NCBI GenBank assembly: GCA_965367815.1 | Contig: CBDUKN010000007.1 | Coordinates: 49,669-113,668 of the forward strand | Direction of reading: 5' to 3' | Length of the DNA stretch: 64,000 nt | Source of the DNA: an uncultured Thermoprotei archaeon | GTDB lineage: Archaea > Thermoproteota > Thermoprotei > Thermofilales > B15-G2 | Shown here: positions 1-64,000 of the stretch, piece by piece | Layout: every line of letters begins with the position of its first letter | Position numbering within the stretch: position 1 is the stretch's first letter | The notes under the pieces: model-generated | Databases searched by the model: none | Told to the model about the DNA's origin: nothing | The model's input: only the letters and a program-made list of their open reading frames with translations | Translations under genes and position numbers: made by a program

Positions 1-2
1 TA

Positions 3-1133
3 GGTATAATAACTATAAAAGCTTTAGGTGTAGAAGAATATTCTATTAAAAACTTTAAAGAAGAGAACAGTAGATACTTTGATTTGACAATGAAAGCTGC
101 TAAAGTGAGGGCAACGTATATACCGCTAGTATCACTCATAATTGGTATAGCTACAGTTATGATCCTCTACTATGGAGGAATCGAAACCATATTAGGAGCA
201 TTTACCGTAGGAAGTCTTTTAGCTTTTATAAGTTATCTTACAATGCTTGCATGGCCCTTCAGGTTTATAGGCTTCTTCGTGACATCTTTTCAGAGGTCAA
301 TGACTGCTGCAAAAAGAGTGTTCGATTTAATAGAGGCAGTCCCCGAAGTAAAAGAAAAACCTGATGCTATACCTATGCCTCCAATTAAAGGACACATTGT
401 CTTCGAAAATGTTAGCTTTGGCTTTAGCAAAGATAGACTTGTCCTAAAGAATATAAACCTTGAAATAAAGCCTGGAGAAAAAGTAGCTGTTGTAGGTCCA
501 ACAGGCTCAGGTAAAACGCTGCTAGTAATGATGATTCCAAGGTTCTTTGATCCGATTGAAGGAAGAATACTGATAGATGGAATTGATGTAAGAGATGTTA
601 AAATAAGATCTTTGCGCAAACAAATAGCGATAGTTCCTCAAGAACCCTATATTTTCGCCGGGACTATCAAAGATAATATTGCTTTCGGTAAGCCTAAAGC
701 CCGATTAGATGAAATAGTTAGGGCAGCAAAAATTGCTAGAATACACGATTTCATAGAGAAGCTTCCACAGAAATATGATACACTGGTTGGAGAAAGAGGA
801 ATAACGCTTTCCGGTGGGCAGAAGCAGAGAATAGCTATTGCAAGAGTTATTCTCGTAGACCCCAAGATACTCATACTAGATGACCCTACATCGAATCTCG
901 ATGCACAAACCGAGAAAGAATTTGTTGAGATGCTCAAAGACGTGATAAAAGGCAAGACTACAATTATTATAACTTCTAGACCAGCTTTACTCAAACTAGC
1001 AGACAGAATAGTCGTGCTGAAAGATGGAACTATTGTGGAAGAAGGAACCCACGAAGAGCTTCTCGCTAAAAAGGGTCTATATTACAGGCTTTATGAAGAG
1101 ATGGTTAAAATGGCTGAAGTTGAGGTGAAATAA
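3..1133 (+). CDS. ABC exporter half-transporter (TMD+NBD), 5'-truncated by window edge; degenerate-site subunit
   Basis: Frame open from base 3; Walker A GPTGSGKT, signature LSGGQKQ, Walker B ILILDD (D in place of catalytic E), H-loop replaced (ITSR). Confidence 0.9.
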   Translation, partial: GIITIKALGVEEYSIKNFKEENSRYFDLTMKAAKVRATYIPLVSLIIGIATVMILYYGGIETILGAFTVGSLLAFISYLTMLAWPFRFIGFFVTSFQRSMTAAKRVFDLIEAVPEVKEKPDAIPMPPIKGHIVFENVSFGFSKDRLVLKNINLEIKPGEKVAVVGPTGSGKTLLVMMIPRFFDPIEGRILIDGIDVRDVKIRSLRKQIAIVPQEPYIFAGTIKDNIAFGKPKARLDEIVRAAKIARIHDFIEKLPQKYDTLVGERGITLSGGQKQRIAIARVILVDPKILILDDPTSNLDAQTEKEFVEMLKDVIKGKTTIIITSRPALLKLADRIVVLKDGTIVEEGTHEELLAKKGLYYRLYEEMVKMAEVEVK

Positions 1134-2917
1134 TGCATAGAGCACTGTGGATGGAGCCTGTGAAAGGAGAACATAAAATACCTCTTAAGGTTCTTTTAAA
1201 AAGGCTAGCTAAATTACTGGCTCCGTATAAGTGGGTTCTCTTAGGAGTCTTCGTCGTAACTATTCTGTGCGCTTTAATAGGGCTTGTTCAACCCTATTTA
1301 ATTAAAGTCGCCATAGACAGCGGAATAAGTAAAGGCAATATGGAAGTGCTACTGAAGGCTTCAGCTTTATATCTGCTGGCAGTTGTGTCGCTCTGGGCTT
1401 TCGACTCAATAAGATCTTATTATTTCGAGTGGATAGGAAATAGATTTGTATACGACTTAAGAGAAAAATTATTCAATCACATGGTAGGCCTATCTCACAG
1501 CTTTTTCGCGAAATCTCGTGTAGGAGACCTTATAGCCCGTGTAATGAGCGACTGTGCCAGAGTAAGAGACGTTTTCATAAGTGGACTAGTAGCTGTAGCC
1601 GGCGACATTGTAAGCCTAGCAGGCGCACTAATCATAATGTTCATACTAAACGTTGAGCTAACACTAGTTACGCTCACAATTATTCCCGCTATGATTATTG
1701 CAGCCTACTTGTTTACAACTAGATTTAGGAGAGTCTTCATGAAAGTTAGGGAAAAAACTTCGGAGCTCACAACTAAAGTACAAGAAAGTGTCTCGGGTAT
1801 ACGTGAAATACAGGCTTTTGCTAAAGAAAAAAGAAGTCTAAGAGAGTTCTGTAAAGTCAGTGAAGAGGCTCTCGAAGCTAGAATAGAGGCTACAAAAACA
1901 TTTTCTCTTTTTCTGCCGCTAATGAACATTATAATCACAATAGGCTCGGCTCTAGTAATATGGTACGGCGGACTAATGGTTGTAGCAGGCAGAACTACTG
2001 TAGGAGTACTAGTAGCGTTTATAACCTATACATCTAGGTTCTTCAGGCCAATATTTACACTAGTATCAATGTACAATATAGTCCAAGAGGCGCTTGTCGC
2101 TTTAGAGAGAGTATTTGAGGTAATGGACGTTAAACCCGAAGTAGTCGACAAACCTGGAGCACTAGAACTAAAAGAAGTCAAAGGACATATAGTATTTGAA
2201 GACGTATGGTTCTCCTACGACAAAAAGACTCCTGTACTTAAAGGAGTGAGCTTTGAAGTCAGGCCTGGAGAAAAACTAGCGATAATTGGTCCTACTGGAG
2301 CAGGAAAAACAACAATTGTATATCTTCTCTGCAGGTTCTACGACCCCGATAAAGGGAGAGTTCTCGTAGATGGACACGACTTGAGAAATGTTAAGCAGAA
2401 GTCTCTAAGAAAATTCATAGGCTATGTTCCGCAAGACACTATACTTTTTCCAGGAACAGTAAAAGATAATATTAAAGTAAGTAAACCGGAGGCAAGCGAC
2501 GAAGAAGTAGTAGAAGTATGCAAGAAGCTCGGAATACACCACATAATAGAAAAGCTTCCTCAAGGATACGATACAGACATAGGTGAATTCGGTAAAAGAC
2601 TTTCAGCAGGCCAAAAACAGCTAATATCAATAGCTAGAGCACTTCTCAAGGATCCTCCGATACTGATACTAGACGAGGCAATGTCTAACGTCGATCCAGC
2701 TACAGAAAGCATAGTTAAGAGAGCTCTAGATATTCTGATGAAAAACAGAACTACTATAATAATAGCACATAGACTTACTCTAGCCAGAGACGCCGATAAA
2801 ATAATAGTAATTCAAGATGGCAGAATAATAGAAGAAGGCAGTCACGCCGGATTAATGGCGAAGAAAGGAGTATATTACAGACTTTATACAGCACAAATGG
2901 GAATAGCTGCTAAATAA
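1133..2917 (+). CDS. ABC exporter half-transporter (MsbA/TmrAB-like), consensus-site subunit
   Basis: Six-TM N-terminal half; GPTGAGKT, LSAGQKQ, ILILDE, IAHR; TAATG stop/start overlap with upstream gene. Confidence 0.92.
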   Translation: MHRALWMEPVKGEHKIPLKVLLKRLAKLLAPYKWVLLGVFVVTILCALIGLVQPYLIKVAIDSGISKGNMEVLLKASALYLLAVVSLWAFDSIRSYYFEWIGNRFVYDLREKLFNHMVGLSHSFFAKSRVGDLIARVMSDCARVRDVFISGLVAVAGDIVSLAGALIIMFILNVELTLVTLTIIPAMIIAAYLFTTRFRRVFMKVREKTSELTTKVQESVSGIREIQAFAKEKRSLREFCKVSEEALEARIEATKTFSLFLPLMNIIITIGSALVIWYGGLMVVAGRTTVGVLVAFITYTSRFFRPIFTLVSMYNIVQEALVALERVFEVMDVKPEVVDKPGALELKEVKGHIVFEDVWFSYDKKTPVLKGVSFEVRPGEKLAIIGPTGAGKTTIVYLLCRFYDPDKGRVLVDGHDLRNVKQKSLRKFIGYVPQDTILFPGTVKDNIKVSKPEASDEEVVEVCKKLGIHHIIEKLPQGYDTDIGEFGKRLSAGQKQLISIARALLKDPPILILDEAMSNVDPATESIVKRALDILMKNRTTIIIAHRLTLARDADKIIVIQDGRIIEEGSHAGLMAKKGVYYRLYTAQMGIAAK

Positions 2918-3476
2918 ACTCCTCGTTGTATTTTATCCCGATAGGACAGACTAGTACACATGATAAGCAAAATACACACTTATAGGTCTTAACTGAACTT
3001 AAGCCAATAGCGCCTACTGGACAAAAAGCTGTACAAGCTAAACAGTTCTCACAAGGATTAAAATCACCTAAAGCCTGTTTCTTTTCAAAAACCTTATCCA
3101 AAGCAACTCCCGCAACAACTACTCTAGGACCATACCTAGGTGTAACTAAACGCCCATTTCTTCCAACTACTCCTAAACCACCTTCCTCTGCATATTTCTC
3201 AAGAGGTAAATTAGTAAATGGCGGAATGTACTGAGCAAAAACACCTAGTGACTGTAGCTTTGATACAACATAAAATCCTATTTCAGAAGACTTTCTACAA
3301 GCTTCAATCATTTTAGAGAAAACGTTTCTCTTACTCAGCCCTATGAAGGGAATATAGTACACTAGAATAGACTTAACCCAAGGAAAAATCTCCGCTAAGA
3401 GACTATCAGCCTTAACTACACACCACTCAGTTAAACCTACTTCGTTCAGTACCTTTTCTAATGAGAATATATCCAC
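2910..3476 (-). CDS. Double [4Fe-4S] protein, epoxyqueuosine reductase/reductive dehalogenase-like family
   Basis: GLGVVGRNG..TPRYGPR motif, then CxxCxxCxxxCP twice (CENCLACTAFCP, CVFCLSCVLVCP). Confidence 0.75.
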   Translation of the reverse strand: MDIFSLEKVLNEVGLTEWCVVKADSLLAEIFPWVKSILVYYIPFIGLSKRNVFSKMIEACRKSSEIGFYVVSKLQSLGVFAQYIPPFTNLPLEKYAEEGGLGVVGRNGRLVTPRYGPRVVVAGVALDKVFEKKQALGDFNPCENCLACTAFCPVGAIGLSSVKTYKCVFCLSCVLVCPIGIKYNEEFI

Positions 3477-3564
3477 ATTAGCTTAGGCTTAAGAAAAGTA
3501 TTAATTATTTTCTGTAAACAGTAAAACCGAAAAATATACTAGCAGTCAAGCGAACTAGCCATAG

Positions 3565-5385
3565 ATGTATTTAACCGAAATAAAGTTCATACAAGAATAC
3601 TTCAAGCTGAAAAAACTATTTAGTAAACTGAAACACTATAGTAATATACTCAAAATATACTTTGGATTAAAGTTATATGAATTTATATTAAGATATCCTA
3701 ATGTGAATAAGTATAAATTAATAGAAATAGCTGAATTAAACAAAGATTTCTTTGCAATTAAAGTACTAGAAAAAATATTTGAAAGACCGAGCTATAAAGA
3801 GCTAGTCGAGTACATTATAGAGTCTGAAAACATTAAGCTAGACGGCAACGGAGTACCTTATGTCGAAAAGAAAACTGTCTTGCCGAGGCCTGTTGCATGG
3901 ACTATTGTAGGCTTTATTTTCAACAGTAATGTTGTTGAAAAATACATAGATTACTTAAAGCTGTGCATAAAAATAAGTGGTATAAAGGAGTTTCTAGAAG
4001 GTAAGCTAGAGAAGGTAGAGATTTTAGAGCCTCGAAAGTCTCTAAGCTATATTCTGTATAGCTTCCTTACAGGAAAGAATGTTTTATACAAGCAGGTTCT
4101 GCTTAAAGAACTTCTCAAAGCTAGATTTATACTATACTGTAAATTTGCTGAGGAGACGGGAAGAAAACCCTATAGTTTTTCAACTATCCTTTCAGAAAAC
4201 TATTTAAAAAGAATCGTTAACTTAGCTTACTTAAGTCTTAGAGAAAGATTTACTATCACACCTGCAGTAGCTCTTTCGGAAGACCTAATTCTATCTAAAA
4301 ATGTCTCATTCACAGTAGTCTACGGTAGCTTAAAGAGAGGCTTTATTAACGCTTTATGGGATTTAGCGAGAGATGTACACGAATACGATATCTTCTCTAA
4401 AAGCAACATAGTCTTTTCCGCCTGCCATTGGAAGAAGCTAGCTTTACTTGAAGACAAAATTCTGCTTGCAGAAGGTTTTGTAGGAGAAGGAGACAAAGTA
4501 GTGTACGGGTCTTTAAAGTATCTTCCAGAAGTAAAATGTGTTTTCTTTCTGAACTTTCCATACGGAAAGGAAATAAGTCTTCACAAACATTTATCTGAGA
4601 TTTTTTCGCAGAGAGACATTATTCAAGTAAATCCCTATTTTTCATCTAAAATAGCTGATAGCAAGTACTTAACTAATATTGTTTTAAAGAAAGCGAAAAT
4701 AAATATTCCTGCTCAGTTGAGGCTCCTCAGGGGCTTAAATTTAAGCTACTGTATAGAGCAGATAAAAGCTTTTTCGAGAGAGCTTGGAGCATCTATACTT
4801 GTAGTAAAGCCTGAGCACGGAACTGAGGGAATACAAGCTGAAGCCTTAGAGTTGTCTAACGAAAGAAAACTAATGCAGTGCTTGCAGAGAATTCTTCAAA
4901 GCGATAACGCCGTAGTAGAAGAGCTAAGAGGCAACATAGGGTACTTAGGATATCCTACTGTATTTAGAGTAGTTGTTTCATGGAACGGCGAAGACTTTGA
5001 GTGCGAAGGAGGATACGCTATAGTGTCTCCAGCTAAAAGGGAGTACATTGCTTCGGTATCACATGGAGGAAGAATAGTGGACATAAATACTGCTTTAAAA
5101 AACCTTTACACTTACAGTGAGCTGAAGCAAGTAAACGTGAATTCAGAAATACTAGTTTCTTCTTCTAAAAGAGCCGCTAAAGTACTGAATACTGGTTTCA
5201 GTGAAGAAGACTACTTGAAGTACATGGGCATAGACTTAGTACTTGAGCAGAGAAGTAAAGAAATCGAAGCAGTTGTCATTGAAGTAAATGCGAGACCTAG
5301 CGGTCTAAGTTTCCTAAAGAAAATAGACTCAGGTGAAGTAAACGTTATAAAAAATTTGTTAAAGTATTTAAAGAGATTCGAGTAA
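3565..5385 (+). CDS. Hypothetical protein with C-terminal ATP-grasp domain
   Basis: DSKY..INIP, LVVKPEHGTEG, VVEE, ASVSHGG, MGIDLV, IEVNARPSG are ATP-grasp hallmarks; N-terminal ~300 aa not recognised. Confidence 0.75.
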   Translation: MYLTEIKFIQEYFKLKKLFSKLKHYSNILKIYFGLKLYEFILRYPNVNKYKLIEIAELNKDFFAIKVLEKIFERPSYKELVEYIIESENIKLDGNGVPYVEKKTVLPRPVAWTIVGFIFNSNVVEKYIDYLKLCIKISGIKEFLEGKLEKVEILEPRKSLSYILYSFLTGKNVLYKQVLLKELLKARFILYCKFAEETGRKPYSFSTILSENYLKRIVNLAYLSLRERFTITPAVALSEDLILSKNVSFTVVYGSLKRGFINALWDLARDVHEYDIFSKSNIVFSACHWKKLALLEDKILLAEGFVGEGDKVVYGSLKYLPEVKCVFFLNFPYGKEISLHKHLSEIFSQRDIIQVNPYFSSKIADSKYLTNIVLKKAKINIPAQLRLLRGLNLSYCIEQIKAFSRELGASILVVKPEHGTEGIQAEALELSNERKLMQCLQRILQSDNAVVEELRGNIGYLGYPTVFRVVVSWNGEDFECEGGYAIVSPAKREYIASVSHGGRIVDINTALKNLYTYSELKQVNVNSEILVSSSKRAAKVLNTGFSEEDYLKYMGIDLVLEQRSKEIEAVVIEVNARPSGLSFLKKIDSGEVNVIKNLLKYLKRFE

Positions 5386-5865
5386 AGCAGCAGCTTCTTT
5401 AACTTTGTTTAAAGCTTCAGAAACTTTCTCTTTATAGGTATTCAGTTTATTCTCAGCCTCTTCTAGTTTCTTTTTAACTTCTTCTAGCTCAGCTTTGAGT
5501 TTCTCTATATCTTCTTTAGGCGCAGCCCTAACTAAGGGAACTTCTATCTTTACTCCTTCTCTAGCAAAGCGTTCGTAAGTTTCTCTCACAAGTTTTCCTG
5601 CCTCAGTTTTACCAGACAGGTGATTTCTAATAGTAGCTTCAGTTCTACCTAGTTCTTCAGCTATCATTGATATCGTGTAGCCAGCTTTTTCTCTAGCTAA
5701 AGCTGCGGCAGCTACTCCGAGAGAATCTAGCCAAGTTAAGCGTTCTTCAGCATGCTTCATTTTCTCTAAAACATCTTCTCTGAGTAGAGTAGCTATCATT
5801 AAGGCAGTTTCAAGTTTATGAATATCGCTCTTAGTCAAAGGCTTGAGAGGAATTTCTTCGCTCAT
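5368..5865 (-). CDS. HTH transcriptional regulator (COG1318/TIGR03879-like) with C-terminal coiled coil
   Basis: ERLTWLDSL..AAAALAREKAG..IAEELGRTEATIRNHL..KTEAG matches this archaeal family; heptad tail. Confidence 0.75.
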   Translation of the reverse strand: MSEEIPLKPLTKSDIHKLETALMIATLLREDVLEKMKHAEERLTWLDSLGVAAAALAREKAGYTISMIAEELGRTEATIRNHLSGKTEAGKLVRETYERFAREGVKIEVPLVRAAPKEDIEKLKAELEEVKKKLEEAENKLNTYKEKVSEALNKVKEAAALLESL

Positions 5866-5873
5866 ACTATAAT

Positions 5874-5895
5874 ATATACTGGATTTACAGTATAT
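5874..5895. promoter_or_regulatory. Inverted repeat ATATACTG-N6-CAGTATAT, candidate operator
   Basis: Perfect 8-bp arms between the start codon of the HTH gene and its AT-rich TATA-like region. Confidence 0.5.
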
Positions 5896-5983
5896 TATTT
5901 AATCGCCTAAATTTCTTCTCGATCTCGCGGAAAGCTAATAGTATATGCGTTAAGTAAATTAAAGACTTGTTCAACGAATAGGT

Positions 5984-6859
5984 GTGCACGTATTCATAAG
6001 TCATATTTGTCTCCAGTGTCTAGGTAAGCTAGCATACTACTTCGTATCGAAGACTAAGCTCAGTGAAGAAGAGAAAATAAGGGCTACAGCACACCTCTAC
6101 AGAAAGATAGCCGAGCTATTTGAAGGAGATTTAAGCAACTACATGGAGATCTGCGCCAACTTCTACTTAGAAGTATTCAAGGTCACTGGTGAAGAAGACT
6201 TATTTGCTGAAGAAAAGAAGCTGAGCAATGAAATAGCTTTCAAGCTACTTGACTTAGCTAAACAGCATGCCGAAACTCTCAGCGGAGCAATTAAAGTAGC
6301 TGCTGTCGGAAATGCACTAGACTTCGGTACAGGCGTATACGAGGTTTCCCTAGAAGATTTCAAGAAAGAGTTTTCTGAACTTGTATCTCGGGAATTCGCT
6401 ATAAACGACTACAGTGTATTCGTAGAAGACTTAAAGAAGTCTCAGAACATACTCTATGTTCTCGACAATGCTGGAGAAGCAGTATTTGATTTAGTGCTAG
6501 TAGAAAAACTGAAAGAATATGTAGATGAAGTAATTGTAGCGGCGCGAGACAAGCCTGTACAAAACGACGTGACGGCAAAAGAGGCTCTAGAACTAGGCTT
6601 CAGAAAAATAGCTAAAGTTATCAGTACTGGGTCTAGAGTACCTGGAATTTATTTAAAGACATGTAGCAGCGAATTCATTGAGATCTTGAAGAACAGCGAC
6701 CTTGTTGTTCTCAAAGGACAGGGCAATTACCAGTCAATAGATGAAATAAAGAAAGTTAGAAGCAAGCCTACGTACGCTATTCTGAGAGCAAAGTGTCCTC
6801 CAGTAGCAAAAGCTCTTGGCGTGAAGTACGGAGACTTTGTTTTCAAGAAGCTGATTTAA
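5984..6859 (+). CDS. DUF89/ARMT1-like damage-control metal-dependent phosphatase
   Basis: N-terminal CxxC, GNALD, DNAGE..FD, ND, KGQGNY, AKC motifs. Confidence 0.88.
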   Translation: MHVFISHICLQCLGKLAYYFVSKTKLSEEEKIRATAHLYRKIAELFEGDLSNYMEICANFYLEVFKVTGEEDLFAEEKKLSNEIAFKLLDLAKQHAETLSGAIKVAAVGNALDFGTGVYEVSLEDFKKEFSELVSREFAINDYSVFVEDLKKSQNILYVLDNAGEAVFDLVLVEKLKEYVDEVIVAARDKPVQNDVTAKEALELGFRKIAKVISTGSRVPGIYLKTCSSEFIEILKNSDLVVLKGQGNYQSIDEIKKVRSKPTYAILRAKCPPVAKALGVKYGDFVFKKLI

Positions 6860-6923
6860 CGGAAAGAGAAAATCGAGACTTTTAGTACACATGCTTTTTA
6901 TATAGCAAGCTGAGGTAATTGCC

Positions 6924-8237
6924 GTGTACAAGAAAATAGTATTCTTCATACTCACACTTATTTCCTCGTTTGTAATAATGTATAGCGTAGTATCGAAGTG
7001 TCCTCTACTGCCCGGCATAGACGGTCCCTACTACTTAGTTCAGACAAATTATCTCTTAAAGTACTTTAAGCTAAAATACATGGATCCTCCTTTGGCTTTC
7101 TTTATTCTAGCTTTCTTCAGATTGTTTATAAGCGACCCCTTTGTAGCGCTTAAAGTAGGAATAACAGTAATTACGTCAAATATAGCAGCCACTATTTTCC
7201 TTTACTCAGATTACTTCACTAAAGACGAAATACAGGCTTTCTTAATTTCGCTTATATTTGTCTTAAACAGCACTACATTTAGACTGCTGCAAGACTTCTG
7301 GAAAAACATAACTGGCTTCATTTGGATAGTTCTGTCGCTGTATTTTACTGCAAGAGGGGTAAACGAGAACAACAGAAAGTACTGTATCTTAGCCTCACTA
7401 TTCATAGTGCTGACCTATTTAACACATATACTTGACGCAGGAACCATTACCTTGATCTATCTATTTACACCATTTTTTCTTCTAATACACTCTACTAAAA
7501 GTGTTAAGAAAGTATGGGTTCAGGTAGCTACAGCAGCATTAATGCTTGCAGCAGCTTTCGCAGCGCCAATAATTGTCGGAGGAGATATAGCCAAAGGAGT
7601 AGCCTTTATTGAAGACTTACTGGAGCTAGAGAAAGAGGTAGAAGAATTTCCGCCTATTATTGCTGTAAGGTGGTCGTTTACAGGACTTCTCTTCGGTGCA
7701 GCCTGCTTAATCTTTTCAATATACTATATTAAAAGAAAGCCTGTGTGCAGTATACTGGGAGCAATAGGTGTAGCTTTAATAGCGCTAAATTTACCTTTCA
7801 TTGAAAGAGGCTGGCTATGGAGATTTCAGTTAATGAATGGACTTCTCATAACTTTAGCTCTTCCAGTAATTTTAGCGGAAATCGAAGACAAGACCGCTAA
7901 AATAGCTATACTTCTTCTAATTCTAGGCTTTGTTGTATACGACTCTGCCTACTACTTCGACAGAGGACTCCGTATGAGCATATCTTTAGCTGAATACGCT
8001 GAAATAAAGCTTCTTGTGAAAAAGCTCCCTCCAGGCGCAACTCTAGTAGTACCTAATACTAAGCTAAGGTACTGGATTGAAACATTTTGCGAAAATGTAG
8101 TTAGACAGCCGACAGGAGCTGAGGGAAAGCTTATTCTAGTAATTGAGAAAAGAGTAGTGCACAAAAGACCTCCTTGGCCTGTGTTTTTCAGAGGAAAATT
8201 TATTGAAGCATACATTATATTGAAAAAGAGACCTTAA
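6924..8237 (+). CDS. Polytopic membrane protein, probable GT-C-fold glycosyltransferase (PMT/ArnT-like)
   Basis: TM1 followed by DGPYY...DPPL loop; ~11 hydrophobic segments; soluble C-terminal tail. Confidence 0.55.
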   Translation: MYKKIVFFILTLISSFVIMYSVVSKCPLLPGIDGPYYLVQTNYLLKYFKLKYMDPPLAFFILAFFRLFISDPFVALKVGITVITSNIAATIFLYSDYFTKDEIQAFLISLIFVLNSTTFRLLQDFWKNITGFIWIVLSLYFTARGVNENNRKYCILASLFIVLTYLTHILDAGTITLIYLFTPFFLLIHSTKSVKKVWVQVATAALMLAAAFAAPIIVGGDIAKGVAFIEDLLELEKEVEEFPPIIAVRWSFTGLLFGAACLIFSIYYIKRKPVCSILGAIGVALIALNLPFIERGWLWRFQLMNGLLITLALPVILAEIEDKTAKIAILLLILGFVVYDSAYYFDRGLRMSISLAEYAEIKLLVKKLPPGATLVVPNTKLRYWIETFCENVVRQPTGAEGKLILVIEKRVVHKRPPWPVFFRGKFIEAYIILKKRP

Positions 8238-8255
8238 GTTTCACAGGGTAGAAGT

Positions 8256-8291
8256 TTTTTATAATAGATAATATACAGTACCTTGAGGTGT
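8256..8291 (+). promoter_or_regulatory. TATA box (TTTTTATAA) and RBS (GAGGTG) upstream of first FtsX-like gene
   Basis: TTTTTATAA about 30 nt upstream of ATG 8293; GAGGTG just before the start. Confidence 0.5.
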
Positions 8292-8292
8292 T

Positions 8293-11200
8293 ATGCTTAA
8301 AGGGAAATTATTAGCTTTCATACTAGGATTAACTCTAATATCAGCGGCTCTGCTAGCGCCTATTTCAGCTGTACCAATGTTTACCATAAGAGGATATGTT
8401 AAAACATGGAAAGGAGAGCCTCACACCAATACTATAGTCGTGGCATTCGATATAGCAAACTACGAAGTAAGAGGAGTGACTAAAACAAATGCTAGCGGAT
8501 ACTTTGAAATTACAGTACCGAGAGGCTATAAGTACGTAGTATTTATTCTGCCGCTCAACGCTAATGGAACAGCTCTAAGCCATGTACCAGAAATAGCCGA
8601 CTTACATTCATTTGAAGACTTAGTTGAAGTCACTATAAACTTCAAGGCATACCCAGCAGCATTTGTTAAAGTCTACGGAACAATACACTATGTTGGGGGA
8701 GATTGGCTCGAAATATTTTCACTTAAAGTACTAGATACAAGCGGAACAAGGATATCTGAAGTACTAGACGCAGGTAAAGCAGTATACTCAAGAGAGTTCG
8801 TGGGTAAAGGTGAAGTAAAAGTATCTCTTGTCGACGAATATGGCACAGCGTCAAGTTTCCTCGTATACTATGAAGTAGGAGTAAGGAGAGGAAAACTGCC
8901 TGCAGGTCTAGCCGATAAAAGCATAGCTATAGTTCCTGCAGAAAAACCAGTTATAGTTGAGTTCACGACAAGCATAATAGATAACCGTAAGCCACCGTTC
9001 CTTAGAGAACCAATACACAGAGTAAAATTCACTATAGGAGATCCACTCAACCCGCTAACACTAAAACCCGGAGAAAAAGTATTATTTGATATCGAGAAAG
9101 AGTCCTTGAAGAGAATTATCCAGGAAGTTAGAAGAGACGTCGATATAGCTGAATCACTCATAGAAGAAATGGAGCGAATGGGCTTCTACCTAGCTCCAGA
9201 GAGAGCAGACTTAGCTAAAGCTATAGCGCTAATAGAAGAAGCAAAGCTCGCCTATGAGCAGAACCAGCCAGTAGAGCAGATAATAGAGAAGCTTGAGAGA
9301 GCATACGTTATAGCGACACAAGTAGTAGCTGGACGAGTATTTTTCCTCAAAACAGTTGCTTTAGAGGGAGCGCCTCTTCTCTCATACTTCATAGCACTCT
9401 TCGCAGCAGTAATGGCCTACTACTTCTTCGAAGACCCCAAGAAAAAACTATACTCGTTCATAGCGTTCTTCGCAGCCTTCATGATAATATTCGCGCTATC
9501 TTACCCAGGATTCCCACTACTATGGAACAACAGAAGAGACCTCTTCCTAATCTCAGTATCTACAGCCTTCTTCGGAGTACTCTTCTTACTATTCTACTTA
9601 CCCATCAAAATAAAGGAAGCAGAGCTCCCAGGAACATTCAGAAGAGGAGCAATACTGGCAGTAACATTCTCACTTGCAAAGAGATTCTCTAGACTCAAGA
9701 AAACTAGAACAGGTATAGTAGTGTTCTCTCTAGCGGCTCTAATCTGGGCGTTTACAGTACTAGCATCTATTTCAACAGTATACGGCATATGGAGCGCTGA
9801 AGTACCTTCAGTAACCAAGGTAAACGCGCTAGTGGTAAAGCACTTAATAAATGAGACAACTATAAGTTCACTAGGCTATTTCTCTGACTACCAGTGGTTC
9901 GTCCAGCAGCTAGGCAACGATAGTGTATCAGTAGTAGTCTATAACGATCCGACAATTAAGCTAACTATACTCATTACTTCACCTGAAGGAAAATCTGTTG
10001 AAGTCAAAGCCTTCATGGGAGTCTCAGAGATAGAAGACAAAATTACAGGCATATCAAAAATAATAGTTGAAGGAGACTGGTCAAAAGTAGAGGAAAAGAA
10101 CTCTGTCTTCTTACCTTCAACTCTAGCTGAGAAGCTTGGAGTGAAAGTAGGAGATGTAGTTAAAATAGAAGTATATAGGCCGGGAGTAGAAATACCTGTA
10201 TCAGAAAAATACGTTGTCGCAGGAATATTTGATGAACTGTCTCTAGACAGAATAAAAGATATCGATGGAACACCGCTTAAACCACTAGTTCTAGTGAAAG
10301 GAGGCTTTGCTCCAGCAAACTCAACAGACATAATTATTGGCAACTGGGAGTACTTACTCAAAGAAGTTCTCCTTGAAGAGAAAGCACTATTCTCAACAGT
10401 ATTTAAGATATACAGAATAGCTGCAGTAGGGTCATCAGATGTACTGAAGAGCGTAGCCAGAAGATATATTGAAAGAAAAGGTGAAGGCTACTATGTTTAC
10501 GTAAATACTGAAGGCAAGTGCTACAAACTTTTCTTCGGACAGAAAGTAGAAAACATCTTAATGAGAAACGTTGACTTCATAATACCAATAGCAATAGTAA
10601 TCTCGGTAGTACTTGTATCAATGTACAGTATAGTAGAGGAAAGAAGAAGAGAAATATTTATCTTCAACGCTATAGGCTTCAATCCAATGCACATAGCCTT
10701 CCTATTCTTAGCGGAGTCAATAGTCTACGGACTCATATCAGGAGGCCTAGGATACATAGCTGGAATAGTCACCTTCAGAGTAATGGCAACATACTTCTCG
10801 TCACTAAACCTCCTAGTAAGAGAAAAGCTAGAGTGGTACTGGAGCATCATAGCAATATTTATCTCAATACTAGTAGCCATGATCGCTTCCTTCAAGCCAG
10901 CACTCAAAGCAGCCATGATGTACACTCCATCAAGAGTACGCAGAGTAAAGGCCACTGAGGCAGAAAAACTCAAACGCGAAGAAAAAATCCTAGTAACCTA
11001 CGTAGGCAAGAGGTATCTACTATCAGCTAAAATCAAGGAAGATGAGGCCGTAATATTCTTCTCGTTTATATACTCAAGGCTCAAGGACATGGAGTCAGGA
11101 TACACTGAGAGAGTAGAAGATCTGCAGGAATATGATGAAGAAGAGCTTCCCGACGGAACACTAGTAAAGAGATTCACCTTCAAGTGCGTGCTCTTAGTTG

Positions 11201-11403
11201 AAGGAGAGCGCGTAGTCATAGACAACGACTTGAGGTGCACAAAGAGTTCTAAAGAGAAGTTCTATAGAGTAGAGCTCTACGCGAAGCCTCATGGCGAAAA
11301 AGAAATCCCGCTGAGGTACCTTGATAGAGTAGCCTCAATGATCAACGATATACTCAAGTCATGGGAAGAAGAAAGAAAGAGGCTGCTGTCGTCGCGCCGA
11401 TAA
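8293..11403 (+). CDS. Large FtsX/MacB-like permease with N-terminal extracellular carboxypeptidase-regulatory-like beta domain
   Basis: Signal peptide; IRGYVK..TNASGYFEI; helical region; 3 TMs; MacB-type TM and extracellular domain (LAEKLGVKVGD); FtsX motif VEERRREIFIFNAIG..FLAES; TPSR tail. Confidence 0.78.
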   Translation: MLKGKLLAFILGLTLISAALLAPISAVPMFTIRGYVKTWKGEPHTNTIVVAFDIANYEVRGVTKTNASGYFEITVPRGYKYVVFILPLNANGTALSHVPEIADLHSFEDLVEVTINFKAYPAAFVKVYGTIHYVGGDWLEIFSLKVLDTSGTRISEVLDAGKAVYSREFVGKGEVKVSLVDEYGTASSFLVYYEVGVRRGKLPAGLADKSIAIVPAEKPVIVEFTTSIIDNRKPPFLREPIHRVKFTIGDPLNPLTLKPGEKVLFDIEKESLKRIIQEVRRDVDIAESLIEEMERMGFYLAPERADLAKAIALIEEAKLAYEQNQPVEQIIEKLERAYVIATQVVAGRVFFLKTVALEGAPLLSYFIALFAAVMAYYFFEDPKKKLYSFIAFFAAFMIIFALSYPGFPLLWNNRRDLFLISVSTAFFGVLFLLFYLPIKIKEAELPGTFRRGAILAVTFSLAKRFSRLKKTRTGIVVFSLAALIWAFTVLASISTVYGIWSAEVPSVTKVNALVVKHLINETTISSLGYFSDYQWFVQQLGNDSVSVVVYNDPTIKLTILITSPEGKSVEVKAFMGVSEIEDKITGISKIIVEGDWSKVEEKNSVFLPSTLAEKLGVKVGDVVKIEVYRPGVEIPVSEKYVVAGIFDELSLDRIKDIDGTPLKPLVLVKGGFAPANSTDIIIGNWEYLLKEVLLEEKALFSTVFKIYRIAAVGSSDVLKSVARRYIERKGEGYYVYVNTEGKCYKLFFGQKVENILMRNVDFIIPIAIVISVVLVSMYSIVEERRREIFIFNAIGFNPMHIAFLFLAESIVYGLISGGLGYIAGIVTFRVMATYFSSLNLLVREKLEWYWSIIAIFISILVAMIASFKPALKAAMMYTPSRVRRVKATEAEKLKREEKILVTYVGKRYLLSAKIKEDEAVIFFSFIYSRLKDMESGYTERVEDLQEYDEEELPDGTLVKRFTFKCVLLVEGERVVIDNDLRCTKSSKEKFYRVELYAKPHGEKEIPLRYLDRVASMINDILKSWEEERKRLLSSRR

Positions 11404-11404
11404 A

Positions 11405-12991
11405 ATGTTAAGTAAATATTTGGACAAAGAATTTTTGTTAACTTTATTTATTCTAATTATTTTGCTTATAGAAATAATAGCATTATTTATACTACCTAGC
11501 TTTAAAGTAAAAAAGTTAACTAGAGAAGAATACTTAGCGAAAGCTATTGAAGCCTACGAGTGGATGATGCAGTTCCAGATAACTCCTCCCGGCACTCCAT
11601 GGGGATGGCACCTGAACTGCAGAGACGCATGGGGAGGACTAGCAGGCTACTACACCAGACACTGCAAGTGGGCAGCAGTGTACGGTGCTGAAAGCTTCTA
11701 TCAGCTCTACATAGCCTCACACGACGTAGGCTGGTTCTTGGAACTCGGAGTAGACCTATATAATATAACCGGCGAAGAAAAGTACCTTAAAGCTACTGAA
11801 CTAGCAGCACAGTGGGCTCTCAGAATACAAGTAGGGTACAGTTCTTGGCTTAAAAAATTCGAAAAGCGCTACATTATGCCTCAAAAAAGTGAACGCAGTG
11901 TTAGCTGGAGATACGTTCCTGGTATAAAGTTTTCTAATGAGGTCATTGGAGCATACACTGAAGGAATGTTTGTTTTCAGCGGCGAACCACCATATCTTCA
12001 TGATTGGAGTGAAGGAGTATGCTACGCTGAGCCAGCACTTTGGGTTGCGCCCGAGCATGTCATACCTATAGCTAAAGGTTTACTAAAACTATACTTAGCA
12101 ACAAAGAATAAAACATACTTAATGTCAGCTATGAGGGCACTCGACTTTATAGCTAGAATGCAGTCTCCTGAAGGCGGTATATACACGTGTTATCCTCCGA
12201 ATGCCTACGGAATTAGAATGAGTGATACAGCTAGTGCAGCTGAACTTTTCCTTTATGCCTACATAGTGGTAGGAAACAAAACTTATCTCGAAAGAGGACT
12301 TAAGGCATGTGACTTCATGATAAGCAAGCAAGTAGCTTACGGCAGGTGGAGAGGAGTGCTGCCTCACTTGTCTACAGCTGGAGGTTCTTGGAGAAAACAC
12401 AGTTATTTTACAGGCGACGCTGCTGAGGCTATTATAGCCTGGTTAAAAGCATATGAGCTTACGGGTGAATATAAGTATCTGGAGGCGGCTGTAAGAGCAG
12501 CTTACTTTCTTCTTAGAATGCAGGAAACAGACGCCAGTAAGCCTTGGGGTACTAAGATATATTCATGGGATAAGCGTGCAGTAGGAGGATTCTACTGGGC
12601 CTATGTGCCAGGCTACGGCATCTTGGAATACCAATTTGTTTCATCAACTACGTCAGCCGCCATAGCTTTACTCAAATTATACACTGTAGTCGAAGAACCT
12701 ATTTTCTTAGAAAGCGTGAACTTGGCTTTAAAATGGCTTCTCGAGACAGAAATATATTCTCCTTCAAACACATACTTAGATCTTCCCGGCTTAACCGTAG
12801 TAAGCGATCCTCACGGACTTTATAAAAGCGGATATGTCCCACTATACGGTAAGTATTACGATGAAATCCCCGGAACAATGACAGGAGACCCCGAGCAAGG
12901 CTTCTGTGTAGCAATGGCTGCCTCCGGTCCCTGCTACCTCTTCCTTGAAATATACAGATTATACCATAAAGTATATAATCAGCAGAAGTAG
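11405..12991 (+). CDS. Membrane-anchored alpha/alpha-barrel repeat protein (prenyltransferase/squalene-cyclase-repeat or six-hairpin glycosidase-like)
   Basis: N-terminal TM; ~5 repeats of LY..TG..KYL..A..A..(W/F)L..Q...GG. Confidence 0.65.
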   Translation: MLSKYLDKEFLLTLFILIILLIEIIALFILPSFKVKKLTREEYLAKAIEAYEWMMQFQITPPGTPWGWHLNCRDAWGGLAGYYTRHCKWAAVYGAESFYQLYIASHDVGWFLELGVDLYNITGEEKYLKATELAAQWALRIQVGYSSWLKKFEKRYIMPQKSERSVSWRYVPGIKFSNEVIGAYTEGMFVFSGEPPYLHDWSEGVCYAEPALWVAPEHVIPIAKGLLKLYLATKNKTYLMSAMRALDFIARMQSPEGGIYTCYPPNAYGIRMSDTASAAELFLYAYIVVGNKTYLERGLKACDFMISKQVAYGRWRGVLPHLSTAGGSWRKHSYFTGDAAEAIIAWLKAYELTGEYKYLEAAVRAAYFLLRMQETDASKPWGTKIYSWDKRAVGGFYWAYVPGYGILEYQFVSSTTSAAIALLKLYTVVEEPIFLESVNLALKWLLETEIYSPSNTYLDLPGLTVVSDPHGLYKSGYVPLYGKYYDEIPGTMTGDPEQGFCVAMAASGPCYLFLEIYRLYHKVYNQQK

Positions 12992-12998
12992 GAGGTAG

Positions 12999-14852
12999 AT
13001 GTATATGTTTGATAAAGCTTTTCAGTTGGCAATAATGATTTTCTCGAGCTTAATGATGGCACAGCTTTTCTCTAGAACTTTATTCGAAAAAGAGTTTTAC
13101 AGAAAAGTAAACTTCCTGTTAATATTTCTTGTATCAGTCTTACTCATGTATAAAATAGAGCCAATGCCCTTCGAACTAGCTCTTTCGCTTATAGTGCCGC
13201 CCTTTAGACTAGAGTACTTAATGACTTTTATTCTAGCGTTTATACCCTTCCTTATTCCTTTAGCTATACTATTTTCACGCGGCGAAACGTGGCTACTCGC
13301 AGAGATAGTCGTACGTTTTCTTAGAAGAAGGCGCCTTAGAACACTATTAAATGTAATGACAGTAGCCTTAGTACTCTCGGTACTAACCTCGGTTGCCGCT
13401 ATATCGCCGCTAAAATCATTTTATGTAATGAAAATAGCACAGACACCAGCAGAGCTAAAAGAGCTGTGCAAGCACCACCACGTATACATATTGCTCTATA
13501 AGGAATATACCTGGATTGCATCTACTGAGGCAAGTATACAGAAGGAAGAAATGAAGTCGCTGACACTGGAAGTGAAAACAGGCTTCTTGTCACTTTTCAG
13601 CAAACCTGAAGCAGTAATAGACTTCATGTACACTGAAGGCCTAGCTGACGGGAAAAAAGTTCAAATTCTCATAACCGATACTAACACTTTACAAGAGATC
13701 TTTCCATCAAATTTAATATTAAAAAAATTAAATGAAAAAACACTAGCTTACGCCAATTCATATACTTTAATAAATACTACAATCAAAATAAACAGTATTG
13801 ATCGCGAATTTAAGCCCAGCGGATTATTTAATTTAACAGAAGTGAAAATAACAAGAGACATAGCTATTCTAACAAAAACTCCTTCAATCTTAATCGACAT
13901 TAAAGCACTTAAACCAGAAGAGATTTTAAACCTCGTAGATGCAGGAGCCTTAAAGTACGTAGTTGTCGCAGTAAATCATGCTGTTAGCAAATCGAATCTA
14001 GAAAAATTCATTAAGTTATTTTCAAGTGAAGCGAGCTACCAAGAAAAAGCTCTTGTATACACACCACTAGTATTGCAAATAGATGAAAATAACGTAATGA
14101 TGTATTTCACTATAGGCACATACTACATGTTTTCAGGCGAAATAGGGTACTTGTTCTTTGCAGCACTATCAATTTTCCTACTCCTATTTTCAACAATTCT
14201 AGGAACTGTATATGAGAGAAGCAAAGAGTACTCCATCCTAGCCTGTCTAGGGGCAACTCCTAGTAAAATATACCTTGTCATGTTCCTTGAAGGAGCCTAC
14301 CTAGCCTCCCTTGGAGGAGTACTCTCAATGTTTATTGCATATCCTATAATAAGGGAAGGGATATCAGCTTACTACAAATCAAACTTGCCTTCAATATTCT
14401 TTCTGTCACTAGGCACAAGCTACCTAGCAACAATAGCCTCATATTTAGCTCTAAGAATTAAAGGAATACGTGAAGTTACTCCAAGCCGCGTAATAAAATA
14501 CACTGCGGAAAGAAAGAAAACAGGGGGAGAATTCGAAGTACCCATAAAAATTCACGACTGGAGTAGTTTCAAGCATTTCCTCAAAGAAATCGAAGGAAAA
14601 AACGTTGAACCAGGAATAAAAGTACTAAAGGTATCCGAGGAAAACGGAAATCTAAAAGCACTAGTCGCATGTGGTATAGATAGAGAAGCCCTATACATGT
14701 TTACATTAATTTATTCAGGAGAATCTGTAAAAATCAGGGTTGCAGGCGAAAGAACATGGACAGCTGAGCACTCCAGATTATATGACCTCGCTGTAAGAAG
14801 CTTTAGAAAACTAGCCTTAAGATACTCACTCAAAGAAAAATTAAACAAGTAA
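12999..14852 (+). CDS. FtsX-like permease paralog (short)
   Basis: RRRRLRTLLN TM1, extracellular domain, VYERSKEYSILACLGATP..MFLEG FtsX motif, VTPSR tail. Confidence 0.75.
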   Translation: MYMFDKAFQLAIMIFSSLMMAQLFSRTLFEKEFYRKVNFLLIFLVSVLLMYKIEPMPFELALSLIVPPFRLEYLMTFILAFIPFLIPLAILFSRGETWLLAEIVVRFLRRRRLRTLLNVMTVALVLSVLTSVAAISPLKSFYVMKIAQTPAELKELCKHHHVYILLYKEYTWIASTEASIQKEEMKSLTLEVKTGFLSLFSKPEAVIDFMYTEGLADGKKVQILITDTNTLQEIFPSNLILKKLNEKTLAYANSYTLINTTIKINSIDREFKPSGLFNLTEVKITRDIAILTKTPSILIDIKALKPEEILNLVDAGALKYVVVAVNHAVSKSNLEKFIKLFSSEASYQEKALVYTPLVLQIDENNVMMYFTIGTYYMFSGEIGYLFFAALSIFLLLFSTILGTVYERSKEYSILACLGATPSKIYLVMFLEGAYLASLGGVLSMFIAYPIIREGISAYYKSNLPSIFFLSLGTSYLATIASYLALRIKGIREVTPSRVIKYTAERKKTGGEFEVPIKIHDWSSFKHFLKEIEGKNVEPGIKVLKVSEENGNLKALVACGIDREALYMFTLIYSGESVKIRVAGERTWTAEHSRLYDLAVRSFRKLALRYSLKEKLNK

Positions 14853-15237
14853 ATACTGCACACATTACCGTCCAAGAAAGCAATAATTTTAGTTCAATTA
14901 ACTTTAAATTTATCTTTCCTGTAGCCAATCAATCTTTAACACACTACTATAAAATTAGTACTAATTTCGGCAGCAATATTCCTATTTTTTGCTCATAACT
15001 ACCTTTACGTTCTTATAAAAAGACTTTATTAAAGCAGTCTTAAACTAAATGCGTTAATAACTAAACATATGGCTCCTAGCAACAATTTTCATAAAACCCT
15101 TACGACACGTTATGACCCTGAGAAGAAATTTGACAAAGGTAAAAAATACTGACGGTTCATATATCTTTTTCGGAAAGCCTTAAATAATTTTGTTTTTCTA
15201 GTTAAAACAGCATTTGATACATATTGAGGGATAGAAT

Positions 15238-17265
15238 ATGGTGGAGGAGACGAAAGTAAAAGAAGTAGAGGCTCTAAAAGTACTCAAATCACCGCGCCTC
15301 ATAATCCTCTGGATTATAATTCTACTAGTATTCATCCCCTATCAAGCATTCAGACTCTATGGATGTTACGGCAACGGAACATCGTTCATGAGCCTAGTGC
15401 TCTTACTAACAGCTATAATCGGCTTATTTAGCAAGAAGTTTAAGCTATCACCTCAAGAAGCAACAATAGCCTTTGCCATAGCGACAGTAGCAGCTGATAT
15501 CTCAATCTATACAGCTTTCTACGATAATCCACTATCAGGCATACCCTTCATTAACCTATATGGCGGACCAAACCTCGATAAAGTAAAGCAGTGGATACCT
15601 TCATGGATGTTTATACCTACAGAAGTACTAGAGCCTGCCAGAAATGGTGGAGCAATGCTCCCACTAGGGCCGCTCTTACCAGTACTAGCTTTCTTAACAA
15701 TATTCTTAATAGCACTCAAGTTGCTACAGCTAGCCACAGCAGGCATTATTGCAAGACAGTTTGTAGAAATAGAGCGCCTTCCATTCCCAGCCTTCATGCC
15801 AAGCCTCTACGTAATCAAATACTATTCCGAAGAAGTAGGAAAGAAGCCTAGACTACTATCATGGAAAGGCAACACTCCGTTCTGGCTGGGCTTCATCATA
15901 GGATTTCTAATAGATGCTATAGCTATTATGGAAGTATTTAGCGAAGCTGTCACAGGAAAAACCTACATACAGCTTCCTGCAAGCACAGGATTCATAGGAC
16001 AGTTCGTAGTTGATCTAAGGTTCCTAGAACCGTACTTGCCGGGCGCAATGCTGTACTGGTATCCAGGACTAGACTTCGGTTTCTTCCCAGTCGCTCTCTT
16101 CTTGCCATTAGATGTAATGGCTACGGCAATTCTATGGTTCTTCCTATGGTATATCTTCTATCCAGCAACAGTTAATATCCTTGGAATATATCCGACAAAA
16201 GTTACCGCAGGACAGCTAGGAGGAGGTGCTGTAGGAGCATGGCCATTTACATGGGTTGGTCAGATAGCAGTCCCATTTGCATTAGGCCTCTATCCACTAA
16301 TATTTAGCTGGAGGTACTTCAGAGACTTCTTCAGAAAAGCTTTTAAGAGAACAGACCTCAATCCATCGCTCCCAGAAACTCTGCCAGTCTACACGGGTAT
16401 TGTAGCTTTCATAATATTGCTAGCTCTGCTAGCGACTATAGGCATGCCAATAGTGCTAGCGTTTCTCTGGCTAATAGTTCTGACAATCTGTTGGACAGGT
16501 ATGGCTAGAGTAGCAGGCGAATACTTCACTCAGCCACTGGCCTGGGCGTGGGGAGACCTCTACAGAGGATTCATGGGCTTCTCTCAGACAGTCATGGGCT
16601 GGCCTAACCCCTATCCATCTAAAGAAGCATGGGGCACTATGATGGGCATGAGGCTGACTTACAATACTGTAGAAAGAGAGGTAGACAGCACATGGGGCTT
16701 CTTAGGCTGGTACAGGGTAGCGAGAGACACTAACACAAGCTGGAAAGCAGTCTATATAGCCCAGCTCGTAGCGGTAATTATTGGGGTAATTCTTGCCTGG
16801 CCAGCTATCTACGGTCTAGCCTACTACAGAGGTCTTGAGGTAGGCTGGAACGGATACTTTACAGCTACATCCATCAGATACGCTGCTAGAAGATTTGTGG
16901 ACTACGGTCTAGCAGGAACAGTAAATGCTATTAGTCCATGGAACATGCTAAAGATCGGATGGCTCTTTGGAGGCATCGTAATGGTCTTTGCTATAATGTG
17001 GCTTAGACTCAGATTCCCATGGTTCTTCCTCAACCCAGTAGGTATGCTATGGCAACACCCATGGTGGCTTGGTGCAACTATGCTAGCTTTCGTTATAAAG
17101 TACATCGTTATCAAGGTGGGCGGTGCACAGGCTAATGAGAAATACTTAATACCCTTCGCTACCGGCTGGGCTTTCGGATCAGCTATAGGTGGACTAGTGA
17201 CATACTGGCCCGAAAACATTTATAGAGCGTTCTTCAACAGACTCTTCCCGTACTTCTGGTGGTAA
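15238..17265 (+). CDS. DUF6785/OPT-superfamily-like multi-pass transporter
   Basis: LSPQE, EIERLPFP, RFPWFFLNPVG motifs; ~16 hydrophobic segments. Confidence 0.7.
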   Translation: MVEETKVKEVEALKVLKSPRLIILWIIILLVFIPYQAFRLYGCYGNGTSFMSLVLLLTAIIGLFSKKFKLSPQEATIAFAIATVAADISIYTAFYDNPLSGIPFINLYGGPNLDKVKQWIPSWMFIPTEVLEPARNGGAMLPLGPLLPVLAFLTIFLIALKLLQLATAGIIARQFVEIERLPFPAFMPSLYVIKYYSEEVGKKPRLLSWKGNTPFWLGFIIGFLIDAIAIMEVFSEAVTGKTYIQLPASTGFIGQFVVDLRFLEPYLPGAMLYWYPGLDFGFFPVALFLPLDVMATAILWFFLWYIFYPATVNILGIYPTKVTAGQLGGGAVGAWPFTWVGQIAVPFALGLYPLIFSWRYFRDFFRKAFKRTDLNPSLPETLPVYTGIVAFIILLALLATIGMPIVLAFLWLIVLTICWTGMARVAGEYFTQPLAWAWGDLYRGFMGFSQTVMGWPNPYPSKEAWGTMMGMRLTYNTVEREVDSTWGFLGWYRVARDTNTSWKAVYIAQLVAVIIGVILAWPAIYGLAYYRGLEVGWNGYFTATSIRYAARRFVDYGLAGTVNAISPWNMLKIGWLFGGIVMVFAIMWLRLRFPWFFLNPVGMLWQHPWWLGATMLAFVIKYIVIKVGGAQANEKYLIPFATGWAFGSAIGGLVTYWPENIYRAFFNRLFPYFWW

Positions 17266-17284
17266 ACTAGAAATAGTTTAACAA

Positions 17285-17301
17285 TTTTTTATTTTATTTT
17301 T
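17285..17301 (+). terminator. T-rich archaeal terminator-like tract
   Basis: TTTTTTATTTTATTTTT about 20 nt after stop codon 17265. Confidence 0.45.
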
Positions 17302-17532
17302 AATGTGTTTTAAATAGTTAGAGTCTTCTTATGCTGTATATGCCTTAATTGAGGCGTAGGAAGTATCCTTTACTACAAGTTCTCGTTATGGTTATGTCTA
17401 GTACTAGGTAAACCGGGAGTCATAATATGGAAGCTTAGCTGACACAATTTTAACAATTATTGGGTTATCTCTATTGAAAAATCTTTTATAAGAACATAAA
17501 TTAGGTTTATATAGCCAAAGGTTTACTGTTAA

Positions 17533-20500
17533 TTGATGGTGATAAATTCAAAGAAAGCTTTTACACTAATATTCATTATAGTTCTGAGTGTAGTGATTGC
17601 CACGGTACCTGAAGCAACTGTTTCTCGCAGAGAAACAATTAACTGGGAGGATCTTGAAGCATTCTTAAAGAACTTCAATTACTCCAAGGTTCTCAAACAT
17701 ATCGAATATTTTGGCTCGCTTGATAGTCGCTTGACAGGGTATCCCGGTGCCTGGGAAGCTCTACGCTATATATATTCAGAGCTGGAGCTCTATGGGTACG
17801 ACTTAGTCTATTTCCAGAATTTCACCACAGTTGTTCCAGTAGTGCGAGAAGCTTACATTGAAGTTAAGAGCGGCGAGACTGTCAGCAAGTTTAAAGTATA
17901 CCCTGTTTGGCCTAATCTTGTTCAAACATCTCCTACTGGACCCGAAGGTATCTCGGGGAAGTTGCTCTACTTAGGTAAAGGGGACTTAGAGAGCATCAAG
18001 GGAATAGACATAAAAGATGCTATTGTTCTCCTGGATTATAACAGCGGAGACAATTGGGTGAAGTTAGCCGAGCTAGGAGCAAGAGCTGTAATTTTCATAG
18101 AGCCTTTATCAACCAACAGATTCGAGTCTTTCAATAAATTTGTCTACGTAAATCTTTATTTCCCTAGAGTCTATGTTGACAGAAAGACTGGTATCGAACT
18201 AAAAAAACTGTGTGAAAAAGATGCCGCTACAGCTAGGCTTATTCTAGATTACTCGATGGAAGAGGTTGTTTCAGCGAATGTAGTTGCTTTCCTGAAAGGA
18301 AAAGGCAGCACTAATGATTCTCTTGTTTTAGCAGCATATATTGACGATTGGTCTCCTGTACCCGAGCTCGCTAGCCACTATGATAGCGCCTGCGGTGCAG
18401 CAGTCTTACTCGAAGTAGCACGCTTACTAGCTAAAAGTAAGCCAGAACTCAACGTCATTGTAGTATTCTTTACGGGTCACTGGGAAGGTTTATGCGGACC
18501 TAGAGCTTTCGTAGAAGAGGTACTCGAAGTTTTTGCTGACCGCACATTGCAGAACCATCCAATATGGAACCAAAGTGTTCCTAAAACATTTCTTTCATTG
18601 GATTTATCTACTGGTAGCAGTAGTGTTGCCCTACTCCACTCAGGCGGATTTTATCACGTAGCAGGTCCCAGTATTTTTGAAGAATGCGTAGACATGTTCA
18701 GGGGAATGGATTTCCTTCTAAGAGAGTATGGTAGGAGTAACAGGCTAGCTGACTTAGTCAAAAAATACTCAGGCAGGGCTCCTGAAATATATTACCAGCT
18801 TATAGATCAATCTGGAGGCGCTTACGTGGAGGCTGGTGAGCTAGAATACTTTACTCCTGTGCCCTACAAGTACATCGCTGATGTAGAGCCATGGCTTCAA
18901 GCGGGACTACCAGGCTATACGCTCTTTACTGCTTTCGACTACAGGTTTACATGGTTCACTCCTCTTAAAGAACGAGTACACTTTAACCCGGATAACCTTA
19001 AGCCTCAAGCATACTATGTTGCAGCACTATCTTACATTTACTCCAACGTCGTAACAAGTGATTACCCACCGAGGAGAGTATGGGGCCCGACTCGCTACTA
19101 TTTCCCAGGACCCTTCGCCCCATTTGTTCCGGGCTTCACTAAGATGAGAGGTCAAGTCGTAGTATATTTGCCTATTTCGCCTAGACAGTATGAGCCGCTA
19201 ATGAATGAAACTATAGTAGCTATAGTGGATTCAGAGGATCAATACAATATTTTCAACTATATTTTCTTAAAAACAAAGCCTAATGGAACTTTTGTTGTCC
19301 ATGGTCTAGCCATAGATAGAGGAGGGGGAGCAAGAACTTATATGGCTAGGCTCTACGTAATTGACTATAAGAACAAGGGAAGAATTCTCTATACAAATGA
19401 TTACGGCAAATATGGTGCTGAAGCAATATACACTACGAGAACGTTCAGTGTGAGAGAAGGAGTCTATGGATGGCCGCAGCCTTTGCGTTTCGTCGTATTC
19501 AAGTGTGCCAGCATAACTATGTTTAGTGTAACTTTTCCTCAAGGAATGCTTGACTTATACAACTACATGAGTATATACAAGACTCTTCAAGCCCGAGATG
19601 TTTCAGTAATAGTTAGAGAATTTACATCTCACTCAGAGGTATATCACTATGGTTATGAAGTAGACCCTATGTCTAGGATACTAGTTGTCTATGTCAAGCC
19701 TGAAGAGAGAATAGAAATAGAAGTACACGTTAGGTCTCAGGAAGGGCCAATCTACTTAACAATTCTACTTTTAAATGCTTCTGAAAAATACCCGGAGGGT
19801 GCTGGTTACTATCTTAATGAGCCGGGAGAATCTCTGGTTTTATTAAAGTCTACTTTGCACTACGTCGAGAACTTCTACTGGCTAAGTAGATATAGAATAG
19901 ACTTGGCTGCGAGGTTCGGTGTCTTTGACGCGGAGTCTCAGAGAAGTTTGAGGATGCTTGAAGAGTGGCGTAATTTAACTAAAAAGTATTTAGAGGAAAA
20001 AGATTATAGTAAAGCCTACTATGCTTCGCTAATCGCTTGGGCTTGGGCACAAAAGCTCTATTACTCGTCGAGAGGGCTTATTCAAGGCTCATCTACAACT
20101 ACTGTAGTCTACTTCGTTATGTTGATCCCATTTGCTTTCGTGCTAGAGAGACTTTTATTTGAGTTTTACGAGGGCAGAAAAAGACTCTTAACAATAGCGT
20201 GTATCTTTGCAATATTTATTGTCTTGATGTGGCTTAACCATCCAGGTTTCCATTTAGTAGCGAGTATGCCTACACTGTTGCTAGGCTTCGTTATACTAAC
20301 TATTTCGGTAGTAATAGGTTTCCTACTCTACACAGATTTCCAAGGCGTAATGTGGAGAGTAAGGAAAAAGACTCTTGGAGTACACTTCGTAGAAGTGAGT
20401 AGATGGGATGTCATGGTTTCGTCGCTTTACTATGGTGTAGTAAATATGAAGAGGCACAAGGTTACTTCGCTTCTTACTCTGACAGCAATAGTCATCATAA

Positions 20501-22134
20501 CAATGTCGCTAATATCACTTACATCAATTACGACGCATACTGTTCTAAAAACATTGAGTATTACTGCTGAGCCTAGTTATACAGGGCTTTTAGCTAGGTA
20601 TGTCTCTTATGATACCTTGCCGGAATCGTTTGTGGAGTGCCTAAAGGTGTTAAGTGAAGAAGAAGTAGCTAGACGTGCCTGGCTTTATGGGCCTATTGAA
20701 GGATCGACTCTATGGGGAGAAATACCTGTAGAGTATGAGGGTAAGAAAGAAACTGTAAGAGCTATAGTAGGCTTAGATGAAGTAGACGGTAAGGTCTTAG
20801 GCATAGAAGCCGCTACTATTTATAGAAGATGGAGTGAGCTTTTCCGCGAAATATCGCCCGACGTAATATCTTGTATAATAAACCGTAAGCTCGCAGAATT
20901 CCTTGGCATAAAGTCTGTGCCTGCGAAAGTAAAAATATGGGGCATTGACTTTATAGTAGTCGATATATTTGATCCAGCTGCACTCGGTGGAGTAAGAGAT
21001 ATTGATAATGAGCCTATAGCTCCTTTCAATATATGGTCTACTGAAGCAGGGGCATCTGGCATCGTTGTTACAGAGAGGCTTCAGTGGGATACTATTATAA
21101 TTATTCCCTACAGTGTCTTAGAAAAGTTCCCTGGCTCTATAAGAGCGAGCACAGCTGTTGTAGGCGAAGACTACACGAAACTAGATAAGTTTGCCAGAAT
21201 ACTCGCGGAAATGACCTATAACATGTATCTCTTTGTCTCTGACGGAAAGAAAGTGAAAGGATATGTTTCGTTAGTAGGTCTCGCTGCTAGAGGATGGTCA
21301 TTCTTACTACCGGCTATAGTTATAGCTTCGCTTATAATGTTCAATATGATGATTTCTCTAGTACAGCAAAGAACAAATGAAGTTAAAACTCTTTCAGCTC
21401 TAGGTCTTGCTCCACTACATGTTGTTGGCCTCTTCTTCTCTGAAGCTATAGCCTATGCGCTCATAGGAGGAGTAATAGGATATACTACCGGTATATTTGT
21501 ACTCAAGGCTTTGACACCACTAATGGGCCCCGGCTTCTATCCCAATTACACTTCAGGTGCAGTAGTGTTAGCGATAGCACTTTCATTTGTCACTGTAATA
21601 GTACCCTCAATTATTCCTGCCTTCAGAATGGGTGCTCTCGTAACACCATCGCTTGAAAGAAAATGGAAGATTACTACTAAACCTAGAGGAGATATATGGG
21701 AAATTCCTACGCCGTTTAGAGCAACTAAGGTAGAAGCTCCCGGCGTGCTTCTTTATGTTAAAGAGTTTCTCGATGCTCATAGAACAGAAAGAGCCCATAG
21801 ATGGTTTGCTTCACTTGAAGAAGCTAAAATAACCTCATTTGAAATGGAGGGTAAAAAAGGCTATGCGCTTAAAACTAGAGTAATGCTCTATCCATGGGAG
21901 GCTGGACTAAAACAGGAAGTTGAAATAGCTGCGTTACCAGAAGACGGTATTTCTCGATTCACTGTAGCGCTGCGCCTCGAGTCAGGGCCAAGAGAAGTCT
22001 GGATACGTTCCAACAAGGCGTTCCTAGATATCCTTAGGAAGCAGTTCTTATTATGGAGAAGTATTGTTCCTTCTGAGAGAAGAGAATACGTTAAGAAGGC
22101 TTTAGATCTTGTGGGCTTGAAGGAGGGTGAGTAG
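17533..22134 (+). CDS. M28-peptidase-like (PA-domain) / FtsX-like permease fusion, 1533 aa
   Basis: Signal peptide; SRLTGYPG, PA domain (GKLLYLGKG..GARAVIF), NVVA..G, LAAYID, TGHWEG; later TMs, MacB-like domain, FtsX motif QQRTNEVKTLSALGLAP..FFSE; VTPS tail. Confidence 0.8.
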   Translation: MMVINSKKAFTLIFIIVLSVVIATVPEATVSRRETINWEDLEAFLKNFNYSKVLKHIEYFGSLDSRLTGYPGAWEALRYIYSELELYGYDLVYFQNFTTVVPVVREAYIEVKSGETVSKFKVYPVWPNLVQTSPTGPEGISGKLLYLGKGDLESIKGIDIKDAIVLLDYNSGDNWVKLAELGARAVIFIEPLSTNRFESFNKFVYVNLYFPRVYVDRKTGIELKKLCEKDAATARLILDYSMEEVVSANVVAFLKGKGSTNDSLVLAAYIDDWSPVPELASHYDSACGAAVLLEVARLLAKSKPELNVIVVFFTGHWEGLCGPRAFVEEVLEVFADRTLQNHPIWNQSVPKTFLSLDLSTGSSSVALLHSGGFYHVAGPSIFEECVDMFRGMDFLLREYGRSNRLADLVKKYSGRAPEIYYQLIDQSGGAYVEAGELEYFTPVPYKYIADVEPWLQAGLPGYTLFTAFDYRFTWFTPLKERVHFNPDNLKPQAYYVAALSYIYSNVVTSDYPPRRVWGPTRYYFPGPFAPFVPGFTKMRGQVVVYLPISPRQYEPLMNETIVAIVDSEDQYNIFNYIFLKTKPNGTFVVHGLAIDRGGGARTYMARLYVIDYKNKGRILYTNDYGKYGAEAIYTTRTFSVREGVYGWPQPLRFVVFKCASITMFSVTFPQGMLDLYNYMSIYKTLQARDVSVIVREFTSHSEVYHYGYEVDPMSRILVVYVKPEERIEIEVHVRSQEGPIYLTILLLNASEKYPEGAGYYLNEPGESLVLLKSTLHYVENFYWLSRYRIDLAARFGVFDAESQRSLRMLEEWRNLTKKYLEEKDYSKAYYASLIAWAWAQKLYYSSRGLIQGSSTTTVVYFVMLIPFAFVLERLLFEFYEGRKRLLTIACIFAIFIVLMWLNHPGFHLVASMPTLLLGFVILTISVVIGFLLYTDFQGVMWRVRKKTLGVHFVEVSRWDVMVSSLYYGVVNMKRHKVTSLLTLTAIVIITMSLISLTSITTHTVLKTLSITAEPSYTGLLARYVSYDTLPESFVECLKVLSEEEVARRAWLYGPIEGSTLWGEIPVEYEGKKETVRAIVGLDEVDGKVLGIEAATIYRRWSELFREISPDVISCIINRKLAEFLGIKSVPAKVKIWGIDFIVVDIFDPAALGGVRDIDNEPIAPFNIWSTEAGASGIVVTERLQWDTIIIIPYSVLEKFPGSIRASTAVVGEDYTKLDKFARILAEMTYNMYLFVSDGKKVKGYVSLVGLAARGWSFLLPAIVIASLIMFNMMISLVQQRTNEVKTLSALGLAPLHVVGLFFSEAIAYALIGGVIGYTTGIFVLKALTPLMGPGFYPNYTSGAVVLAIALSFVTVIVPSIIPAFRMGALVTPSLERKWKITTKPRGDIWEIPTPFRATKVEAPGVLLYVKEFLDAHRTERAHRWFASLEEAKITSFEMEGKKGYALKTRVMLYPWEAGLKQEVEIAALPEDGISRFTVALRLESGPREVWIRSNKAFLDILRKQFLLWRSIVPSERREYVKKALDLVGLKEGE

Positions 22135-22136
22135 TT

Positions 22137-24071
22137 ATGGGGAGGTTTAGGTTATTCAATGAAGAAGAAGGATTAACTTGGAGGTCGTTTTTAGCAATAG
22201 TGTTTTCAGCGGTAGTAATACTTCCTATACAAATTTACATGACTCTAGCTACTCCAATATCAGTAGCTTGGCCCGCTGTAATTCTATTGCTCTTCACTGA
22301 GCTTGCCTATTTCTTCCACTCGCCTCTATCCAGACAGGAGGGCTTCATAATATATTTCGTCTCATCAGTAGCTATAGGAGGATCGGTACTCGTAGAGGGA
22401 ATGATACCTTTCCTTAACTTCCCCTACCGCGTATACATGGTTCAAAGCCCCTACTTCAAGGCACTAGGCTTCGATAAAGAGGTGCCCTGGTGGTTTGTTC
22501 CGCCTATATCTTCAGAAGCTATACTGAAGAGAACTCTGCTTCACCCAGACTGGCTATTCTACATAGGACTGCTTATCTTAGGCTTCATCATATATCTCGG
22601 CACAATACTGCCTATGACCTTCATATTAGCTCAGCTCTACATAGAAATAGAGAAACTGCCATTCCCTATAGGAAGAGTACAAGCCGAGACAATAATCAGC
22701 TTGACTGAAAGAGACCCTGAGAGATTCGATAAATTCATACTGTCAGCAGTAATAGGAGTAATATATTCACTCATCCTCTACGGCTTCCCAATAATAACGC
22801 TAACATTCTTCGGCAAAGCATTTTCTGTTACAGGGTCTATGATATGGTCGTTCCTCGACTTGACTCAGGCACTACAAGTAATCATACCGGGAGCAATCTT
22901 CGGCGTATCGCTAGACCTCCTCAACGTAGCTTCAGCATGGGTCATTCCCTCTTACCTAGTGATTACAGCAACTATAGCATCTATACTAGCCTATGTTGTC
23001 GGAAACGCTATTGCGCTAAAACTTCCGCTAGATATATTCAAGTGGTGGCAACAAGACTGGTTCCCTGGAGCAGGACTAGTCTGGCTCTACCAGCGCTCGT
23101 ACTTTGACTTATGGCTTAGTGCTTACATAGGTGTATCGATAGCTGCCGGTATAATGCCGTTTATCCTCGAGTACAAGAACTATGCCAGAGCTTTCTCTAA
23201 TCTAAAATCTCTCCCCGAGAGCGTGAAGAAAGCAGGGTACATATCGCTGACTCCTCTTCTCACAGTATACTTCCTTTCCGTAGCCGCCTCAATAGCGCTA
23301 TTCAAGTATCTTGTGCCTAGATTCCCCATAATACTGCTTCTGCCTTTCGTTGCCTGGGGCTTCATATGGCCTTTCATCAGCGCCTGGTCTATAGGTATGA
23401 CAGGATTTGCTCCAGCCCAGCCCCCGATGCTCAGAGAGGCAACTATTCTCTTCAGCGGATACAAGGATCTAGATGTATGGTTCGCTGGATGGGTTGCTCA
23501 GCCAGGAAATGCTCCAGGAGTAATAGTGAATGCATTCCAAGTAGGCTACTGGTGTGGAGTAACTCCGAAAACATACCTCAAGGCGGCTTTCATGGCAATG
23601 CCTCTGCTCTTCATATTCTCGCTAATATACGTCGACATGTTCTGGCGCATGGCTCCAATGCCCTCAGCCTTCTACCCATGGATCGAGGTAACGTGGCCTA
23701 TTTCTGTGCTAAACTGGGTTATCTGGCCTACATTCGTGAGAAAAGGCTTCCTGCCTACAATAAGCTCAGAGTTTATAATAGGGTTCTTCTTAGTATCAGC
23801 GATTCTCGCAGTGGTCTTAAAGATACTTAAGCTACCTCTAGCAGTGCTAATAGGTGTTCTCTGGGGAATTACTTCTATGCCTCATCCGCTAGTAGGAGCA
23901 ACAATAGGAGTAATTGTGGGCAAGATACTCGAAAAGAAGCTTGGTAAGGAAAAGTGGGACCGCGATAAAGTAGTCATAGTAGCTGGCTTAACTCTAGGAA
24001 ACGCTGTAGCAATAGCTTTCGCCGCCTCGTTGCTACTAATATCGAGGTCGCTATGGGCTCTACCATACTAA
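22137..24071 (+). CDS. OPT oligopeptide-transporter-superfamily protein
   Basis: GLTWRS, LSRQE, EIEKLPFP, PMPSAFYP, VAGLTLG motifs; ~16 TMs; 2 nt after upstream stop. Confidence 0.72.
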   Translation: MGRFRLFNEEEGLTWRSFLAIVFSAVVILPIQIYMTLATPISVAWPAVILLLFTELAYFFHSPLSRQEGFIIYFVSSVAIGGSVLVEGMIPFLNFPYRVYMVQSPYFKALGFDKEVPWWFVPPISSEAILKRTLLHPDWLFYIGLLILGFIIYLGTILPMTFILAQLYIEIEKLPFPIGRVQAETIISLTERDPERFDKFILSAVIGVIYSLILYGFPIITLTFFGKAFSVTGSMIWSFLDLTQALQVIIPGAIFGVSLDLLNVASAWVIPSYLVITATIASILAYVVGNAIALKLPLDIFKWWQQDWFPGAGLVWLYQRSYFDLWLSAYIGVSIAAGIMPFILEYKNYARAFSNLKSLPESVKKAGYISLTPLLTVYFLSVAASIALFKYLVPRFPIILLLPFVAWGFIWPFISAWSIGMTGFAPAQPPMLREATILFSGYKDLDVWFAGWVAQPGNAPGVIVNAFQVGYWCGVTPKTYLKAAFMAMPLLFIFSLIYVDMFWRMAPMPSAFYPWIEVTWPISVLNWVIWPTFVRKGFLPTISSEFIIGFFLVSAILAVVLKILKLPLAVLIGVLWGITSMPHPLVGATIGVIVGKILEKKLGKEKWDRDKVVIVAGLTLGNAVAIAFAASLLLISRSLWALPY

Positions 24072-24104
24072 AGCGTTCAAAATATTTTTGATAATCTTTT
24101 AGTT

Positions 24105-24152
24105 TCAGACTGTGGCGTACTCTTCATCTATCTGTTTTCCGAGCTTCATCAT
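24105..24152 (-). ncRNA. Box C/D guide sRNA
   Basis: Minus strand reads ATGATGA-AGCTCGGAAAA-CAGA-TAGATGA-AGAGTACGCCACAGT-CTGA (C, D', C', D). Confidence 0.75.
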
Positions 24153-24213
24153 CTTAGTTTTGAGTATCTAACCGTAACTTTTACTATACTAACCTAAATA
24201 ATAATTATTAGTA

Positions 24214-25371
24214 ATGCCTGCTGTAGCAGATTTACCTTTACATACAGGCACTGTTCCGCCCTGGCTAGCTTCCCGTATGATTAAGCTGACTGAGATAGTT
24301 GTAAGACTTCTCGTAGAAGAATATGGTACTGTAGGTGTTCTTGAGAGATTATCTGACCCTATTTGGTTTCAGGCACTAAATAATCTAATCGGAATGGACT
24401 GGGATAGCTCTGGATCGACGACAGTTACCTGTGGAATACTTAAACAGGTTCTTATTAAAGAAGACTTCGGTATTAAAGCAGCTGGAGGTAAGGGAGATAA
24501 AGCTAGGGCAACTCCTTCCGAACTCAAAGAAATCTGTAGCAAATATAGCTTAAATCCAGATAAATATATTCAAGTATCACGTATTGTAGCAAAAGTAGAT
24601 AACGTTGCTCTACAGTGTGGATATACTCTATACCACCATATGTTTTTCGTAGACAAGGAAGGCAACTGGACTATAGTCCAGCAGGGAATGAATGTTTCTA
24701 CGAAAATGGCTCGAAGATACCACTGGTTCTCGGGACATTTAAAAGACTTTGTTGTAGAGCCTCATAAGGCAATAAGCGGAACTAAACACAGCTACGCGTT
24801 CAATACTATAGCTAGAAGAATAGATGAGTTTAGAAAAACAGTAGTAGATTTAGCTAAAGAAAATGCCTCAAAACTCGAGAGAGAACTCAAATCAGTTCTT
24901 GCACTCGCTAAAGGAAATACTCTACTAGCCTACTACACGCCCTATAATCCTGAAGAAGCGAGAAAGAAAGTAAGGAAGTATATAAGCTTGGGGCCAGTAG
25001 CGCTAAATAGGAAGGCTTTAATTGAGGCAAGAGAACTCGCAGTGTCTGATTTCAAGGAACTGCTTTTAGTTAAAGGACTCGGTCCAAGCACTCTCAGAGC
25101 ACTAGCTCTTGTAGCAGAGCTTGTATACGAAACACCTCCCTCGTGGAAAGACCCCGTAACACATCCAATAGACCCCTTCAAGTACGCTTACGCTGTAGGA
25201 GGAAAAGACGGAGTACCCTTCCCAGTAGACAAGAAGACTTACGATGAGCTTCTCTCTTTTCTAGAAGCACTGCTAGCTAAAGCTAGAGAACACAGAAAAA
25301 TATTCCTCAAAAACATGGCTAAGATCACTAAAAACTGGTCTCCTCCACCAGAAGACAAAATTCCAACATAA
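24214..25371 (+). CDS. DUF763 family protein
   Basis: ADLPLH.G.VPPWL, GMDWDSSGSTT, AKVDN.ALQ.GY.LYHH, QQGMN...ARRYHW, GGKDGVPFPV; HhH-like KGLGP. Confidence 0.88.
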   Translation: MPAVADLPLHTGTVPPWLASRMIKLTEIVVRLLVEEYGTVGVLERLSDPIWFQALNNLIGMDWDSSGSTTVTCGILKQVLIKEDFGIKAAGGKGDKARATPSELKEICSKYSLNPDKYIQVSRIVAKVDNVALQCGYTLYHHMFFVDKEGNWTIVQQGMNVSTKMARRYHWFSGHLKDFVVEPHKAISGTKHSYAFNTIARRIDEFRKTVVDLAKENASKLERELKSVLALAKGNTLLAYYTPYNPEEARKKVRKYISLGPVALNRKALIEARELAVSDFKELLLVKGLGPSTLRALALVAELVYETPPSWKDPVTHPIDPFKYAYAVGGKDGVPFPVDKKTYDELLSFLEALLAKAREHRKIFLKNMAKITKNWSPPPEDKIPT

Positions 25372-25395
25372 TATTCGACTCAACTAGAATATCCT

Positions 25396-25433
25396 TATAT
25401 ACTTCATTCGAGTATATTCGAGTGAAGTATATA
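25396..25433. repeat. 38-bp near-perfect palindrome directly upstream of AAA/DUF4143 gene
   Basis: TATATACTTCATTCGAG-TATA-TTCGAGTGAAGTATATA: 17-bp stem with two G:T wobbles. Confidence 0.8.
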
Positions 25434-25436
25434 TAG

Positions 25437-26873
25437 GTGACTCGAGTGATCTCGAAAACTATCGTAGAGCAGAATCCCTGGTGGAGAGTAAAAGATTTCG
25501 AGAGATTTGATTATGATTTAGAAAAATACCAAAAAATGATAGTACATTTCAGTAGAAAAATACCGCCACTCGCCAAAGGGAGAACATATTTTATTAAAGG
25601 TCCTAGGAGGTCAGGAAAGACTATTTGGCTGAAATTATATATTAAGCATTTAATAGAAAATGGAGAGGATCCATTAAGCATATTATATTTATCATGCGAT
25701 AGAATACCTATAGTAAACTATGTTCAGTTAATGAATATTATTAGAGAATACTTAAACATATATAAAAGAGAATCAAATTTTATTTTAATAGATGAAATTA
25801 CTAGAGTAAATAAATGGAGCTATGCGCTGAAGGGACTAAAAGACTCCGGAGTACTGGAGAACTGCATAACAGTAGTCACGGGGTCAATACCCTTACTACT
25901 GACTAGAGGAGCAGAATTAATGCCTGGAAGAGGTGTTGAGGGAGGAGAATACTACTTAACGCCAGTGTCGTTTAGAAAATATATTGAAGCACTAGCTAAC
26001 GAGAAAATAAGAAGAATTCTAAAAGAGAAATCTTTTTCATTAGATGAAAGTATAGAAAAAATAGCTAAGAAAATTTCAGAAACATTGCCCTATATTACAG
26101 AAATAGATGAAATCTTCTACAAGTATCTTCAAACAGGCGGTTTCCCTGAGGTAGTCGATGCTTTTCTCAGAAAAGAGAAGCCTGTAGAAGAAGCTCTTGA
26201 AATACTACTAAACTATATTTTAGGAGATATAGCTAAAGAGAATAGAGATCCAGATATAGCTAAAGCAGTATTAATAGAAATATCAAAAAACCTATCAAGC
26301 ATAGTAACTTATGCTACATTAGCCAAAAAAATAGGAATATCGCTAGATACTGTTAAAGATTATATAAAAATACTAGAAGAAATGCTAGTAGTAATTCCTC
26401 TCGGGAAATTCATTTTTTCAAGTAAAACAAGCACTCTAAAAGGAGGAATAAAAGCTTACTTTACAGACATAGGCTTCTACTACGCTATAAAAACATTTAG
26501 CGAAGGAAAATTATACAGTCAAGTAGTAAATGAAACATTAACAGTAGAGAAAACTCCGATCATAGTAGAAAACATAGTAGTATCACATATAGTTCAGCAC
26601 GGAAGAATACCTAAGCTAAGAGAACCAAATACTTTCATAGGCTATATAAAAAATAAAAAAGAAACAGACATACTGTATAAGAGACAAGACGGAACATTAG
26701 TAGAAATCGAAGTAAAGTATAGGTATAAAGTCAAACTGCCTCCTGTTAAAAGAGCGAAAGAAGTAATAATTATTTCAAGAGACTCTTTTAGCTATGACAA
26801 AAATAAAAAAGTGCTTATAGTTCCTGTTTCAGTATTTCTCGCATTACTTAAAGATTGTGAAAAAAGTCTATAG
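25437..26873 (+). CDS. AAA_14 ATPase with DUF4143, winged HTH and PD-(D/E)xK-like tail
   Basis: GPRRSGKT, LIDEI, VTGS, GGFP, LAKKIGISLDTVKDYI (HTH), YFTDIG, EN, ETD...EVK. Confidence 0.85.
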   Translation: MTRVISKTIVEQNPWWRVKDFERFDYDLEKYQKMIVHFSRKIPPLAKGRTYFIKGPRRSGKTIWLKLYIKHLIENGEDPLSILYLSCDRIPIVNYVQLMNIIREYLNIYKRESNFILIDEITRVNKWSYALKGLKDSGVLENCITVVTGSIPLLLTRGAELMPGRGVEGGEYYLTPVSFRKYIEALANEKIRRILKEKSFSLDESIEKIAKKISETLPYITEIDEIFYKYLQTGGFPEVVDAFLRKEKPVEEALEILLNYILGDIAKENRDPDIAKAVLIEISKNLSSIVTYATLAKKIGISLDTVKDYIKILEEMLVVIPLGKFIFSSKTSTLKGGIKAYFTDIGFYYAIKTFSEGKLYSQVVNETLTVEKTPIIVENIVVSHIVQHGRIPKLREPNTFIGYIKNKKETDILYKRQDGTLVEIEVKYRYKVKLPPVKRAKEVIIISRDSFSYDKNKKVLIVPVSVFLALLKDCEKSL

Positions 26874-27677
26874 CCTACATAAGTTATTTAAATATTTTGT
26901 ATCTCTAATTAAAATATCTTTTTTCTCTAAATCACTACATCGTCCAAGAGACTCGTCTTCAATAGTTAAGTCTCCGTTATATCCATGTCTTTTTAAAATG
27001 CTAACTATTTTCTTCAAGTCGACGTCTCCTTCGAAGAGAGGAGACATAGTTACGTCACCTGGCTTACGCCAAGCTTCTTTACGCTCAGCGACAGCGTTCT
27101 TAACATGAGTGTGTTTAACTCTATCGGCAAACTTCTCGACTATCTCGTAGACTTTGCTCAGCGGATATCCATACCAGTAAAAGTTACCTGTATCGAGAGT
27201 CAATCCAAGAAAAGTTTCCGGAAACTCTTTAAACAAAGCATCCAAGTACTCTTCTCTATTAGAAACATAGCCGTGATTCTCGATAGCTAATACTACGTCC
27301 TTTACTTTATCTTTAAGCTCTTTAAGCCAGTCAATTGACGCCCGAATACAGTCTTCTAAACTATAGCCTTCTACTTCCTTTACAATAGTATCTACACGAA
27401 CTACTCCTAATCCAAGCCTATGAGCTATATTGACTGCTTTAACCACATAATCAGTTTCCATAAAATCATTGGCAATAAGTATAGAGTTTACTTCAATATT
27501 CTGTTCGCTTAGATATTTCTTAAAACTGCTTAACTCGTATTCAAGATTATGGCCGCTGAAGACTTTAAAGTCTCTAGGCAAGTAAAGCTCAATACTATTT
27601 ATTCCAAGTACACTAAGTCCTTCTTCAACAGAACCGAATACGTTCTTTAAAATAATGTCTCTACAAGCAACGTACAC
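26868..27677 (-). CDS. Sugar phosphate isomerase/epimerase (xylose isomerase-like TIM barrel)
   Basis: LAIENHG, LTLDTGN, HTHVKN, GDVD, GYNGDLTIE metal-site pattern. Confidence 0.85.
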   Translation of the reverse strand: MYVACRDIILKNVFGSVEEGLSVLGINSIELYLPRDFKVFSGHNLEYELSSFKKYLSEQNIEVNSILIANDFMETDYVVKAVNIAHRLGLGVVRVDTIVKEVEGYSLEDCIRASIDWLKELKDKVKDVVLAIENHGYVSNREEYLDALFKEFPETFLGLTLDTGNFYWYGYPLSKVYEIVEKFADRVKHTHVKNAVAERKEAWRKPGDVTMSPLFEGDVDLKKIVSILKRHGYNGDLTIEDESLGRCSDLEKKDILIRDTKYLNNLCRL

Positions 27678-27762
27678 GAAATACTCTCAGTTCAAGCAAA
27701 TATATTACTAAGCGCGGCAAATCGCTAGAATTCTTTATAAGAATTAAATCAAAGGTTAATAA

Positions 27763-28977
27763 GTGTACATAAAGCAGTATGAAGACCTATTGTTTAAAAT
27801 TGTCGAAGAATACGGCACACCGGTCTATGTTTATTTTGCTGAAATACTGTTAAATAACTTTAATAAAATAAAAACTACTGCCGAAAAATATTTTAGAAAA
27901 CCATTAATAGCTTATGCTTATAAAGCTAACTCAAATATACACTTGTGTAGACTATTGCATGAGAAAGGAGCTGGAGCAGAAGTAGTTTCGCTGGGAGAAA
28001 TTTTTCTAGCAATGAAAGCAGGCGCCAGTAAAGTAGTTTTTAACGGAGTATCTAAATCAGTTAACGAAATAGAATACGCAATTAAAAATAAAGTGTGGTT
28101 AATTAATATAGAGAATTTAAGTGAACTAAAATACATTAACAATTTCTCTAAAAGAAATAATAGTATTCAAAAAGTAGGGATAAGATTCAACCCAGGTATC
28201 GAAGTAAGCACACATAAACATATCGCTACCGGAGGCAAATTAAATAAATTTGGTTTAGATTCAAAAGATTTCATTAAAGCAGTCGATATCTCAAAGAAAA
28301 TGAATAATGTAGACTTGTGTGCTGTACATTTTCACATAGGATCACAGATATTTGAAATAGAGTCTTATGTAAAGGCACTTGAAGAAGTTCTTAACTTAAC
28401 TAAAGAAGCAAAAATAGACTTAAAGGTAGTAAATATTGGCGGAGGCTTCGGCTACTCTTATGAAACAGGAGAAATTCTCAATCTAGACAATCTATTTGCA
28501 GAGATAGCTCCTATACTGAAAGACTTTCTTGAAGAAGAGCCCACAGTCGTTTTAGAGCCGGGCAGAGCTATTGTAGCTTCAGCAGGAATCCTGTTAACTA
28601 AAGTAAATTATGTTAAAGAAGTCTATGGCAGAAAATGGATACTAGTAGACGCTGGCATGAGTGATTTTATTAGACCTGCTCTCTATGGAGCAAAACATAA
28701 AATAACAGTACTAGGCAAGAGCGAGCCCGTAGAAAAATACTCCATAGGAGGGCCGGTATGTGAGTCAGCCGATGTTTTTGCAGAAAACGTAGAGCTCCCT
28801 AAAGTAGTGCCGGGAGACATAATAGTTGTACATGATGTGGGAGCATACGGCTACTCCATGTCAAGTAACTACAACGCTAGACCCAGACCCCCAGAAATAC
28901 TAGTTAAGGGGAGAGAAGTAAAGCTTATTAGAAGAAGAGAAAGCCTAGAAGACTTGCTAAGATTAATGACGATTTGA
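27763..28977 (+). CDS. lysA: Diaminopimelate decarboxylase
   Basis: YGTPVYVY, YAYKAN (PLP Lys), KFG, HFHIGSQ, NIGGG, EPGR, RPALYGA, GPVCESAD, GAYG..SSNYN. Confidence 0.88.
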   Translation: MYIKQYEDLLFKIVEEYGTPVYVYFAEILLNNFNKIKTTAEKYFRKPLIAYAYKANSNIHLCRLLHEKGAGAEVVSLGEIFLAMKAGASKVVFNGVSKSVNEIEYAIKNKVWLINIENLSELKYINNFSKRNNSIQKVGIRFNPGIEVSTHKHIATGGKLNKFGLDSKDFIKAVDISKKMNNVDLCAVHFHIGSQIFEIESYVKALEEVLNLTKEAKIDLKVVNIGGGFGYSYETGEILNLDNLFAEIAPILKDFLEEEPTVVLEPGRAIVASAGILLTKVNYVKEVYGRKWILVDAGMSDFIRPALYGAKHKITVLGKSEPVEKYSIGGPVCESADVFAENVELPKVVPGDIIVVHDVGAYGYSMSSNYNARPRPPEILVKGREVKLIRRRESLEDLLRLMTI

Positions 28978-29025
28978 AGTAATTATGACAGCAACCAAAT
29001 AAAGACCGGTTTATACTTAGTTAGA

Positions 29026-29074
29026 GTGATGAAGGATTGGCTTACTGAAAGCTGATGAAGGTGCGAGATTCTGA
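29026..29074 (+). ncRNA. Box C/D guide sRNA
   Basis: GTGATGA-AGGATTGGCTTA-CTGA-AAG-CTGATGA-AGGTGCGAGATT-CTGA: four near-canonical boxes, two 12-nt guides. Confidence 0.9.
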
Positions 29075-29161
29075 TACCAGTTTCATCAGTATTCAATACT
29101 TTGAGAATTTTGTCCGAAGCTCAAACTACAGCAACAGTATTTTGAAACAATAGAATAGCGG

Positions 29162-29222
29162 TCTGAAGCGAGGTCCCCACCAATCATCCGAGTAGTCAGC
29201 GCCCGTAAGAATTCTTCATCCC
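29162..29222 (-). ncRNA. Box C/D-like guide sRNA (variant boxes, long guides)
   Basis: Minus strand GGGATGA-AGAATTCTTACGGGCG-CTGA-CTACT-CGGATGA-TTGGTGGGGACCTCGCTT-CAGA; AT-rich TATA-like tract ~25 nt upstream. Confidence 0.62.
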
Positions 29223-29261
29223 ATTACTTTAATAGAAGATTCGGGCTTATTTAGTTTATTA

Positions 29262-29311
29262 TCAGTGATGGGGCTACCGCTCATCAAATAGCGGAGCCCC
29301 AAGTTCATCAT
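29262..29311 (-). ncRNA. Box C/D guide sRNA with self-complementary guides
   Basis: Minus strand ATGATGA-ACTTGGGGCTCCGCTAT-TTGATGA-GCGGTAGCCCCATCA-CTGA; D' degenerate; TATA-like ATTATTAA ~25 nt upstream. Confidence 0.72.
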
Positions 29312-29399
29312 CTATTACTCTACTTGAAGTCAGACTTAATAATTTATCTTCGTGACGCGTTAATGATAAATACTTTGGGCAAGCATAGCTTTTGAAAAA

Positions 29400-30518
29400 A
29401 TGAGTGTGTCTTTAGATGCAATTAAAGAACTAGCGGAATCTATTCTTTATCCTCTAGAGCAGTATGTTCGGAGCAATATTTGCTGGGACCCTAATAGCCC
29501 CTACTACGGCGGACTACTAGAGACTATCCCTCACACTCCTCAGCCTACATGGCCCCACGCCTCTTACGTGACTGCTGACGCCTACTTAAAGCTATATGAA
29601 GCCTACAGGAAACCCGAGTACTGGGAGGTAGCTAAAGTAATGGTAAATTATCTTGTTAGAGAGCAGAGCGACGCAGGTTGCTGGTATGGATATACTGGAT
29701 ATCCGAAGAGTTTTGGATGGAATGAGAAAAACGCGCCTCCTGGAAGTAAGCTAAATGTTGTTTTCGAAGACGGTACTGTTCTCGACATAATACGTGAGCC
29801 TTTTAGTATTTTCGGGACAGTTCTTTACGGCAAAGTAGTAGTAAACGCCTATGAAGTAGCTGTTAAAAACAACTTAGACTTGAGCGAGGCCGAGCATTGG
29901 AGAATATCTTTCCTTAAGGCAGCAGAGTTCGTGTGCCATATGATTGATAATAAGGGCTACTGGGTAGGCAACAGAGCGTGGAATCAGAGAGCTGCAGTAG
30001 CAGTACTACTTTTTACTGCCAGTAGACTTTTATGTCCTGAACGGTACTTGAGAAAAGCTAAAATAGTACTAGACCAAATTCTGGAAGCACAGCTCGAGTC
30101 AGGCGAGTACCCCTACTCTGAGACAGGAGGCAGAACTTACCATTATCATGCTTTGACACTGTATTTTCTCAATCAAGTAAATAGAGAGTATCCGAGTAAA
30201 CGCGTAGAAGAAGCTGTATTAAAAGGATTGAAGTGGATGTGGAGTATGCAGAAAGAAAACGGTGATTTTGACTGGAGTATACACTCACCTAAAGACCATA
30301 AAACAAGGCTGTTCTCGACATTTGGAATAGCTTTAGCTGCAACAGCACCTTACTTAAAGTTATTCAAAGAAAATGTTTACAAAACGCTAGTTTTCTTAAA
30401 GAAGCACCAGAATCCAAATGGAGGTTTTCCGCGGAAAATAGGACTAGAGAAGACGGATAATGTCACATCAGGAGAGATTTTACACGGCTTAGCTGAGCTA
30501 GTTAAAGCCTTAGAATAG
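29400..30518 (+). CDS. Cytoplasmic alpha/alpha-toroid protein with prenyltransferase/squalene-oxidase-type repeats
   Basis: Repeated L..xQxxxG(x)(W/Y/F) motifs: EQSDAGCW, AQLESGEY, MQKENGDF, HQNPNGGF; no signal peptide. Confidence 0.65.
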   Translation: MSVSLDAIKELAESILYPLEQYVRSNICWDPNSPYYGGLLETIPHTPQPTWPHASYVTADAYLKLYEAYRKPEYWEVAKVMVNYLVREQSDAGCWYGYTGYPKSFGWNEKNAPPGSKLNVVFEDGTVLDIIREPFSIFGTVLYGKVVVNAYEVAVKNNLDLSEAEHWRISFLKAAEFVCHMIDNKGYWVGNRAWNQRAAVAVLLFTASRLLCPERYLRKAKIVLDQILEAQLESGEYPYSETGGRTYHYHALTLYFLNQVNREYPSKRVEEAVLKGLKWMWSMQKENGDFDWSIHSPKDHKTRLFSTFGIALAATAPYLKLFKENVYKTLVFLKKHQNPNGGFPRKIGLEKTDNVTSGEILHGLAELVKALE

Positions 30519-30519
30519 T

Positions 30520-31962
30520 TTACTCGCTTGAGAGTTTTTCTAGTATTTTGCCGTACTCTACTAGCGCTTTAATTGCTCTGACAGCTCTTTCTGGAGTCGG
30601 GTATGTCGGTATGCCTTCTTCGTCGAAAAGCCTTCTATAGTACTTAGCCATATCTGCTTCGCCTATATCGCATACTACTACTGGTTTACCGTATTCTTTA
30701 ATTATCTTGGAGAGTTTCTTGGGAAGGTCTGTAGTTACTAGCGGTACTTGGTGCATGGGTAAGAGAACTACGCCATCTACATTAGGGTCTCTTAAAACAA
30801 GCTTCAGGGACTCTATGAACCCTTTGTCGTCAGCTGAGCCAGTTAAGTCTACTGGATCTGTTGTGACAGCGAAGTCTCTTAGAATTCCCTGCTTCTTGAG
30901 TTCCTCGAACTTCTCTAAAGTCTCCTTACTGAATTCAGCTAATTTCATTCCCTGAAACTCTATTTCATCGGAGGCCATTACGCCGCATCCTCCGCCGTCA
31001 GTAACCACGGCTATTCTGTCGCCTTTAGCTGGAGGCTGCATTGCAAGAGCTTTAGCCATGTCGCAGAATTCTTCCATGTCTCTAGCTCTAATTACTCCGC
31101 ACTGCTTAAAGGCAGCATCATATATCGCGTCTACTCCAGCTAGAGCACCAGTATGAGAAGTCGCAGCTTTAGCGCCTGCCGCAGTTCTACCAGACTTGAG
31201 GACAACTATAGGTTTCTTTAAGGCGACTTTCCTAGCTATTTCTATGAATTTTCTGCCTTCCTTTATGTTTTCTATGTAAACCATAATAGCTTTCGTCAAG
31301 TCATCTTCAGCTAAATACTCGAGTAGATCTGCTTCATCTACGTCGCATTTATTGCCGTATGAAATAAACTTAGAGAGCCCTAAGTCTGTTCCAGCAAAGT
31401 AGTCTAGTACAGCTGCGCCAAAAGCACCGCTCTGACTAATAAAAGCTATATGTCCTCTCCTAGGTCTAGGCATTGATAGCAGAGGGCCTTTTGGGCTGTT
31501 CTTGTAGGTCGGTATAAAAAGAGTATCTACGCCGCTCCAAGGATCATATATGCCTATACAGTTTGGACCAATTATTCTAACACCGTACTTTTGTGCTGTA
31601 TCAACAAGCTTCTGTTCAAGAGCGTGGTTACCTACTTCAGAAAATCCTGCTGAAATAACTATAACACACTTAATTCCCTTTACACCGCAGTCTTCAATAA
31701 TTCGCGGCACTATTCTCGCGGGGACACATACGACACTTAAATCAACGTCTCCGGAGATGTCTCTAACACTTGGGTAACATTTTACACCAGCTATTTCATT
31801 AGCTTTAGGGTTAACTGGGTAAACTTCACCCTTAAAAATCCCTTTTTTCTTGTTACTCAAGAAGTTCTCTAGAATAATTCTCCCCACTGCTCCAGGTTCT
31901 CTTGAAGCACCTATTATTGCTACGCCTCTAGGATTAAAGAATCCATCTAATTCTTTACTCAT
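30520..31962 (-). CDS. acdA: ADP-forming acyl-CoA synthetase, alpha subunit
   Basis: VAIIGAS, YPVNP, ISAGFSE, GPNCIG, SQSGA, SYGN, SHTGALAG (phospho-His), DPVDLTG, PTPERAV. Confidence 0.92.
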   Translation of the reverse strand: MSKELDGFFNPRGVAIIGASREPGAVGRIILENFLSNKKKGIFKGEVYPVNPKANEIAGVKCYPSVRDISGDVDLSVVCVPARIVPRIIEDCGVKGIKCVIVISAGFSEVGNHALEQKLVDTAQKYGVRIIGPNCIGIYDPWSGVDTLFIPTYKNSPKGPLLSMPRPRRGHIAFISQSGAFGAAVLDYFAGTDLGLSKFISYGNKCDVDEADLLEYLAEDDLTKAIMVYIENIKEGRKFIEIARKVALKKPIVVLKSGRTAAGAKAATSHTGALAGVDAIYDAAFKQCGVIRARDMEEFCDMAKALAMQPPAKGDRIAVVTDGGGCGVMASDEIEFQGMKLAEFSKETLEKFEELKKQGILRDFAVTTDPVDLTGSADDKGFIESLKLVLRDPNVDGVVLLPMHQVPLVTTDLPKKLSKIIKEYGKPVVVCDIGEADMAKYYRRLFDEEGIPTYPTPERAVRAIKALVEYGKILEKLSSE

Positions 31963-32121
31963 GCAAGATATAGGGAGTAATAGAATTTAAGTTCTATTGT
32001 TAAAAACTGTTTAAAGTAATCGCTAATAGTAAATTAGTTAATGGCTTAAGGTAAAGAATATTTTGTCGAATACTAGTATACGATAGTTCAGAAAATATAT
32101 TTTTCTCCGCAATATATTCTC

Positions 32122-33795
32122 GTGTTTTTAAACAAGATAAAGAGTATTCTAAAAGGGCTTTTGTCCTTCGGAGAAATCATAGCTGGATCTAGTGAGGAAA
32201 AAAGAGTAGTAGATTTTATTAAAAACAGATTAGAAAAATATGTATCTGAAATAAATATTCAAGAAGTACCAGTAATGAATTGGAGAGAAAAATATTCTAT
32301 AGTGGAGGGTAAAAATATTAAGATAAAGTCTATAGCTTTGCCCTATTCTCTTTCTTTTGATGAAGAAAGCACATTAATTCATATAACACATATTAGAGAT
32401 AAAAAGTGGAAAAAGGCCTGTGGGAAAATAGTGTTAGTTCAAATACCTCCAGGAGACGTAGATTTTGTTGAAGACTACTACGCCAAAGCAGTTGAAGTAG
32501 GAGCTGTTGGGCTAATAGCCTATGATTCTTACCCGGGGGTCTACAGAAGGATAGTTGTCACTGGAGTTAAAGACTATCGTTGGGGATGCGGCGAAATGCC
32601 GCCTCCAATTCCTGCAGTAATGGTTAAAAAGGAGGACGGCTTAAAGTTAGCTAAAAGAGAAGGAGAAAAAATACGAGTACTGGTCGAAACCAATGTATTG
32701 AGCTCTACTGGATATAACATCGAGGGGATTATATACGGACACAGTGATGAAGAAGTCCTTCTTATAGCTCACCACGACCACTGGCTTACAGGCGCAGCCG
32801 ACAACTGCTTAGGAGTATCCTTGCTTATAGCTGCAGCCGAACAGTTAAAGAATAGCTTTCTTAAAAGAACAATTAAACTCGTGTCGTTTACAGCAGAGGA
32901 GGCAGGGGCTCCCTGTTTTTCCTCATATTATTGGACATGGGGTTCAAGATACTATGTTAATTCGCTTGAGTCAAAGAAAGCTCTAAGTAAAATCTATGCC
33001 GTAGTGAATGTCGATGTTTTGGCGAAAGGAGACGTCAAATTAAGTGTGTCTGGACCCGACTACATGTTTTTAGCAGAAAAGCTTTCTGGAATTAAGGCGG
33101 AGTACGATAGCAGCTACATGGATAGCTACGCTTTTTCATCTAAAGGAGTACCCGCACTGACATTACATACTCTCGACGAATACATGCAGTACTATCATAC
33201 GGATAAAGATGTACCCGAGAATATTGATTGGAGTACAGTAGAAAGGGGAGTCTCTATTGCTTTAAAGATCTTAGCAGAACTAGCGAAGGGCTTGGAAATA
33301 GACTATGACAAGTGGACGGATTTAATAGAGAGTACTGCTAAAAGACTAGATGTACCACTACCCGCTGACTTAAAGAGAATATCTAGAGAGTTTTCTCGAA
33401 GTCTGCTTGAAACAACAATATACGCCTATGACGAGCACTATCCCGACGAACGCCCAGCTTTTTTGAAAACACATTTTCTACCCGAGCTTAAAGCACTCGA
33501 AGACTTTAAGAGACTTCGGGAAGCATACATTGCGCTCAAAGAAGGAAACCTAGATAAATGCATAAAGATAGTATCAAGCATACCTCTGCGAATAAAGCTT
33601 GGGTCAGGTGGGACGCTAATATCACTAAATACAAAGTGTTTGCTCATATTCTTAGAAGAGAAGAGAATATCCACGGCCCTAAAGCTTCTCGAGAATATTC
33701 TCTCTATTGAGAAAGAATATAAAGCAGAGCTGAAGAAACTTTTCTTGAGGAAAATCGAGGAAGCGAGGATGAAGATCCAGTATACTGAAATGTGA
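32122..33795 (+). CDS. M28 family aminopeptidase with PA domain
   Basis: Complete Zn/catalytic set: AHHD, ADN..G, AEEAG, NVD, YHT..D. Confidence 0.82.
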   Translation: MFLNKIKSILKGLLSFGEIIAGSSEEKRVVDFIKNRLEKYVSEINIQEVPVMNWREKYSIVEGKNIKIKSIALPYSLSFDEESTLIHITHIRDKKWKKACGKIVLVQIPPGDVDFVEDYYAKAVEVGAVGLIAYDSYPGVYRRIVVTGVKDYRWGCGEMPPPIPAVMVKKEDGLKLAKREGEKIRVLVETNVLSSTGYNIEGIIYGHSDEEVLLIAHHDHWLTGAADNCLGVSLLIAAAEQLKNSFLKRTIKLVSFTAEEAGAPCFSSYYWTWGSRYYVNSLESKKALSKIYAVVNVDVLAKGDVKLSVSGPDYMFLAEKLSGIKAEYDSSYMDSYAFSSKGVPALTLHTLDEYMQYYHTDKDVPENIDWSTVERGVSIALKILAELAKGLEIDYDKWTDLIESTAKRLDVPLPADLKRISREFSRSLLETTIYAYDEHYPDERPAFLKTHFLPELKALEDFKRLREAYIALKEGNLDKCIKIVSSIPLRIKLGSGGTLISLNTKCLLIFLEEKRISTALKLLENILSIEKEYKAELKKLFLRKIEEARMKIQYTEM

Positions 33796-33814
33796 CGACT
33801 TTCGTCCCTCCTGA
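33766..33814 (+). ncRNA. Box C/D guide sRNA overlapping the 3' end of the M28 gene
   Basis: AGGATGA-AGATCCAGTATA-CTGA-AAT-GTGACGA-CTTTCGTCCCTC-CTGA; two 12-nt guides. Confidence 0.78.
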
Positions 33815-33852
33815 GCTACTTACCATATTTCAAATACTTTAAACCTAAGAAA

Positions 33853-34521
33853 TTAATCTAAATACCTTAATAGATCTTTCAAGTCATTTAATATAAAATC
33901 ACATGAAAACCTATAGGGAATTACAGAGTATCCTCTCGCTACAAGAGCAGTTTTCATGCCCATTTTCCTAGGTATAGCTAAGTCTAGGTAATAGTCGTCG
34001 CCTACGCTCAGTACTTCTTCTGGTCGGAGACTAAGCGTGCTCAAAGCATATGTGAACATACGTGGATTAGGCTTGACGCACCCAGTATCTCTGCTAGTTA
34101 CTACAGTCATGTATTTTTTCAAAGTAGACAATATATCCTGAATAGCAAAAAGAGGAACAGAAGTGACTACAGCCATTTTTAAGTCTTTATTTTTAAGTTC
34201 TTCAAGTACCTCAAGGACTTCGGGGAAAAATTTGTTTCTAGTACGACTATAAAAGCTAACTATTTTCTTTAAAGATTCGTTATCTACTTTTATGTAGAGG
34301 CGGTCGCATACTTTTCTGAAAAATTCTTCAAAATTACTGTATTTTTCTCGAGGATAGTCTACAAAAAGGACATAGAGATAGGCTGCTCTTAATTCCTGAG
34401 CGTATACTTCGTAGCCGTTTTCAAGTAAAATTGATGATAGATCTTCAAATGAAATAGGTTTTTCAGCGTAAACGAGTGTTCCATAAAGGTCAAATACTAT
34501 ACCATGGACTTTCATATTCAT
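33853..34521 (-). CDS. HAD-superfamily hydrolase
   Basis: FDLYGTL, VVTS, KPNP, VGDD...D motifs. Confidence 0.88.
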   Translation of the reverse strand: MNMKVHGIVFDLYGTLVYAEKPISFEDLSSILLENGYEVYAQELRAAYLYVLFVDYPREKYSNFEEFFRKVCDRLYIKVDNESLKKIVSFYSRTRNKFFPEVLEVLEELKNKDLKMAVVTSVPLFAIQDILSTLKKYMTVVTSRDTGCVKPNPRMFTYALSTLSLRPEEVLSVGDDYYLDLAIPRKMGMKTALVARGYSVIPYRFSCDFILNDLKDLLRYLD

Positions 34522-34668
34522 AGGTAATTGTTTTCTTTACCCTTGATATAAACAATGCTGTTTGCCTTAAGTCGTTAATTAAGGTGGCTGTATGTAAAGG
34601 TCACGTTACCGTTTAGCTAGTTGAGCATAAAGGATATTAATTTCCTCGAGTACTAATCCAATAAGGTA

Positions 34669-35622
34669 ATGTCAGGTTTGTTTGAGAACCTCATTGTTGC
34701 AAGCGAGAACGGACACATGGAGTATGATTTAAGAGTTCACTTAGCTGATCTTAGTCTCGAGAGAGAAGACTATAGTGAAAAACTTGCGGGAACTGTTGTA
34801 TCAATGTTGCTGCAGCTATGTAGAGATTTAGGTATAGAGCAGGAAGGAAAGCTGGAAATAGGTGATAAAAGCTTTTATTTTTCTCGTAGAAATGGAGGCT
34901 TGGCTTTAGTATATTTTCTTTCAAAAACTCCTGTTTCACCTGATGAAATAAATTCTTTTCTAAAAGAACTTTTAGCGTTAAGAAAAGAAGTTTATAGCAA
35001 TGGAGGTAAACTCAAGGATTTAAGGCGAGAAATAAACAAGTTTCTTGTATACTATATGGGCGTACATAATTATTCTCTGCTTTATTTTAAAAATACTTTG
35101 ATGGCTAAAAAAGGAATAAAAAGCATAATAGTTTACTATAAGAATAAAGTATCTATTGATGGAGTCAATTTAGGTGAGGGTGTCCAAAGAAGTATAATCA
35201 AACTTATTAGAAAAATACAGAGTTTTTGGGATTTATCGATAGATTTTGTTAAAGCTAGAATAAATAATAGCAATACTGTAATAGTATACGTTAGTAAAGA
35301 CTTCTATTTATCTCTTCTTTACGATGAAGGAGCTATAGATCTCAATACTTTAAACGATATTATAATAAAATTGAAAAAAAGACTGTGTTCGATTAAAAAG
35401 GAGCCTATTAGAATTACATCTAGTCTTATGCCTATTTACGAGAAAATTTTAGAGAATTATAAGCTAATAGACCCGAAAAGAGCTTCGGAGCTTTTATCCG
35501 AAGACATAAAGAAGCTTGTCTTCGAGGAATGTTTTACGCTTAAAGAAGCTTTAAGTTATATTGAGAGTAAGGGAGGCTTTCCTGTAAGTGCTAGCAAGAC
35601 GACTTATATAAAAGAATCCTAA
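34669..35622 (+). CDS. Hypothetical protein, possible longin/roadblock-like domains
   Basis: Long ORF with ATG and upstream TATA-like tract; beta-beta-alpha-beta-beta-beta-alpha-like pattern by eye only. Confidence 0.55.
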   Translation: MSGLFENLIVASENGHMEYDLRVHLADLSLEREDYSEKLAGTVVSMLLQLCRDLGIEQEGKLEIGDKSFYFSRRNGGLALVYFLSKTPVSPDEINSFLKELLALRKEVYSNGGKLKDLRREINKFLVYYMGVHNYSLLYFKNTLMAKKGIKSIIVYYKNKVSIDGVNLGEGVQRSIIKLIRKIQSFWDLSIDFVKARINNSNTVIVYVSKDFYLSLLYDEGAIDLNTLNDIIIKLKKRLCSIKKEPIRITSSLMPIYEKILENYKLIDPKRASELLSEDIKKLVFEECFTLKEALSYIESKGGFPVSASKTTYIKES

Positions 35623-36580
35623 GCTTAGTGCCAGACGATTTTACTACATAGATATCTTCGAGCACAAGCTCAGTTTTTATTTTAGTTACTATGTTTACGT
35701 ACGGAGTTATTAATATTAGTTTCTGTGAAACTATTTTCTCCGATATTTTTATTAATTTTTCTAAAATTTCTTTGATATTTGACGACTTCATTCTAATTCC
35801 TCGAGGAGGATCCGCTATAATATAATCACAGTTCTTTATTGGAGTGAATTTAAAGTCTGCTGTAAACAAGTCTATTTCTACTTCAGCTTCTCTTGAATTA
35901 TGTAAGGCGCATAGAATATATTTTCTAGAAATGTCACTTCCTATACAGTATACGTTTTCTAGTATTTTTGCCGTCTCTATTAGTGTTGTCCCAGAGCCGA
36001 CAAAAGGATCATAAATACTTGACTTAGATTCTACTTCAGCTAAAATCAGAGATGCACATGCGACAATAGGGCTTAGTGGAGCTGGATGTTTGTAAACATA
36101 GTATGATCTTTGGTGAAGTGCTCCTTTCACTTCGATCGCTAGGTAGAGAGTTTTTCCGTAGAGTTCTGCTCTAAGCTTCCTTGTAGCCCTAGGGCTACAG
36201 TCTATTTTCCACACTCTTTTAATTTCTCTGGCTACTATTTTTTCTAAAAAGTTTTCTGAAAAAGTGTGCATAGGAATGTGTGCTCTTACAGCTAGTTTGT
36301 CGATATTTTCTGGCTTAAACGTCCTTGAGAGTAGTTCTCTAATAGCATATCTTAGTCTCTTAACTGAAATAGCTTCCAGCTCAGCTACACCTAGTACTCT
36401 AGCTATGAAGAGCACTGTGCTTAAAGTCAACGCTCTTTCCTCAGAAAGGTTTTCTACGAGTACTCTTTCGTCAGAGAGCCTATGAGCTGTAGCTGCAGGG
36501 TCTTTTAGTTTAATTTCTTTAATTACAGCTTTTTCTACTCCAGCAAGTGTTCCTAATATGAGTTCATTCATTTTATTCAA
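35591..36580 (-). CDS. THUMP-domain RNA methyltransferase (UPF0020/Trm14-like)
   Basis: LHQRSY..HPAPL, DPFVGSGT, GSDI, ADPPRG. Confidence 0.8.
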   Translation of the reverse strand: MNKMNELILGTLAGVEKAVIKEIKLKDPAATAHRLSDERVLVENLSEERALTLSTVLFIARVLGVAELEAISVKRLRYAIRELLSRTFKPENIDKLAVRAHIPMHTFSENFLEKIVAREIKRVWKIDCSPRATRKLRAELYGKTLYLAIEVKGALHQRSYYVYKHPAPLSPIVACASLILAEVESKSSIYDPFVGSGTTLIETAKILENVYCIGSDISRKYILCALHNSREAEVEIDLFTADFKFTPIKNCDYIIADPPRGIRMKSSNIKEILEKLIKISEKIVSQKLILITPYVNIVTKIKTELVLEDIYVVKSSGTKLRILLYKSSC

Positions 36581-37667
36581 CTATCTTTAATCCAGAGCCT
36601 GTTAAAGGGGCTACTACTTCCTCGCCTTTATCTAAAATTCCTTCCTCCACGGCTTTAGCTAGTGCCGCGAAGACAGTTATTGAAGTAGGTTCAACTATGA
36701 ATCCTTTCTTGTAGGCAAATGACGAATATAAGTGGATATCATAGTTGTCTACTACTATGCAGCAGCCCTGAGTCTCTTTAATTGTTCGTACTATTTCGTT
36801 TAAGCGAGGGGGATTTTTTACTCGAAGTCCGTCAGCTAAAGATGAGCACCCGGAGGGCTTTTTCCCGTAAAGGGCCTCGTATACTGGAGCGCAGCTAGCG
36901 CCTTGAACTGCTATTAAGCGCGGTACTTTCTCTACTAATCCTAGCTCGTAGAGTTCTTTAAAGCCCTTATAAAGCCCTAAGAGCAGAGTTCCGCTAGCTA
37001 CAGGAACTACAGCTGCGTCGGGAGTTCTCCAGCCGAGCTGCTCAGCTATCTCGAAAGCAATAGTCTTAGTGCCTTCAATAAAGTAGGGATTCCACAAATG
37101 GCCCACGTAGACGTAGTCGCTTAGCTCTGCTTCTTTTACTGCTTTTTCGTGTGCTTCTTCTCTAGAGTTACACTCAACTACTTCAGCTCCCGAAGCCTTA
37201 ATGAAAGCTATTTTTCCCGAAGGAGCGTCTTTAGGCACAAATATTTTAGCTTTTATGCCAGCTGAGGACGCATAATAGGCTACAGAAATACCAGCATTGC
37301 CCGAAGAGTCTTCAATTACTCCGCTGAACTTGAATTCAGCTACCTTAGACAAAGTGACAGCAGTTCCTCTATCTTTAAAAGATCCTGTCGGATTCAAGTA
37401 GTCTAGCTTAAGATAAAGTTTTAGTGCAAAGAAGTCGCGTTCAACTAAAGGAGTGCAGCCTTCGCCTAGGCTAACGAGTTTTTCTGCAGGAATTAGTTCT
37501 TTATATCTCCATAAGCTCCACTCTCTCCTCTTTATTTCCCCCGGATCGATTTTAAGTCCATTTAAGTCGTACTCTACTGTAAGAGGACTTCCACAGGAAT
37601 GCTTGTATACCCAGTTTTCTTCAGAGATTTCTTTCCGGCACTTAGGGCATACAAGCCTGTAGGTCAC
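36573..37667 (-). CDS. thrC: Threonine synthase-like PLP enzyme with N-terminal Zn ribbon
   Basis: CPKC, LGEG.TP, NPTGSFKDRG, SSGNAG, EGTKT..EI.EQL, TGSGLK. Confidence 0.78.
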   Translation of the reverse strand: MTYRLVCPKCRKEISEENWVYKHSCGSPLTVEYDLNGLKIDPGEIKRREWSLWRYKELIPAEKLVSLGEGCTPLVERDFFALKLYLKLDYLNPTGSFKDRGTAVTLSKVAEFKFSGVIEDSSGNAGISVAYYASSAGIKAKIFVPKDAPSGKIAFIKASGAEVVECNSREEAHEKAVKEAELSDYVYVGHLWNPYFIEGTKTIAFEIAEQLGWRTPDAAVVPVASGTLLLGLYKGFKELYELGLVEKVPRLIAVQGASCAPVYEALYGKKPSGCSSLADGLRVKNPPRLNEIVRTIKETQGCCIVVDNYDIHLYSSFAYKKGFIVEPTSITVFAALAKAVEEGILDKGEEVVAPLTGSGLKIVE

Positions 37668-37716
37668 AGTAATTTGTCTCGGTAAAGCTAATAAGTTTCT
37701 TTCCGCAAAAGGCTAT

Positions 37717-38358
37717 GTGAGTAAAGCTAGAGCTGCGGCTTGCTTTGGGTATTTCCTACTAATAGTACCGTTTTCGCCTGCAGTAATAGCTGGCTACCTC
37801 CTTGCAGGACTGTCGTGGCTTTTCCTTAATAGCAAACTTAGTAAAAGAATTTTCTTGGTGACAGGAATATACTTTGTTTCAGTATCAGCTCTCCTTACAG
37901 CAACTTATCTTCTTACAAGAGTACTTCAGCCAGTTAAAACTTTAAGCTACTTATATGAACAAGTAGCAATGGGAGTATCTCATATTATTGTATTAGCATG
38001 GCTCATAAAGCTCTGTCTAGAAGCAGTTGCCTTCAGGATCTGTGGAAAAGAACTGCTTTCTAGGCTATTTAAAGTAGCTGGAATAATATCGATTATCTCT
38101 CTCTTAGCTATTTTAGTAGGATACATAGCACTCGACTTTAAATATGAGTTTGTTCAAAGTCTTTCCGAAGTAGTCTTCGCCACAGGACTTATATTAGCTT
38201 TAGTAAACAATATTATAGCTGGAATAGCTTTTATTAAAGCAAAAATACCTTCGCAAAAAACAGCTTTAAATATCGCTGAAGAGATGTCATACCAGAATGT
38301 ATGCGTGGAAGACTCCGCCTCGGATAAAGGTGCTGGAAGCACTTGGGTGTATAGCTGA
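37717..38358 (+). CDS. Hypothetical membrane protein
   Basis: About five or six hydrophobic segments; GTG start. Confidence 0.6.
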   Translation: MSKARAAACFGYFLLIVPFSPAVIAGYLLAGLSWLFLNSKLSKRIFLVTGIYFVSVSALLTATYLLTRVLQPVKTLSYLYEQVAMGVSHIIVLAWLIKLCLEAVAFRICGKELLSRLFKVAGIISIISLLAILVGYIALDFKYEFVQSLSEVVFATGLILALVNNIIAGIAFIKAKIPSQKTALNIAEEMSYQNVCVEDSASDKGAGSTWVYS

Positions 38359-38740
38359 TGGCAGAATAAAGTTCATAGGTGATAGAGAAGCTATTGTTGT
38401 AAGCTCTACTGGAGAAAGGAGCTATAAGGTCACTTGGGATGGCGGAAAAGCCATAATGTCTACTGACAACGGGTCTCTATATAGAGGATACTTAGGTTAT
38501 CCTAGTATAGCTTTCTTAATGCTTAAAGGAGTTCTTCCCTTCGACAAGAGGTTAGCTGATGCTCTTAAAGGAGTACCTTGGAAAAAACTCAATGAAACTT
38601 ATAAAAAATATAAAATTGTTGAAGAAAAAGTTAAAGTAATAGCTAAGGAAAGAGGAGTGTCTCCTGAAGAATTAGATAGATTCGTAGCCAAAGTAATGAA
38701 AGCTATAAGAGAACAAAAATTTGTTAAACTAGAAGTCTAG
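38297..38740 (+). CDS. Conserved hypothetical protein
   Basis: PPRIKVLEALG..ADGR, SS.GER.Y.V, DNGS..RGYLGYP. Confidence 0.7.
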   Translation: MYAWKTPPRIKVLEALGCIADGRIKFIGDREAIVVSSTGERSYKVTWDGGKAIMSTDNGSLYRGYLGYPSIAFLMLKGVLPFDKRLADALKGVPWKKLNETYKKYKIVEEKVKVIAKERGVSPEELDRFVAKVMKAIREQKFVKLEV

Positions 38741-39756
38741 CATATTCTAGGAACAATTTCGCCCATAGGCTCTTCGACAATGCGTGTACCTCCCACAGAC
38801 GTCTTCATGTAAACTCTAGGCGGCTTTTTATCGACTGCTTCTCCGATAATAGCAGCTTCAGTATAGCCTCTAGACTTAAGTTCCTTTAGAACCTCTTCGG
38901 CAATACTACCTTCTACTCCCATGACTACTCTTCCTTCGCAAGCCAGCACGAGAGGATCTACTCCAAGCATTTCGCAGTAAGCTAGGACTTCTTCTTTAAT
39001 AGGAATGTTTTCTTCATAAATAATAATGCTGACTTCGGATTTTTTGGCTAAGTCATTTAAGGCCATAGCTAAGCCTCCTCTCGTAGGGTCTTTGGCCGCA
39101 TGAATCTTAGTTATTCTCTGTACAGTCTCGATTATGTCTATGACGGGAGTGCAGTCGGAAGTCAAACTAGACTCTACTTCTATTCCTGCCTGACACGCCA
39201 TAATAACAGCGCCGTGGTCTCCTATAGTTCCAGAAACAATTATTTTGTCTCCAAGCTTAAGGCCGTTATTTCTAATGAGATTTTCTTTAGAGACAAAACC
39301 CACACCTGTAGTTGATATAACTATTTTGTCTAGTGAACCTCTAGGCATTACTTTAAAGTCTCCTCCTATAAGAGCTATGTTTTTCTTCTCAAGAACATCG
39401 ACCATAGACTTGACTATTTCATAGAGCTTATCTAGAGGAAATCCTTCCTCAACGACAATAGTGTCTAGAAAAGCCAGCGGCTTTGCTCCCATGACAGCTA
39501 AGTCATTTATTGTTCCAGTGGCCGCTAATTTACCTATATTTCCTCCAGGAAAGAAAATAGGGTTTACTGTATAACTGTCAGTAGTTATAGCCAAGTAGTT
39601 TCCTTCACCTACAGGCAGTAAAGCAGAGTCTTCAAGCTCGCTCAGCCCTGTTCCACCTTCAATTTTCTTCAATGAAACTAAATCGACTAACTTTTTGATA
39701 AGTGAAGACATTTCAGCGCCTCCTGCGCCGTGGGCTAAAGTAACTATTTCTTCCAT
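38737..39756 (-). CDS. hypE: Hydrogenase maturation carbamoyl dehydratase HypE
   Basis: LAHGAGG, TTDSYTV.P.FFPGGNIG, GTINDL, DPTRGG, CEG, C-terminal PRIC; ATG at 39756 preferred. Confidence 0.95.
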   Translation of the reverse strand: MEEIVTLAHGAGGAEMSSLIKKLVDLVSLKKIEGGTGLSELEDSALLPVGEGNYLAITTDSYTVNPIFFPGGNIGKLAATGTINDLAVMGAKPLAFLDTIVVEEGFPLDKLYEIVKSMVDVLEKKNIALIGGDFKVMPRGSLDKIVISTTGVGFVSKENLIRNNGLKLGDKIIVSGTIGDHGAVIMACQAGIEVESSLTSDCTPVIDIIETVQRITKIHAAKDPTRGGLAMALNDLAKKSEVSIIIYEENIPIKEEVLAYCEMLGVDPLVLACEGRVVMGVEGSIAEEVLKELKSRGYTEAAIIGEAVDKKPPRVYMKTSVGGTRIVEEPMGEIVPRIC

Positions 39757-39808
39757 CAAATAGATGTTCTGCTTCACTAGTATTTATAGTAGTAGAACTT
39801 TAGCGTAG

Positions 39809-39831
39809 AGTATAGATTTATCGTCTATACT
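39809..39831. promoter_or_regulatory. Inverted repeat AGTATAGA-N7-TCTATACT in divergent promoter region
   Basis: Perfect 8-bp arms between hypE and the secreted-protein gene. Confidence 0.45.
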
Positions 39832-39864
39832 TCGAGTACATAAAAAAGATTAATAAACAGAGAA

Positions 39865-40518
39865 GTGTTCACATGTATGAATAAGTTAGCTATAGTTTCA
39901 ATACTAGCGCTACTATTAATTTCGCCTATACCTCTAGCTTTCCTTGAGGGGAGCGGGGTAAAAGAAGTTACAGGAACAATAGTTAAAATAACAGATGAAG
40001 GCATCGTATTATCAACTAATTCAAGTGAAATAGAGCTCTTTTGCAGAGGCGTATGGGTAGTATTCTACAATAATACTAGAGTCAAAGTCACATGGAATAA
40101 AGTGAAGACAAGACTTTCTGAAGGAATGACCGTGACAGCTAAATACATTACCAAGGAAGTAAAGGGCAGACAGCTGAATATAGCTTTATCTCTTAAGATA
40201 GGAAACTATACTCTAGTTAGAGCGAAAGCACTCAAGAAACATGTTGAAAGGAAGCATATAGTAAAAGCTAGCGGAACAGTAGAAGAAGTGGGCTCAGACT
40301 ATGTTGTAGTAAATATTAATGGGACCAGCGTTAGACTAGAAACTAAAGGAGAGTGGATAGTTAAGGGATCCTGGAGCTCCATAACATCAGCTCCCCTAAG
40401 TCCTGGAGATAAAGTACTAGTAGTGTACTTAAAGCTAAAAGACAAGAACATAGCCTTAGGCTTCAAAAACTACGACAAAAACCTCATTATTGTGAGAAAA
40501 AGACCTCGAAGCAAGTAA
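39865..40518 (+). CDS. Secreted protein with two OB-fold-like repeats (DUF5666-like)
   Basis: Signal peptide; repeats VTGTIVKI..RGVW..LSEGMTV..NIAL and ASGTVEEV..KGEW..LSPGDKV..NIAL. Confidence 0.6.
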   Translation: MFTCMNKLAIVSILALLLISPIPLAFLEGSGVKEVTGTIVKITDEGIVLSTNSSEIELFCRGVWVVFYNNTRVKVTWNKVKTRLSEGMTVTAKYITKEVKGRQLNIALSLKIGNYTLVRAKALKKHVERKHIVKASGTVEEVGSDYVVVNINGTSVRLETKGEWIVKGSWSSITSAPLSPGDKVLVVYLKLKDKNIALGFKNYDKNLIIVRKRPRSK

Positions 40519-40570
40519 TTTATTTGCTATTAAAAGCAAAGCATATATTTTATTTTTCTTTTAACCATCT

Positions 40571-41038
40571 ATGGTAATGAAGAAAACTCATCTTGCGGCG
40601 GGTCTCTTGACATGGATTCTTCTCTCAAGTTACCTCAAGCTTATTGACCTAAATGCTCTGTTTTCCTCTGTTTTTGCTTCGCCTCTACCAGATTTTGACT
40701 TAAGAATTAAGCATAGAGCTTTGCTACACAATCTCTTTGCTATGCTAGCTCTAGCAAGTTTAGTTTTATACTACTTTGGGTACTTGAATGCAGTGTTTTT
40801 TACATTAGCCTATTTTTCTCACATACTACTAGATTCTTTAACGAAGGCGGGGGTCTCTTTACTTTACCCCTTTTCTAAAAAACGGTATGGTTTAAGACTT
40901 TTTAGAAACGGAAGTTTATTTGATAAGTTTATCTTTTTCTCTTTTACGGCGATGTTTTTACTACTATTTATCAAAATGTTCAGCAGCGTAGAATTTACTG
41001 AATTTTTAAAAGAATTTAAAGAGCTTTTAGCACGTTAA
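40571..41038 (+). CDS. Membrane-bound metal-dependent hydrolase (YdjM/DUF457-like)
   Basis: TH, LPDFD..HR..LHN, SHILLD.LT..G. Confidence 0.82.
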   Translation: MVMKKTHLAAGLLTWILLSSYLKLIDLNALFSSVFASPLPDFDLRIKHRALLHNLFAMLALASLVLYYFGYLNAVFFTLAYFSHILLDSLTKAGVSLLYPFSKKRYGLRLFRNGSLFDKFIFFSFTAMFLLLFIKMFSSVEFTEFLKEFKELLAR

Positions 41039-42590
41039 TTATCTCAGAGGATATTTCTTTGAATGCTCTTTTTCTCCAAGAATCCTTTTTAGCATACGAT
41101 AAGGTATATAGTATGCTTAAAGAGGCTTTAACAGCTATTTTAAGAAATAGTTTCTTAATGCTGTTTGAAGAATACTTCGAGAAGAAGGTTAGTCCCCATT
41201 CTCCTATATTGTATTTCCAGCACTTTATGAAAATCTCTTTCTGCAGCTCACTTAAGTGTTCAAAGGAAGTTTCCGGCCCGTTTTTGAGGTAGCAGGTTTC
41301 TTCAGGTACAAAGAACAGAGGAACTATGAATAACTTGAGGCTTGAAAGTTCGTCTAGTAGCTCTAGAGTCTGAATAACGTCTTCTTCTGTTTCTCCGGGA
41401 AGCCCCGTGATAATGGTTGCTAGCGGATACCAGTCATATTCGTTCATAGTGGCTATAGAGTCTAGTACTACTCTAGGCCAGTCTTCGGGCTTGAATGGTT
41501 TTGGTTTGCCCGCCATGTATTTGGCTATAAGCCTAGTGCTCCCCGTTTCTATTCCCACCTCAGTTGTTACTATTGTTTTATTCCTGTAGCTGTAGTAAGA
41601 GTACTGCAGTAGCAGCTCCGAGATCTCTTTAACTAGTTTCTTGTCGAGGAGTACTGGTGGCAGAGCTGAGTGGGCTGGCTGAATATACTTGACTCCTTTT
41701 ATGCTGGCTATTGCTTTAAGTACTTTGAGTATTTTCTCGCCGTTAGGCTTGAAATCTGGGCTATTACACCCATAGAGAAATAGATCGTCCGTAGCCACTA
41801 GGATAAAGTCTTGTCCTGCTTCAACATTTACTTTCACTTCCTTTACTACGCGGTCTAAGGGCATGCATCTTCTAACTTGCATTGTAGGAGAGCAGAACTG
41901 GCATCCACGTCCGCATCCTCGAGTAATTTCGACAACTCCGTGGACTGCTGCCCGCTTAATGCAAGGTATTTCGTCAGCAGAAGCAGGAGTTCCGTAAACA
42001 ACTTTTTCTACAGGCTTACCTTCAATTAGCTTAGAGAAGAGTTCTCCTACTATTTTCTCTCCTTCACCTATAATGACTACGTCAACGCCGTACTTCTCCA
42101 TCATCTTTTTCTTAGCTAACTGCCAGCTACCAGCGCCTCCTACAACTATTTTGACTTTAGGCTTATATTTCATCCACTTTTCTGAAAGCTTCTTGAACTC
42201 GTAGGCGGTCATCGACTCGCCTAAGCCTATTAACGTAGAGTAAGTTATGCTAACGAAAGCTATTCCAAGAGGATCCATTGATGATACAGCTATTACTTTA
42301 GTTTCCGGGCCCACTACTTTATCTAAGTCATCGGGATGAACTACAGCTACTTCTTCTTCGCTGAAGCCGTACTCTATCAGAGCGGCTTCTATTTTCCTTA
42401 AGCCATATGGGGCATAAAGGACTTCGTAGTTATCGAGTTTAGGTACAGGAGTGTAAAGTGTTTTTAAGAGAAAGCACCTCGGAATAAAACCTGGTTTAGA
42501 AAACGAGGCTGAAAAAGCTATAAAAGGGCTTTTCTTATAGTCGCTCATTTCGGTAGCTGGCGAAGTAAGAACTATCTTCGGCGAAGTCAT
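41016..42590 (-). CDS. B12-binding-domain radical SAM protein
   Basis: APYGLRKIEAAL, MDPLG, GGAG.WQ, GEGE, EITRGCGRGCQFC (CxxxCxxC), GIETGS, GLPGET. Confidence 0.88.
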   Translation of the reverse strand: MTSPKIVLTSPATEMSDYKKSPFIAFSASFSKPGFIPRCFLLKTLYTPVPKLDNYEVLYAPYGLRKIEAALIEYGFSEEEVAVVHPDDLDKVVGPETKVIAVSSMDPLGIAFVSITYSTLIGLGESMTAYEFKKLSEKWMKYKPKVKIVVGGAGSWQLAKKKMMEKYGVDVVIIGEGEKIVGELFSKLIEGKPVEKVVYGTPASADEIPCIKRAAVHGVVEITRGCGRGCQFCSPTMQVRRCMPLDRVVKEVKVNVEAGQDFILVATDDLFLYGCNSPDFKPNGEKILKVLKAIASIKGVKYIQPAHSALPPVLLDKKLVKEISELLLQYSYYSYRNKTIVTTEVGIETGSTRLIAKYMAGKPKPFKPEDWPRVVLDSIATMNEYDWYPLATIITGLPGETEEDVIQTLELLDELSSLKLFIVPLFFVPEETCYLKNGPETSFEHLSELQKEIFIKCWKYNIGEWGLTFFSKYSSNSIKKLFLKIAVKASLSILYTLSYAKKDSWRKRAFKEISSEIINVLKAL

Positions 42591-42708
42591 GGCAGTCAGC
42601 TTAATGATTTTTCATTAAATATATTCTTTTCGTTTCTGTCCACACAGTTTCTTTAAAAATGAAAACGATAACGTATTTATCTGACCAAAAGACTAGTGAC
42701 ACGGTATT

Positions 42709-45700
42709 ATGCTCGACTTTAACGCCTTTCCAGTAACGAAAGTTGATGCCTCAGGTAAAGTAAATAGAGGTAAGTACAAAATTATAGGAAAGTGTGAGCT
42801 TGAAAAAGGAGTATTCAAAAACGTCGATATTTCTGGAGAGTACGCTGATTTAATTAAAGTTATTGAGGAAGCTGCTAAAGACGTAGATTTATCGTGTGCA
42901 CTTGAGTTTTCTGTAAATTCTGAGTACCTCCTAGAAGCAGTTGACAGAAAAAGAGTTAGGCTAGATGTAGATGTCTTGAAGGAGATTCCAGAGAACCTTT
43001 ACTCAGGCCTAAAAACTCTCTACAGGCTTAGCTTTATTTACGCCAAAGAGCTTTTTGAAAACGGCTGGAGGAGCGCACTTAAAAAAGTTTTAGAGGAATA
43101 CAAGAGGCTTTCTGGTAGCGATAAAGAGCACTTGAGACGGGTCTTAGAGCAGCCCTGTATAGACGCACACAAGTTTTTCTTGAAGTTTCTCGAAAAAGCT
43201 TCTATTACTTCAGGAGATGAGCTAGAGTGGTGGATTACCTGGATTAGAGCCCAAGTAACGAGAGACTATCCCTACGATATTGAAAGAGTCCGAGAAATAA
43301 TAGAGAGATACGGCGACGAAGTATATTCGAGCGAGGCAGTCGACGAATTTTACAGAGTAATTAAAGGCAGCTATAATGAAGACTTAGATGAAGAAAACAT
43401 AGCTAGGCTAGCTAAGAGAGCTAGAGAAAAGGGCGAGCTAGTAGTATTCACTAGACTTGGACGTGCGTCAATAGTAATGGGCTATTTGCTGGCTGCGTCA
43501 AAAGTACTGAAGCCGGGGAGAGAACTGATTGAAGCTGTAGAGAGCTTGGAGAGCTATATTAAGAAGCTAGGGCTAGACGAACTGTATCCCTCGATACATA
43601 AACTAAAGCTCTTTCTCTCAAAAGAGGAAGTAAGTTTAGCTCAAATTATACGCTCAGTTAAATTAGCTTTAAGTGATGTCGAGGAGCTGGAAAAGAAGGT
43701 ATCTAGGGAGCTAAGAGAGAAGCTCGAGAAAGAAGCTATTTCGAGCAGTGAAGCAGCAGAGCAGCTAGAATACTGGCACAGAAACCTGCTTGAAGTCAAG
43801 AAGAAGCTTTACGATATTCTAGGCAAGGCGCACAAGCAGCCGTCGCGCCACGGAGTGTTCGTGTTCTTCGGGCAGAGAATATCTCCTCAAGGATCCTATA
43901 GAATAGCTCTCATAAACGAGAACCTAAGAGCATACAAGGGCCCGTCGTTCGGCTTAGAGGAGTACATGATTAAGGGAGGCTACAACATCTACTGTACTCC
44001 ATCGCTAAGAGTCTTAAAGTACGTCGACTACTGGATAGAGGCACTGCCGCTATTTATTCACGAGAAAGAGGGAGGAGGCTATGAAATAGACTACGAAAAC
44101 CTTGAGGCAGCAATAAGGAAAATGGCTCCTTACTGGGCACTGAACATCGAGAGAGCAGAAAAAGAGGGAACGAGAAGGCCTACATTCTGCCTAGTAACAA
44201 CACAGAGCTACAATATGACTCACTTGGTGAGATTCTGGCTAGAAGAAGAAATGGCTCTATTCAATACAATCAGGGCAAAAAACCTTGAAAAAGAAGTAGA
44301 AGCACTAGTTAAAGAGTACCGCAGAAAAATAGCTGAGTACGCTAACGAAGTAGTAGAGGAGCAGCATCTACATGAAGCACTATCAATAGAATTAAAGAAA
44401 ACTAAAAACAAGGAAAAAGCTTTAATAAACATAATATATAAAGATCCCGTTTTTGCACACCAAGTAGCGTGCTTAGCTCTAGTCAAAGAATATGGTCTCG
44501 AAAAGAAAGTAGAAGAAGAACTGAGTAAAGTTCTCTCAGAGAAACCTGGAATAAGCAGAGAGGAGGCTTTAGCTGAAGCTAGGGAAAGAGTTTTAGCGAA
44601 AACATTCATAGATCCCGAAACCTTTGAGCTAACTTCAGAGCCTAGAGGAGTAGCTCTCATAGAGCTTGCTGGAAGATATCTTAGAGACCACTTAGACTTA
44701 GCGGAATCTACTGCGCGTAAAGAAGTTGTGGTCAAGCACGGGCTCTTAAAGGAACTCTACAGATACTGGTACTCTGCTGAAGGGCCTAACAAAAAGTATA
44801 ATTTAGCGTATACACCGAGCAGAGTAGACTTAGGGCCAAATGAAATACCTTCAGTAATAGACCAAGGACAGCCAATAGGACCTGTTGACATAGAGTCTGG
44901 AGAAGCCACGAAAGAGCTCTTCGATAAAATCAACATATCAATCGAAGGAGCCTACGTCTACCTGAATACAGCTTGCGCTGAAGGCCAGAAGACGCTAGAA
45001 AATGCTTCGAGAGACGACAACTATGCTTTTGCAAACATAGTGGCGCTAACAGCCCAGGCAATGGAGTCTAACGCTTACTCCATTATAGCCTACATAAACA
45101 TGAGGCCTACACACCTAATACTCTGGCCGGGCAGAGGCTACGGAGGATTCTGTATACCTAAAGATGGCCTCTTCGTGAGCTATGTGCTCAGCCTCAAAAA
45201 CAGAGACATTCTGCGTAAGCTTGGAGTACCTGAGCAAGCACACTTAAAAGTCTCTAAGCTAGTCGACGAGCTTCTTTCACTCAAACAAGAGTACGAAGAT
45301 CCACTAGAGTGGATGGAGCTTGTAGAAGAAAAACTAGGAGAGCTTATCGATAAGCTCAAGCAGGCAAGAATATACGTTCCTCCGCTTCAAGCAGTCTCAA
45401 GTGTAATCGAGAGACTTAGAGGGCCTAAAGACCATTGGAGCGAGTACTTGAGAAAAGTCGCGTCAGTTCTCTACGAAGCGAGGTACGTGCCTTCACGAAT
45501 GGTTAATAATTACATGCCTTACCATACTGCAGCCTGCATGTACCATGCACTAGACTTAGCCAGGAGGAAGAATCCTAAAGTCCCTGCCGACAGCGAAGCA
45601 GTTTTCTGTATACAGGCCTCCTATAAGCCGGGAGTACAGGATAGCAGACTTTCAACAGAATTCGAAGTATTCTTAGCACTAACTAAGTCAAAAGACAGGC

Positions 45701-48700
45701 TCAAGAGATTCCGCTGGAAAGAGCTGAGGGAGCTCGCGTCGCTAGCTCTCGACAAAAGATCCGTGCCCAAGGAAATTAGAGTAGTAGACCCGCTAATAAA
45801 TACCCGGGACTGGCTTTTCGACAGTGAAATAGCTCTGAGGAGAAAAGCTGAGGGACTCAAAGAGATTCTCTTAGAGAAAATAGAAGGCTTCACCGAGGAC
45901 GATATTAGAGTAAATGTCGAGAGATTTGGTGCAGAATACGAAAAATGGGTTATAGGCTTTAGAGAAAACGGAACTGAGGTAAAGCTCTCCGATAGACCTG
46001 AAATACTAGTAGAAGTAGCTAGAACAGTTTTCGAGGAAGAAGGCATAGAGTATGAAAAAGCCTTAAAGTACGCTAAAGTCTATGGCCTCGATTTCACTAA
46101 GTGGCCTGGGCTCACGCAAGATAAGGCTAAGTTGCTCAAAGAGCGTATTAAAGGACTCTTCCAGTGGCTCGTAGTATACACTAAAGGAATAATTCAAGAT
46201 CCAGAAGAAGGCCTCAAAGGAGTAGATGTACTCAGCCTCGGCATACCTCACCCAGAGATACTGGCCTATGTCTTAGACTTACCTAGACTCAGATTCCTCA
46301 TGACTACAGGAAACCCGTCTAGTGCTCTGGCAATAGTAGATGGTACAGCTGGAGCAAGAGGCCCTGTTTTCGACAAAGACTTAGTTAAAGAGTGGCTGGC
46401 TCTAGGAGGAACATACGTCGCTATAGGAGTTTCAGATGAAATAGTTGAGCACTGGAGAAAAGAAATAGAGTACGAGAAGAGGCTCGCAGAAAATCTCCTA
46501 GAAGCAGTTCTCGCAGAAAACTGGAGTAAAGCAGAAGCGGTCTTAAAGGAAGTAGTAAGCTATTACTCTAGTCCAAGCAAGTACGAAGAATACGATTTCC
46601 TTAGAAGAGGATACGAGATAGGAGTAGACACTAAGCTCACAAGCTACATTACTAAAAGGTATCGTGCACTACAGAAAATCTCTGAGCGAGTCACAGGAGA
46701 ATTCAGTGTCAAAGACCTAGATTTCGCCTCATTCATAGCACTTGGAGGAAGATTCCTCTTAGCTAGCAAAGCACGCGAGTTCTCGAGCTACGAGGAGTGG
46801 GAAAACTTCGTAAAAGACCTTTGGAAAACATTTGAAGAGAAAATAAGTAAAGCTCCCTTCAAGAAGATCAAAGGAAGGCTCAGCAGAAAAGAGGCTGAAG
46901 AAATAGTAAAAGTGCTTCTACTGAGAGAAAAGGCTGAAGTAAAGAAAGAGAAGAGGCTCGGCGGAGCACTGAAAGGAGAGATGAGAGAAGAGTGGGAAGT
47001 ATTCCAGCGCAGAATTATTAGAGCTAGACAGAAGAGGGCGGCTGAAATACGTGCACTACTACCATCAGTTATTCTCGAAGACTTCGAGGTAACGTACAGG
47101 AGAGCTAAAGATGTTCTAGGAGAGCCTAGAGCCTACATCAGCGAAGAAACCTACACAAAGTTCCTGGTCTTATCAATGTTGTCTATCAAAGCTCTAGCAG
47201 AAAAGCTAGGCGGAGACCCGAGTGAAGCAGAAAACATTATTAACGAGGTATTCAAGATAGGCGGACTCACTATAGCAGGCTACAAGAAAGTAGTAGACTA
47301 CTTAACAGAGTTAGCTGGTCTAGTTCAAGGAGACAAAGAGAAACTAGAGCTAGTTGCAATGGCAGCAGAACTCGTAGACACTGCTTTCGCACTCGAGCTG
47401 ACTCTCTCAGCTGCCAGCTGGAAAGAAGTATGGGTAGGCATAGCAACTTTCTTCGACAAAATGCTCAACTGCCATATCTTCGACTACAAGCCCTACCTCT
47501 ACTGCAGAGCTAGGTTCGCTAAAGACAAAGAGTTCAGAGACGTCTTCACGAGAAAAGAAATATTTGAGCTAATGAAAAGAAGATACTCTTGGCTATACGA
47601 ATACCTCAAAGACGTTCTCCTCAAGAGAACAGAGCTCAGATTCATGGATCCCTCTAAAGCAGAAAAACTACTCACAGTAGGCACCGACAGAGATCCACTC
47701 GCAGCCGAAGAAGGATACCGGGAAGCAGCAGAATTCGTATTCAAGTTAGCCAGAATCAGAGACTTAGCTACACTATACCACGACGGATTCTTCATACCGG
47801 AAGTCCTCGAAGAAGTTGACCCAGAAGCAATTAAAGTTGACGAAAGAGTAAACATAGTCATACTCTACAACCTAGGAAACACTACGGCAATGACATTCCT
47901 CAAGAGAGCACCGTACCACCACTCAGGAAAAGGACCAGACAAAAACATTATTCTCACAAACTTTCTGAGACTTGAAGAAAGAAATGGAGTGACACTAGTC
48001 TACGCAGACTACGGCTTAATGTTCCTCACTAAAGAAGAGTACAAGAAAGCAGGAGGCAGAGGAGAACTAGCGAAGCTCATACTAGACCCGGAGAAAAGAA
48101 AAGAATACGAGCAAGCTGAAGGACGCTTCGTTTTCGCTATATTTAAGAAACCAGTGCTAGTGCACGCAGTTTGGCCTCACTTCACGCACCCATGGTTCCT
48201 GAACCAGACGCTGGAGAAAATAGGAGTACCTCTCATGCAGAGTAGAGTCATAGAGAGACTAACCTACGAGAAAACAGAAATGCCTCTCATGATAGAGTAC
48301 TACAGCAAAGTCACTGGAGACAAAATAGAGTTCATAGACCAAATCAATATCTACAGAGGAGAGCTCAAAGATCTTCTACTTGAAGAGAGAAGAAAGAGAG
48401 TAGAAGATATTCTACTGAAGTTCTCTGAAAAACACCATAAAGTAATAATAAAGACGTCCACAGAGTCAGGAGGCAGAGGAACAATCATAGCGCTGCTCAG
48501 AAAGCCAGACGGCTCAATAAACAACGAAAACATACTTGACTCTGAAGGCAACATAGATGTCCATGGATTCAAGTCAGCCGTAGACTTCATTGTAAATGAA
48601 ATATTGCCGAAAGATGATGCAGTAGTACAAGAATTTATACCATCTAATCCAAGAGAAATACTTACGCCAGAAGCACTAGAGCTAGTAAAAAGAAGATTCG

Positions 48701-49236
48701 AAAAACTAGGCATAATCATAAAAGACGATACACCTCTCTACTGGAACTTCAGAAACTACGTAACACAGGCTCCAGGCAAAGAACCAGAAATAGTCGGCTG
48801 GATAATGCTAGTACACGTAAAGGGTATAGCAAACTACGGTCAAGGAGGACAGCTATTCGTACTCGAAAAAGAAATGTTCAAACCAGAATACAGGTACTTA
48901 ATCGACGAAATGGAGGAAGTAAGCAAGAAAATGATGAAAGCCCTCGAGCTCTACGCACCAGTCTACGCCAAGAAGAAGGGCATAAGCATAGGAAAAGACC
49001 TCACAGGAGTCTCGTATGCCAAACCAATGATTGATCTATCAGACTTAATGCTCAAGCCAGTAGGCGAAAAGAAGTGGACAGTAGTACCTATAGAAGAAAA
49101 CGTCGGAATGGGACTCTTCTATCCCTATGAAAAACAGCTAGCACAAAAGGGTAGAGAAGGAGAATCAGTCGACCCAATACTAGTAAACTTCGCTCTCTTA
49201 GGAGAAAGATATAGAAAAGTTATTTCAAAACTCTAA
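42709..49236 (+). CDS. 2175-aa fusion: expanded NDP-sugar dehydrogenase (UDP-Glc/GDP-Man DH family) plus C-terminal ATP-grasp
   Basis: AYTPSR, AEGQKTLENASRD, WPGRGYGGFCIPKD, SYKPGVQDSRLS, VDP, DVLSLGIPH; C-terminal YEK, VIIKTSTESGGRG, VVQEFI, IANYGQGG, DLML, IEEN. Confidence 0.7.
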   Translation: MLDFNAFPVTKVDASGKVNRGKYKIIGKCELEKGVFKNVDISGEYADLIKVIEEAAKDVDLSCALEFSVNSEYLLEAVDRKRVRLDVDVLKEIPENLYSGLKTLYRLSFIYAKELFENGWRSALKKVLEEYKRLSGSDKEHLRRVLEQPCIDAHKFFLKFLEKASITSGDELEWWITWIRAQVTRDYPYDIERVREIIERYGDEVYSSEAVDEFYRVIKGSYNEDLDEENIARLAKRAREKGELVVFTRLGRASIVMGYLLAASKVLKPGRELIEAVESLESYIKKLGLDELYPSIHKLKLFLSKEEVSLAQIIRSVKLALSDVEELEKKVSRELREKLEKEAISSSEAAEQLEYWHRNLLEVKKKLYDILGKAHKQPSRHGVFVFFGQRISPQGSYRIALINENLRAYKGPSFGLEEYMIKGGYNIYCTPSLRVLKYVDYWIEALPLFIHEKEGGGYEIDYENLEAAIRKMAPYWALNIERAEKEGTRRPTFCLVTTQSYNMTHLVRFWLEEEMALFNTIRAKNLEKEVEALVKEYRRKIAEYANEVVEEQHLHEALSIELKKTKNKEKALINIIYKDPVFAHQVACLALVKEYGLEKKVEEELSKVLSEKPGISREEALAEARERVLAKTFIDPETFELTSEPRGVALIELAGRYLRDHLDLAESTARKEVVVKHGLLKELYRYWYSAEGPNKKYNLAYTPSRVDLGPNEIPSVIDQGQPIGPVDIESGEATKELFDKINISIEGAYVYLNTACAEGQKTLENASRDDNYAFANIVALTAQAMESNAYSIIAYINMRPTHLILWPGRGYGGFCIPKDGLFVSYVLSLKNRDILRKLGVPEQAHLKVSKLVDELLSLKQEYEDPLEWMELVEEKLGELIDKLKQARIYVPPLQAVSSVIERLRGPKDHWSEYLRKVASVLYEARYVPSRMVNNYMPYHTAACMYHALDLARRKNPKVPADSEAVFCIQASYKPGVQDSRLSTEFEVFLALTKSKDRLKRFRWKELRELASLALDKRSVPKEIRVVDPLINTRDWLFDSEIALRRKAEGLKEILLEKIEGFTEDDIRVNVERFGAEYEKWVIGFRENGTEVKLSDRPEILVEVARTVFEEEGIEYEKALKYAKVYGLDFTKWPGLTQDKAKLLKERIKGLFQWLVVYTKGIIQDPEEGLKGVDVLSLGIPHPEILAYVLDLPRLRFLMTTGNPSSALAIVDGTAGARGPVFDKDLVKEWLALGGTYVAIGVSDEIVEHWRKEIEYEKRLAENLLEAVLAENWSKAEAVLKEVVSYYSSPSKYEEYDFLRRGYEIGVDTKLTSYITKRYRALQKISERVTGEFSVKDLDFASFIALGGRFLLASKAREFSSYEEWENFVKDLWKTFEEKISKAPFKKIKGRLSRKEAEEIVKVLLLREKAEVKKEKRLGGALKGEMREEWEVFQRRIIRARQKRAAEIRALLPSVILEDFEVTYRRAKDVLGEPRAYISEETYTKFLVLSMLSIKALAEKLGGDPSEAENIINEVFKIGGLTIAGYKKVVDYLTELAGLVQGDKEKLELVAMAAELVDTAFALELTLSAASWKEVWVGIATFFDKMLNCHIFDYKPYLYCRARFAKDKEFRDVFTRKEIFELMKRRYSWLYEYLKDVLLKRTELRFMDPSKAEKLLTVGTDRDPLAAEEGYREAAEFVFKLARIRDLATLYHDGFFIPEVLEEVDPEAIKVDERVNIVILYNLGNTTAMTFLKRAPYHHSGKGPDKNIILTNFLRLEERNGVTLVYADYGLMFLTKEEYKKAGGRGELAKLILDPEKRKEYEQAEGRFVFAIFKKPVLVHAVWPHFTHPWFLNQTLEKIGVPLMQSRVIERLTYEKTEMPLMIEYYSKVTGDKIEFIDQINIYRGELKDLLLEERRKRVEDILLKFSEKHHKVIIKTSTESGGRGTIIALLRKPDGSINNENILDSEGNIDVHGFKSAVDFIVNEILPKDDAVVQEFIPSNPREILTPEALELVKRRFEKLGIIIKDDTPLYWNFRNYVTQAPGKEPEIVGWIMLVHVKGIANYGQGGQLFVLEKEMFKPEYRYLIDEMEEVSKKMMKALELYAPVYAKKKGISIGKDLTGVSYAKPMIDLSDLMLKPVGEKKWTVVPIEENVGMGLFYPYEKQLAQKGREGESVDPILVNFALLGERYRKVISKL

Positions 49237-49265
49237 AACACTACTAGGCTTCAAGCACCAAAATT

Positions 49266-49607
49266 CTACGAGTTAATCTCTACTTTAATCATCGGAGAGT
49301 ATATTTTCTCATATTCTTTTAGTCTTTTCTTACTTAATAAATGAATATTTATTCTATAATCATCAGTTAGAGCTTTTACAATTTTACAGTACCACTCAAA
49401 ATCTATTTTTTCAGGAATACTATTAGATACTATCAAAATATCTAGGTCAGAAGACAAGGTATAAGTCTTCCTAGCGAAACTACCCACAATATATACTTCA
49501 CAGTCCTCGAAAATCCTTCTAGCTCTTATAGCTATTTCTCTTACTATATCAAATGCCTTCTCAAAAAATTCCTTATTCCTCTCAAGTAAATCATAGTACT
49601 CTTTCAT
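49266..49607 (-). CDS. Minimal nucleotidyltransferase (MNT), putative antitoxin
   Basis: VGSFAR....SDLDILI (GSx10DxD); ATGA overlap with HEPN gene. Confidence 0.88.
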   Translation of the reverse strand: MKEYYDLLERNKEFFEKAFDIVREIAIRARRIFEDCEVYIVGSFARKTYTLSSDLDILIVSNSIPEKIDFEWYCKIVKALTDDYRINIHLLSKKRLKEYEKIYSPMIKVEINS

Positions 49608-49954
49608 AGGAATCTCCTCCTAAAGTCTCTAGCTAAGTTTAGAGCCTTTCTTGCAACTTCTTCACTATACTCTACATCCATATATCTTGAAGCAATATAA
49701 GATAACTCTATCTCCCTAAATAAATCTAAATTACACCTATAGTAGCTCACTAAACTAGAGTCTCTTGTTAACTCAAAGAGAGTTCTTAAGCTATGAGTCT
49801 TAGGGAAATCACCGTACTTCTTGTAAAGAATATACTTTAATGCGAGTTGAAAAAACTGTTCTACAAAGAACATAGTGAAACTATAATCTCTTCTCGCAAA
49901 AGCTTCTTCAGCTTCACTAAGGAACTTTAAAGCATTTCTTTTCAGAAACTCCAT
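49604..49954 (-). CDS. HEPN domain protein
   Basis: EQ..QLALK, PKTHSL..L, YIASRY; RBS GAGGTG upstream. Confidence 0.88.
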   Translation of the reverse strand: MEFLKRNALKFLSEAEEAFARRDYSFTMFFVEQFFQLALKYILYKKYGDFPKTHSLRTLFELTRDSSLVSYYRCNLDLFREIELSYIASRYMDVEYSEEVARKALNLARDFRRRFL

Positions 49955-50196
49955 TCAAACACCTCTAAGTAAACTAAATTATTTTAAGCTTATAGAAGTA
50001 TCTAATAAAGACGATGTTTTCTGAGAGGGCGGTAAGTTGATTGGTTCCAAGGGTTTTATCGAAAATAGTTGATGGTCTTCAGATCTTCATACTGGTGGCA
50101 TAAAAAGAAATATTTTCTTCTCCTAAATCATTACATATATCTTTGAGGTTAGTGAAATTTCGGAGATTGGCATAAACATTGCAGAAATCTTAGAGA

Positions 50197-50249
50197 ATGA
50201 TGAGCTAAAAGCACTGACTGCTGAAAGTGATGAAGTTCGCTAGGGCTGA
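50197..50249 (+). ncRNA. Box C/D guide sRNA
   Basis: ATGATGA-GCTAAAAGCACTGACTG-CTGA-AA-GTGATGA-AGTTCGCTAGGG-CTGA: four canonical boxes. Confidence 0.9.
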
Positions 50250-50256
50250 CAATAAA

Positions 50257-50739
50257 TCATGAGAAGAAAAGTGAAGTTAAATATTCTAGCTTCTTATGAA
50301 AAATGACTCCAATAAACCCTACAATTATTAGCGCTACTGAAATCTGAAATAAATCTTTTTCAATACCACAGTTAGCTAAATAAGCATTAACTTCGAGTTC
50401 CTCTCTTCCCCAACACCACTCAATTGAAATAAGATAATAGCCTCTCTTAGCATTATTTAACTCAGTATACAATCTTGTAACGTTCCTAAAGCACTTAATT
50501 AAAAGCAATTTATTATTCTCTATGCTATACACATAAACGTTTACAGCACCACCCTTAACAGAAATACTAATAACAATATTTCTAGCAGGCGAAAAGAAAA
50601 CATATTTATGTACAGAGTTCCTCGAAATAGAGGATACAAAAGAGGGGCCTCCGCTTTTTCCTCTTAGAACAGAAGCTATTAGCAAGGATATACCTATTAC
50701 GGCAATTATTTCAAAAACTGCCTTCTTCAAAGCTCTCAC
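50257..50739 (-). CDS. Hypothetical protein with N- and C-terminal TM segments and a beta-rich loop
   Basis: Hydrophobic termini; abuts the upstream ABC permease stop. Confidence 0.6.
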   Translation of the reverse strand: MRALKKAVFEIIAVIGISLLIASVLRGKSGGPSFVSSISRNSVHKYVFFSPARNIVISISVKGGAVNVYVYSIENNKLLLIKCFRNVTRLYTELNNAKRGYYLISIEWCWGREELEVNAYLANCGIEKDLFQISVALIIVGFIGVIFHKKLEYLTSLFFS

Positions 50740-51537
50740 CTAATCTAGATCTATTTTCTTAAAATAAATATAGGAGACTATGAGCGAAATTAAAGTCACT
50801 GACGTGAAAATAATTAAACTTGTATGAAGTTCACTTAAAGCTAAATTAGCTTTCCTTAAATATTTACGGACTAATAGAGGGTTATTGAATGCCGAAGCAC
50901 AATAAGAGTAGTGTACATAGTCAAGGGCCGCGCTATAGCAATTAGATGCTAAAGCATACTTAAACTCGGGTGGAACAGACCCTGCTAAAGGTAAAAATAA
51001 AATAGATATCGTTAAGAGAACGGTTGCAATACTGTTCTTAACTATAAGAAATATCAGTGTAGTCAAAGACACTACATACAAAGTATAGAGAGCTGTAAGA
51101 AGTACAGTTATTAGAATTGAGTGAAAGTTAATGAAGTTATCTAAGTATATTTGAGAAAATAGATGCGATGCTATGTAAGTCAGGTAAGGTGGAATTACTA
51201 TAGATATTATTTTAGAAGCAAAGAAAACTTTTCTACTAATAGGAAGCGAAAGTATATTTTTAGCAAGTTTTCTATCAATAGCATTAGACCAGCTAACGGC
51301 TGTTATCGCGACTAGAAATACAGTATATATTACTGTACTACTAGTAAATGCATTCCATATTTCTGTAAATCTCAACGAAATTACACAAAGTTCGCAAGTA
51401 TCAAATAAAATACTTGAGTTATAGTAGCTTAAAGTCGAAGAAATAAATATGACTAACATCACATAAGTTAAGACCTTAGACCACAGTGTCTCTAACTCAA
51501 ATATAAGTAAGCTAATATTTCGATTTCTCAACAGCAT
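50740..51537 (-). CDS. ABC-2 type permease
   Basis: About 6 TMs; ILSLPISRKVFFASK motif; ATG 51537 preceded by GAGGTG. Confidence 0.75.
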   Translation of the reverse strand: MLLRNRNISLLIFELETLWSKVLTYVMLVIFISSTLSYYNSSILFDTCELCVISLRFTEIWNAFTSSTVIYTVFLVAITAVSWSNAIDRKLAKNILSLPISRKVFFASKIISIVIPPYLTYIASHLFSQIYLDNFINFHSILITVLLTALYTLYVVSLTTLIFLIVKNSIATVLLTISILFLPLAGSVPPEFKYALASNCYSAALDYVHYSYCASAFNNPLLVRKYLRKANLALSELHTSLIIFTSVTLISLIVSYIYFKKIDLD

Positions 51538-52420
51538 TTTTAAACACCTCTTTAAGTCCGCCAACAGGCCTAATGTAAAAAATCTTAACTTTATCCGAAA
51601 TACTTGCCAACATTTTATTGAACTCACTATAGTTTTTAATCCTCACTTTTACTTTACTCTTAGTTACCTCAACTACTTCTCCTAAATTATGCTCTCTAAT
51701 ATAATCATATAGAACATGGACATTGTCCGCCATTACTTCATAAAACTCTGTACTATATTTTAAGTACAAGTCGCTTAAAGTACCAGAATCTATTCTTTTA
51801 CCTTTATGAATCAACACTATCCACTCACATATTTCCTCAAGTTCAGGTAAAACATGTGAAGATATGAGAAAACTAGTATCCTTCTCCTTACTTATTTTAA
51901 CAATAAAGTCCAGAAGCCTTATTCTTCTTAAAGGATCAAGATTAGACACAGGTTCATCGAGCACAACTAATTCAGGATTTCCTGCAAGAGCTTGAGTTAA
52001 CCCCAGCATTTTATACATTCCAGCTGAAAGAGTTTTTATTTTTCTATCAAAGTACTCTAAAAGCCCTATTTCTCGAGAAATCTCTTTAATTTCTTTAAAA
52101 CTAGTTCTCTTCAGTCTAGCCACATACTTTAAATATTTCTCAACAGTCAAGTTACTCGGATAATACATTTCTTCTAAAAGAAAACCTACTTTTTCTCTAA
52201 TTAAAAGACTATTTTCAGTACTATCTAAGCCTAAGACTTCTACTTTACCTGAATCCGGCTTAACGAGTCCAGCTAAAATATTTATAAACGTAGTTTTTCC
52301 AGACCCATTAGGCCCTATAAGCCCACATATACCCCTAGGAAAAACAGCATTGAATTTATTCAACGCAATAATACTACCAAATTTTTTGAATAGATCTTCG
52401 GCAATAATAATATAGTTCAC
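51512..52420 (-). CDS. ABC-2/CcmA-type ATP-binding protein
   Basis: GPNGSGKTT, LSAGM, VVLDEP, SSH. Confidence 0.92.
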   Translation of the reverse strand: MNYIIIAEDLFKKFGSIIALNKFNAVFPRGICGLIGPNGSGKTTFINILAGLVKPDSGKVEVLGLDSTENSLLIREKVGFLLEEMYYPSNLTVEKYLKYVARLKRTSFKEIKEISREIGLLEYFDRKIKTLSAGMYKMLGLTQALAGNPELVVLDEPVSNLDPLRRIRLLDFIVKISKEKDTSFLISSHVLPELEEICEWIVLIHKGKRIDSGTLSDLYLKYSTEFYEVMADNVHVLYDYIREHNLGEVVEVTKSKVKVRIKNYSEFNKMLASISDKVKIFYIRPVGGLKEVFKNAVEKSKY

Positions 52421-52469
52421 TGTCTCATGAAATTTTATATTTTAGTGCTTATATATAGTTATCGATAAA

Positions 52470-53462
52470 ATGCTTGAAGAAATTAGAAGAGATAGTATCG
52501 TTATTATTCTCTTAATACTTCCAATAACTGTAATACTTCTACATGCTCAGACATACTATAAAAGAGATGTAGATATTGACTTATATTCTTATGGTAACTC
52601 AGTAAAAGCCATAGCAAGAGACTACCATAATAATAACAGAATACTCTCTACTGCTATGGAAAAAGATATGAGAGGAAGTTACTTAAGTTATTTGCCTAAA
52701 TTTTCTTATACATCAGACCTATATGTAAGCCTTCATAGAGACTCTGGAAAATATGCTATTCACTTAAATGCTGAACATTTTGAGGCTCAGCCTTATTCTT
52801 GGCTAAAAGAAAATAAATACTTTATATATAAATTGTTTTTTGCTAAAAGCTATTATTTATTGAAAATAGAGATTCTTAAGGTGTATGATAATAAAGCTTA
52901 TTTAAAATTAACAATACTTAACTATAGCGATAGTTGTTTAGTTACAGTAAATTTAGAAACTAGAGAAGTTTTCATGAATGAGGAGAAGATAGGCTATACT
53001 TTAATGTTTTTCAAAATGTATCCCAAGTCAGGAGAAGAGTATATGACTGTAGTATTTAATAGGAGTATTAAGCGTATTAAAGTAAAGATCATAGTAAGGG
53101 GCTTTTACGATACTCCTAGAGGTTCTCAAAAGGTTTACTTAGTTAAAGATGCTTCAGGAGTTTTCTTCTTATTATATGACTATGATACTGGTGTACTGCT
53201 TTCGGGTTTCACTATAGGAGTTGAAGAAGCTTTCATTAAGGCTTTTAAAGTGAAGTACGGAGAACTCGCCCCTATGTGGGTTTACTATTTATCCATGGTC
53301 CATACATATGAACTCTATGATACTAATGCCGACTTAGGTCCTATAGATATATTCTATGAAATACGAAAATATTTTGTAAGGAACTTTCCTTTAATACTTC
53401 TCTTATTCTCACTAATTTTATCTCTCATTATTATTTATAGAAGAAAAGCTCGCCGATTATAA
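52470..53462 (+). CDS. Hypothetical surface protein (signal peptide and C-terminal TM anchor)
   Basis: N-terminal hydrophobic stretch; C-terminal TM followed by RRKARR. Confidence 0.65.
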   Translation: MLEEIRRDSIVIILLILPITVILLHAQTYYKRDVDIDLYSYGNSVKAIARDYHNNNRILSTAMEKDMRGSYLSYLPKFSYTSDLYVSLHRDSGKYAIHLNAEHFEAQPYSWLKENKYFIYKLFFAKSYYLLKIEILKVYDNKAYLKLTILNYSDSCLVTVNLETREVFMNEEKIGYTLMFFKMYPKSGEEYMTVVFNRSIKRIKVKIIVRGFYDTPRGSQKVYLVKDASGVFFLLYDYDTGVLLSGFTIGVEEAFIKAFKVKYGELAPMWVYYLSMVHTYELYDTNADLGPIDIFYEIRKYFVRNFPLILLLFSLILSLIIIYRRKARRL

Positions 53463-53574
53463 AACTACTCGACAGTTGTCGTATCACTTTTGTCTCTTGT
53501 GGATAGAAATATATTCGAGTTACTGGAAAAGAACTTGCCGTTATAAGTAGGCCGGCGGACGAGGCAGGCATCCC

Positions 53575-54980
53575 GCCGTTACTCAATGAAGGCTGGGTCG
53601 ATGCGCTGGGCTGTAACATTTAAATGTTTCAAATTGTGTCTTTTTGTATCGGAGAATGGCAGTAATGAGCCTCCCCCAGAGAGGTGAAATATATGAGAAC
53701 TAGTAGAACAGTCGTAGTTAAGAGCGTTAAACTACCAAGAAAGCTATTTAGAGTATTCGTCGAACTTGAGGGCATGTACCGCAACATGGTTGAACAGCTA
53801 GTATTCTACGCCATAGAAAACAGCATAAAGAGTTTCATTAAGCTGAAGGCAATAAAGTACCGTGAGATGAGGAGTCTTTACCCGCAACTACCTTCACACT
53901 ACGTTTACACTGCGTGTCAAGACGCTAGTACTAGAGCCAAAAGCTTTCTACGATTAAAGAAACTTGGATTAGCTAAGAAGTATCTCGAAGTCAATAAGAT
54001 TTCTATTTGGCTTGACGACCACTTATGGAAACCCAACGGACTAACGTCAGTTAAAATAGTTACTCATAAGGGATGGATTATAGTAGATTTTGAGCCACAT
54101 AAACAGTACTGGAGATATATTAATGGAGAGTGGAAGCTAGCTTCAGAAGCTAAAATAAAACTTGATAAAAAGAACAGACAGTTAGTAATCTACTTAGTTT
54201 TCGTAAAGGAAATCGAAGAATATGAGTCTAAGAGATATCTACCAGTAGACGTTAATGAAAATAACATAGCGATACTGGTTGATGGAGAAGCATATTTACT
54301 TAAAACAAACCTAAAGAAAACTATACTAGGGTACTATTATCGTAGAAAAAGGATACAAGAGAAATACGATAAAATCTACGGCACAAAATCAAGAATTAAA
54401 AGGAAGGCTATGAGGAAGCTCAAAGAAAAGAAGAAGAAAAACGATATCAAATGGAAAATAGCAAACATAATTGTCAGAACAGCCTATGAAAGAAAATATG
54501 CTATCGTATTAGAGAAATTAGGTAAAAAGGCAGCAAATAACATGATTAAGAAAATAAGGAATAAGCAATTAAGACATAGGATTTTTCAAGCATCTTTTAG
54601 GGGTATTCAGAGGGCGATTGAAGAGAAAGCTAGGGAATATGGGGTACCAGTAATATACGTAGACCCAAAGAATACTTCAAGACTGTGCCCAGTACATAAA
54701 GCACCAATAAAGTATAATGGCTCTAGAGTAGGCAGGTGCAGTATTGAAGGCGAGAAATGGCACCGCGACGTAGCTGCATGCTACAACCTCTTACTTAAAA
54801 TATGGGGCAATGGGAGCAATGCTCCAAGCCCTGTAGAGCTAAACGTAGATGGGCGGAGCTTTCCGTTCTCCGCGACCGCCACCCATGACCCCACACAGAT
54901 ACCCAAATCCGTGTGGGCGAGGCGGAAGTCCCTACCGCAGATACAATTTTAAATAAAATGAAGCGGTAGGGACAAACGGC
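53575..54980 (+). mobile_element. Non-autonomous IS607/IS200-605-type element carrying only tnpB
   Basis: Begins GCCGTTAC and ends ...GGGACAAACGG(C), an IS607-like AACGG right end; no tnpA; left end could instead be the GCCGTTA at 53537. Confidence 0.62.
53693..54952 (+). CDS. tnpB: RNA-guided endonuclease TnpB
   Basis: RuvC-I PVDVN, RuvC-II IVLEKL, VDPKNTSRLCPVH Zn-finger region, RuvC-III HRDVAACYN; RBS GAGGTG 7 nt before ATG 53693. Confidence 0.92.
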   Translation: MRTSRTVVVKSVKLPRKLFRVFVELEGMYRNMVEQLVFYAIENSIKSFIKLKAIKYREMRSLYPQLPSHYVYTACQDASTRAKSFLRLKKLGLAKKYLEVNKISIWLDDHLWKPNGLTSVKIVTHKGWIIVDFEPHKQYWRYINGEWKLASEAKIKLDKKNRQLVIYLVFVKEIEEYESKRYLPVDVNENNIAILVDGEAYLLKTNLKKTILGYYYRRKRIQEKYDKIYGTKSRIKRKAMRKLKEKKKKNDIKWKIANIIVRTAYERKYAIVLEKLGKKAANNMIKKIRNKQLRHRIFQASFRGIQRAIEEKAREYGVPVIYVDPKNTSRLCPVHKAPIKYNGSRVGRCSIEGEKWHRDVAACYNLLLKIWGNGSNAPSPVELNVDGRSFPFSATATHDPTQIPKSVWARRKSLPQIQF

Positions 54981-54995
54981 AGAGGCGACTGTGAA
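54790..54995 (+). ncRNA. Putative TnpB omega/reRNA scaffold plus flanking guide
   Basis: GC-rich stretch overlapping the tnpB 3' tail up to the right end, where omegaRNAs are established to lie; boundaries approximate. Confidence 0.5.
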
Positions 54996-55058
54996 GCCCC
55001 ACAAGCCCGGCTGGACGAGAAATTCTCCCTCCCGATGATAGTGGGAGGGGCTTGCAGA
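54978..55058 (+). ncRNA. GC-rich structured RNA (K-loop/box C/D-like) in the queT leader; 5' part probably 53549-53575
   Basis: K-loop GGCAGA-N7-GTGAAGCC; hairpin CCCTCCC/GGGAGGG; CAAGCCC/GGGCTTG. Confidence 0.45.
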
Positions 55059-55068
55059 GGTGAAAAGT

Positions 55069-55530
55069 ATGAGAAGTAGGGATATAGGTTTAACAGCAGT
55101 ATTTACGGCACTCTATGCTTTACTGACAGTAGCCTTAGGGAATCTCAGCTACAGCTGGATACAGGTAAGAGTCTCTGACGCACTACTGCCTCTCTCCTAT
55201 CTTTATGGCCTGCCAGCAGTCATAGGGGTTACAGTCGGCTGCATTGTAGCAAACTTCTTCAGTCCGGTAGGTGTAATAGACGTAATCTTTGGGTCTATAG
55301 CTAATTTAGTGGCTTCACTGCTTTCATGGAAGCTAGCATTTAAGAAAAAGACACTAGCCTGCATTTATCCAGTGCTTGTAGTGTCGGCTGTAGTGCCACT
55401 GTACTTAGCGTGGTTTTTTGGAGTACCTTACTGGCTAGTGCTTTTGTCAGTTTTCGTAGGAGAATTTATTTCCTGTGTTCTACTAGGCTATCCGCTTTTA
55501 GCGGCACTAGAGAAATACAAAAAGAAATAA
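55069..55530 (+). CDS. queT: QueT-family (7-deazaguanine) transporter / ECF S-component
   Basis: ALYA.LT....LSY..IQVRVSDAL..L, G.T.GC.VAN...G..D..FG, VGE motifs; RBS GAGGTG. Confidence 0.82.
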   Translation: MRSRDIGLTAVFTALYALLTVALGNLSYSWIQVRVSDALLPLSYLYGLPAVIGVTVGCIVANFFSPVGVIDVIFGSIANLVASLLSWKLAFKKKTLACIYPVLVVSAVVPLYLAWFFGVPYWLVLLSVFVGEFISCVLLGYPLLAALEKYKKK

Positions 55531-55641
55531 TTTTGAATAATACTTTTTACCATAGTATATTGCGTGATTATACTTAAGAAAAAGTTTTGATAATTTCGAA
55601 CCATAAAGTTTATAGGACTATTGATTTCCGAAGACTACGGC

Positions 55642-58242
55642 ATGTTTAAGAAAGCTGTCTCTAATGTAGTTGCACTTGCACTAATACTCTTGATAGCTGT
55701 GATAGCTTGTACTATAGCTTATTTCTGGATAATAGGTTACGTTCCTTTAAGATACTCTAGTTATACTCAAGAAGTTATTAAAATAGAAGGAGTAAAAATT
55801 GTAGGAAATGTAGCATACATATATGTAAGAAACCTTGGAACACAAACAGTAACAGTTACTACGGTTTATTTAAGTGATTCAAATGGGCTTATACAGTATC
55901 AGCTATCAATGCCTGTTTTTAGTAGTAGTACTGAGATATGGGGAGGAGATGTTTGGCGAGTAGATGTGGCTAAAAGGAAAGTAGTTTTAGAGTCTTCGGG
56001 CAAGATTATAAATGGGACTGATTCATGGCAGACTCTCGGTTATAGAGTGCTGTACGGTAATATTGAGGAAGAAGGTTTCTTGAAGATTTCTTCTGTAAGC
56101 GCTACTATTGATAAGTGGTCTGTGTATGGCTTAATTACGCCTACAGCAGCAATTGACTTAACTCAACCTCTCCTACTTGAAGTCAAGTTGAGAAAACTTG
56201 GAGAAAATGCAGTATACTCTCCTCATTCAGCTTGCTTATATTTACTCAGGGAGAAAACAGATCCCTATAGTACATCTAATGTATTTGCTGTTAAAATAGC
56301 TGCAGTAAAAACAGGCACAGAAGAATTACTAGGCGAAATTATTGAATATAGTATTGAAAACTGCTACAAGAAGTCAGGAAATAAAGACTCCTTAACTCAA
56401 CTTGACGGCAATGTAATGGAACTAATTCCTGTCCCTGAAGATATTACACTCGTAAATAGACATGCTAATTGGTATGACTCATTTGACTCTAATACATTTT
56501 CACGTAATAAAATGACTATTAGATCCGGAGATTGGGTATGGATCTCATCAGGATATATTAGACAAAAATATACAGGCTACTGTAGTAATGGCGTGGGAGG
56601 CACCTGCGTGGCTACAGCAAATGGAATATCTGTTTCTATAGGAAAAACTTACCGTGTCCTAGTTAAAGTACATGTAAGAATATCTAATGATAAATCATGG
56701 ATAGGGATTTACATACCATATAATCCTTCTGCTAAAAGAACTTACGAATTAGCACTTGAAAGATACGATAGAATAAATCCCAGACGTTTCCTATACATAG
56801 GCGAATATGATCAAAAATGGCGCTATAGGAATAGTTATCCTTATTATTGGTCAACTAGCTATTGGTATACGCTTTATGCTGAAGTAAAAATATTTTCATC
56901 TAAAGTAAGTATTTTCTTGAAAGCATATAGTCCTTCAGGTGATTCTAGCTATGTTAAATGGACTGATACCTATAGGGTTATAACTTCTGGATATATTGGA
57001 ATAGGTACTGGATATGCAAGTGCAGATTTCGATGACCTAATAATTGTTGAAATACCTTCAACATCACCAAACAAAGATCCTGATCCATGTTTTGTAAAAG
57101 TAACTAACCTATTTTCTGGGTGGAAAGTAGAAATAAGAGATTCGTCGGGAGCTTTAGTAGGGAGCGCTACAGCAGATCCTGAGGGAGTAGCTAGAGTGAG
57201 TGTAATTAAAAAGCCTATTATTAAGAATGGTCGCATTATAATATATGATGGAAGTATTAAAGTTTTTGAAAAACAATTTGATGAGATTGTTGGGGGAGAC
57301 GAGTATAAGGTTACAGGATATAAGCTAGTAAAGCTTAAAGTAACAACTGTTGCTGAAAAATCGAGTCTGGCTAGCTATAAGCTATTAGTTAAAGTAAGTT
57401 CTACGCAAAACATAGGTGTTAAGGTCTATGCTTATGATTGGAGTGCGTCCAATTATGTTTTAGTGTATAGTGGAAATACTCCTATAAATGAGGAACTAGA
57501 GCTTCAGAAAAACTTTGTTAATAGTAATAATGGTACAGTAAAGCTTAAACTCGAGCAGGCTACAGAGGGTAAGGTAAAGATTCAAATAGATGCCTTAAAT
57601 GTTAAAGCAGTAGTTCCTAAGTATATTACTAAGGCTATTATTTGTTCAGGAGATGCAGAGACTCCTGCGTGTGAGCTATATACGTGGAGCCGAGACGAGA
57701 ATCCAGCAGGAGTATTTCTTCTTTCAAGAAAAACTGAGGGTGTATTAAAATACTATTTCTGGGCTGGAGATAGAACAGGGGATCCTACGGCTACTGGAAC
57801 TATCTCGGCTCCATTAGGACCCTATGTGTACGCTTATTTAGCAATAGATAACATAGAGAGCAGCGAGCACAGTATAGCTATAGACTATATCAGAGCCTGC
57901 AGAGGCTCAACTATAGTAGTCAAAGGTCTAGGATCCTGCTGGACTGTAAATATAACTGATTTACACGGGAATGTTTTCTATTCGCGAATTGCAGGCGGAT
58001 ATAAAGTTGAAATAAACTTGACGGAGTATTATATTAAGTATGGTGTGCCACTACACGGACATATAATTGTAATACCTTGCAACTTGTCAGACTACAATGT
58101 TCACAGAGGCTGGGTTATTCCACCTAATGGGACTAGAGAAATAGTCGTTAGTTTGCCTTCAAGCATTAAGCCAGGAGAATATATAATTAAAGTCGTTACA
58201 AAGAAAGGTACTGTGGCAGCGATTAGAATAAAGTATGGTTAA
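55642..58242 (+). CDS. Giant archaeal type IV pilin-like/adhesin protein
   Basis: Class III signal peptide KKA|VSNVVALALILLIAV; IYVRNLG at N-terminus and IPPNG..YIIKVVTKKG at C-terminus; central ConA-like segment. Confidence 0.75.
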   Translation: MFKKAVSNVVALALILLIAVIACTIAYFWIIGYVPLRYSSYTQEVIKIEGVKIVGNVAYIYVRNLGTQTVTVTTVYLSDSNGLIQYQLSMPVFSSSTEIWGGDVWRVDVAKRKVVLESSGKIINGTDSWQTLGYRVLYGNIEEEGFLKISSVSATIDKWSVYGLITPTAAIDLTQPLLLEVKLRKLGENAVYSPHSACLYLLREKTDPYSTSNVFAVKIAAVKTGTEELLGEIIEYSIENCYKKSGNKDSLTQLDGNVMELIPVPEDITLVNRHANWYDSFDSNTFSRNKMTIRSGDWVWISSGYIRQKYTGYCSNGVGGTCVATANGISVSIGKTYRVLVKVHVRISNDKSWIGIYIPYNPSAKRTYELALERYDRINPRRFLYIGEYDQKWRYRNSYPYYWSTSYWYTLYAEVKIFSSKVSIFLKAYSPSGDSSYVKWTDTYRVITSGYIGIGTGYASADFDDLIIVEIPSTSPNKDPDPCFVKVTNLFSGWKVEIRDSSGALVGSATADPEGVARVSVIKKPIIKNGRIIIYDGSIKVFEKQFDEIVGGDEYKVTGYKLVKLKVTTVAEKSSLASYKLLVKVSSTQNIGVKVYAYDWSASNYVLVYSGNTPINEELELQKNFVNSNNGTVKLKLEQATEGKVKIQIDALNVKAVVPKYITKAIICSGDAETPACELYTWSRDENPAGVFLLSRKTEGVLKYYFWAGDRTGDPTATGTISAPLGPYVYAYLAIDNIESSEHSIAIDYIRACRGSTIVVKGLGSCWTVNITDLHGNVFYSRIAGGYKVEINLTEYYIKYGVPLHGHIIVIPCNLSDYNVHRGWVIPPNGTREIVVSLPSSIKPGEYIIKVVTKKGTVAAIRIKYG

Positions 58243-59114
58243 GGGCTTGGAATTCTGAAAGTTTTTTCTACTTTCTTTAAGAAGATGCTTGTAGTAGCAT
58301 TTATTTTTTCAAATATAGTGACTACTACTTTATATTCCCCTTTGCCTAATACTCCTAGATCAATTATAGCAGCAGGAGATGTGATAACTTGTATTACTAT
58401 TGTTTCTGGAGGAGGATTAATGTAGGTTACTTTTATGTAGAAAGTATTGCCTTTCCTCTTAATGCTGTCTACAATTAGGGTATATCCTCCAGTGCTTTTA
58501 AATCCTCTCGCTACAATTAGGTAAACGTGGTCGTTTTCACTTATTTTTTCTGATAAATCTTTAAATGATTTAAATTCAGTTAATGGCTTCGGGTACCCTC
58601 TAACATATATTCCTTCTTCTAAGTTTGTGTGCTGGACGACAATGTAGTTTAGCTCGATGATAATGAAGTGTTCGTGTGTAAGTGTTATTTCTGCTTCAGC
58701 ATTATCAGCTAAAAGTTTTACAAGTACTTTTCCGTATGATGGAACCGTGAAGAGGACTGCTTCAGTCTTGTAGTATATTCCCTGGCGGTATACTTCAGGC
58801 TTATATTCAACTACTTTGTCCTCATAGTAGACTCTAAAGACTACTGTTTTTAAATTAGAAGGCTTAGGTGAAAAGAACCATGCTCTGACTATAAAAACCA
58901 TTTTTTCGCTTGTAAATGCTATAGGAAGTACTTCAAGGCAATACGACCTTGTTCCACTACGAATCCATTTCTCTTGAGGAAACTCCGATAAGATTCTCTT
59001 TAAGCCTATCGCTATTGCTTTCTCTCTTTCTTTATAGAGAAGATGAGTATAAGCTAAAACTATCCCACAAACTACTAGCGCTGTAAGCACCACGGCTACT
59101 ACTTTCTTTTCCAT
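58239..59114 (-). CDS. Membrane-anchored protein with PrcB C-terminal-like domain
   Basis: N-terminal TM; G.KSTGGY.L.V..I and VIQVITSP motifs. Confidence 0.68.
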   Translation of the reverse strand: MEKKVVAVVLTALVVCGIVLAYTHLLYKEREKAIAIGLKRILSEFPQEKWIRSGTRSYCLEVLPIAFTSEKMVFIVRAWFFSPKPSNLKTVVFRVYYEDKVVEYKPEVYRQGIYYKTEAVLFTVPSYGKVLVKLLADNAEAEITLTHEHFIIIELNYIVVQHTNLEEGIYVRGYPKPLTEFKSFKDLSEKISENDHVYLIVARGFKSTGGYTLIVDSIKRKGNTFYIKVTYINPPPETIVIQVITSPAAIIDLGVLGKGEYKVVVTIFEKINATTSIFLKKVEKTFRIPSP

Positions 59115-59234
59115 ATTCCGATAATACTTACTCTAGGCTATAATTCTACTCCTTAGAAACGCTTTTATTTTAATTAAAGATTTTTAGGGGCTTGTATAGT
59201 AAAGTTTTACTTTTCAGTAGTCTTAGACATCTTA

Positions 59235-59774
59235 ATGTTAGTTGTCGTAGGGAGCATGAATCCTGTTAAGCTGAGCGGCGTCGAAAAAGCTTACCGTAAA
59301 GTTTTCGAAGATATTGAAGTAAAAGGTGTCAAGGTTTCTTCGGGAGTGTCTCCTCAGCCGCTTTCGCTAGAAGAAACAGTAGAGGGTGCTGTAAATAGGG
59401 CTAAGAATGCTTTAAAATCTGTTGAGGGAGCTGAGCACGGAGTAGGTGTTGAGGCAGGCTGGGTCGCTGTAAGAGATTCGTGGATTGACGTGCAGGTAGC
59501 AGCAATATTTACTAAGAGTGGTGAGCTGAGTATAGGCTTTAGTCCAGCTTTTCCTTTACCTAAAATAGTTGTTGACAGTGTTTTAAGCGAGAGTATTGAA
59601 ATGGAAGATATTATGATAAGGCTTACTGGAATAGATGCGATAGGTGAGAAGGAGGGGGCTATAGGCTATTTCACAAAAAATATGGTCAAAAGAGAGGATC
59701 TAACTTACTACGCTGTACTTATGGCTCTTTTACCTTTCATGCCGTGGAACAGGAGAATTTTTAGTGGTCGTTAA
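59235..59774 (+). CDS. yjjX: Inosine/xanthosine triphosphatase (DUF84)
   Basis: GS.NPVK, SGV..QP....T..GA.NRA, GVEAG, GAIG.FT. Confidence 0.9.
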   Translation: MLVVVGSMNPVKLSGVEKAYRKVFEDIEVKGVKVSSGVSPQPLSLEETVEGAVNRAKNALKSVEGAEHGVGVEAGWVAVRDSWIDVQVAAIFTKSGELSIGFSPAFPLPKIVVDSVLSESIEMEDIMIRLTGIDAIGEKEGAIGYFTKNMVKREDLTYYAVLMALLPFMPWNRRIFSGR

Positions 59775-60793
59775 GAACACTCTATAAGCACTTTAACTGC
59801 TTCTCTTTTCTTTTCGACAGCAATTCTATAGGCTTCATCTACTTTACTTAAGGGCAGTACGTGGGTTATGAGGGGAGTGACTTGGAGTTTTCGAGAAGCA
59901 ATGAGGCTTATAGCTCTCTCAAAGTCTTCTCTAAGGTACATTAAGCTTCCTTTAATCACTATTTCGCCATCTTGAACTAAGTGTATTTTAATAGGTGTTT
60001 TTCCGCTGAAAACGCCCACTACAATAATTTCTCCTCCTCTCCTCACTACATCTATCGCTTGGTTTATTGTAGCTTCTATGCCGACGCACTCAAATACGAG
60101 GTCTACTGAATCGGGGCCAAGTTTTTCTTCAATAAATTTCTTTAAGTCTACTTGAGATACATTGACTGTGTAATCTGCACCAAGTTTTTCGGCAAGCTTG
60201 AGTCTGAGGTCAATGATATCTGTCACAATTACTTTGCTTGCCCCAGCTAGCTTAGCGCACTGTAGTGTAAGAAGACCAATAGGGCCTGCGCCCAAAACTA
60301 CAACGTTGTCTCCCAGCTTTATGTCACTTAATCTGACTGCGTGTATAGCGACAGCGGCTGGCTCAACTAAAGCTGCTTCTCTCAGCGAAATTTCTTCAGG
60401 TAACTTGAAGACAAGGTTTTCGTCTACTGCAAATAGCTCAGCCATAGCTCCGTCTACTTGGCATCCTATTACTTTCAAGTTCCTGCAAATATTGTATCTA
60501 CCTGTTTTGCAGTTGTAGCAAGTGCCGCAAGTAAGCTGAGGAATAACAGTTACTTTATCTCCGGGCTTTACTTTCTTGACTCTATCGCCTACTTTGACGA
60601 TTACGCCAGAAAACTCGTGTCCCGGTGTGATAGGGGGCTTTATGAACGGGTGTTTTCCGAGAAAAGCGTGAATATCGCTTCCACATATTCCACAGTACTT
60701 GACTTTAATCAATACTTGATTGTCTGAAATCTTTGGTTCAGGAACATCCTCTACAACTATTTTCCCGGGACTCAGAACTCTAGCTCTCTTCAC
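59771..60793 (-). CDS. Zn-dependent polyol/sugar dehydrogenase (MDR family)
   Basis: CGICGSD, GHEFSG, CGTCYNC..C, VEP, GAGPIG. Confidence 0.9.
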   Translation of the reverse strand: MKRARVLSPGKIVVEDVPEPKISDNQVLIKVKYCGICGSDIHAFLGKHPFIKPPITPGHEFSGVIVKVGDRVKKVKPGDKVTVIPQLTCGTCYNCKTGRYNICRNLKVIGCQVDGAMAELFAVDENLVFKLPEEISLREAALVEPAAVAIHAVRLSDIKLGDNVVVLGAGPIGLLTLQCAKLAGASKVIVTDIIDLRLKLAEKLGADYTVNVSQVDLKKFIEEKLGPDSVDLVFECVGIEATINQAIDVVRRGGEIIVVGVFSGKTPIKIHLVQDGEIVIKGSLMYLREDFERAISLIASRKLQVTPLITHVLPLSKVDEAYRIAVEKKREAVKVLIECS

Positions 60794-60876
60794 AATAACA
60801 TAGTCTTCTCAAATCAATAAAACACTTTCTATCAAAAATATGTACAGTAATTAGATTAAGTAAATTCAGTTGGAAA

Positions 60877-62511
60877 TTATTTGCGAGAAAGCTTTTTCTC
60901 TAAATCTAGCTGTGAGGCAGCTGACCAGAATCTCGCGACAATTCTCTCAAGGCCTTCAGGCTTTCTTTCAGATAGCCAAAGATCAGAGTAAATACTAGCG
61001 AGTTCTAAGAACTCCATTACAGTAGCTCTTCCTTCAACTTTCCTCAACCCTACTTCAAGACACCGCTTAATGAAGGCTAAATCAGGCGGGAGAACGGTTT
61101 TCTCTAATTTCTTTAGAACTTCTTTCCAAGTAGTGTACACGGGTAAGTCTTTTACTTCGCTTACAGCTTTAAAAAGCACAGGCTTAATGTACTCTGAAAC
61201 TTCTTTCTTTCCAAAAAGTTTTCTCGCCTCAAGTGCTTCGAGAGACTCGCCTGTCAAAGCCAGCCATTTTTCTTCCCATTCGCCTGAGCCTTCAGCATAC
61301 TCCATAGTAATTAAAAGAAGAGGCTCTAGGAAAGAGAACAAGCATTCTTCGCCGTCGTCGCCCCATGCAGTCACCATAAATCCTTCGACTTTTTCTTCTT
61401 TAGCGGCTTCAGTAAAGTTCTTTATGTTAACGAGAGCGACATCGAAGTCAGGGTAATACCTATTCCAGTTCGAGAACCCTGGGCAGACTATTTGCCTATA
61501 TCCTTTTTCCTTAAATACTCTTATTTTTTCTATAAAGTACTCTTTAGGTGAAGGACTATAGTCCCAGTTAGCCATAAGCGCTTTACTCCAGATAGGGTTT
61601 TCCAACACACTTCTCCACAACTCTTTTTCCTCTTCTCTAACCGACTTTCCTAGCAGCATGTCACCCCACATTACTGGAATCTTATTTTTTCTCTTGACGC
61701 GTTTAATTAGCTCAGAGTGGTAGTCTGCGTAGAGTTTAGGTCCTTCATATATTCTTGTTTTATCCAGACTTCGTCCTCTACCCATAGCCCATGTTTCGTC
61801 CCCGCCGATGTGAATGTACTTCGATTCTGTTTTCTCTAAGGCTTCTTCAAGTAGGCTGAAAGCAAATTCTCTTGCTTCATTGTCTGCTACGTTTAAGCAT
61901 CCTTCGGCAGGTCTATGCCACTCGCTATATTTTCTGAACTCAGGGAGTGTTAGAATATGCTCCATGTGTCCTGCTAGTTCGAGTGATGGAAAAACTTCTA
62001 TTCCGAGATTTTTGCCATATTCGACTACTTCGCGCCACTCTTCTACGCTAAGTTTACCTCTTTTCGCGCCTATTTGTGGATATTTTTCCCACGGGAAAAG
62101 GTCTTCGAAGTATATTGCAAAGTAGTTGTATTTAAGCAGGAAAAGCCATCTGAGAATTCTTTTGAAGGTCTCTACTTTTGGTACACCTCCGCGTGCAATA
62201 TCGAGGTGAAAGCCCCTAAATTTAAATGTGAATTTTTCTTTAACTAGCAGTTCAGGGAGTTTTGTTTTAGTTTGCTTAATTATTTGTATTAGGGTAGCGT
62301 AACAGATGTTTTCATTACCCCATATTTCGACAGTCTTGTCGCATATTTTTAAGCCAGTTCCTTCGCGCTCTACTTTCTTTATAGTCCATGTCCCTTTAGG
62401 AATGTTAAACTCTTTGCTTAGGAACTCCGGGAAGTTAGAGAAGCCATCGAAGTAGAAGAATTTGTCTGTAGTTTTTAATTTAACTGGTTCGGGTACTATT
62501 TTAACTACCAC
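60877..62511 (-). CDS. GH20 beta-N-acetylhexosaminidase
   Basis: RGFHLD, GH.E, HIGGDE (catalytic DE), MWGD, WDY, TAWGD; no signal peptide. Confidence 0.88.
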   Translation of the reverse strand: MVVKIVPEPVKLKTTDKFFYFDGFSNFPEFLSKEFNIPKGTWTIKKVEREGTGLKICDKTVEIWGNENICYATLIQIIKQTKTKLPELLVKEKFTFKFRGFHLDIARGGVPKVETFKRILRWLFLLKYNYFAIYFEDLFPWEKYPQIGAKRGKLSVEEWREVVEYGKNLGIEVFPSLELAGHMEHILTLPEFRKYSEWHRPAEGCLNVADNEAREFAFSLLEEALEKTESKYIHIGGDETWAMGRGRSLDKTRIYEGPKLYADYHSELIKRVKRKNKIPVMWGDMLLGKSVREEEKELWRSVLENPIWSKALMANWDYSPSPKEYFIEKIRVFKEKGYRQIVCPGFSNWNRYYPDFDVALVNIKNFTEAAKEEKVEGFMVTAWGDDGEECLFSFLEPLLLITMEYAEGSGEWEEKWLALTGESLEALEARKLFGKKEVSEYIKPVLFKAVSEVKDLPVYTTWKEVLKKLEKTVLPPDLAFIKRCLEVGLRKVEGRATVMEFLELASIYSDLWLSERKPEGLERIVARFWSAASQLDLEKKLSRK

Positions 62512-62562
62512 GTTAGGTCTATCTACTTGGCAAATAATATAGCTTCTTATGGGATGATGTGC

Positions 62563-62856
62563 TTACGTGAGAAAACTTATAGCATGGGTAAATATTAACT
62601 CTGTGGGATTATGGATGCTCTTCAGTTTTCTGACTGCGCCGTAGTCTTCGATTTTTCTCAGTATACGCTGTAGTTCACTGCTTTCTTTCTTGAAGACACC
62701 TACCCAGCCGAGCTTACCTGACTTTACTCTAAGCTCTACAACATCACCTAAGTCAATAACCTGGTATAGCACATACCTAGCGTACCTAACACACTCCTCA
62801 ACGTCCTCCCACTTCTCAACAACAAACACCACTCGAGCCCGCCAAGAAAACAGCAC
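62563..62856 (-). CDS. Small hypothetical protein (start may be GTG near 62829-62832)
   Basis: Open frame with protein-like composition; no family recognised. Confidence 0.55.
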   Translation of the reverse strand: MLFSWRARVVFVVEKWEDVEECVRYARYVLYQVIDLGDVVELRVKSGKLGWVGVFKKESSELQRILRKIEDYGAVRKLKSIHNPTELIFTHAISFLT

Positions 62857-63220
62857 ACATATATATTAGCATGCTAGAAAACTGACTAATTTTCCCTAAA
62901 GTCAGAGAATGCACTTAATCTCAGCTACAACTCTCTCTTAGTGTATTTACCTATAAACAGTACTGGCCACTTTATTACATTGGAGTTAATATAACTACAG
63001 TAATTGTTGCAATTAAGCGTCTAAAATAGTTTAAGGGATTTAGTGCTTTTAATGACATTACAATTAAATGCACTATAAGTAATACTATATTTTACTGAAT
63101 ATTTGAGTATTTTAAATATGTAAATTAACCAAGTAAAGTTTAAATGAATTTAGGAAATAATAAAATATTGTTTATATTAAATAAGTTATTTTAACTATAA
63201 TTAAACTATATATATGTTGT

Positions 63221-64000
63221 TTATTTTTCTGTTATTATTTGTTCTTTTATTAGTTTTCTGTATGTTTGATTTGTTTTTATTAGTTGTTTGTGTGTTCCTT
63301 GGCCTGCTATTTTACCGTTTTCTAGTACTATTATTTTATTCATGTATGTTATTGTCGATAATCTATGTGAAATTACAATGAATGTTGTGTTTGGCAGGTA
63401 TTTGAATAAGTTATTGAATATTCTTTTTTCTGTCTCGGAGTCTACTGCAGCTAAAGCTTCATCTAGTATGAGTACGTAGGGTTTGTCTAGTATTGCTCTC
63501 GCTAAATTAACTCTTTGTTTCTGGCCGTCAGATAAACTTACACCACCTCTACCAACTCTAGCATCCAGCTTATCTAAAAGTTCTTCAAGACAACAAACCT
63601 TAACTACTTCAAGCAATTCTTCTTCACTAATACTTCTGCCTAGTAGAATATTTTCTCTTAGAGTCATGTCGCTGAATAATGGTGCTTCGTGAGGCACGTA
63701 AGCTATTTTAGGTGAAGGTAAAATGTATTCACGTGCGTCAATACCATTAATAAGTACTTCGCCTCCACACGGCTTAAGAAAACCAGACATCAAGAGAGCT
63801 AAAGTAGTTTTACCAGAACCAGTCCTACCTACTACAGCAATTTTCTCGCCTCTTCCTACTACCAAAGAAATATTCTTTAATACATCTGCATCATCGTATC
63901 TAAAGAAGACATTTCTCAATTCAAGAGAACCAAAAGACTCTAATTCCCTCCAACCCCCCACCTCCTCTTCTTCTTCAAGAAAATCAACTACACGAATAGC
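63221..64000 (-). CDS. ABC exporter ATP-binding domain, 5'-truncated by window edge
   Basis: GRTGSGKTT, LSDGQKQR, ILDEA, ISHR; frame runs off the window. Confidence 0.88.
   Translation of the reverse strand, partial: AIRVVDFLEEEEEVGGWRELESFGSLELRNVFFRYDDADVLKNISLVVGRGEKIAVVGRTGSGKTTLALLMSGFLKPCGGEVLINGIDAREYILPSPKIAYVPHEAPLFSDMTLRENILLGRSISEEELLEVVKVCCLEELLDKLDARVGRGGVSLSDGQKQRVNLARAILDKPYVLILDEALAAVDSETEKRIFNNLFKYLPNTTFIVISHRLSTITYMNKIIVLENGKIAGQGTHKQLIKTNQTYRKLIKEQIITEK

Follow-up and report, generated by a model that had tools for sequence, protein, structure and literature searches.

How do three permeases of the FtsX/MacB type operate at a locus without an ABC ATPase, and what do the two multipass carriers encoded beside them contribute? 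The question is raised by an uncultured archaeon of the order Thermofilales (Thermoproteota). The window (the whole stretch of DNA analysed, 64,000 nucleotides of contig CBDUKN010000007.1) contains at 8293-24071 six plus-strand open reading frames, here called A to F, all of which an ORF check found as first described (Table 1). The gaps between them are, in order, 1, 7, 385, 267, and 2 nt. E starts with a TTG codon followed by ATG, and its database form has 1532 residues. The original prediction of six same-strand genes encoding three FtsX/MacB-type proteins with tails, two OPT-fold carriers, and one anchored alpha/alpha-barrel-like protein was borne out, as was its claim that the block holds no ABC ATPase: a Pfam scan of 8293-24071 gave no ABC_tran match. 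The ABC genes nearest to the block, two ABC_membrane plus ABC_tran half-transporters at window 3-2917, are of another ABC type than MacB/LolD.

Table 1. Genes and domains of the block (window coordinates)
Feature	Position	Strand	Description	Evidence
A	8293..11403	+	1036 aa, FtsX/MacB-type	Pfam FtsX, NCBIfam lolCE, hydropathy, tail profile
B	11405..12991	+	528 aa, (alpha/alpha)-barrel glycoside-hydrolase-like	weak Pfam, PDB, and Atlas matches; hydropathy
C	12999..14852	+	617 aa, FtsX/MacB-type	Pfam FtsX, hydropathy, tail profile
D	15238..17265	+	675 aa, predicted OPT-superfamily multipass protein, DUF6785 + DUF6784	Pfam, hhalign
E	17533..22134	+	1533 aa giant, M28-like/FtsX	Pfam M28 + FtsX, paralogues, orthologues
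M28-like domain of E	18277..18924	+	residues 249-464	Pfam, alignment to PDB 2ek8
Predicted MacB/FtsX (type VII ABC) permease module of E	20455..21645	+		PDB profiles, model, Foldseek, VIA-align
C-terminal cytoplasmic tail of E	21646..22131	+		family alignment, model secondary structure
F	22137..24071	+	644 aa, predicted OPT/YSL-fold multipass protein	model, Foldseek

The D-E-F unit and its distribution

The view that all six genes form a single machine did not hold, as only D-E-F recurs. The conserved unit of the block is limited to a DUF6785 carrier (D), an M28-like/FtsX giant (E), and a second carrier (F); A is a paralogue and C pairs with B. The latter, which has a single N-terminal TM anchor by hydropathy, is a lineage-specific accessory present in 4 of 41 related genomes. 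B has weak Pfam matches (C5-epim_C, Pec_lyase, GH76, and GH127) and resembles a GH76 alpha-1,6-mannanase in the PDB (7.7e-4) and GH88/GH127-like clusters in the Atlas (0.90). The block is best read as one copy of a modular Thermoproteota envelope system, D-E-F, with a lineage-specific A-B-C add-on.

FtsX-like and OPT-like genes are strongly co-conserved, as had been proposed. At the loci of the best F match, one for each of 20 different genomes, F adjoins an E-like gene in 20/20 and a D-like gene completes the trio in 18/20, the other two loci both being cut by contig ends. Gene order and orientation differ among these trios, with F and E often divergent. Among 60 genome_contigs loci that contain full-length E with flanks on both sides, F adjoins E in 58 and D lies at most three genes away in 51; D is missing from cassettes L078, L093, and L097. 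This genome has six E-F pairs, with a 2-nt gap in the present block and 4-nt overlaps in the paralogues. The arrangement is more than chance since it recurs six times here and in loci of many other genomes. F was found in 24 of the 41 related genomes, the C-terminal tail described below in 25, and both in 23, while PF20581 occurs in 21, every one within the set that has F and the tail. Two genomes, G016 and G029, carry tail-bearing FtsX genes and an orphan-type nucleotide-binding ATPase (NBD) but have no F match. Genomes carry six to eight diverged cassettes, and genus g5, which comprises cultured-type relatives with complete genomes, has none. Homologous loci are also without a linked ATPase, in agreement with the original prediction: an ABC NBD lies within the fetched stretch in 1/20 and 8/60 loci and never next to the cassette, no ATPase occurs in the cassettes of this genome, and the orphan-type NBD is in none of 80 genome_contigs loci.

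Permease modules, tails, and ectodomains

A, C, and E all exceed the Pfam cut-off for FtsX (PF02687; 43.7, 28.0, and 42.9 bits against 25.5), with one FtsX stretch per protein (residues 765-874 in A and 385-454 in C). By hydropathy, A consists of a signal anchor, an ectodomain of ~330 residues with a weak CarboxypepD_reg-like match, three TMs, a basic cytoplasmic loop, MacB TM1, an extracytoplasmic domain of ~270 residues, TM2-4, and a cytoplasmic tail of ~160 residues. NCBIfam lolCE matches A at residues 531-647 and over the FtsX part, and the nearest paralogue of A in the genome is G000:C3:130739-133777. C is without a large N-terminal ectodomain and runs from N-terminal TMs through MacB TM1, an extracytoplasmic domain of ~250 residues, and TM2-4 to a tail of ~124 residues (hydropathy). 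E contains a signal anchor, a PA/M28-like ectodomain, three TMs, a MacB/FtsX permease module, and a cytoplasmic tail, and its relatives bear PF02225 and PF12704. Its permease module (TM1, an extracytoplasmic Porter/Sabre-like domain, and TM2-4) matches the PDB profile of MacB at 7.7e-18 and also those of YtrF, LolF, and LolC/E. The predicted model of the module (pLDDT 82.7) has MacB, YtrEF, LolCDE, FtsEX, and HrtBA as fold matches in Foldseek and VIA-align, including the MacB periplasmic domains 3ftj, 5f9q, and 5udf at Z 10.6-11.8. According to hydropathy, model, and folds, the core has four TMs, the first two of which are separated by a large extracytoplasmic domain, and the best reading is that the permease module of E, like those of A and C, is complete and of the MacB/FtsX type (type VII ABC).

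The cytoplasmic-loop motif ERxxE..LG..P, proposed to be common to the three proteins, was found in A (ERRRE..IG..P) and C (ERSKE..LG..P) but not in E, where the first Glu is Gln (QRTNE..LG..P). The (E/Q)RxxE..LG..P loop and a strongly conserved post-TM4 segment are retained in E, and the whole permease module, including both, is kept across relatives of ~30% identity. A, C, and E share with MacB, LolCDE, FtsEX, and YtrEF this topology, the Pfam FtsX domain, and an ERxxE..G..P loop. They differ in that the NBD is neither fused nor adjoining, in the addition of N-terminal ectodomains of 330-820 residues with three extra TMs and of a C-terminal cytoplasmic domain of ~125-160 residues, in the constant linkage of two OPT-fold genes, and in having up to ~14 paralogues in one genome, all of which would be served by a single ATPase. 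This genome has 14 FtsX matches, in frames of 617-1533 residues.

Expansion of paralogues without an adjoining ATPase resembles ADOP (TIGR03434; Acidobacterial duplicated orphan permease), FtsX-type permeases with many paralogues and no known adjoining ATPase genes. Matches of A, C, and E to the ADOP model reach just 20-32 bits (32.2, 20.6, and 23.5; cut-off 622.3). Instead of the two FtsX domains of ADOP proteins, A, C, and E have one each, and phylum, ectodomains, and OPT partners differ too. The three proteins are ruled out as ADOP permeases by the single FtsX stretch and the low scores.

The predicted TPS motif is present in all three proteins (YTPSRVRR, VTPSRVIK, and VTPSLERK) and is followed by tails of ~124-161 residues. 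The motif is not a special mark of these proteins but the family form of an ordinary FtsX C-terminal motif, which in small FtsX of the same genome reads ...KLEPAVAFR. A tail profile matches A at 4.1e-29, C in two pieces (2.3e-10 and 1.1e-7), and 1558 cluster representatives (50% identity), always at the C terminus. In E, the tail has a conserved start (LVTPSLERKWK..PRGD.WEIPLPF) followed, in the secondary structure of the model, by a beta-alpha-beta5-alpha2 domain with helix-grip/TBP-like matches of middling strength (Z 8-8.7). The tail has no P-loop and no Pfam match. Its ~160 residues follow TM4, the place where an NBD is expected to dock, and could replace the NBD.

The ectodomain of E joins PA and M28 as PA-M28 peptidases do, with a Pfam M28 match of 42.9 bits (cut-off 21.3). 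The canonical metal and catalytic residues of M28 are HxD, a bridging Asp, and Glu-Glu. In E, canonical residues are absent at the first His, which is Tyr, and at Glu-Glu, which is His-Trp. The M28-like family alignment keeps Glu-Glu in 0/27 and has His-Trp in 15/27, while a stand-alone PA-M28 protein at window 32122-33795, which served as canonical control, retains HHD, DN, and AEE. Since the active site is altered, the ectodomain may serve in binding instead of cleavage, and a peptide-processing role is weakened. Non-catalytic relatives of PA-M28 peptidases include the transferrin receptor and nicastrin. Pipelines annotate E-type proteins either as "M28 family peptidase" or as "FtsX-like permease."

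Paired carriers and an unlinked ATPase

D matches DUF6785 and DUF6784 and no other Pfam family. F matches none even at E<=10, and the Pfam OPT model (PF03169), which is precomputed on 13/22 relatives of F, is matched by neither protein. The predicted model of F (pLDDT 87.9, pTM 0.88) matches barley YS1 (HvYS1; 7wsr_A and 7wst_A) with Foldseek E values of 5e-11 and 1.2e-10 and TM scores of 0.66-0.71; nothing else was found under 1e-3. The D and F families align to each other over 603 columns (hhalign probability 99.9, E 1.4e-34). The motifs LSPQE/LSRQE and EIERLPFP/EIEKLPFP occur in D and F, and the Glu of the EIE motif (Glu179 in D) is invariant in both families. The claim that the two proteins of ~650 residues are OPT-like and mutually homologous was thus supported, for F by its OPT/YSL fold and for D by the hhalign link. 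D and F are best read, from sequence and model, as two paralogous OPT/YSL-fold secondary carriers. In its model, F has the fold of OPT/YSL proteins over the full length, yet it falls below Pfam detection, D is filed as DUF6785/DUF6784, and the pair invariably consists of distinct paralogues located next to an FtsX giant. YS1 is described in passages of PMC9691689 as a homodimeric proton symporter, and by likeness to it D and F probably form a heterodimer.

Elsewhere in the genome lies an orphan LolD/MacB-type ATPase gene (G000:C4:10332-11063) with no permease next to it. The encoded NBD scores 4.1e-70 for LolD and 9.5e-68 for the MacB NBD and has intact Walker A, Q-loop, LSGGQ, ILADE, and H-loop motifs. 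Orthologues of 80-97% identity occur in 22/25 tail-positive and 0/16 tail-negative genomes. The locus is syntenic (ABCE1-s101-[NBD]-THUMP) and includes the NBD in 23/23 assessable tail-positive genomes; the gene is absent in 14/14 assessable tail-negative genomes, all without a tblastn remnant at the locus. The orphan NBD is 80-89% identical across the order, compared with 55-63% for ABCE1 and 55-72% for the canonical FtsX-linked NBD. On the ABCE1 tree, the co-variation of NBD and tail comprises just three independent changes, all of them losses and all concordant (3/3), which is not significant (sign test p 0.25). A close NBD (E<=1e-85) occurs in 40/40 tail-positive and 9/111 tail-negative genomes of a phylum sample, counts that may mix the orphan type with paralogous NBDs beside small FtsX, which the 9 tail-negative genomes carry. 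The occurrence of an NBD near a cassette in 2/40 genomes (G086 and G124) adds nothing, as ~2.6 would be expected by chance (estimate). An NBD adjoins each of the four small canonical FtsX genes in this genome, indicating normal use of this transporter type by the organism. The original prediction had named co-evolution with a dedicated MacB/LolD-type ATPase as a finding that would speak against it, and this seems to be the case: the orphan NBD tracks tail-bearing FtsX, within the limits of the three independent changes, and is unusually conserved. "ATPase-less" is true of the loci but probably not of the whole system.

Possible energy coupling and roles

We favour, with moderate confidence, type VII ABC mechanotransmission modules that are run by a single shared ATPase and work in functional coupling with two OPT carriers driven by protons. 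The literature search turned up no account of such an arrangement. Type VII ABC transporters are described in parts of a review (PMC8277102) as performing work outside the membrane that holds them. All giant FtsX paralogues of the genome most likely share the one unlinked ATPase, which would account for loci without an ATPase. ATP binding and hydrolysis at the orphan NBD would drive mechanotransmission via the four-helix stalk, and movement of the stalk would shift or gate the extracellular PA/M28-like domain, much as envelope hydrolases are driven by FtsEX. Captured or released oligomers would next be imported by the OPT pair at the expense of the proton gradient; they would be peptides, or glycopeptides where B-type enzymes occur. 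Gene content, folds, homology, the co-conservation of D-E-F, the lack of a linked ATPase, and the distribution and conservation of the orphan ATPase are observations, whereas docking of that ATPase on E, A, and C, pairing of D with F, contact between E and D/F, and the nature of the substrate are inferred.

The original prediction had instead envisaged an ATPase-independent heteromeric machine, perhaps importing products released by B. In such a machine the FtsX-like tails would couple to the OPT-like subunits, which would use the proton gradient to power translocation and ectodomain movement; the analysis lent no support to OPT subunits as the energy source. The lack of an NBD in all cassettes, the tight D-E-F linkage with its E-F overlaps, the invariant EIE Glu, and a conserved tail that is unique to the family and sits at the expected docking place are consistent with such a machine. 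It is nevertheless quite unlikely given the exceptional conservation of an orphan MacB-type NBD and its co-variation with the family, the standard NBD-facing motifs that E keeps, and the tail-FtsX and NBD without F in G016 and G029; no precedent was found in the literature searched. Coupling to an energy source might also be lacking altogether, with the FtsX module serving as a passive anchor or dimerisation scaffold for a surface binding or enzyme domain and with D and F as independent OPT carriers that are merely co-regulated. The altered M28 site would suit a static receptor, and the variable arrangement of the trio and the cassettes missing D point the same way. However, one TM would suffice for a simple anchor, whereas the whole permease module is conserved among distant relatives, and the orphan NBD pattern is left unexplained, making this reading unlikely.

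The system may alternatively remodel the envelope rather than take up nutrients, with FtsEX-like modules controlling surface hydrolases directed at the S-layer or glycan of the cell itself and OPT-like proteins exporting or recycling envelope precursors. FtsEX systems regulate cell-wall hydrolases, FtsEX-EnvC entries are among the fold matches, and other giant FtsX paralogues have penicillin amidase and C25-like peptidase as neighbours, in addition to the GH-like B here and the GH57 genes that flank giant FtsX paralogues in G086. We regard this as very unlikely, however, because many diverged cassettes per genome and none in the complete genomes of genus g5 are easier to reconcile with a function that is dispensable and diversified by substrate than with core envelope biogenesis; moreover, the OPT/YSL members covered in passages of PMC9691689 are importers.

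In its strongest form, the shared-ATPase reading would make E, D, and F one physical hybrid: an ATP-driven MacB-type mechanotransmitter, with a hub ATPase common to a dozen paralogues, would dock to an OPT carrier that is heterodimeric and proton-driven. What is captured or processed outside the cell would pass straight on to secondary import, and the helix-grip-like tail would be the adaptor or sensor that chooses which paralogue gets the ATPase. This form is doubtful; if true, it would combine primary and secondary transport in a chimera that no organism is known to have. A single ATPase for many permease paralogues would, if confirmed, be an unusual hub-and-spoke arrangement, and the hub ATPase being more conserved than ABCE1 would be explained. 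The constant pairing of two OPT-fold carriers gives DUF6785/DUF6784 a testable context. What these uncultured archaea use as carbon source is a matter of debate. The E family ranges over MAGs labelled Thermofilales/Thermofilaceae, Bathyarchaeia/Bathyarchaeota, and Brockarchaeota, and it is large, with its 1558 tail-matching representatives, and occupies tens of kilobases of small genomes. For metabolic reconstructions, the altered metal site speaks against treating E-type proteins as active peptidases.

The six-gene block and its FtsX modules

The six open reading frames of the original prediction were confirmed in the window sequence, separated from A to F by 1, 7, 385, 267 and 2 nt. The block contains no ABC_tran match, which bears out the reported absence of an ABC ATPase. 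Hydropathy indicates a common plan for A and E, which begin with an N-terminal signal anchor and an ectodomain (330 aa in A, 820 aa in E), followed by three TMs and a Lys/Arg-rich cytoplasmic loop. A complete MacB-type unit (TM1, an extracytoplasmic domain of ~250-270 aa, TM2-4) comes next, and a cytoplasmic tail of ~160 aa follows it. By the same measure, C has no big ectodomain. The predicted motifs were all found, except that the FtsX motif is altered in E (QRxxE, against ERxxE in A and C). The frame of E opens with TTG directly followed by ATG (window 17533-17538), and the database form has 1532 aa, so translation more probably begins with the ATG at 17536.

Features of the window and related loci in the source genome (G000) and in two compared genomes (G004, G086)
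Feature	Coordinates	Strand	Length (aa)	Content
Half-transporter genes	window 3-2917	+		two adjacent ABC_membrane+ABC_tran genes, heterodimeric exporter type, 5 kb upstream of block
A	window 8293-11403	+	1036	one FtsX domain (Pfam, over cut-off)
B	window 11405-12991	+	528	weak matches only, to (alpha/alpha)-barrel carbohydrate-active families
C	window 12999-14852	+	617	one FtsX domain (Pfam, over cut-off)
D	window 15238-17265	+	675	DUF6785 + DUF6784 (Pfam)
E	window 17533-22134	+	1533	one FtsX domain (Pfam, over cut-off); M28 (Pfam)
F	window 22137-24071	+	644	no Pfam match at E<=10
DUF763 protein and AAA_14/DUF4143 ATPase	window 24214-26873	+		DUF763 at 1.9e-126; directly downstream of F
Stand-alone peptidase	window 32122-33795	+	557	PA + M28
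Long ORF	window 42709-49236	+	2175	sole Pfam match UDP-glucose/GDP-mannose dehydrogenase central domain, residues 757-825
Orphan NBD	G000:C4:10332-11063		243	ABC ATPase, no adjoining permease
Minimal FtsX with NBD	G000:C9:63012-64375 (L139:7013-8376)		212 (FtsX)	FtsX without large extracytoplasmic domain
Giant FtsX paralogue and flanks	G000:C3:114207-121890 (L011:208-7891)		1200 (FtsX)	no OPT carriers as flanks
Cassette locus L120	G086:C1:996000-1015900			D, E and F in a complete single-contig genome
E-F open frame	G004:C2:102702-104591 (L015)		2119	rejected fusion candidate

A profile built from the C-terminal 594 residues of E together with 24 relatives matched MacB in the PDB at 7.7e-18, and also YtrF, LolF and LolC/E, with all matches confined to profile positions 32-429. 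The AlphaFold model of the permease module (pLDDT 82.7) likewise matches MacB, YtrEF, LolCDE, FtsEX, HrtBA, YbbAP and BceAB. The tail of E (residues about 1372-1533) contains neither a P-loop nor a Pfam family, matches no PDB sequence and gave no usable match in the Atlas. Its fold matches are middling (Z 8-8.7, ~100-110 residues at ~3 A) and fall on generic helix-grip/TBP-like domains. The onset is strongly conserved (LVTPSLERKWK..PRGD.WEIPLPF). The original prediction noted the TPS motif within it as shared by the three proteins; comparison with the end of a small canonical FtsX of the source genome (...YKGAKLEPAVAFRFEV) identifies it as the form that the usual post-TM4 FtsX motif takes in this family, and as nothing new. 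A tail profile search returned 1558 cluster representatives, with the domain C-terminal in all. The tail sits at the very place where an NBD would be expected to dock, and could act as adaptor or regulator or replace the NBD.

The ectodomain of E was aligned to the PA-M28 aminopeptidase 2ek8, using positions that we take to be metal ligands and catalytic residues. E has Tyr at the first His ligand and His-Trp at the Glu-Glu pair. Among 27 family members, the Glu-Glu pair is kept in none (His-Trp in 15), and the first His ligand is kept in 19 and replaced by Tyr in 6. In contrast to this altered site, the stand-alone PA-M28 peptidase of the window keeps the canonical HHD, DN and AEE. Since the first His and Glu-Glu are replaced, the ectodomain of E may bind rather than cleave, or may have an altered chemistry.

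The carriers and the conserved trio

The structure model of F (pLDDT 87.9, pTM 0.88) matched only one PDB protein below E 1e-3, barley Yellow Stripe 1 (E 5e-11 and 1.2e-10, TM 0.66-0.71). PF03169 is carried by 13 of the 22 database relatives of F, one of which is named as an OPT/YSL family transporter. BLASTP of D against F aligns only the EIE(R/K)LPFP stretch, and their homology is visible only with profiles (603 columns, probability 99.9, E 1.4e-34 between the two families). In neither family does the second Glu of the EIE motif vary. This homology, taken together with the fold match and the OPT/YSL relatives of F, identifies D and F as two diverged paralogues of the OPT superfamily. Yellow Stripe 1 is described as a homodimeric proton symporter (PMC9691689), and by analogy a D/F heterodimer would be the natural inference. 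When F was modelled in complex with residues 1240-1533 of E, without controls, the score was 0.00, which counts neither for nor against contact.

There are 18 FtsX matches in the source genome, which is 2.45 Mb in size and 99.4% complete. Its four small FtsX frames (223-424 aa) each adjoin an ABC ATPase; none of the fourteen large ones (617-1533 aa) does. Six E-F pairs are present, three with a 4-nt overlap, and a D-type gene lies alongside four. Two surveys, which overlap in some genomes and are thus not independent, upheld the predicted co-conservation of FtsX and OPT genes. The first started from the best F match in 20 genomes of the order, one locus per genome. An E-type gene adjoins F in 20/20 and a D-type gene completes the trio in 18, the remaining two loci being cut by contig ends. 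Gene order and orientation vary, and an ABC NBD occurs in one stretch, five genes off. The second survey used the tail as seed and one genome per GTDB species (80 loci, 1.2 Mb), and counts were made on the 60 loci in which E is full-length and flanked on either side. F adjoins E in 58 and lies within two genes in the other two; D is at most three genes from E in 51. NBD ORFs of varied size occur somewhere in 8 of these loci, adjacent in none, and none is of the orphan type discussed below.

Of the 41 genomes compared, 23 have both F and the tail, G037 has F without the tail, and G016 and G029 have the tail without F, giving totals of 24 for F and 25 for the tail. PF20581 occurs in 21 of the 41, all inside the F/tail set, and in 0/14 control genomes. 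A, B and C fall outside the conserved unit; B was found in 4/41 genomes, near the closest E-F orthologues. Cassette-bearing MAGs are labelled Thermoprotei, Thermofilales/Thermofilaceae, Bathyarchaeia/Bathyarchaeota and Brockarchaeota, and others are filed as Thaumarchaeota or Nitrososphaerota. The apparent E-F fusion in G004 was rejected because a TAG stands between the genes.

Other loci were noted in passing. The neighbours of the giant FtsX paralogue on contig C3 are a 683-aa penicillin amidase (1.7e-136) and a 637-aa protein that is weakly C25-like, indicating that FtsX giants partner different extracytoplasmic enzymes. The single cassette of G086 lies in the order small FtsX, NBD, NBD, 189-aa ORF, GH57 (841 aa), F, D, E. 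A second GH57 gene is close by, a hint that the lineage may have a glycan link. The half-transporters upstream of the block are of another ABC type, unrelated to FtsX permeases. A second AAA_14/DUF4143 gene adjoins an unrelated ABC importer on contig C10.

An orphan ATPase that co-occurs with the tail

Ranking the NBDs of the source genome against its four FtsX-linked NBDs revealed an ATPase gene that adjoins no permease (the orphan NBD). It is LolD/MacB/DevA/YbbA/FtsE-like (LolD 4.1e-70, MacB NBD 9.5e-68), with Walker A, Q-loop, LSGGQ, Walker B and H-loop all intact. Orthologues with 80-97% identity occur in 22 genomes of the order, every one tail-positive, and no match above 70% identity was found in the 16 tail-negative genomes. 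The locus is conserved and consists of a ~600-aa double-ABC protein, taken for ABCE1, a ~95-aa ORF, the NBD and a THUMP protein. The NBD is absent from it in the 14 tail-negative genomes with the locus assembled, and tblastn found no remnant there. Three tail-positive genomes appeared exceptional: at the locus, G027 carries an NBD of 60% identity, the contig of G019 stops within ABCE1, and ABCE1 was not found anywhere in G010. With these explained, the NBD is at the locus in 23/23 assessable tail-positive versus 0/14 tail-negative genomes. The pattern amounts to three independent changes on the ABCE1 tree, all concordant, for which the floor of a sign test is p 0.25.

Identity across the order is 80-89% for the orphan NBD versus 55-63% for ABCE1 in the same genomes. 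A canonical FtsX-linked NBD, used as control, has 55-61% (72% in two genomes), and its distribution does not track that of the tail. Such strong constraint on the orphan NBD is expected of a subunit that fits many partners. In an evenly drawn sample of 151 genomes of the phylum, the tail (E<=1e-20) was found in 40, and a close NBD (E<=1e-85) in all 40 of these and in 9 of the 111 without the tail, although at this level identity does not separate the orphan type from a paralogue adjoining a 190-225-aa FtsX. Five of the nine were inspected and have FtsX ORFs up to 945-1124 aa with a tail fragment at most. Physical linkage of NBD and cassette (G086, G124) was dropped as evidence, 2/40 genomes being close to the estimated chance rate. 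The minimal FtsX on contig C9 adjoins an NBD with 74-75% identity to the orphan ATPase; conservation of the pair across the phylum is high, with its NBD at 79-83% in four distant genomes.

Readings of the arrangement

In type VII ABC systems, ATP binding at the NBDs is described as zipping the stalk helices and moving the extracytoplasmic domains, so that work is done outside the membrane (PMC8277102). The reading towards which we lean, and the most economical one, takes A, C and E as type VII mechanotransmission modules served in trans by one shared ATPase, with the OPT pair as importer. The original prediction had proposed a heteromeric FtsX-like/OPT-like machine with no ATPase. Its core observation and the co-conservation stand, but on the shared-ATPase reading "ATPase-less" would become "ATPase elsewhere". 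A machine truly free of ATPase, which the lack of adjacent NBDs would suit, seems quite improbable. It is unlikely that E is a passive anchor beside carriers that act independently, a reading that the altered metal site of E would suit. A role in envelope remodelling, which the extracytoplasmic enzymes beside other FtsX giants would suit, is very unlikely.

The literature searches turned up no account of the trio, of DUF6785 or of a hub ATPase that serves FtsX paralogues. The components all come from known superfamilies. On the shared-ATPase account, a single ATPase would drive the A, C and E modules in trans, the ectodomain would specialise each module, and the OPT pair would import the material captured or released.
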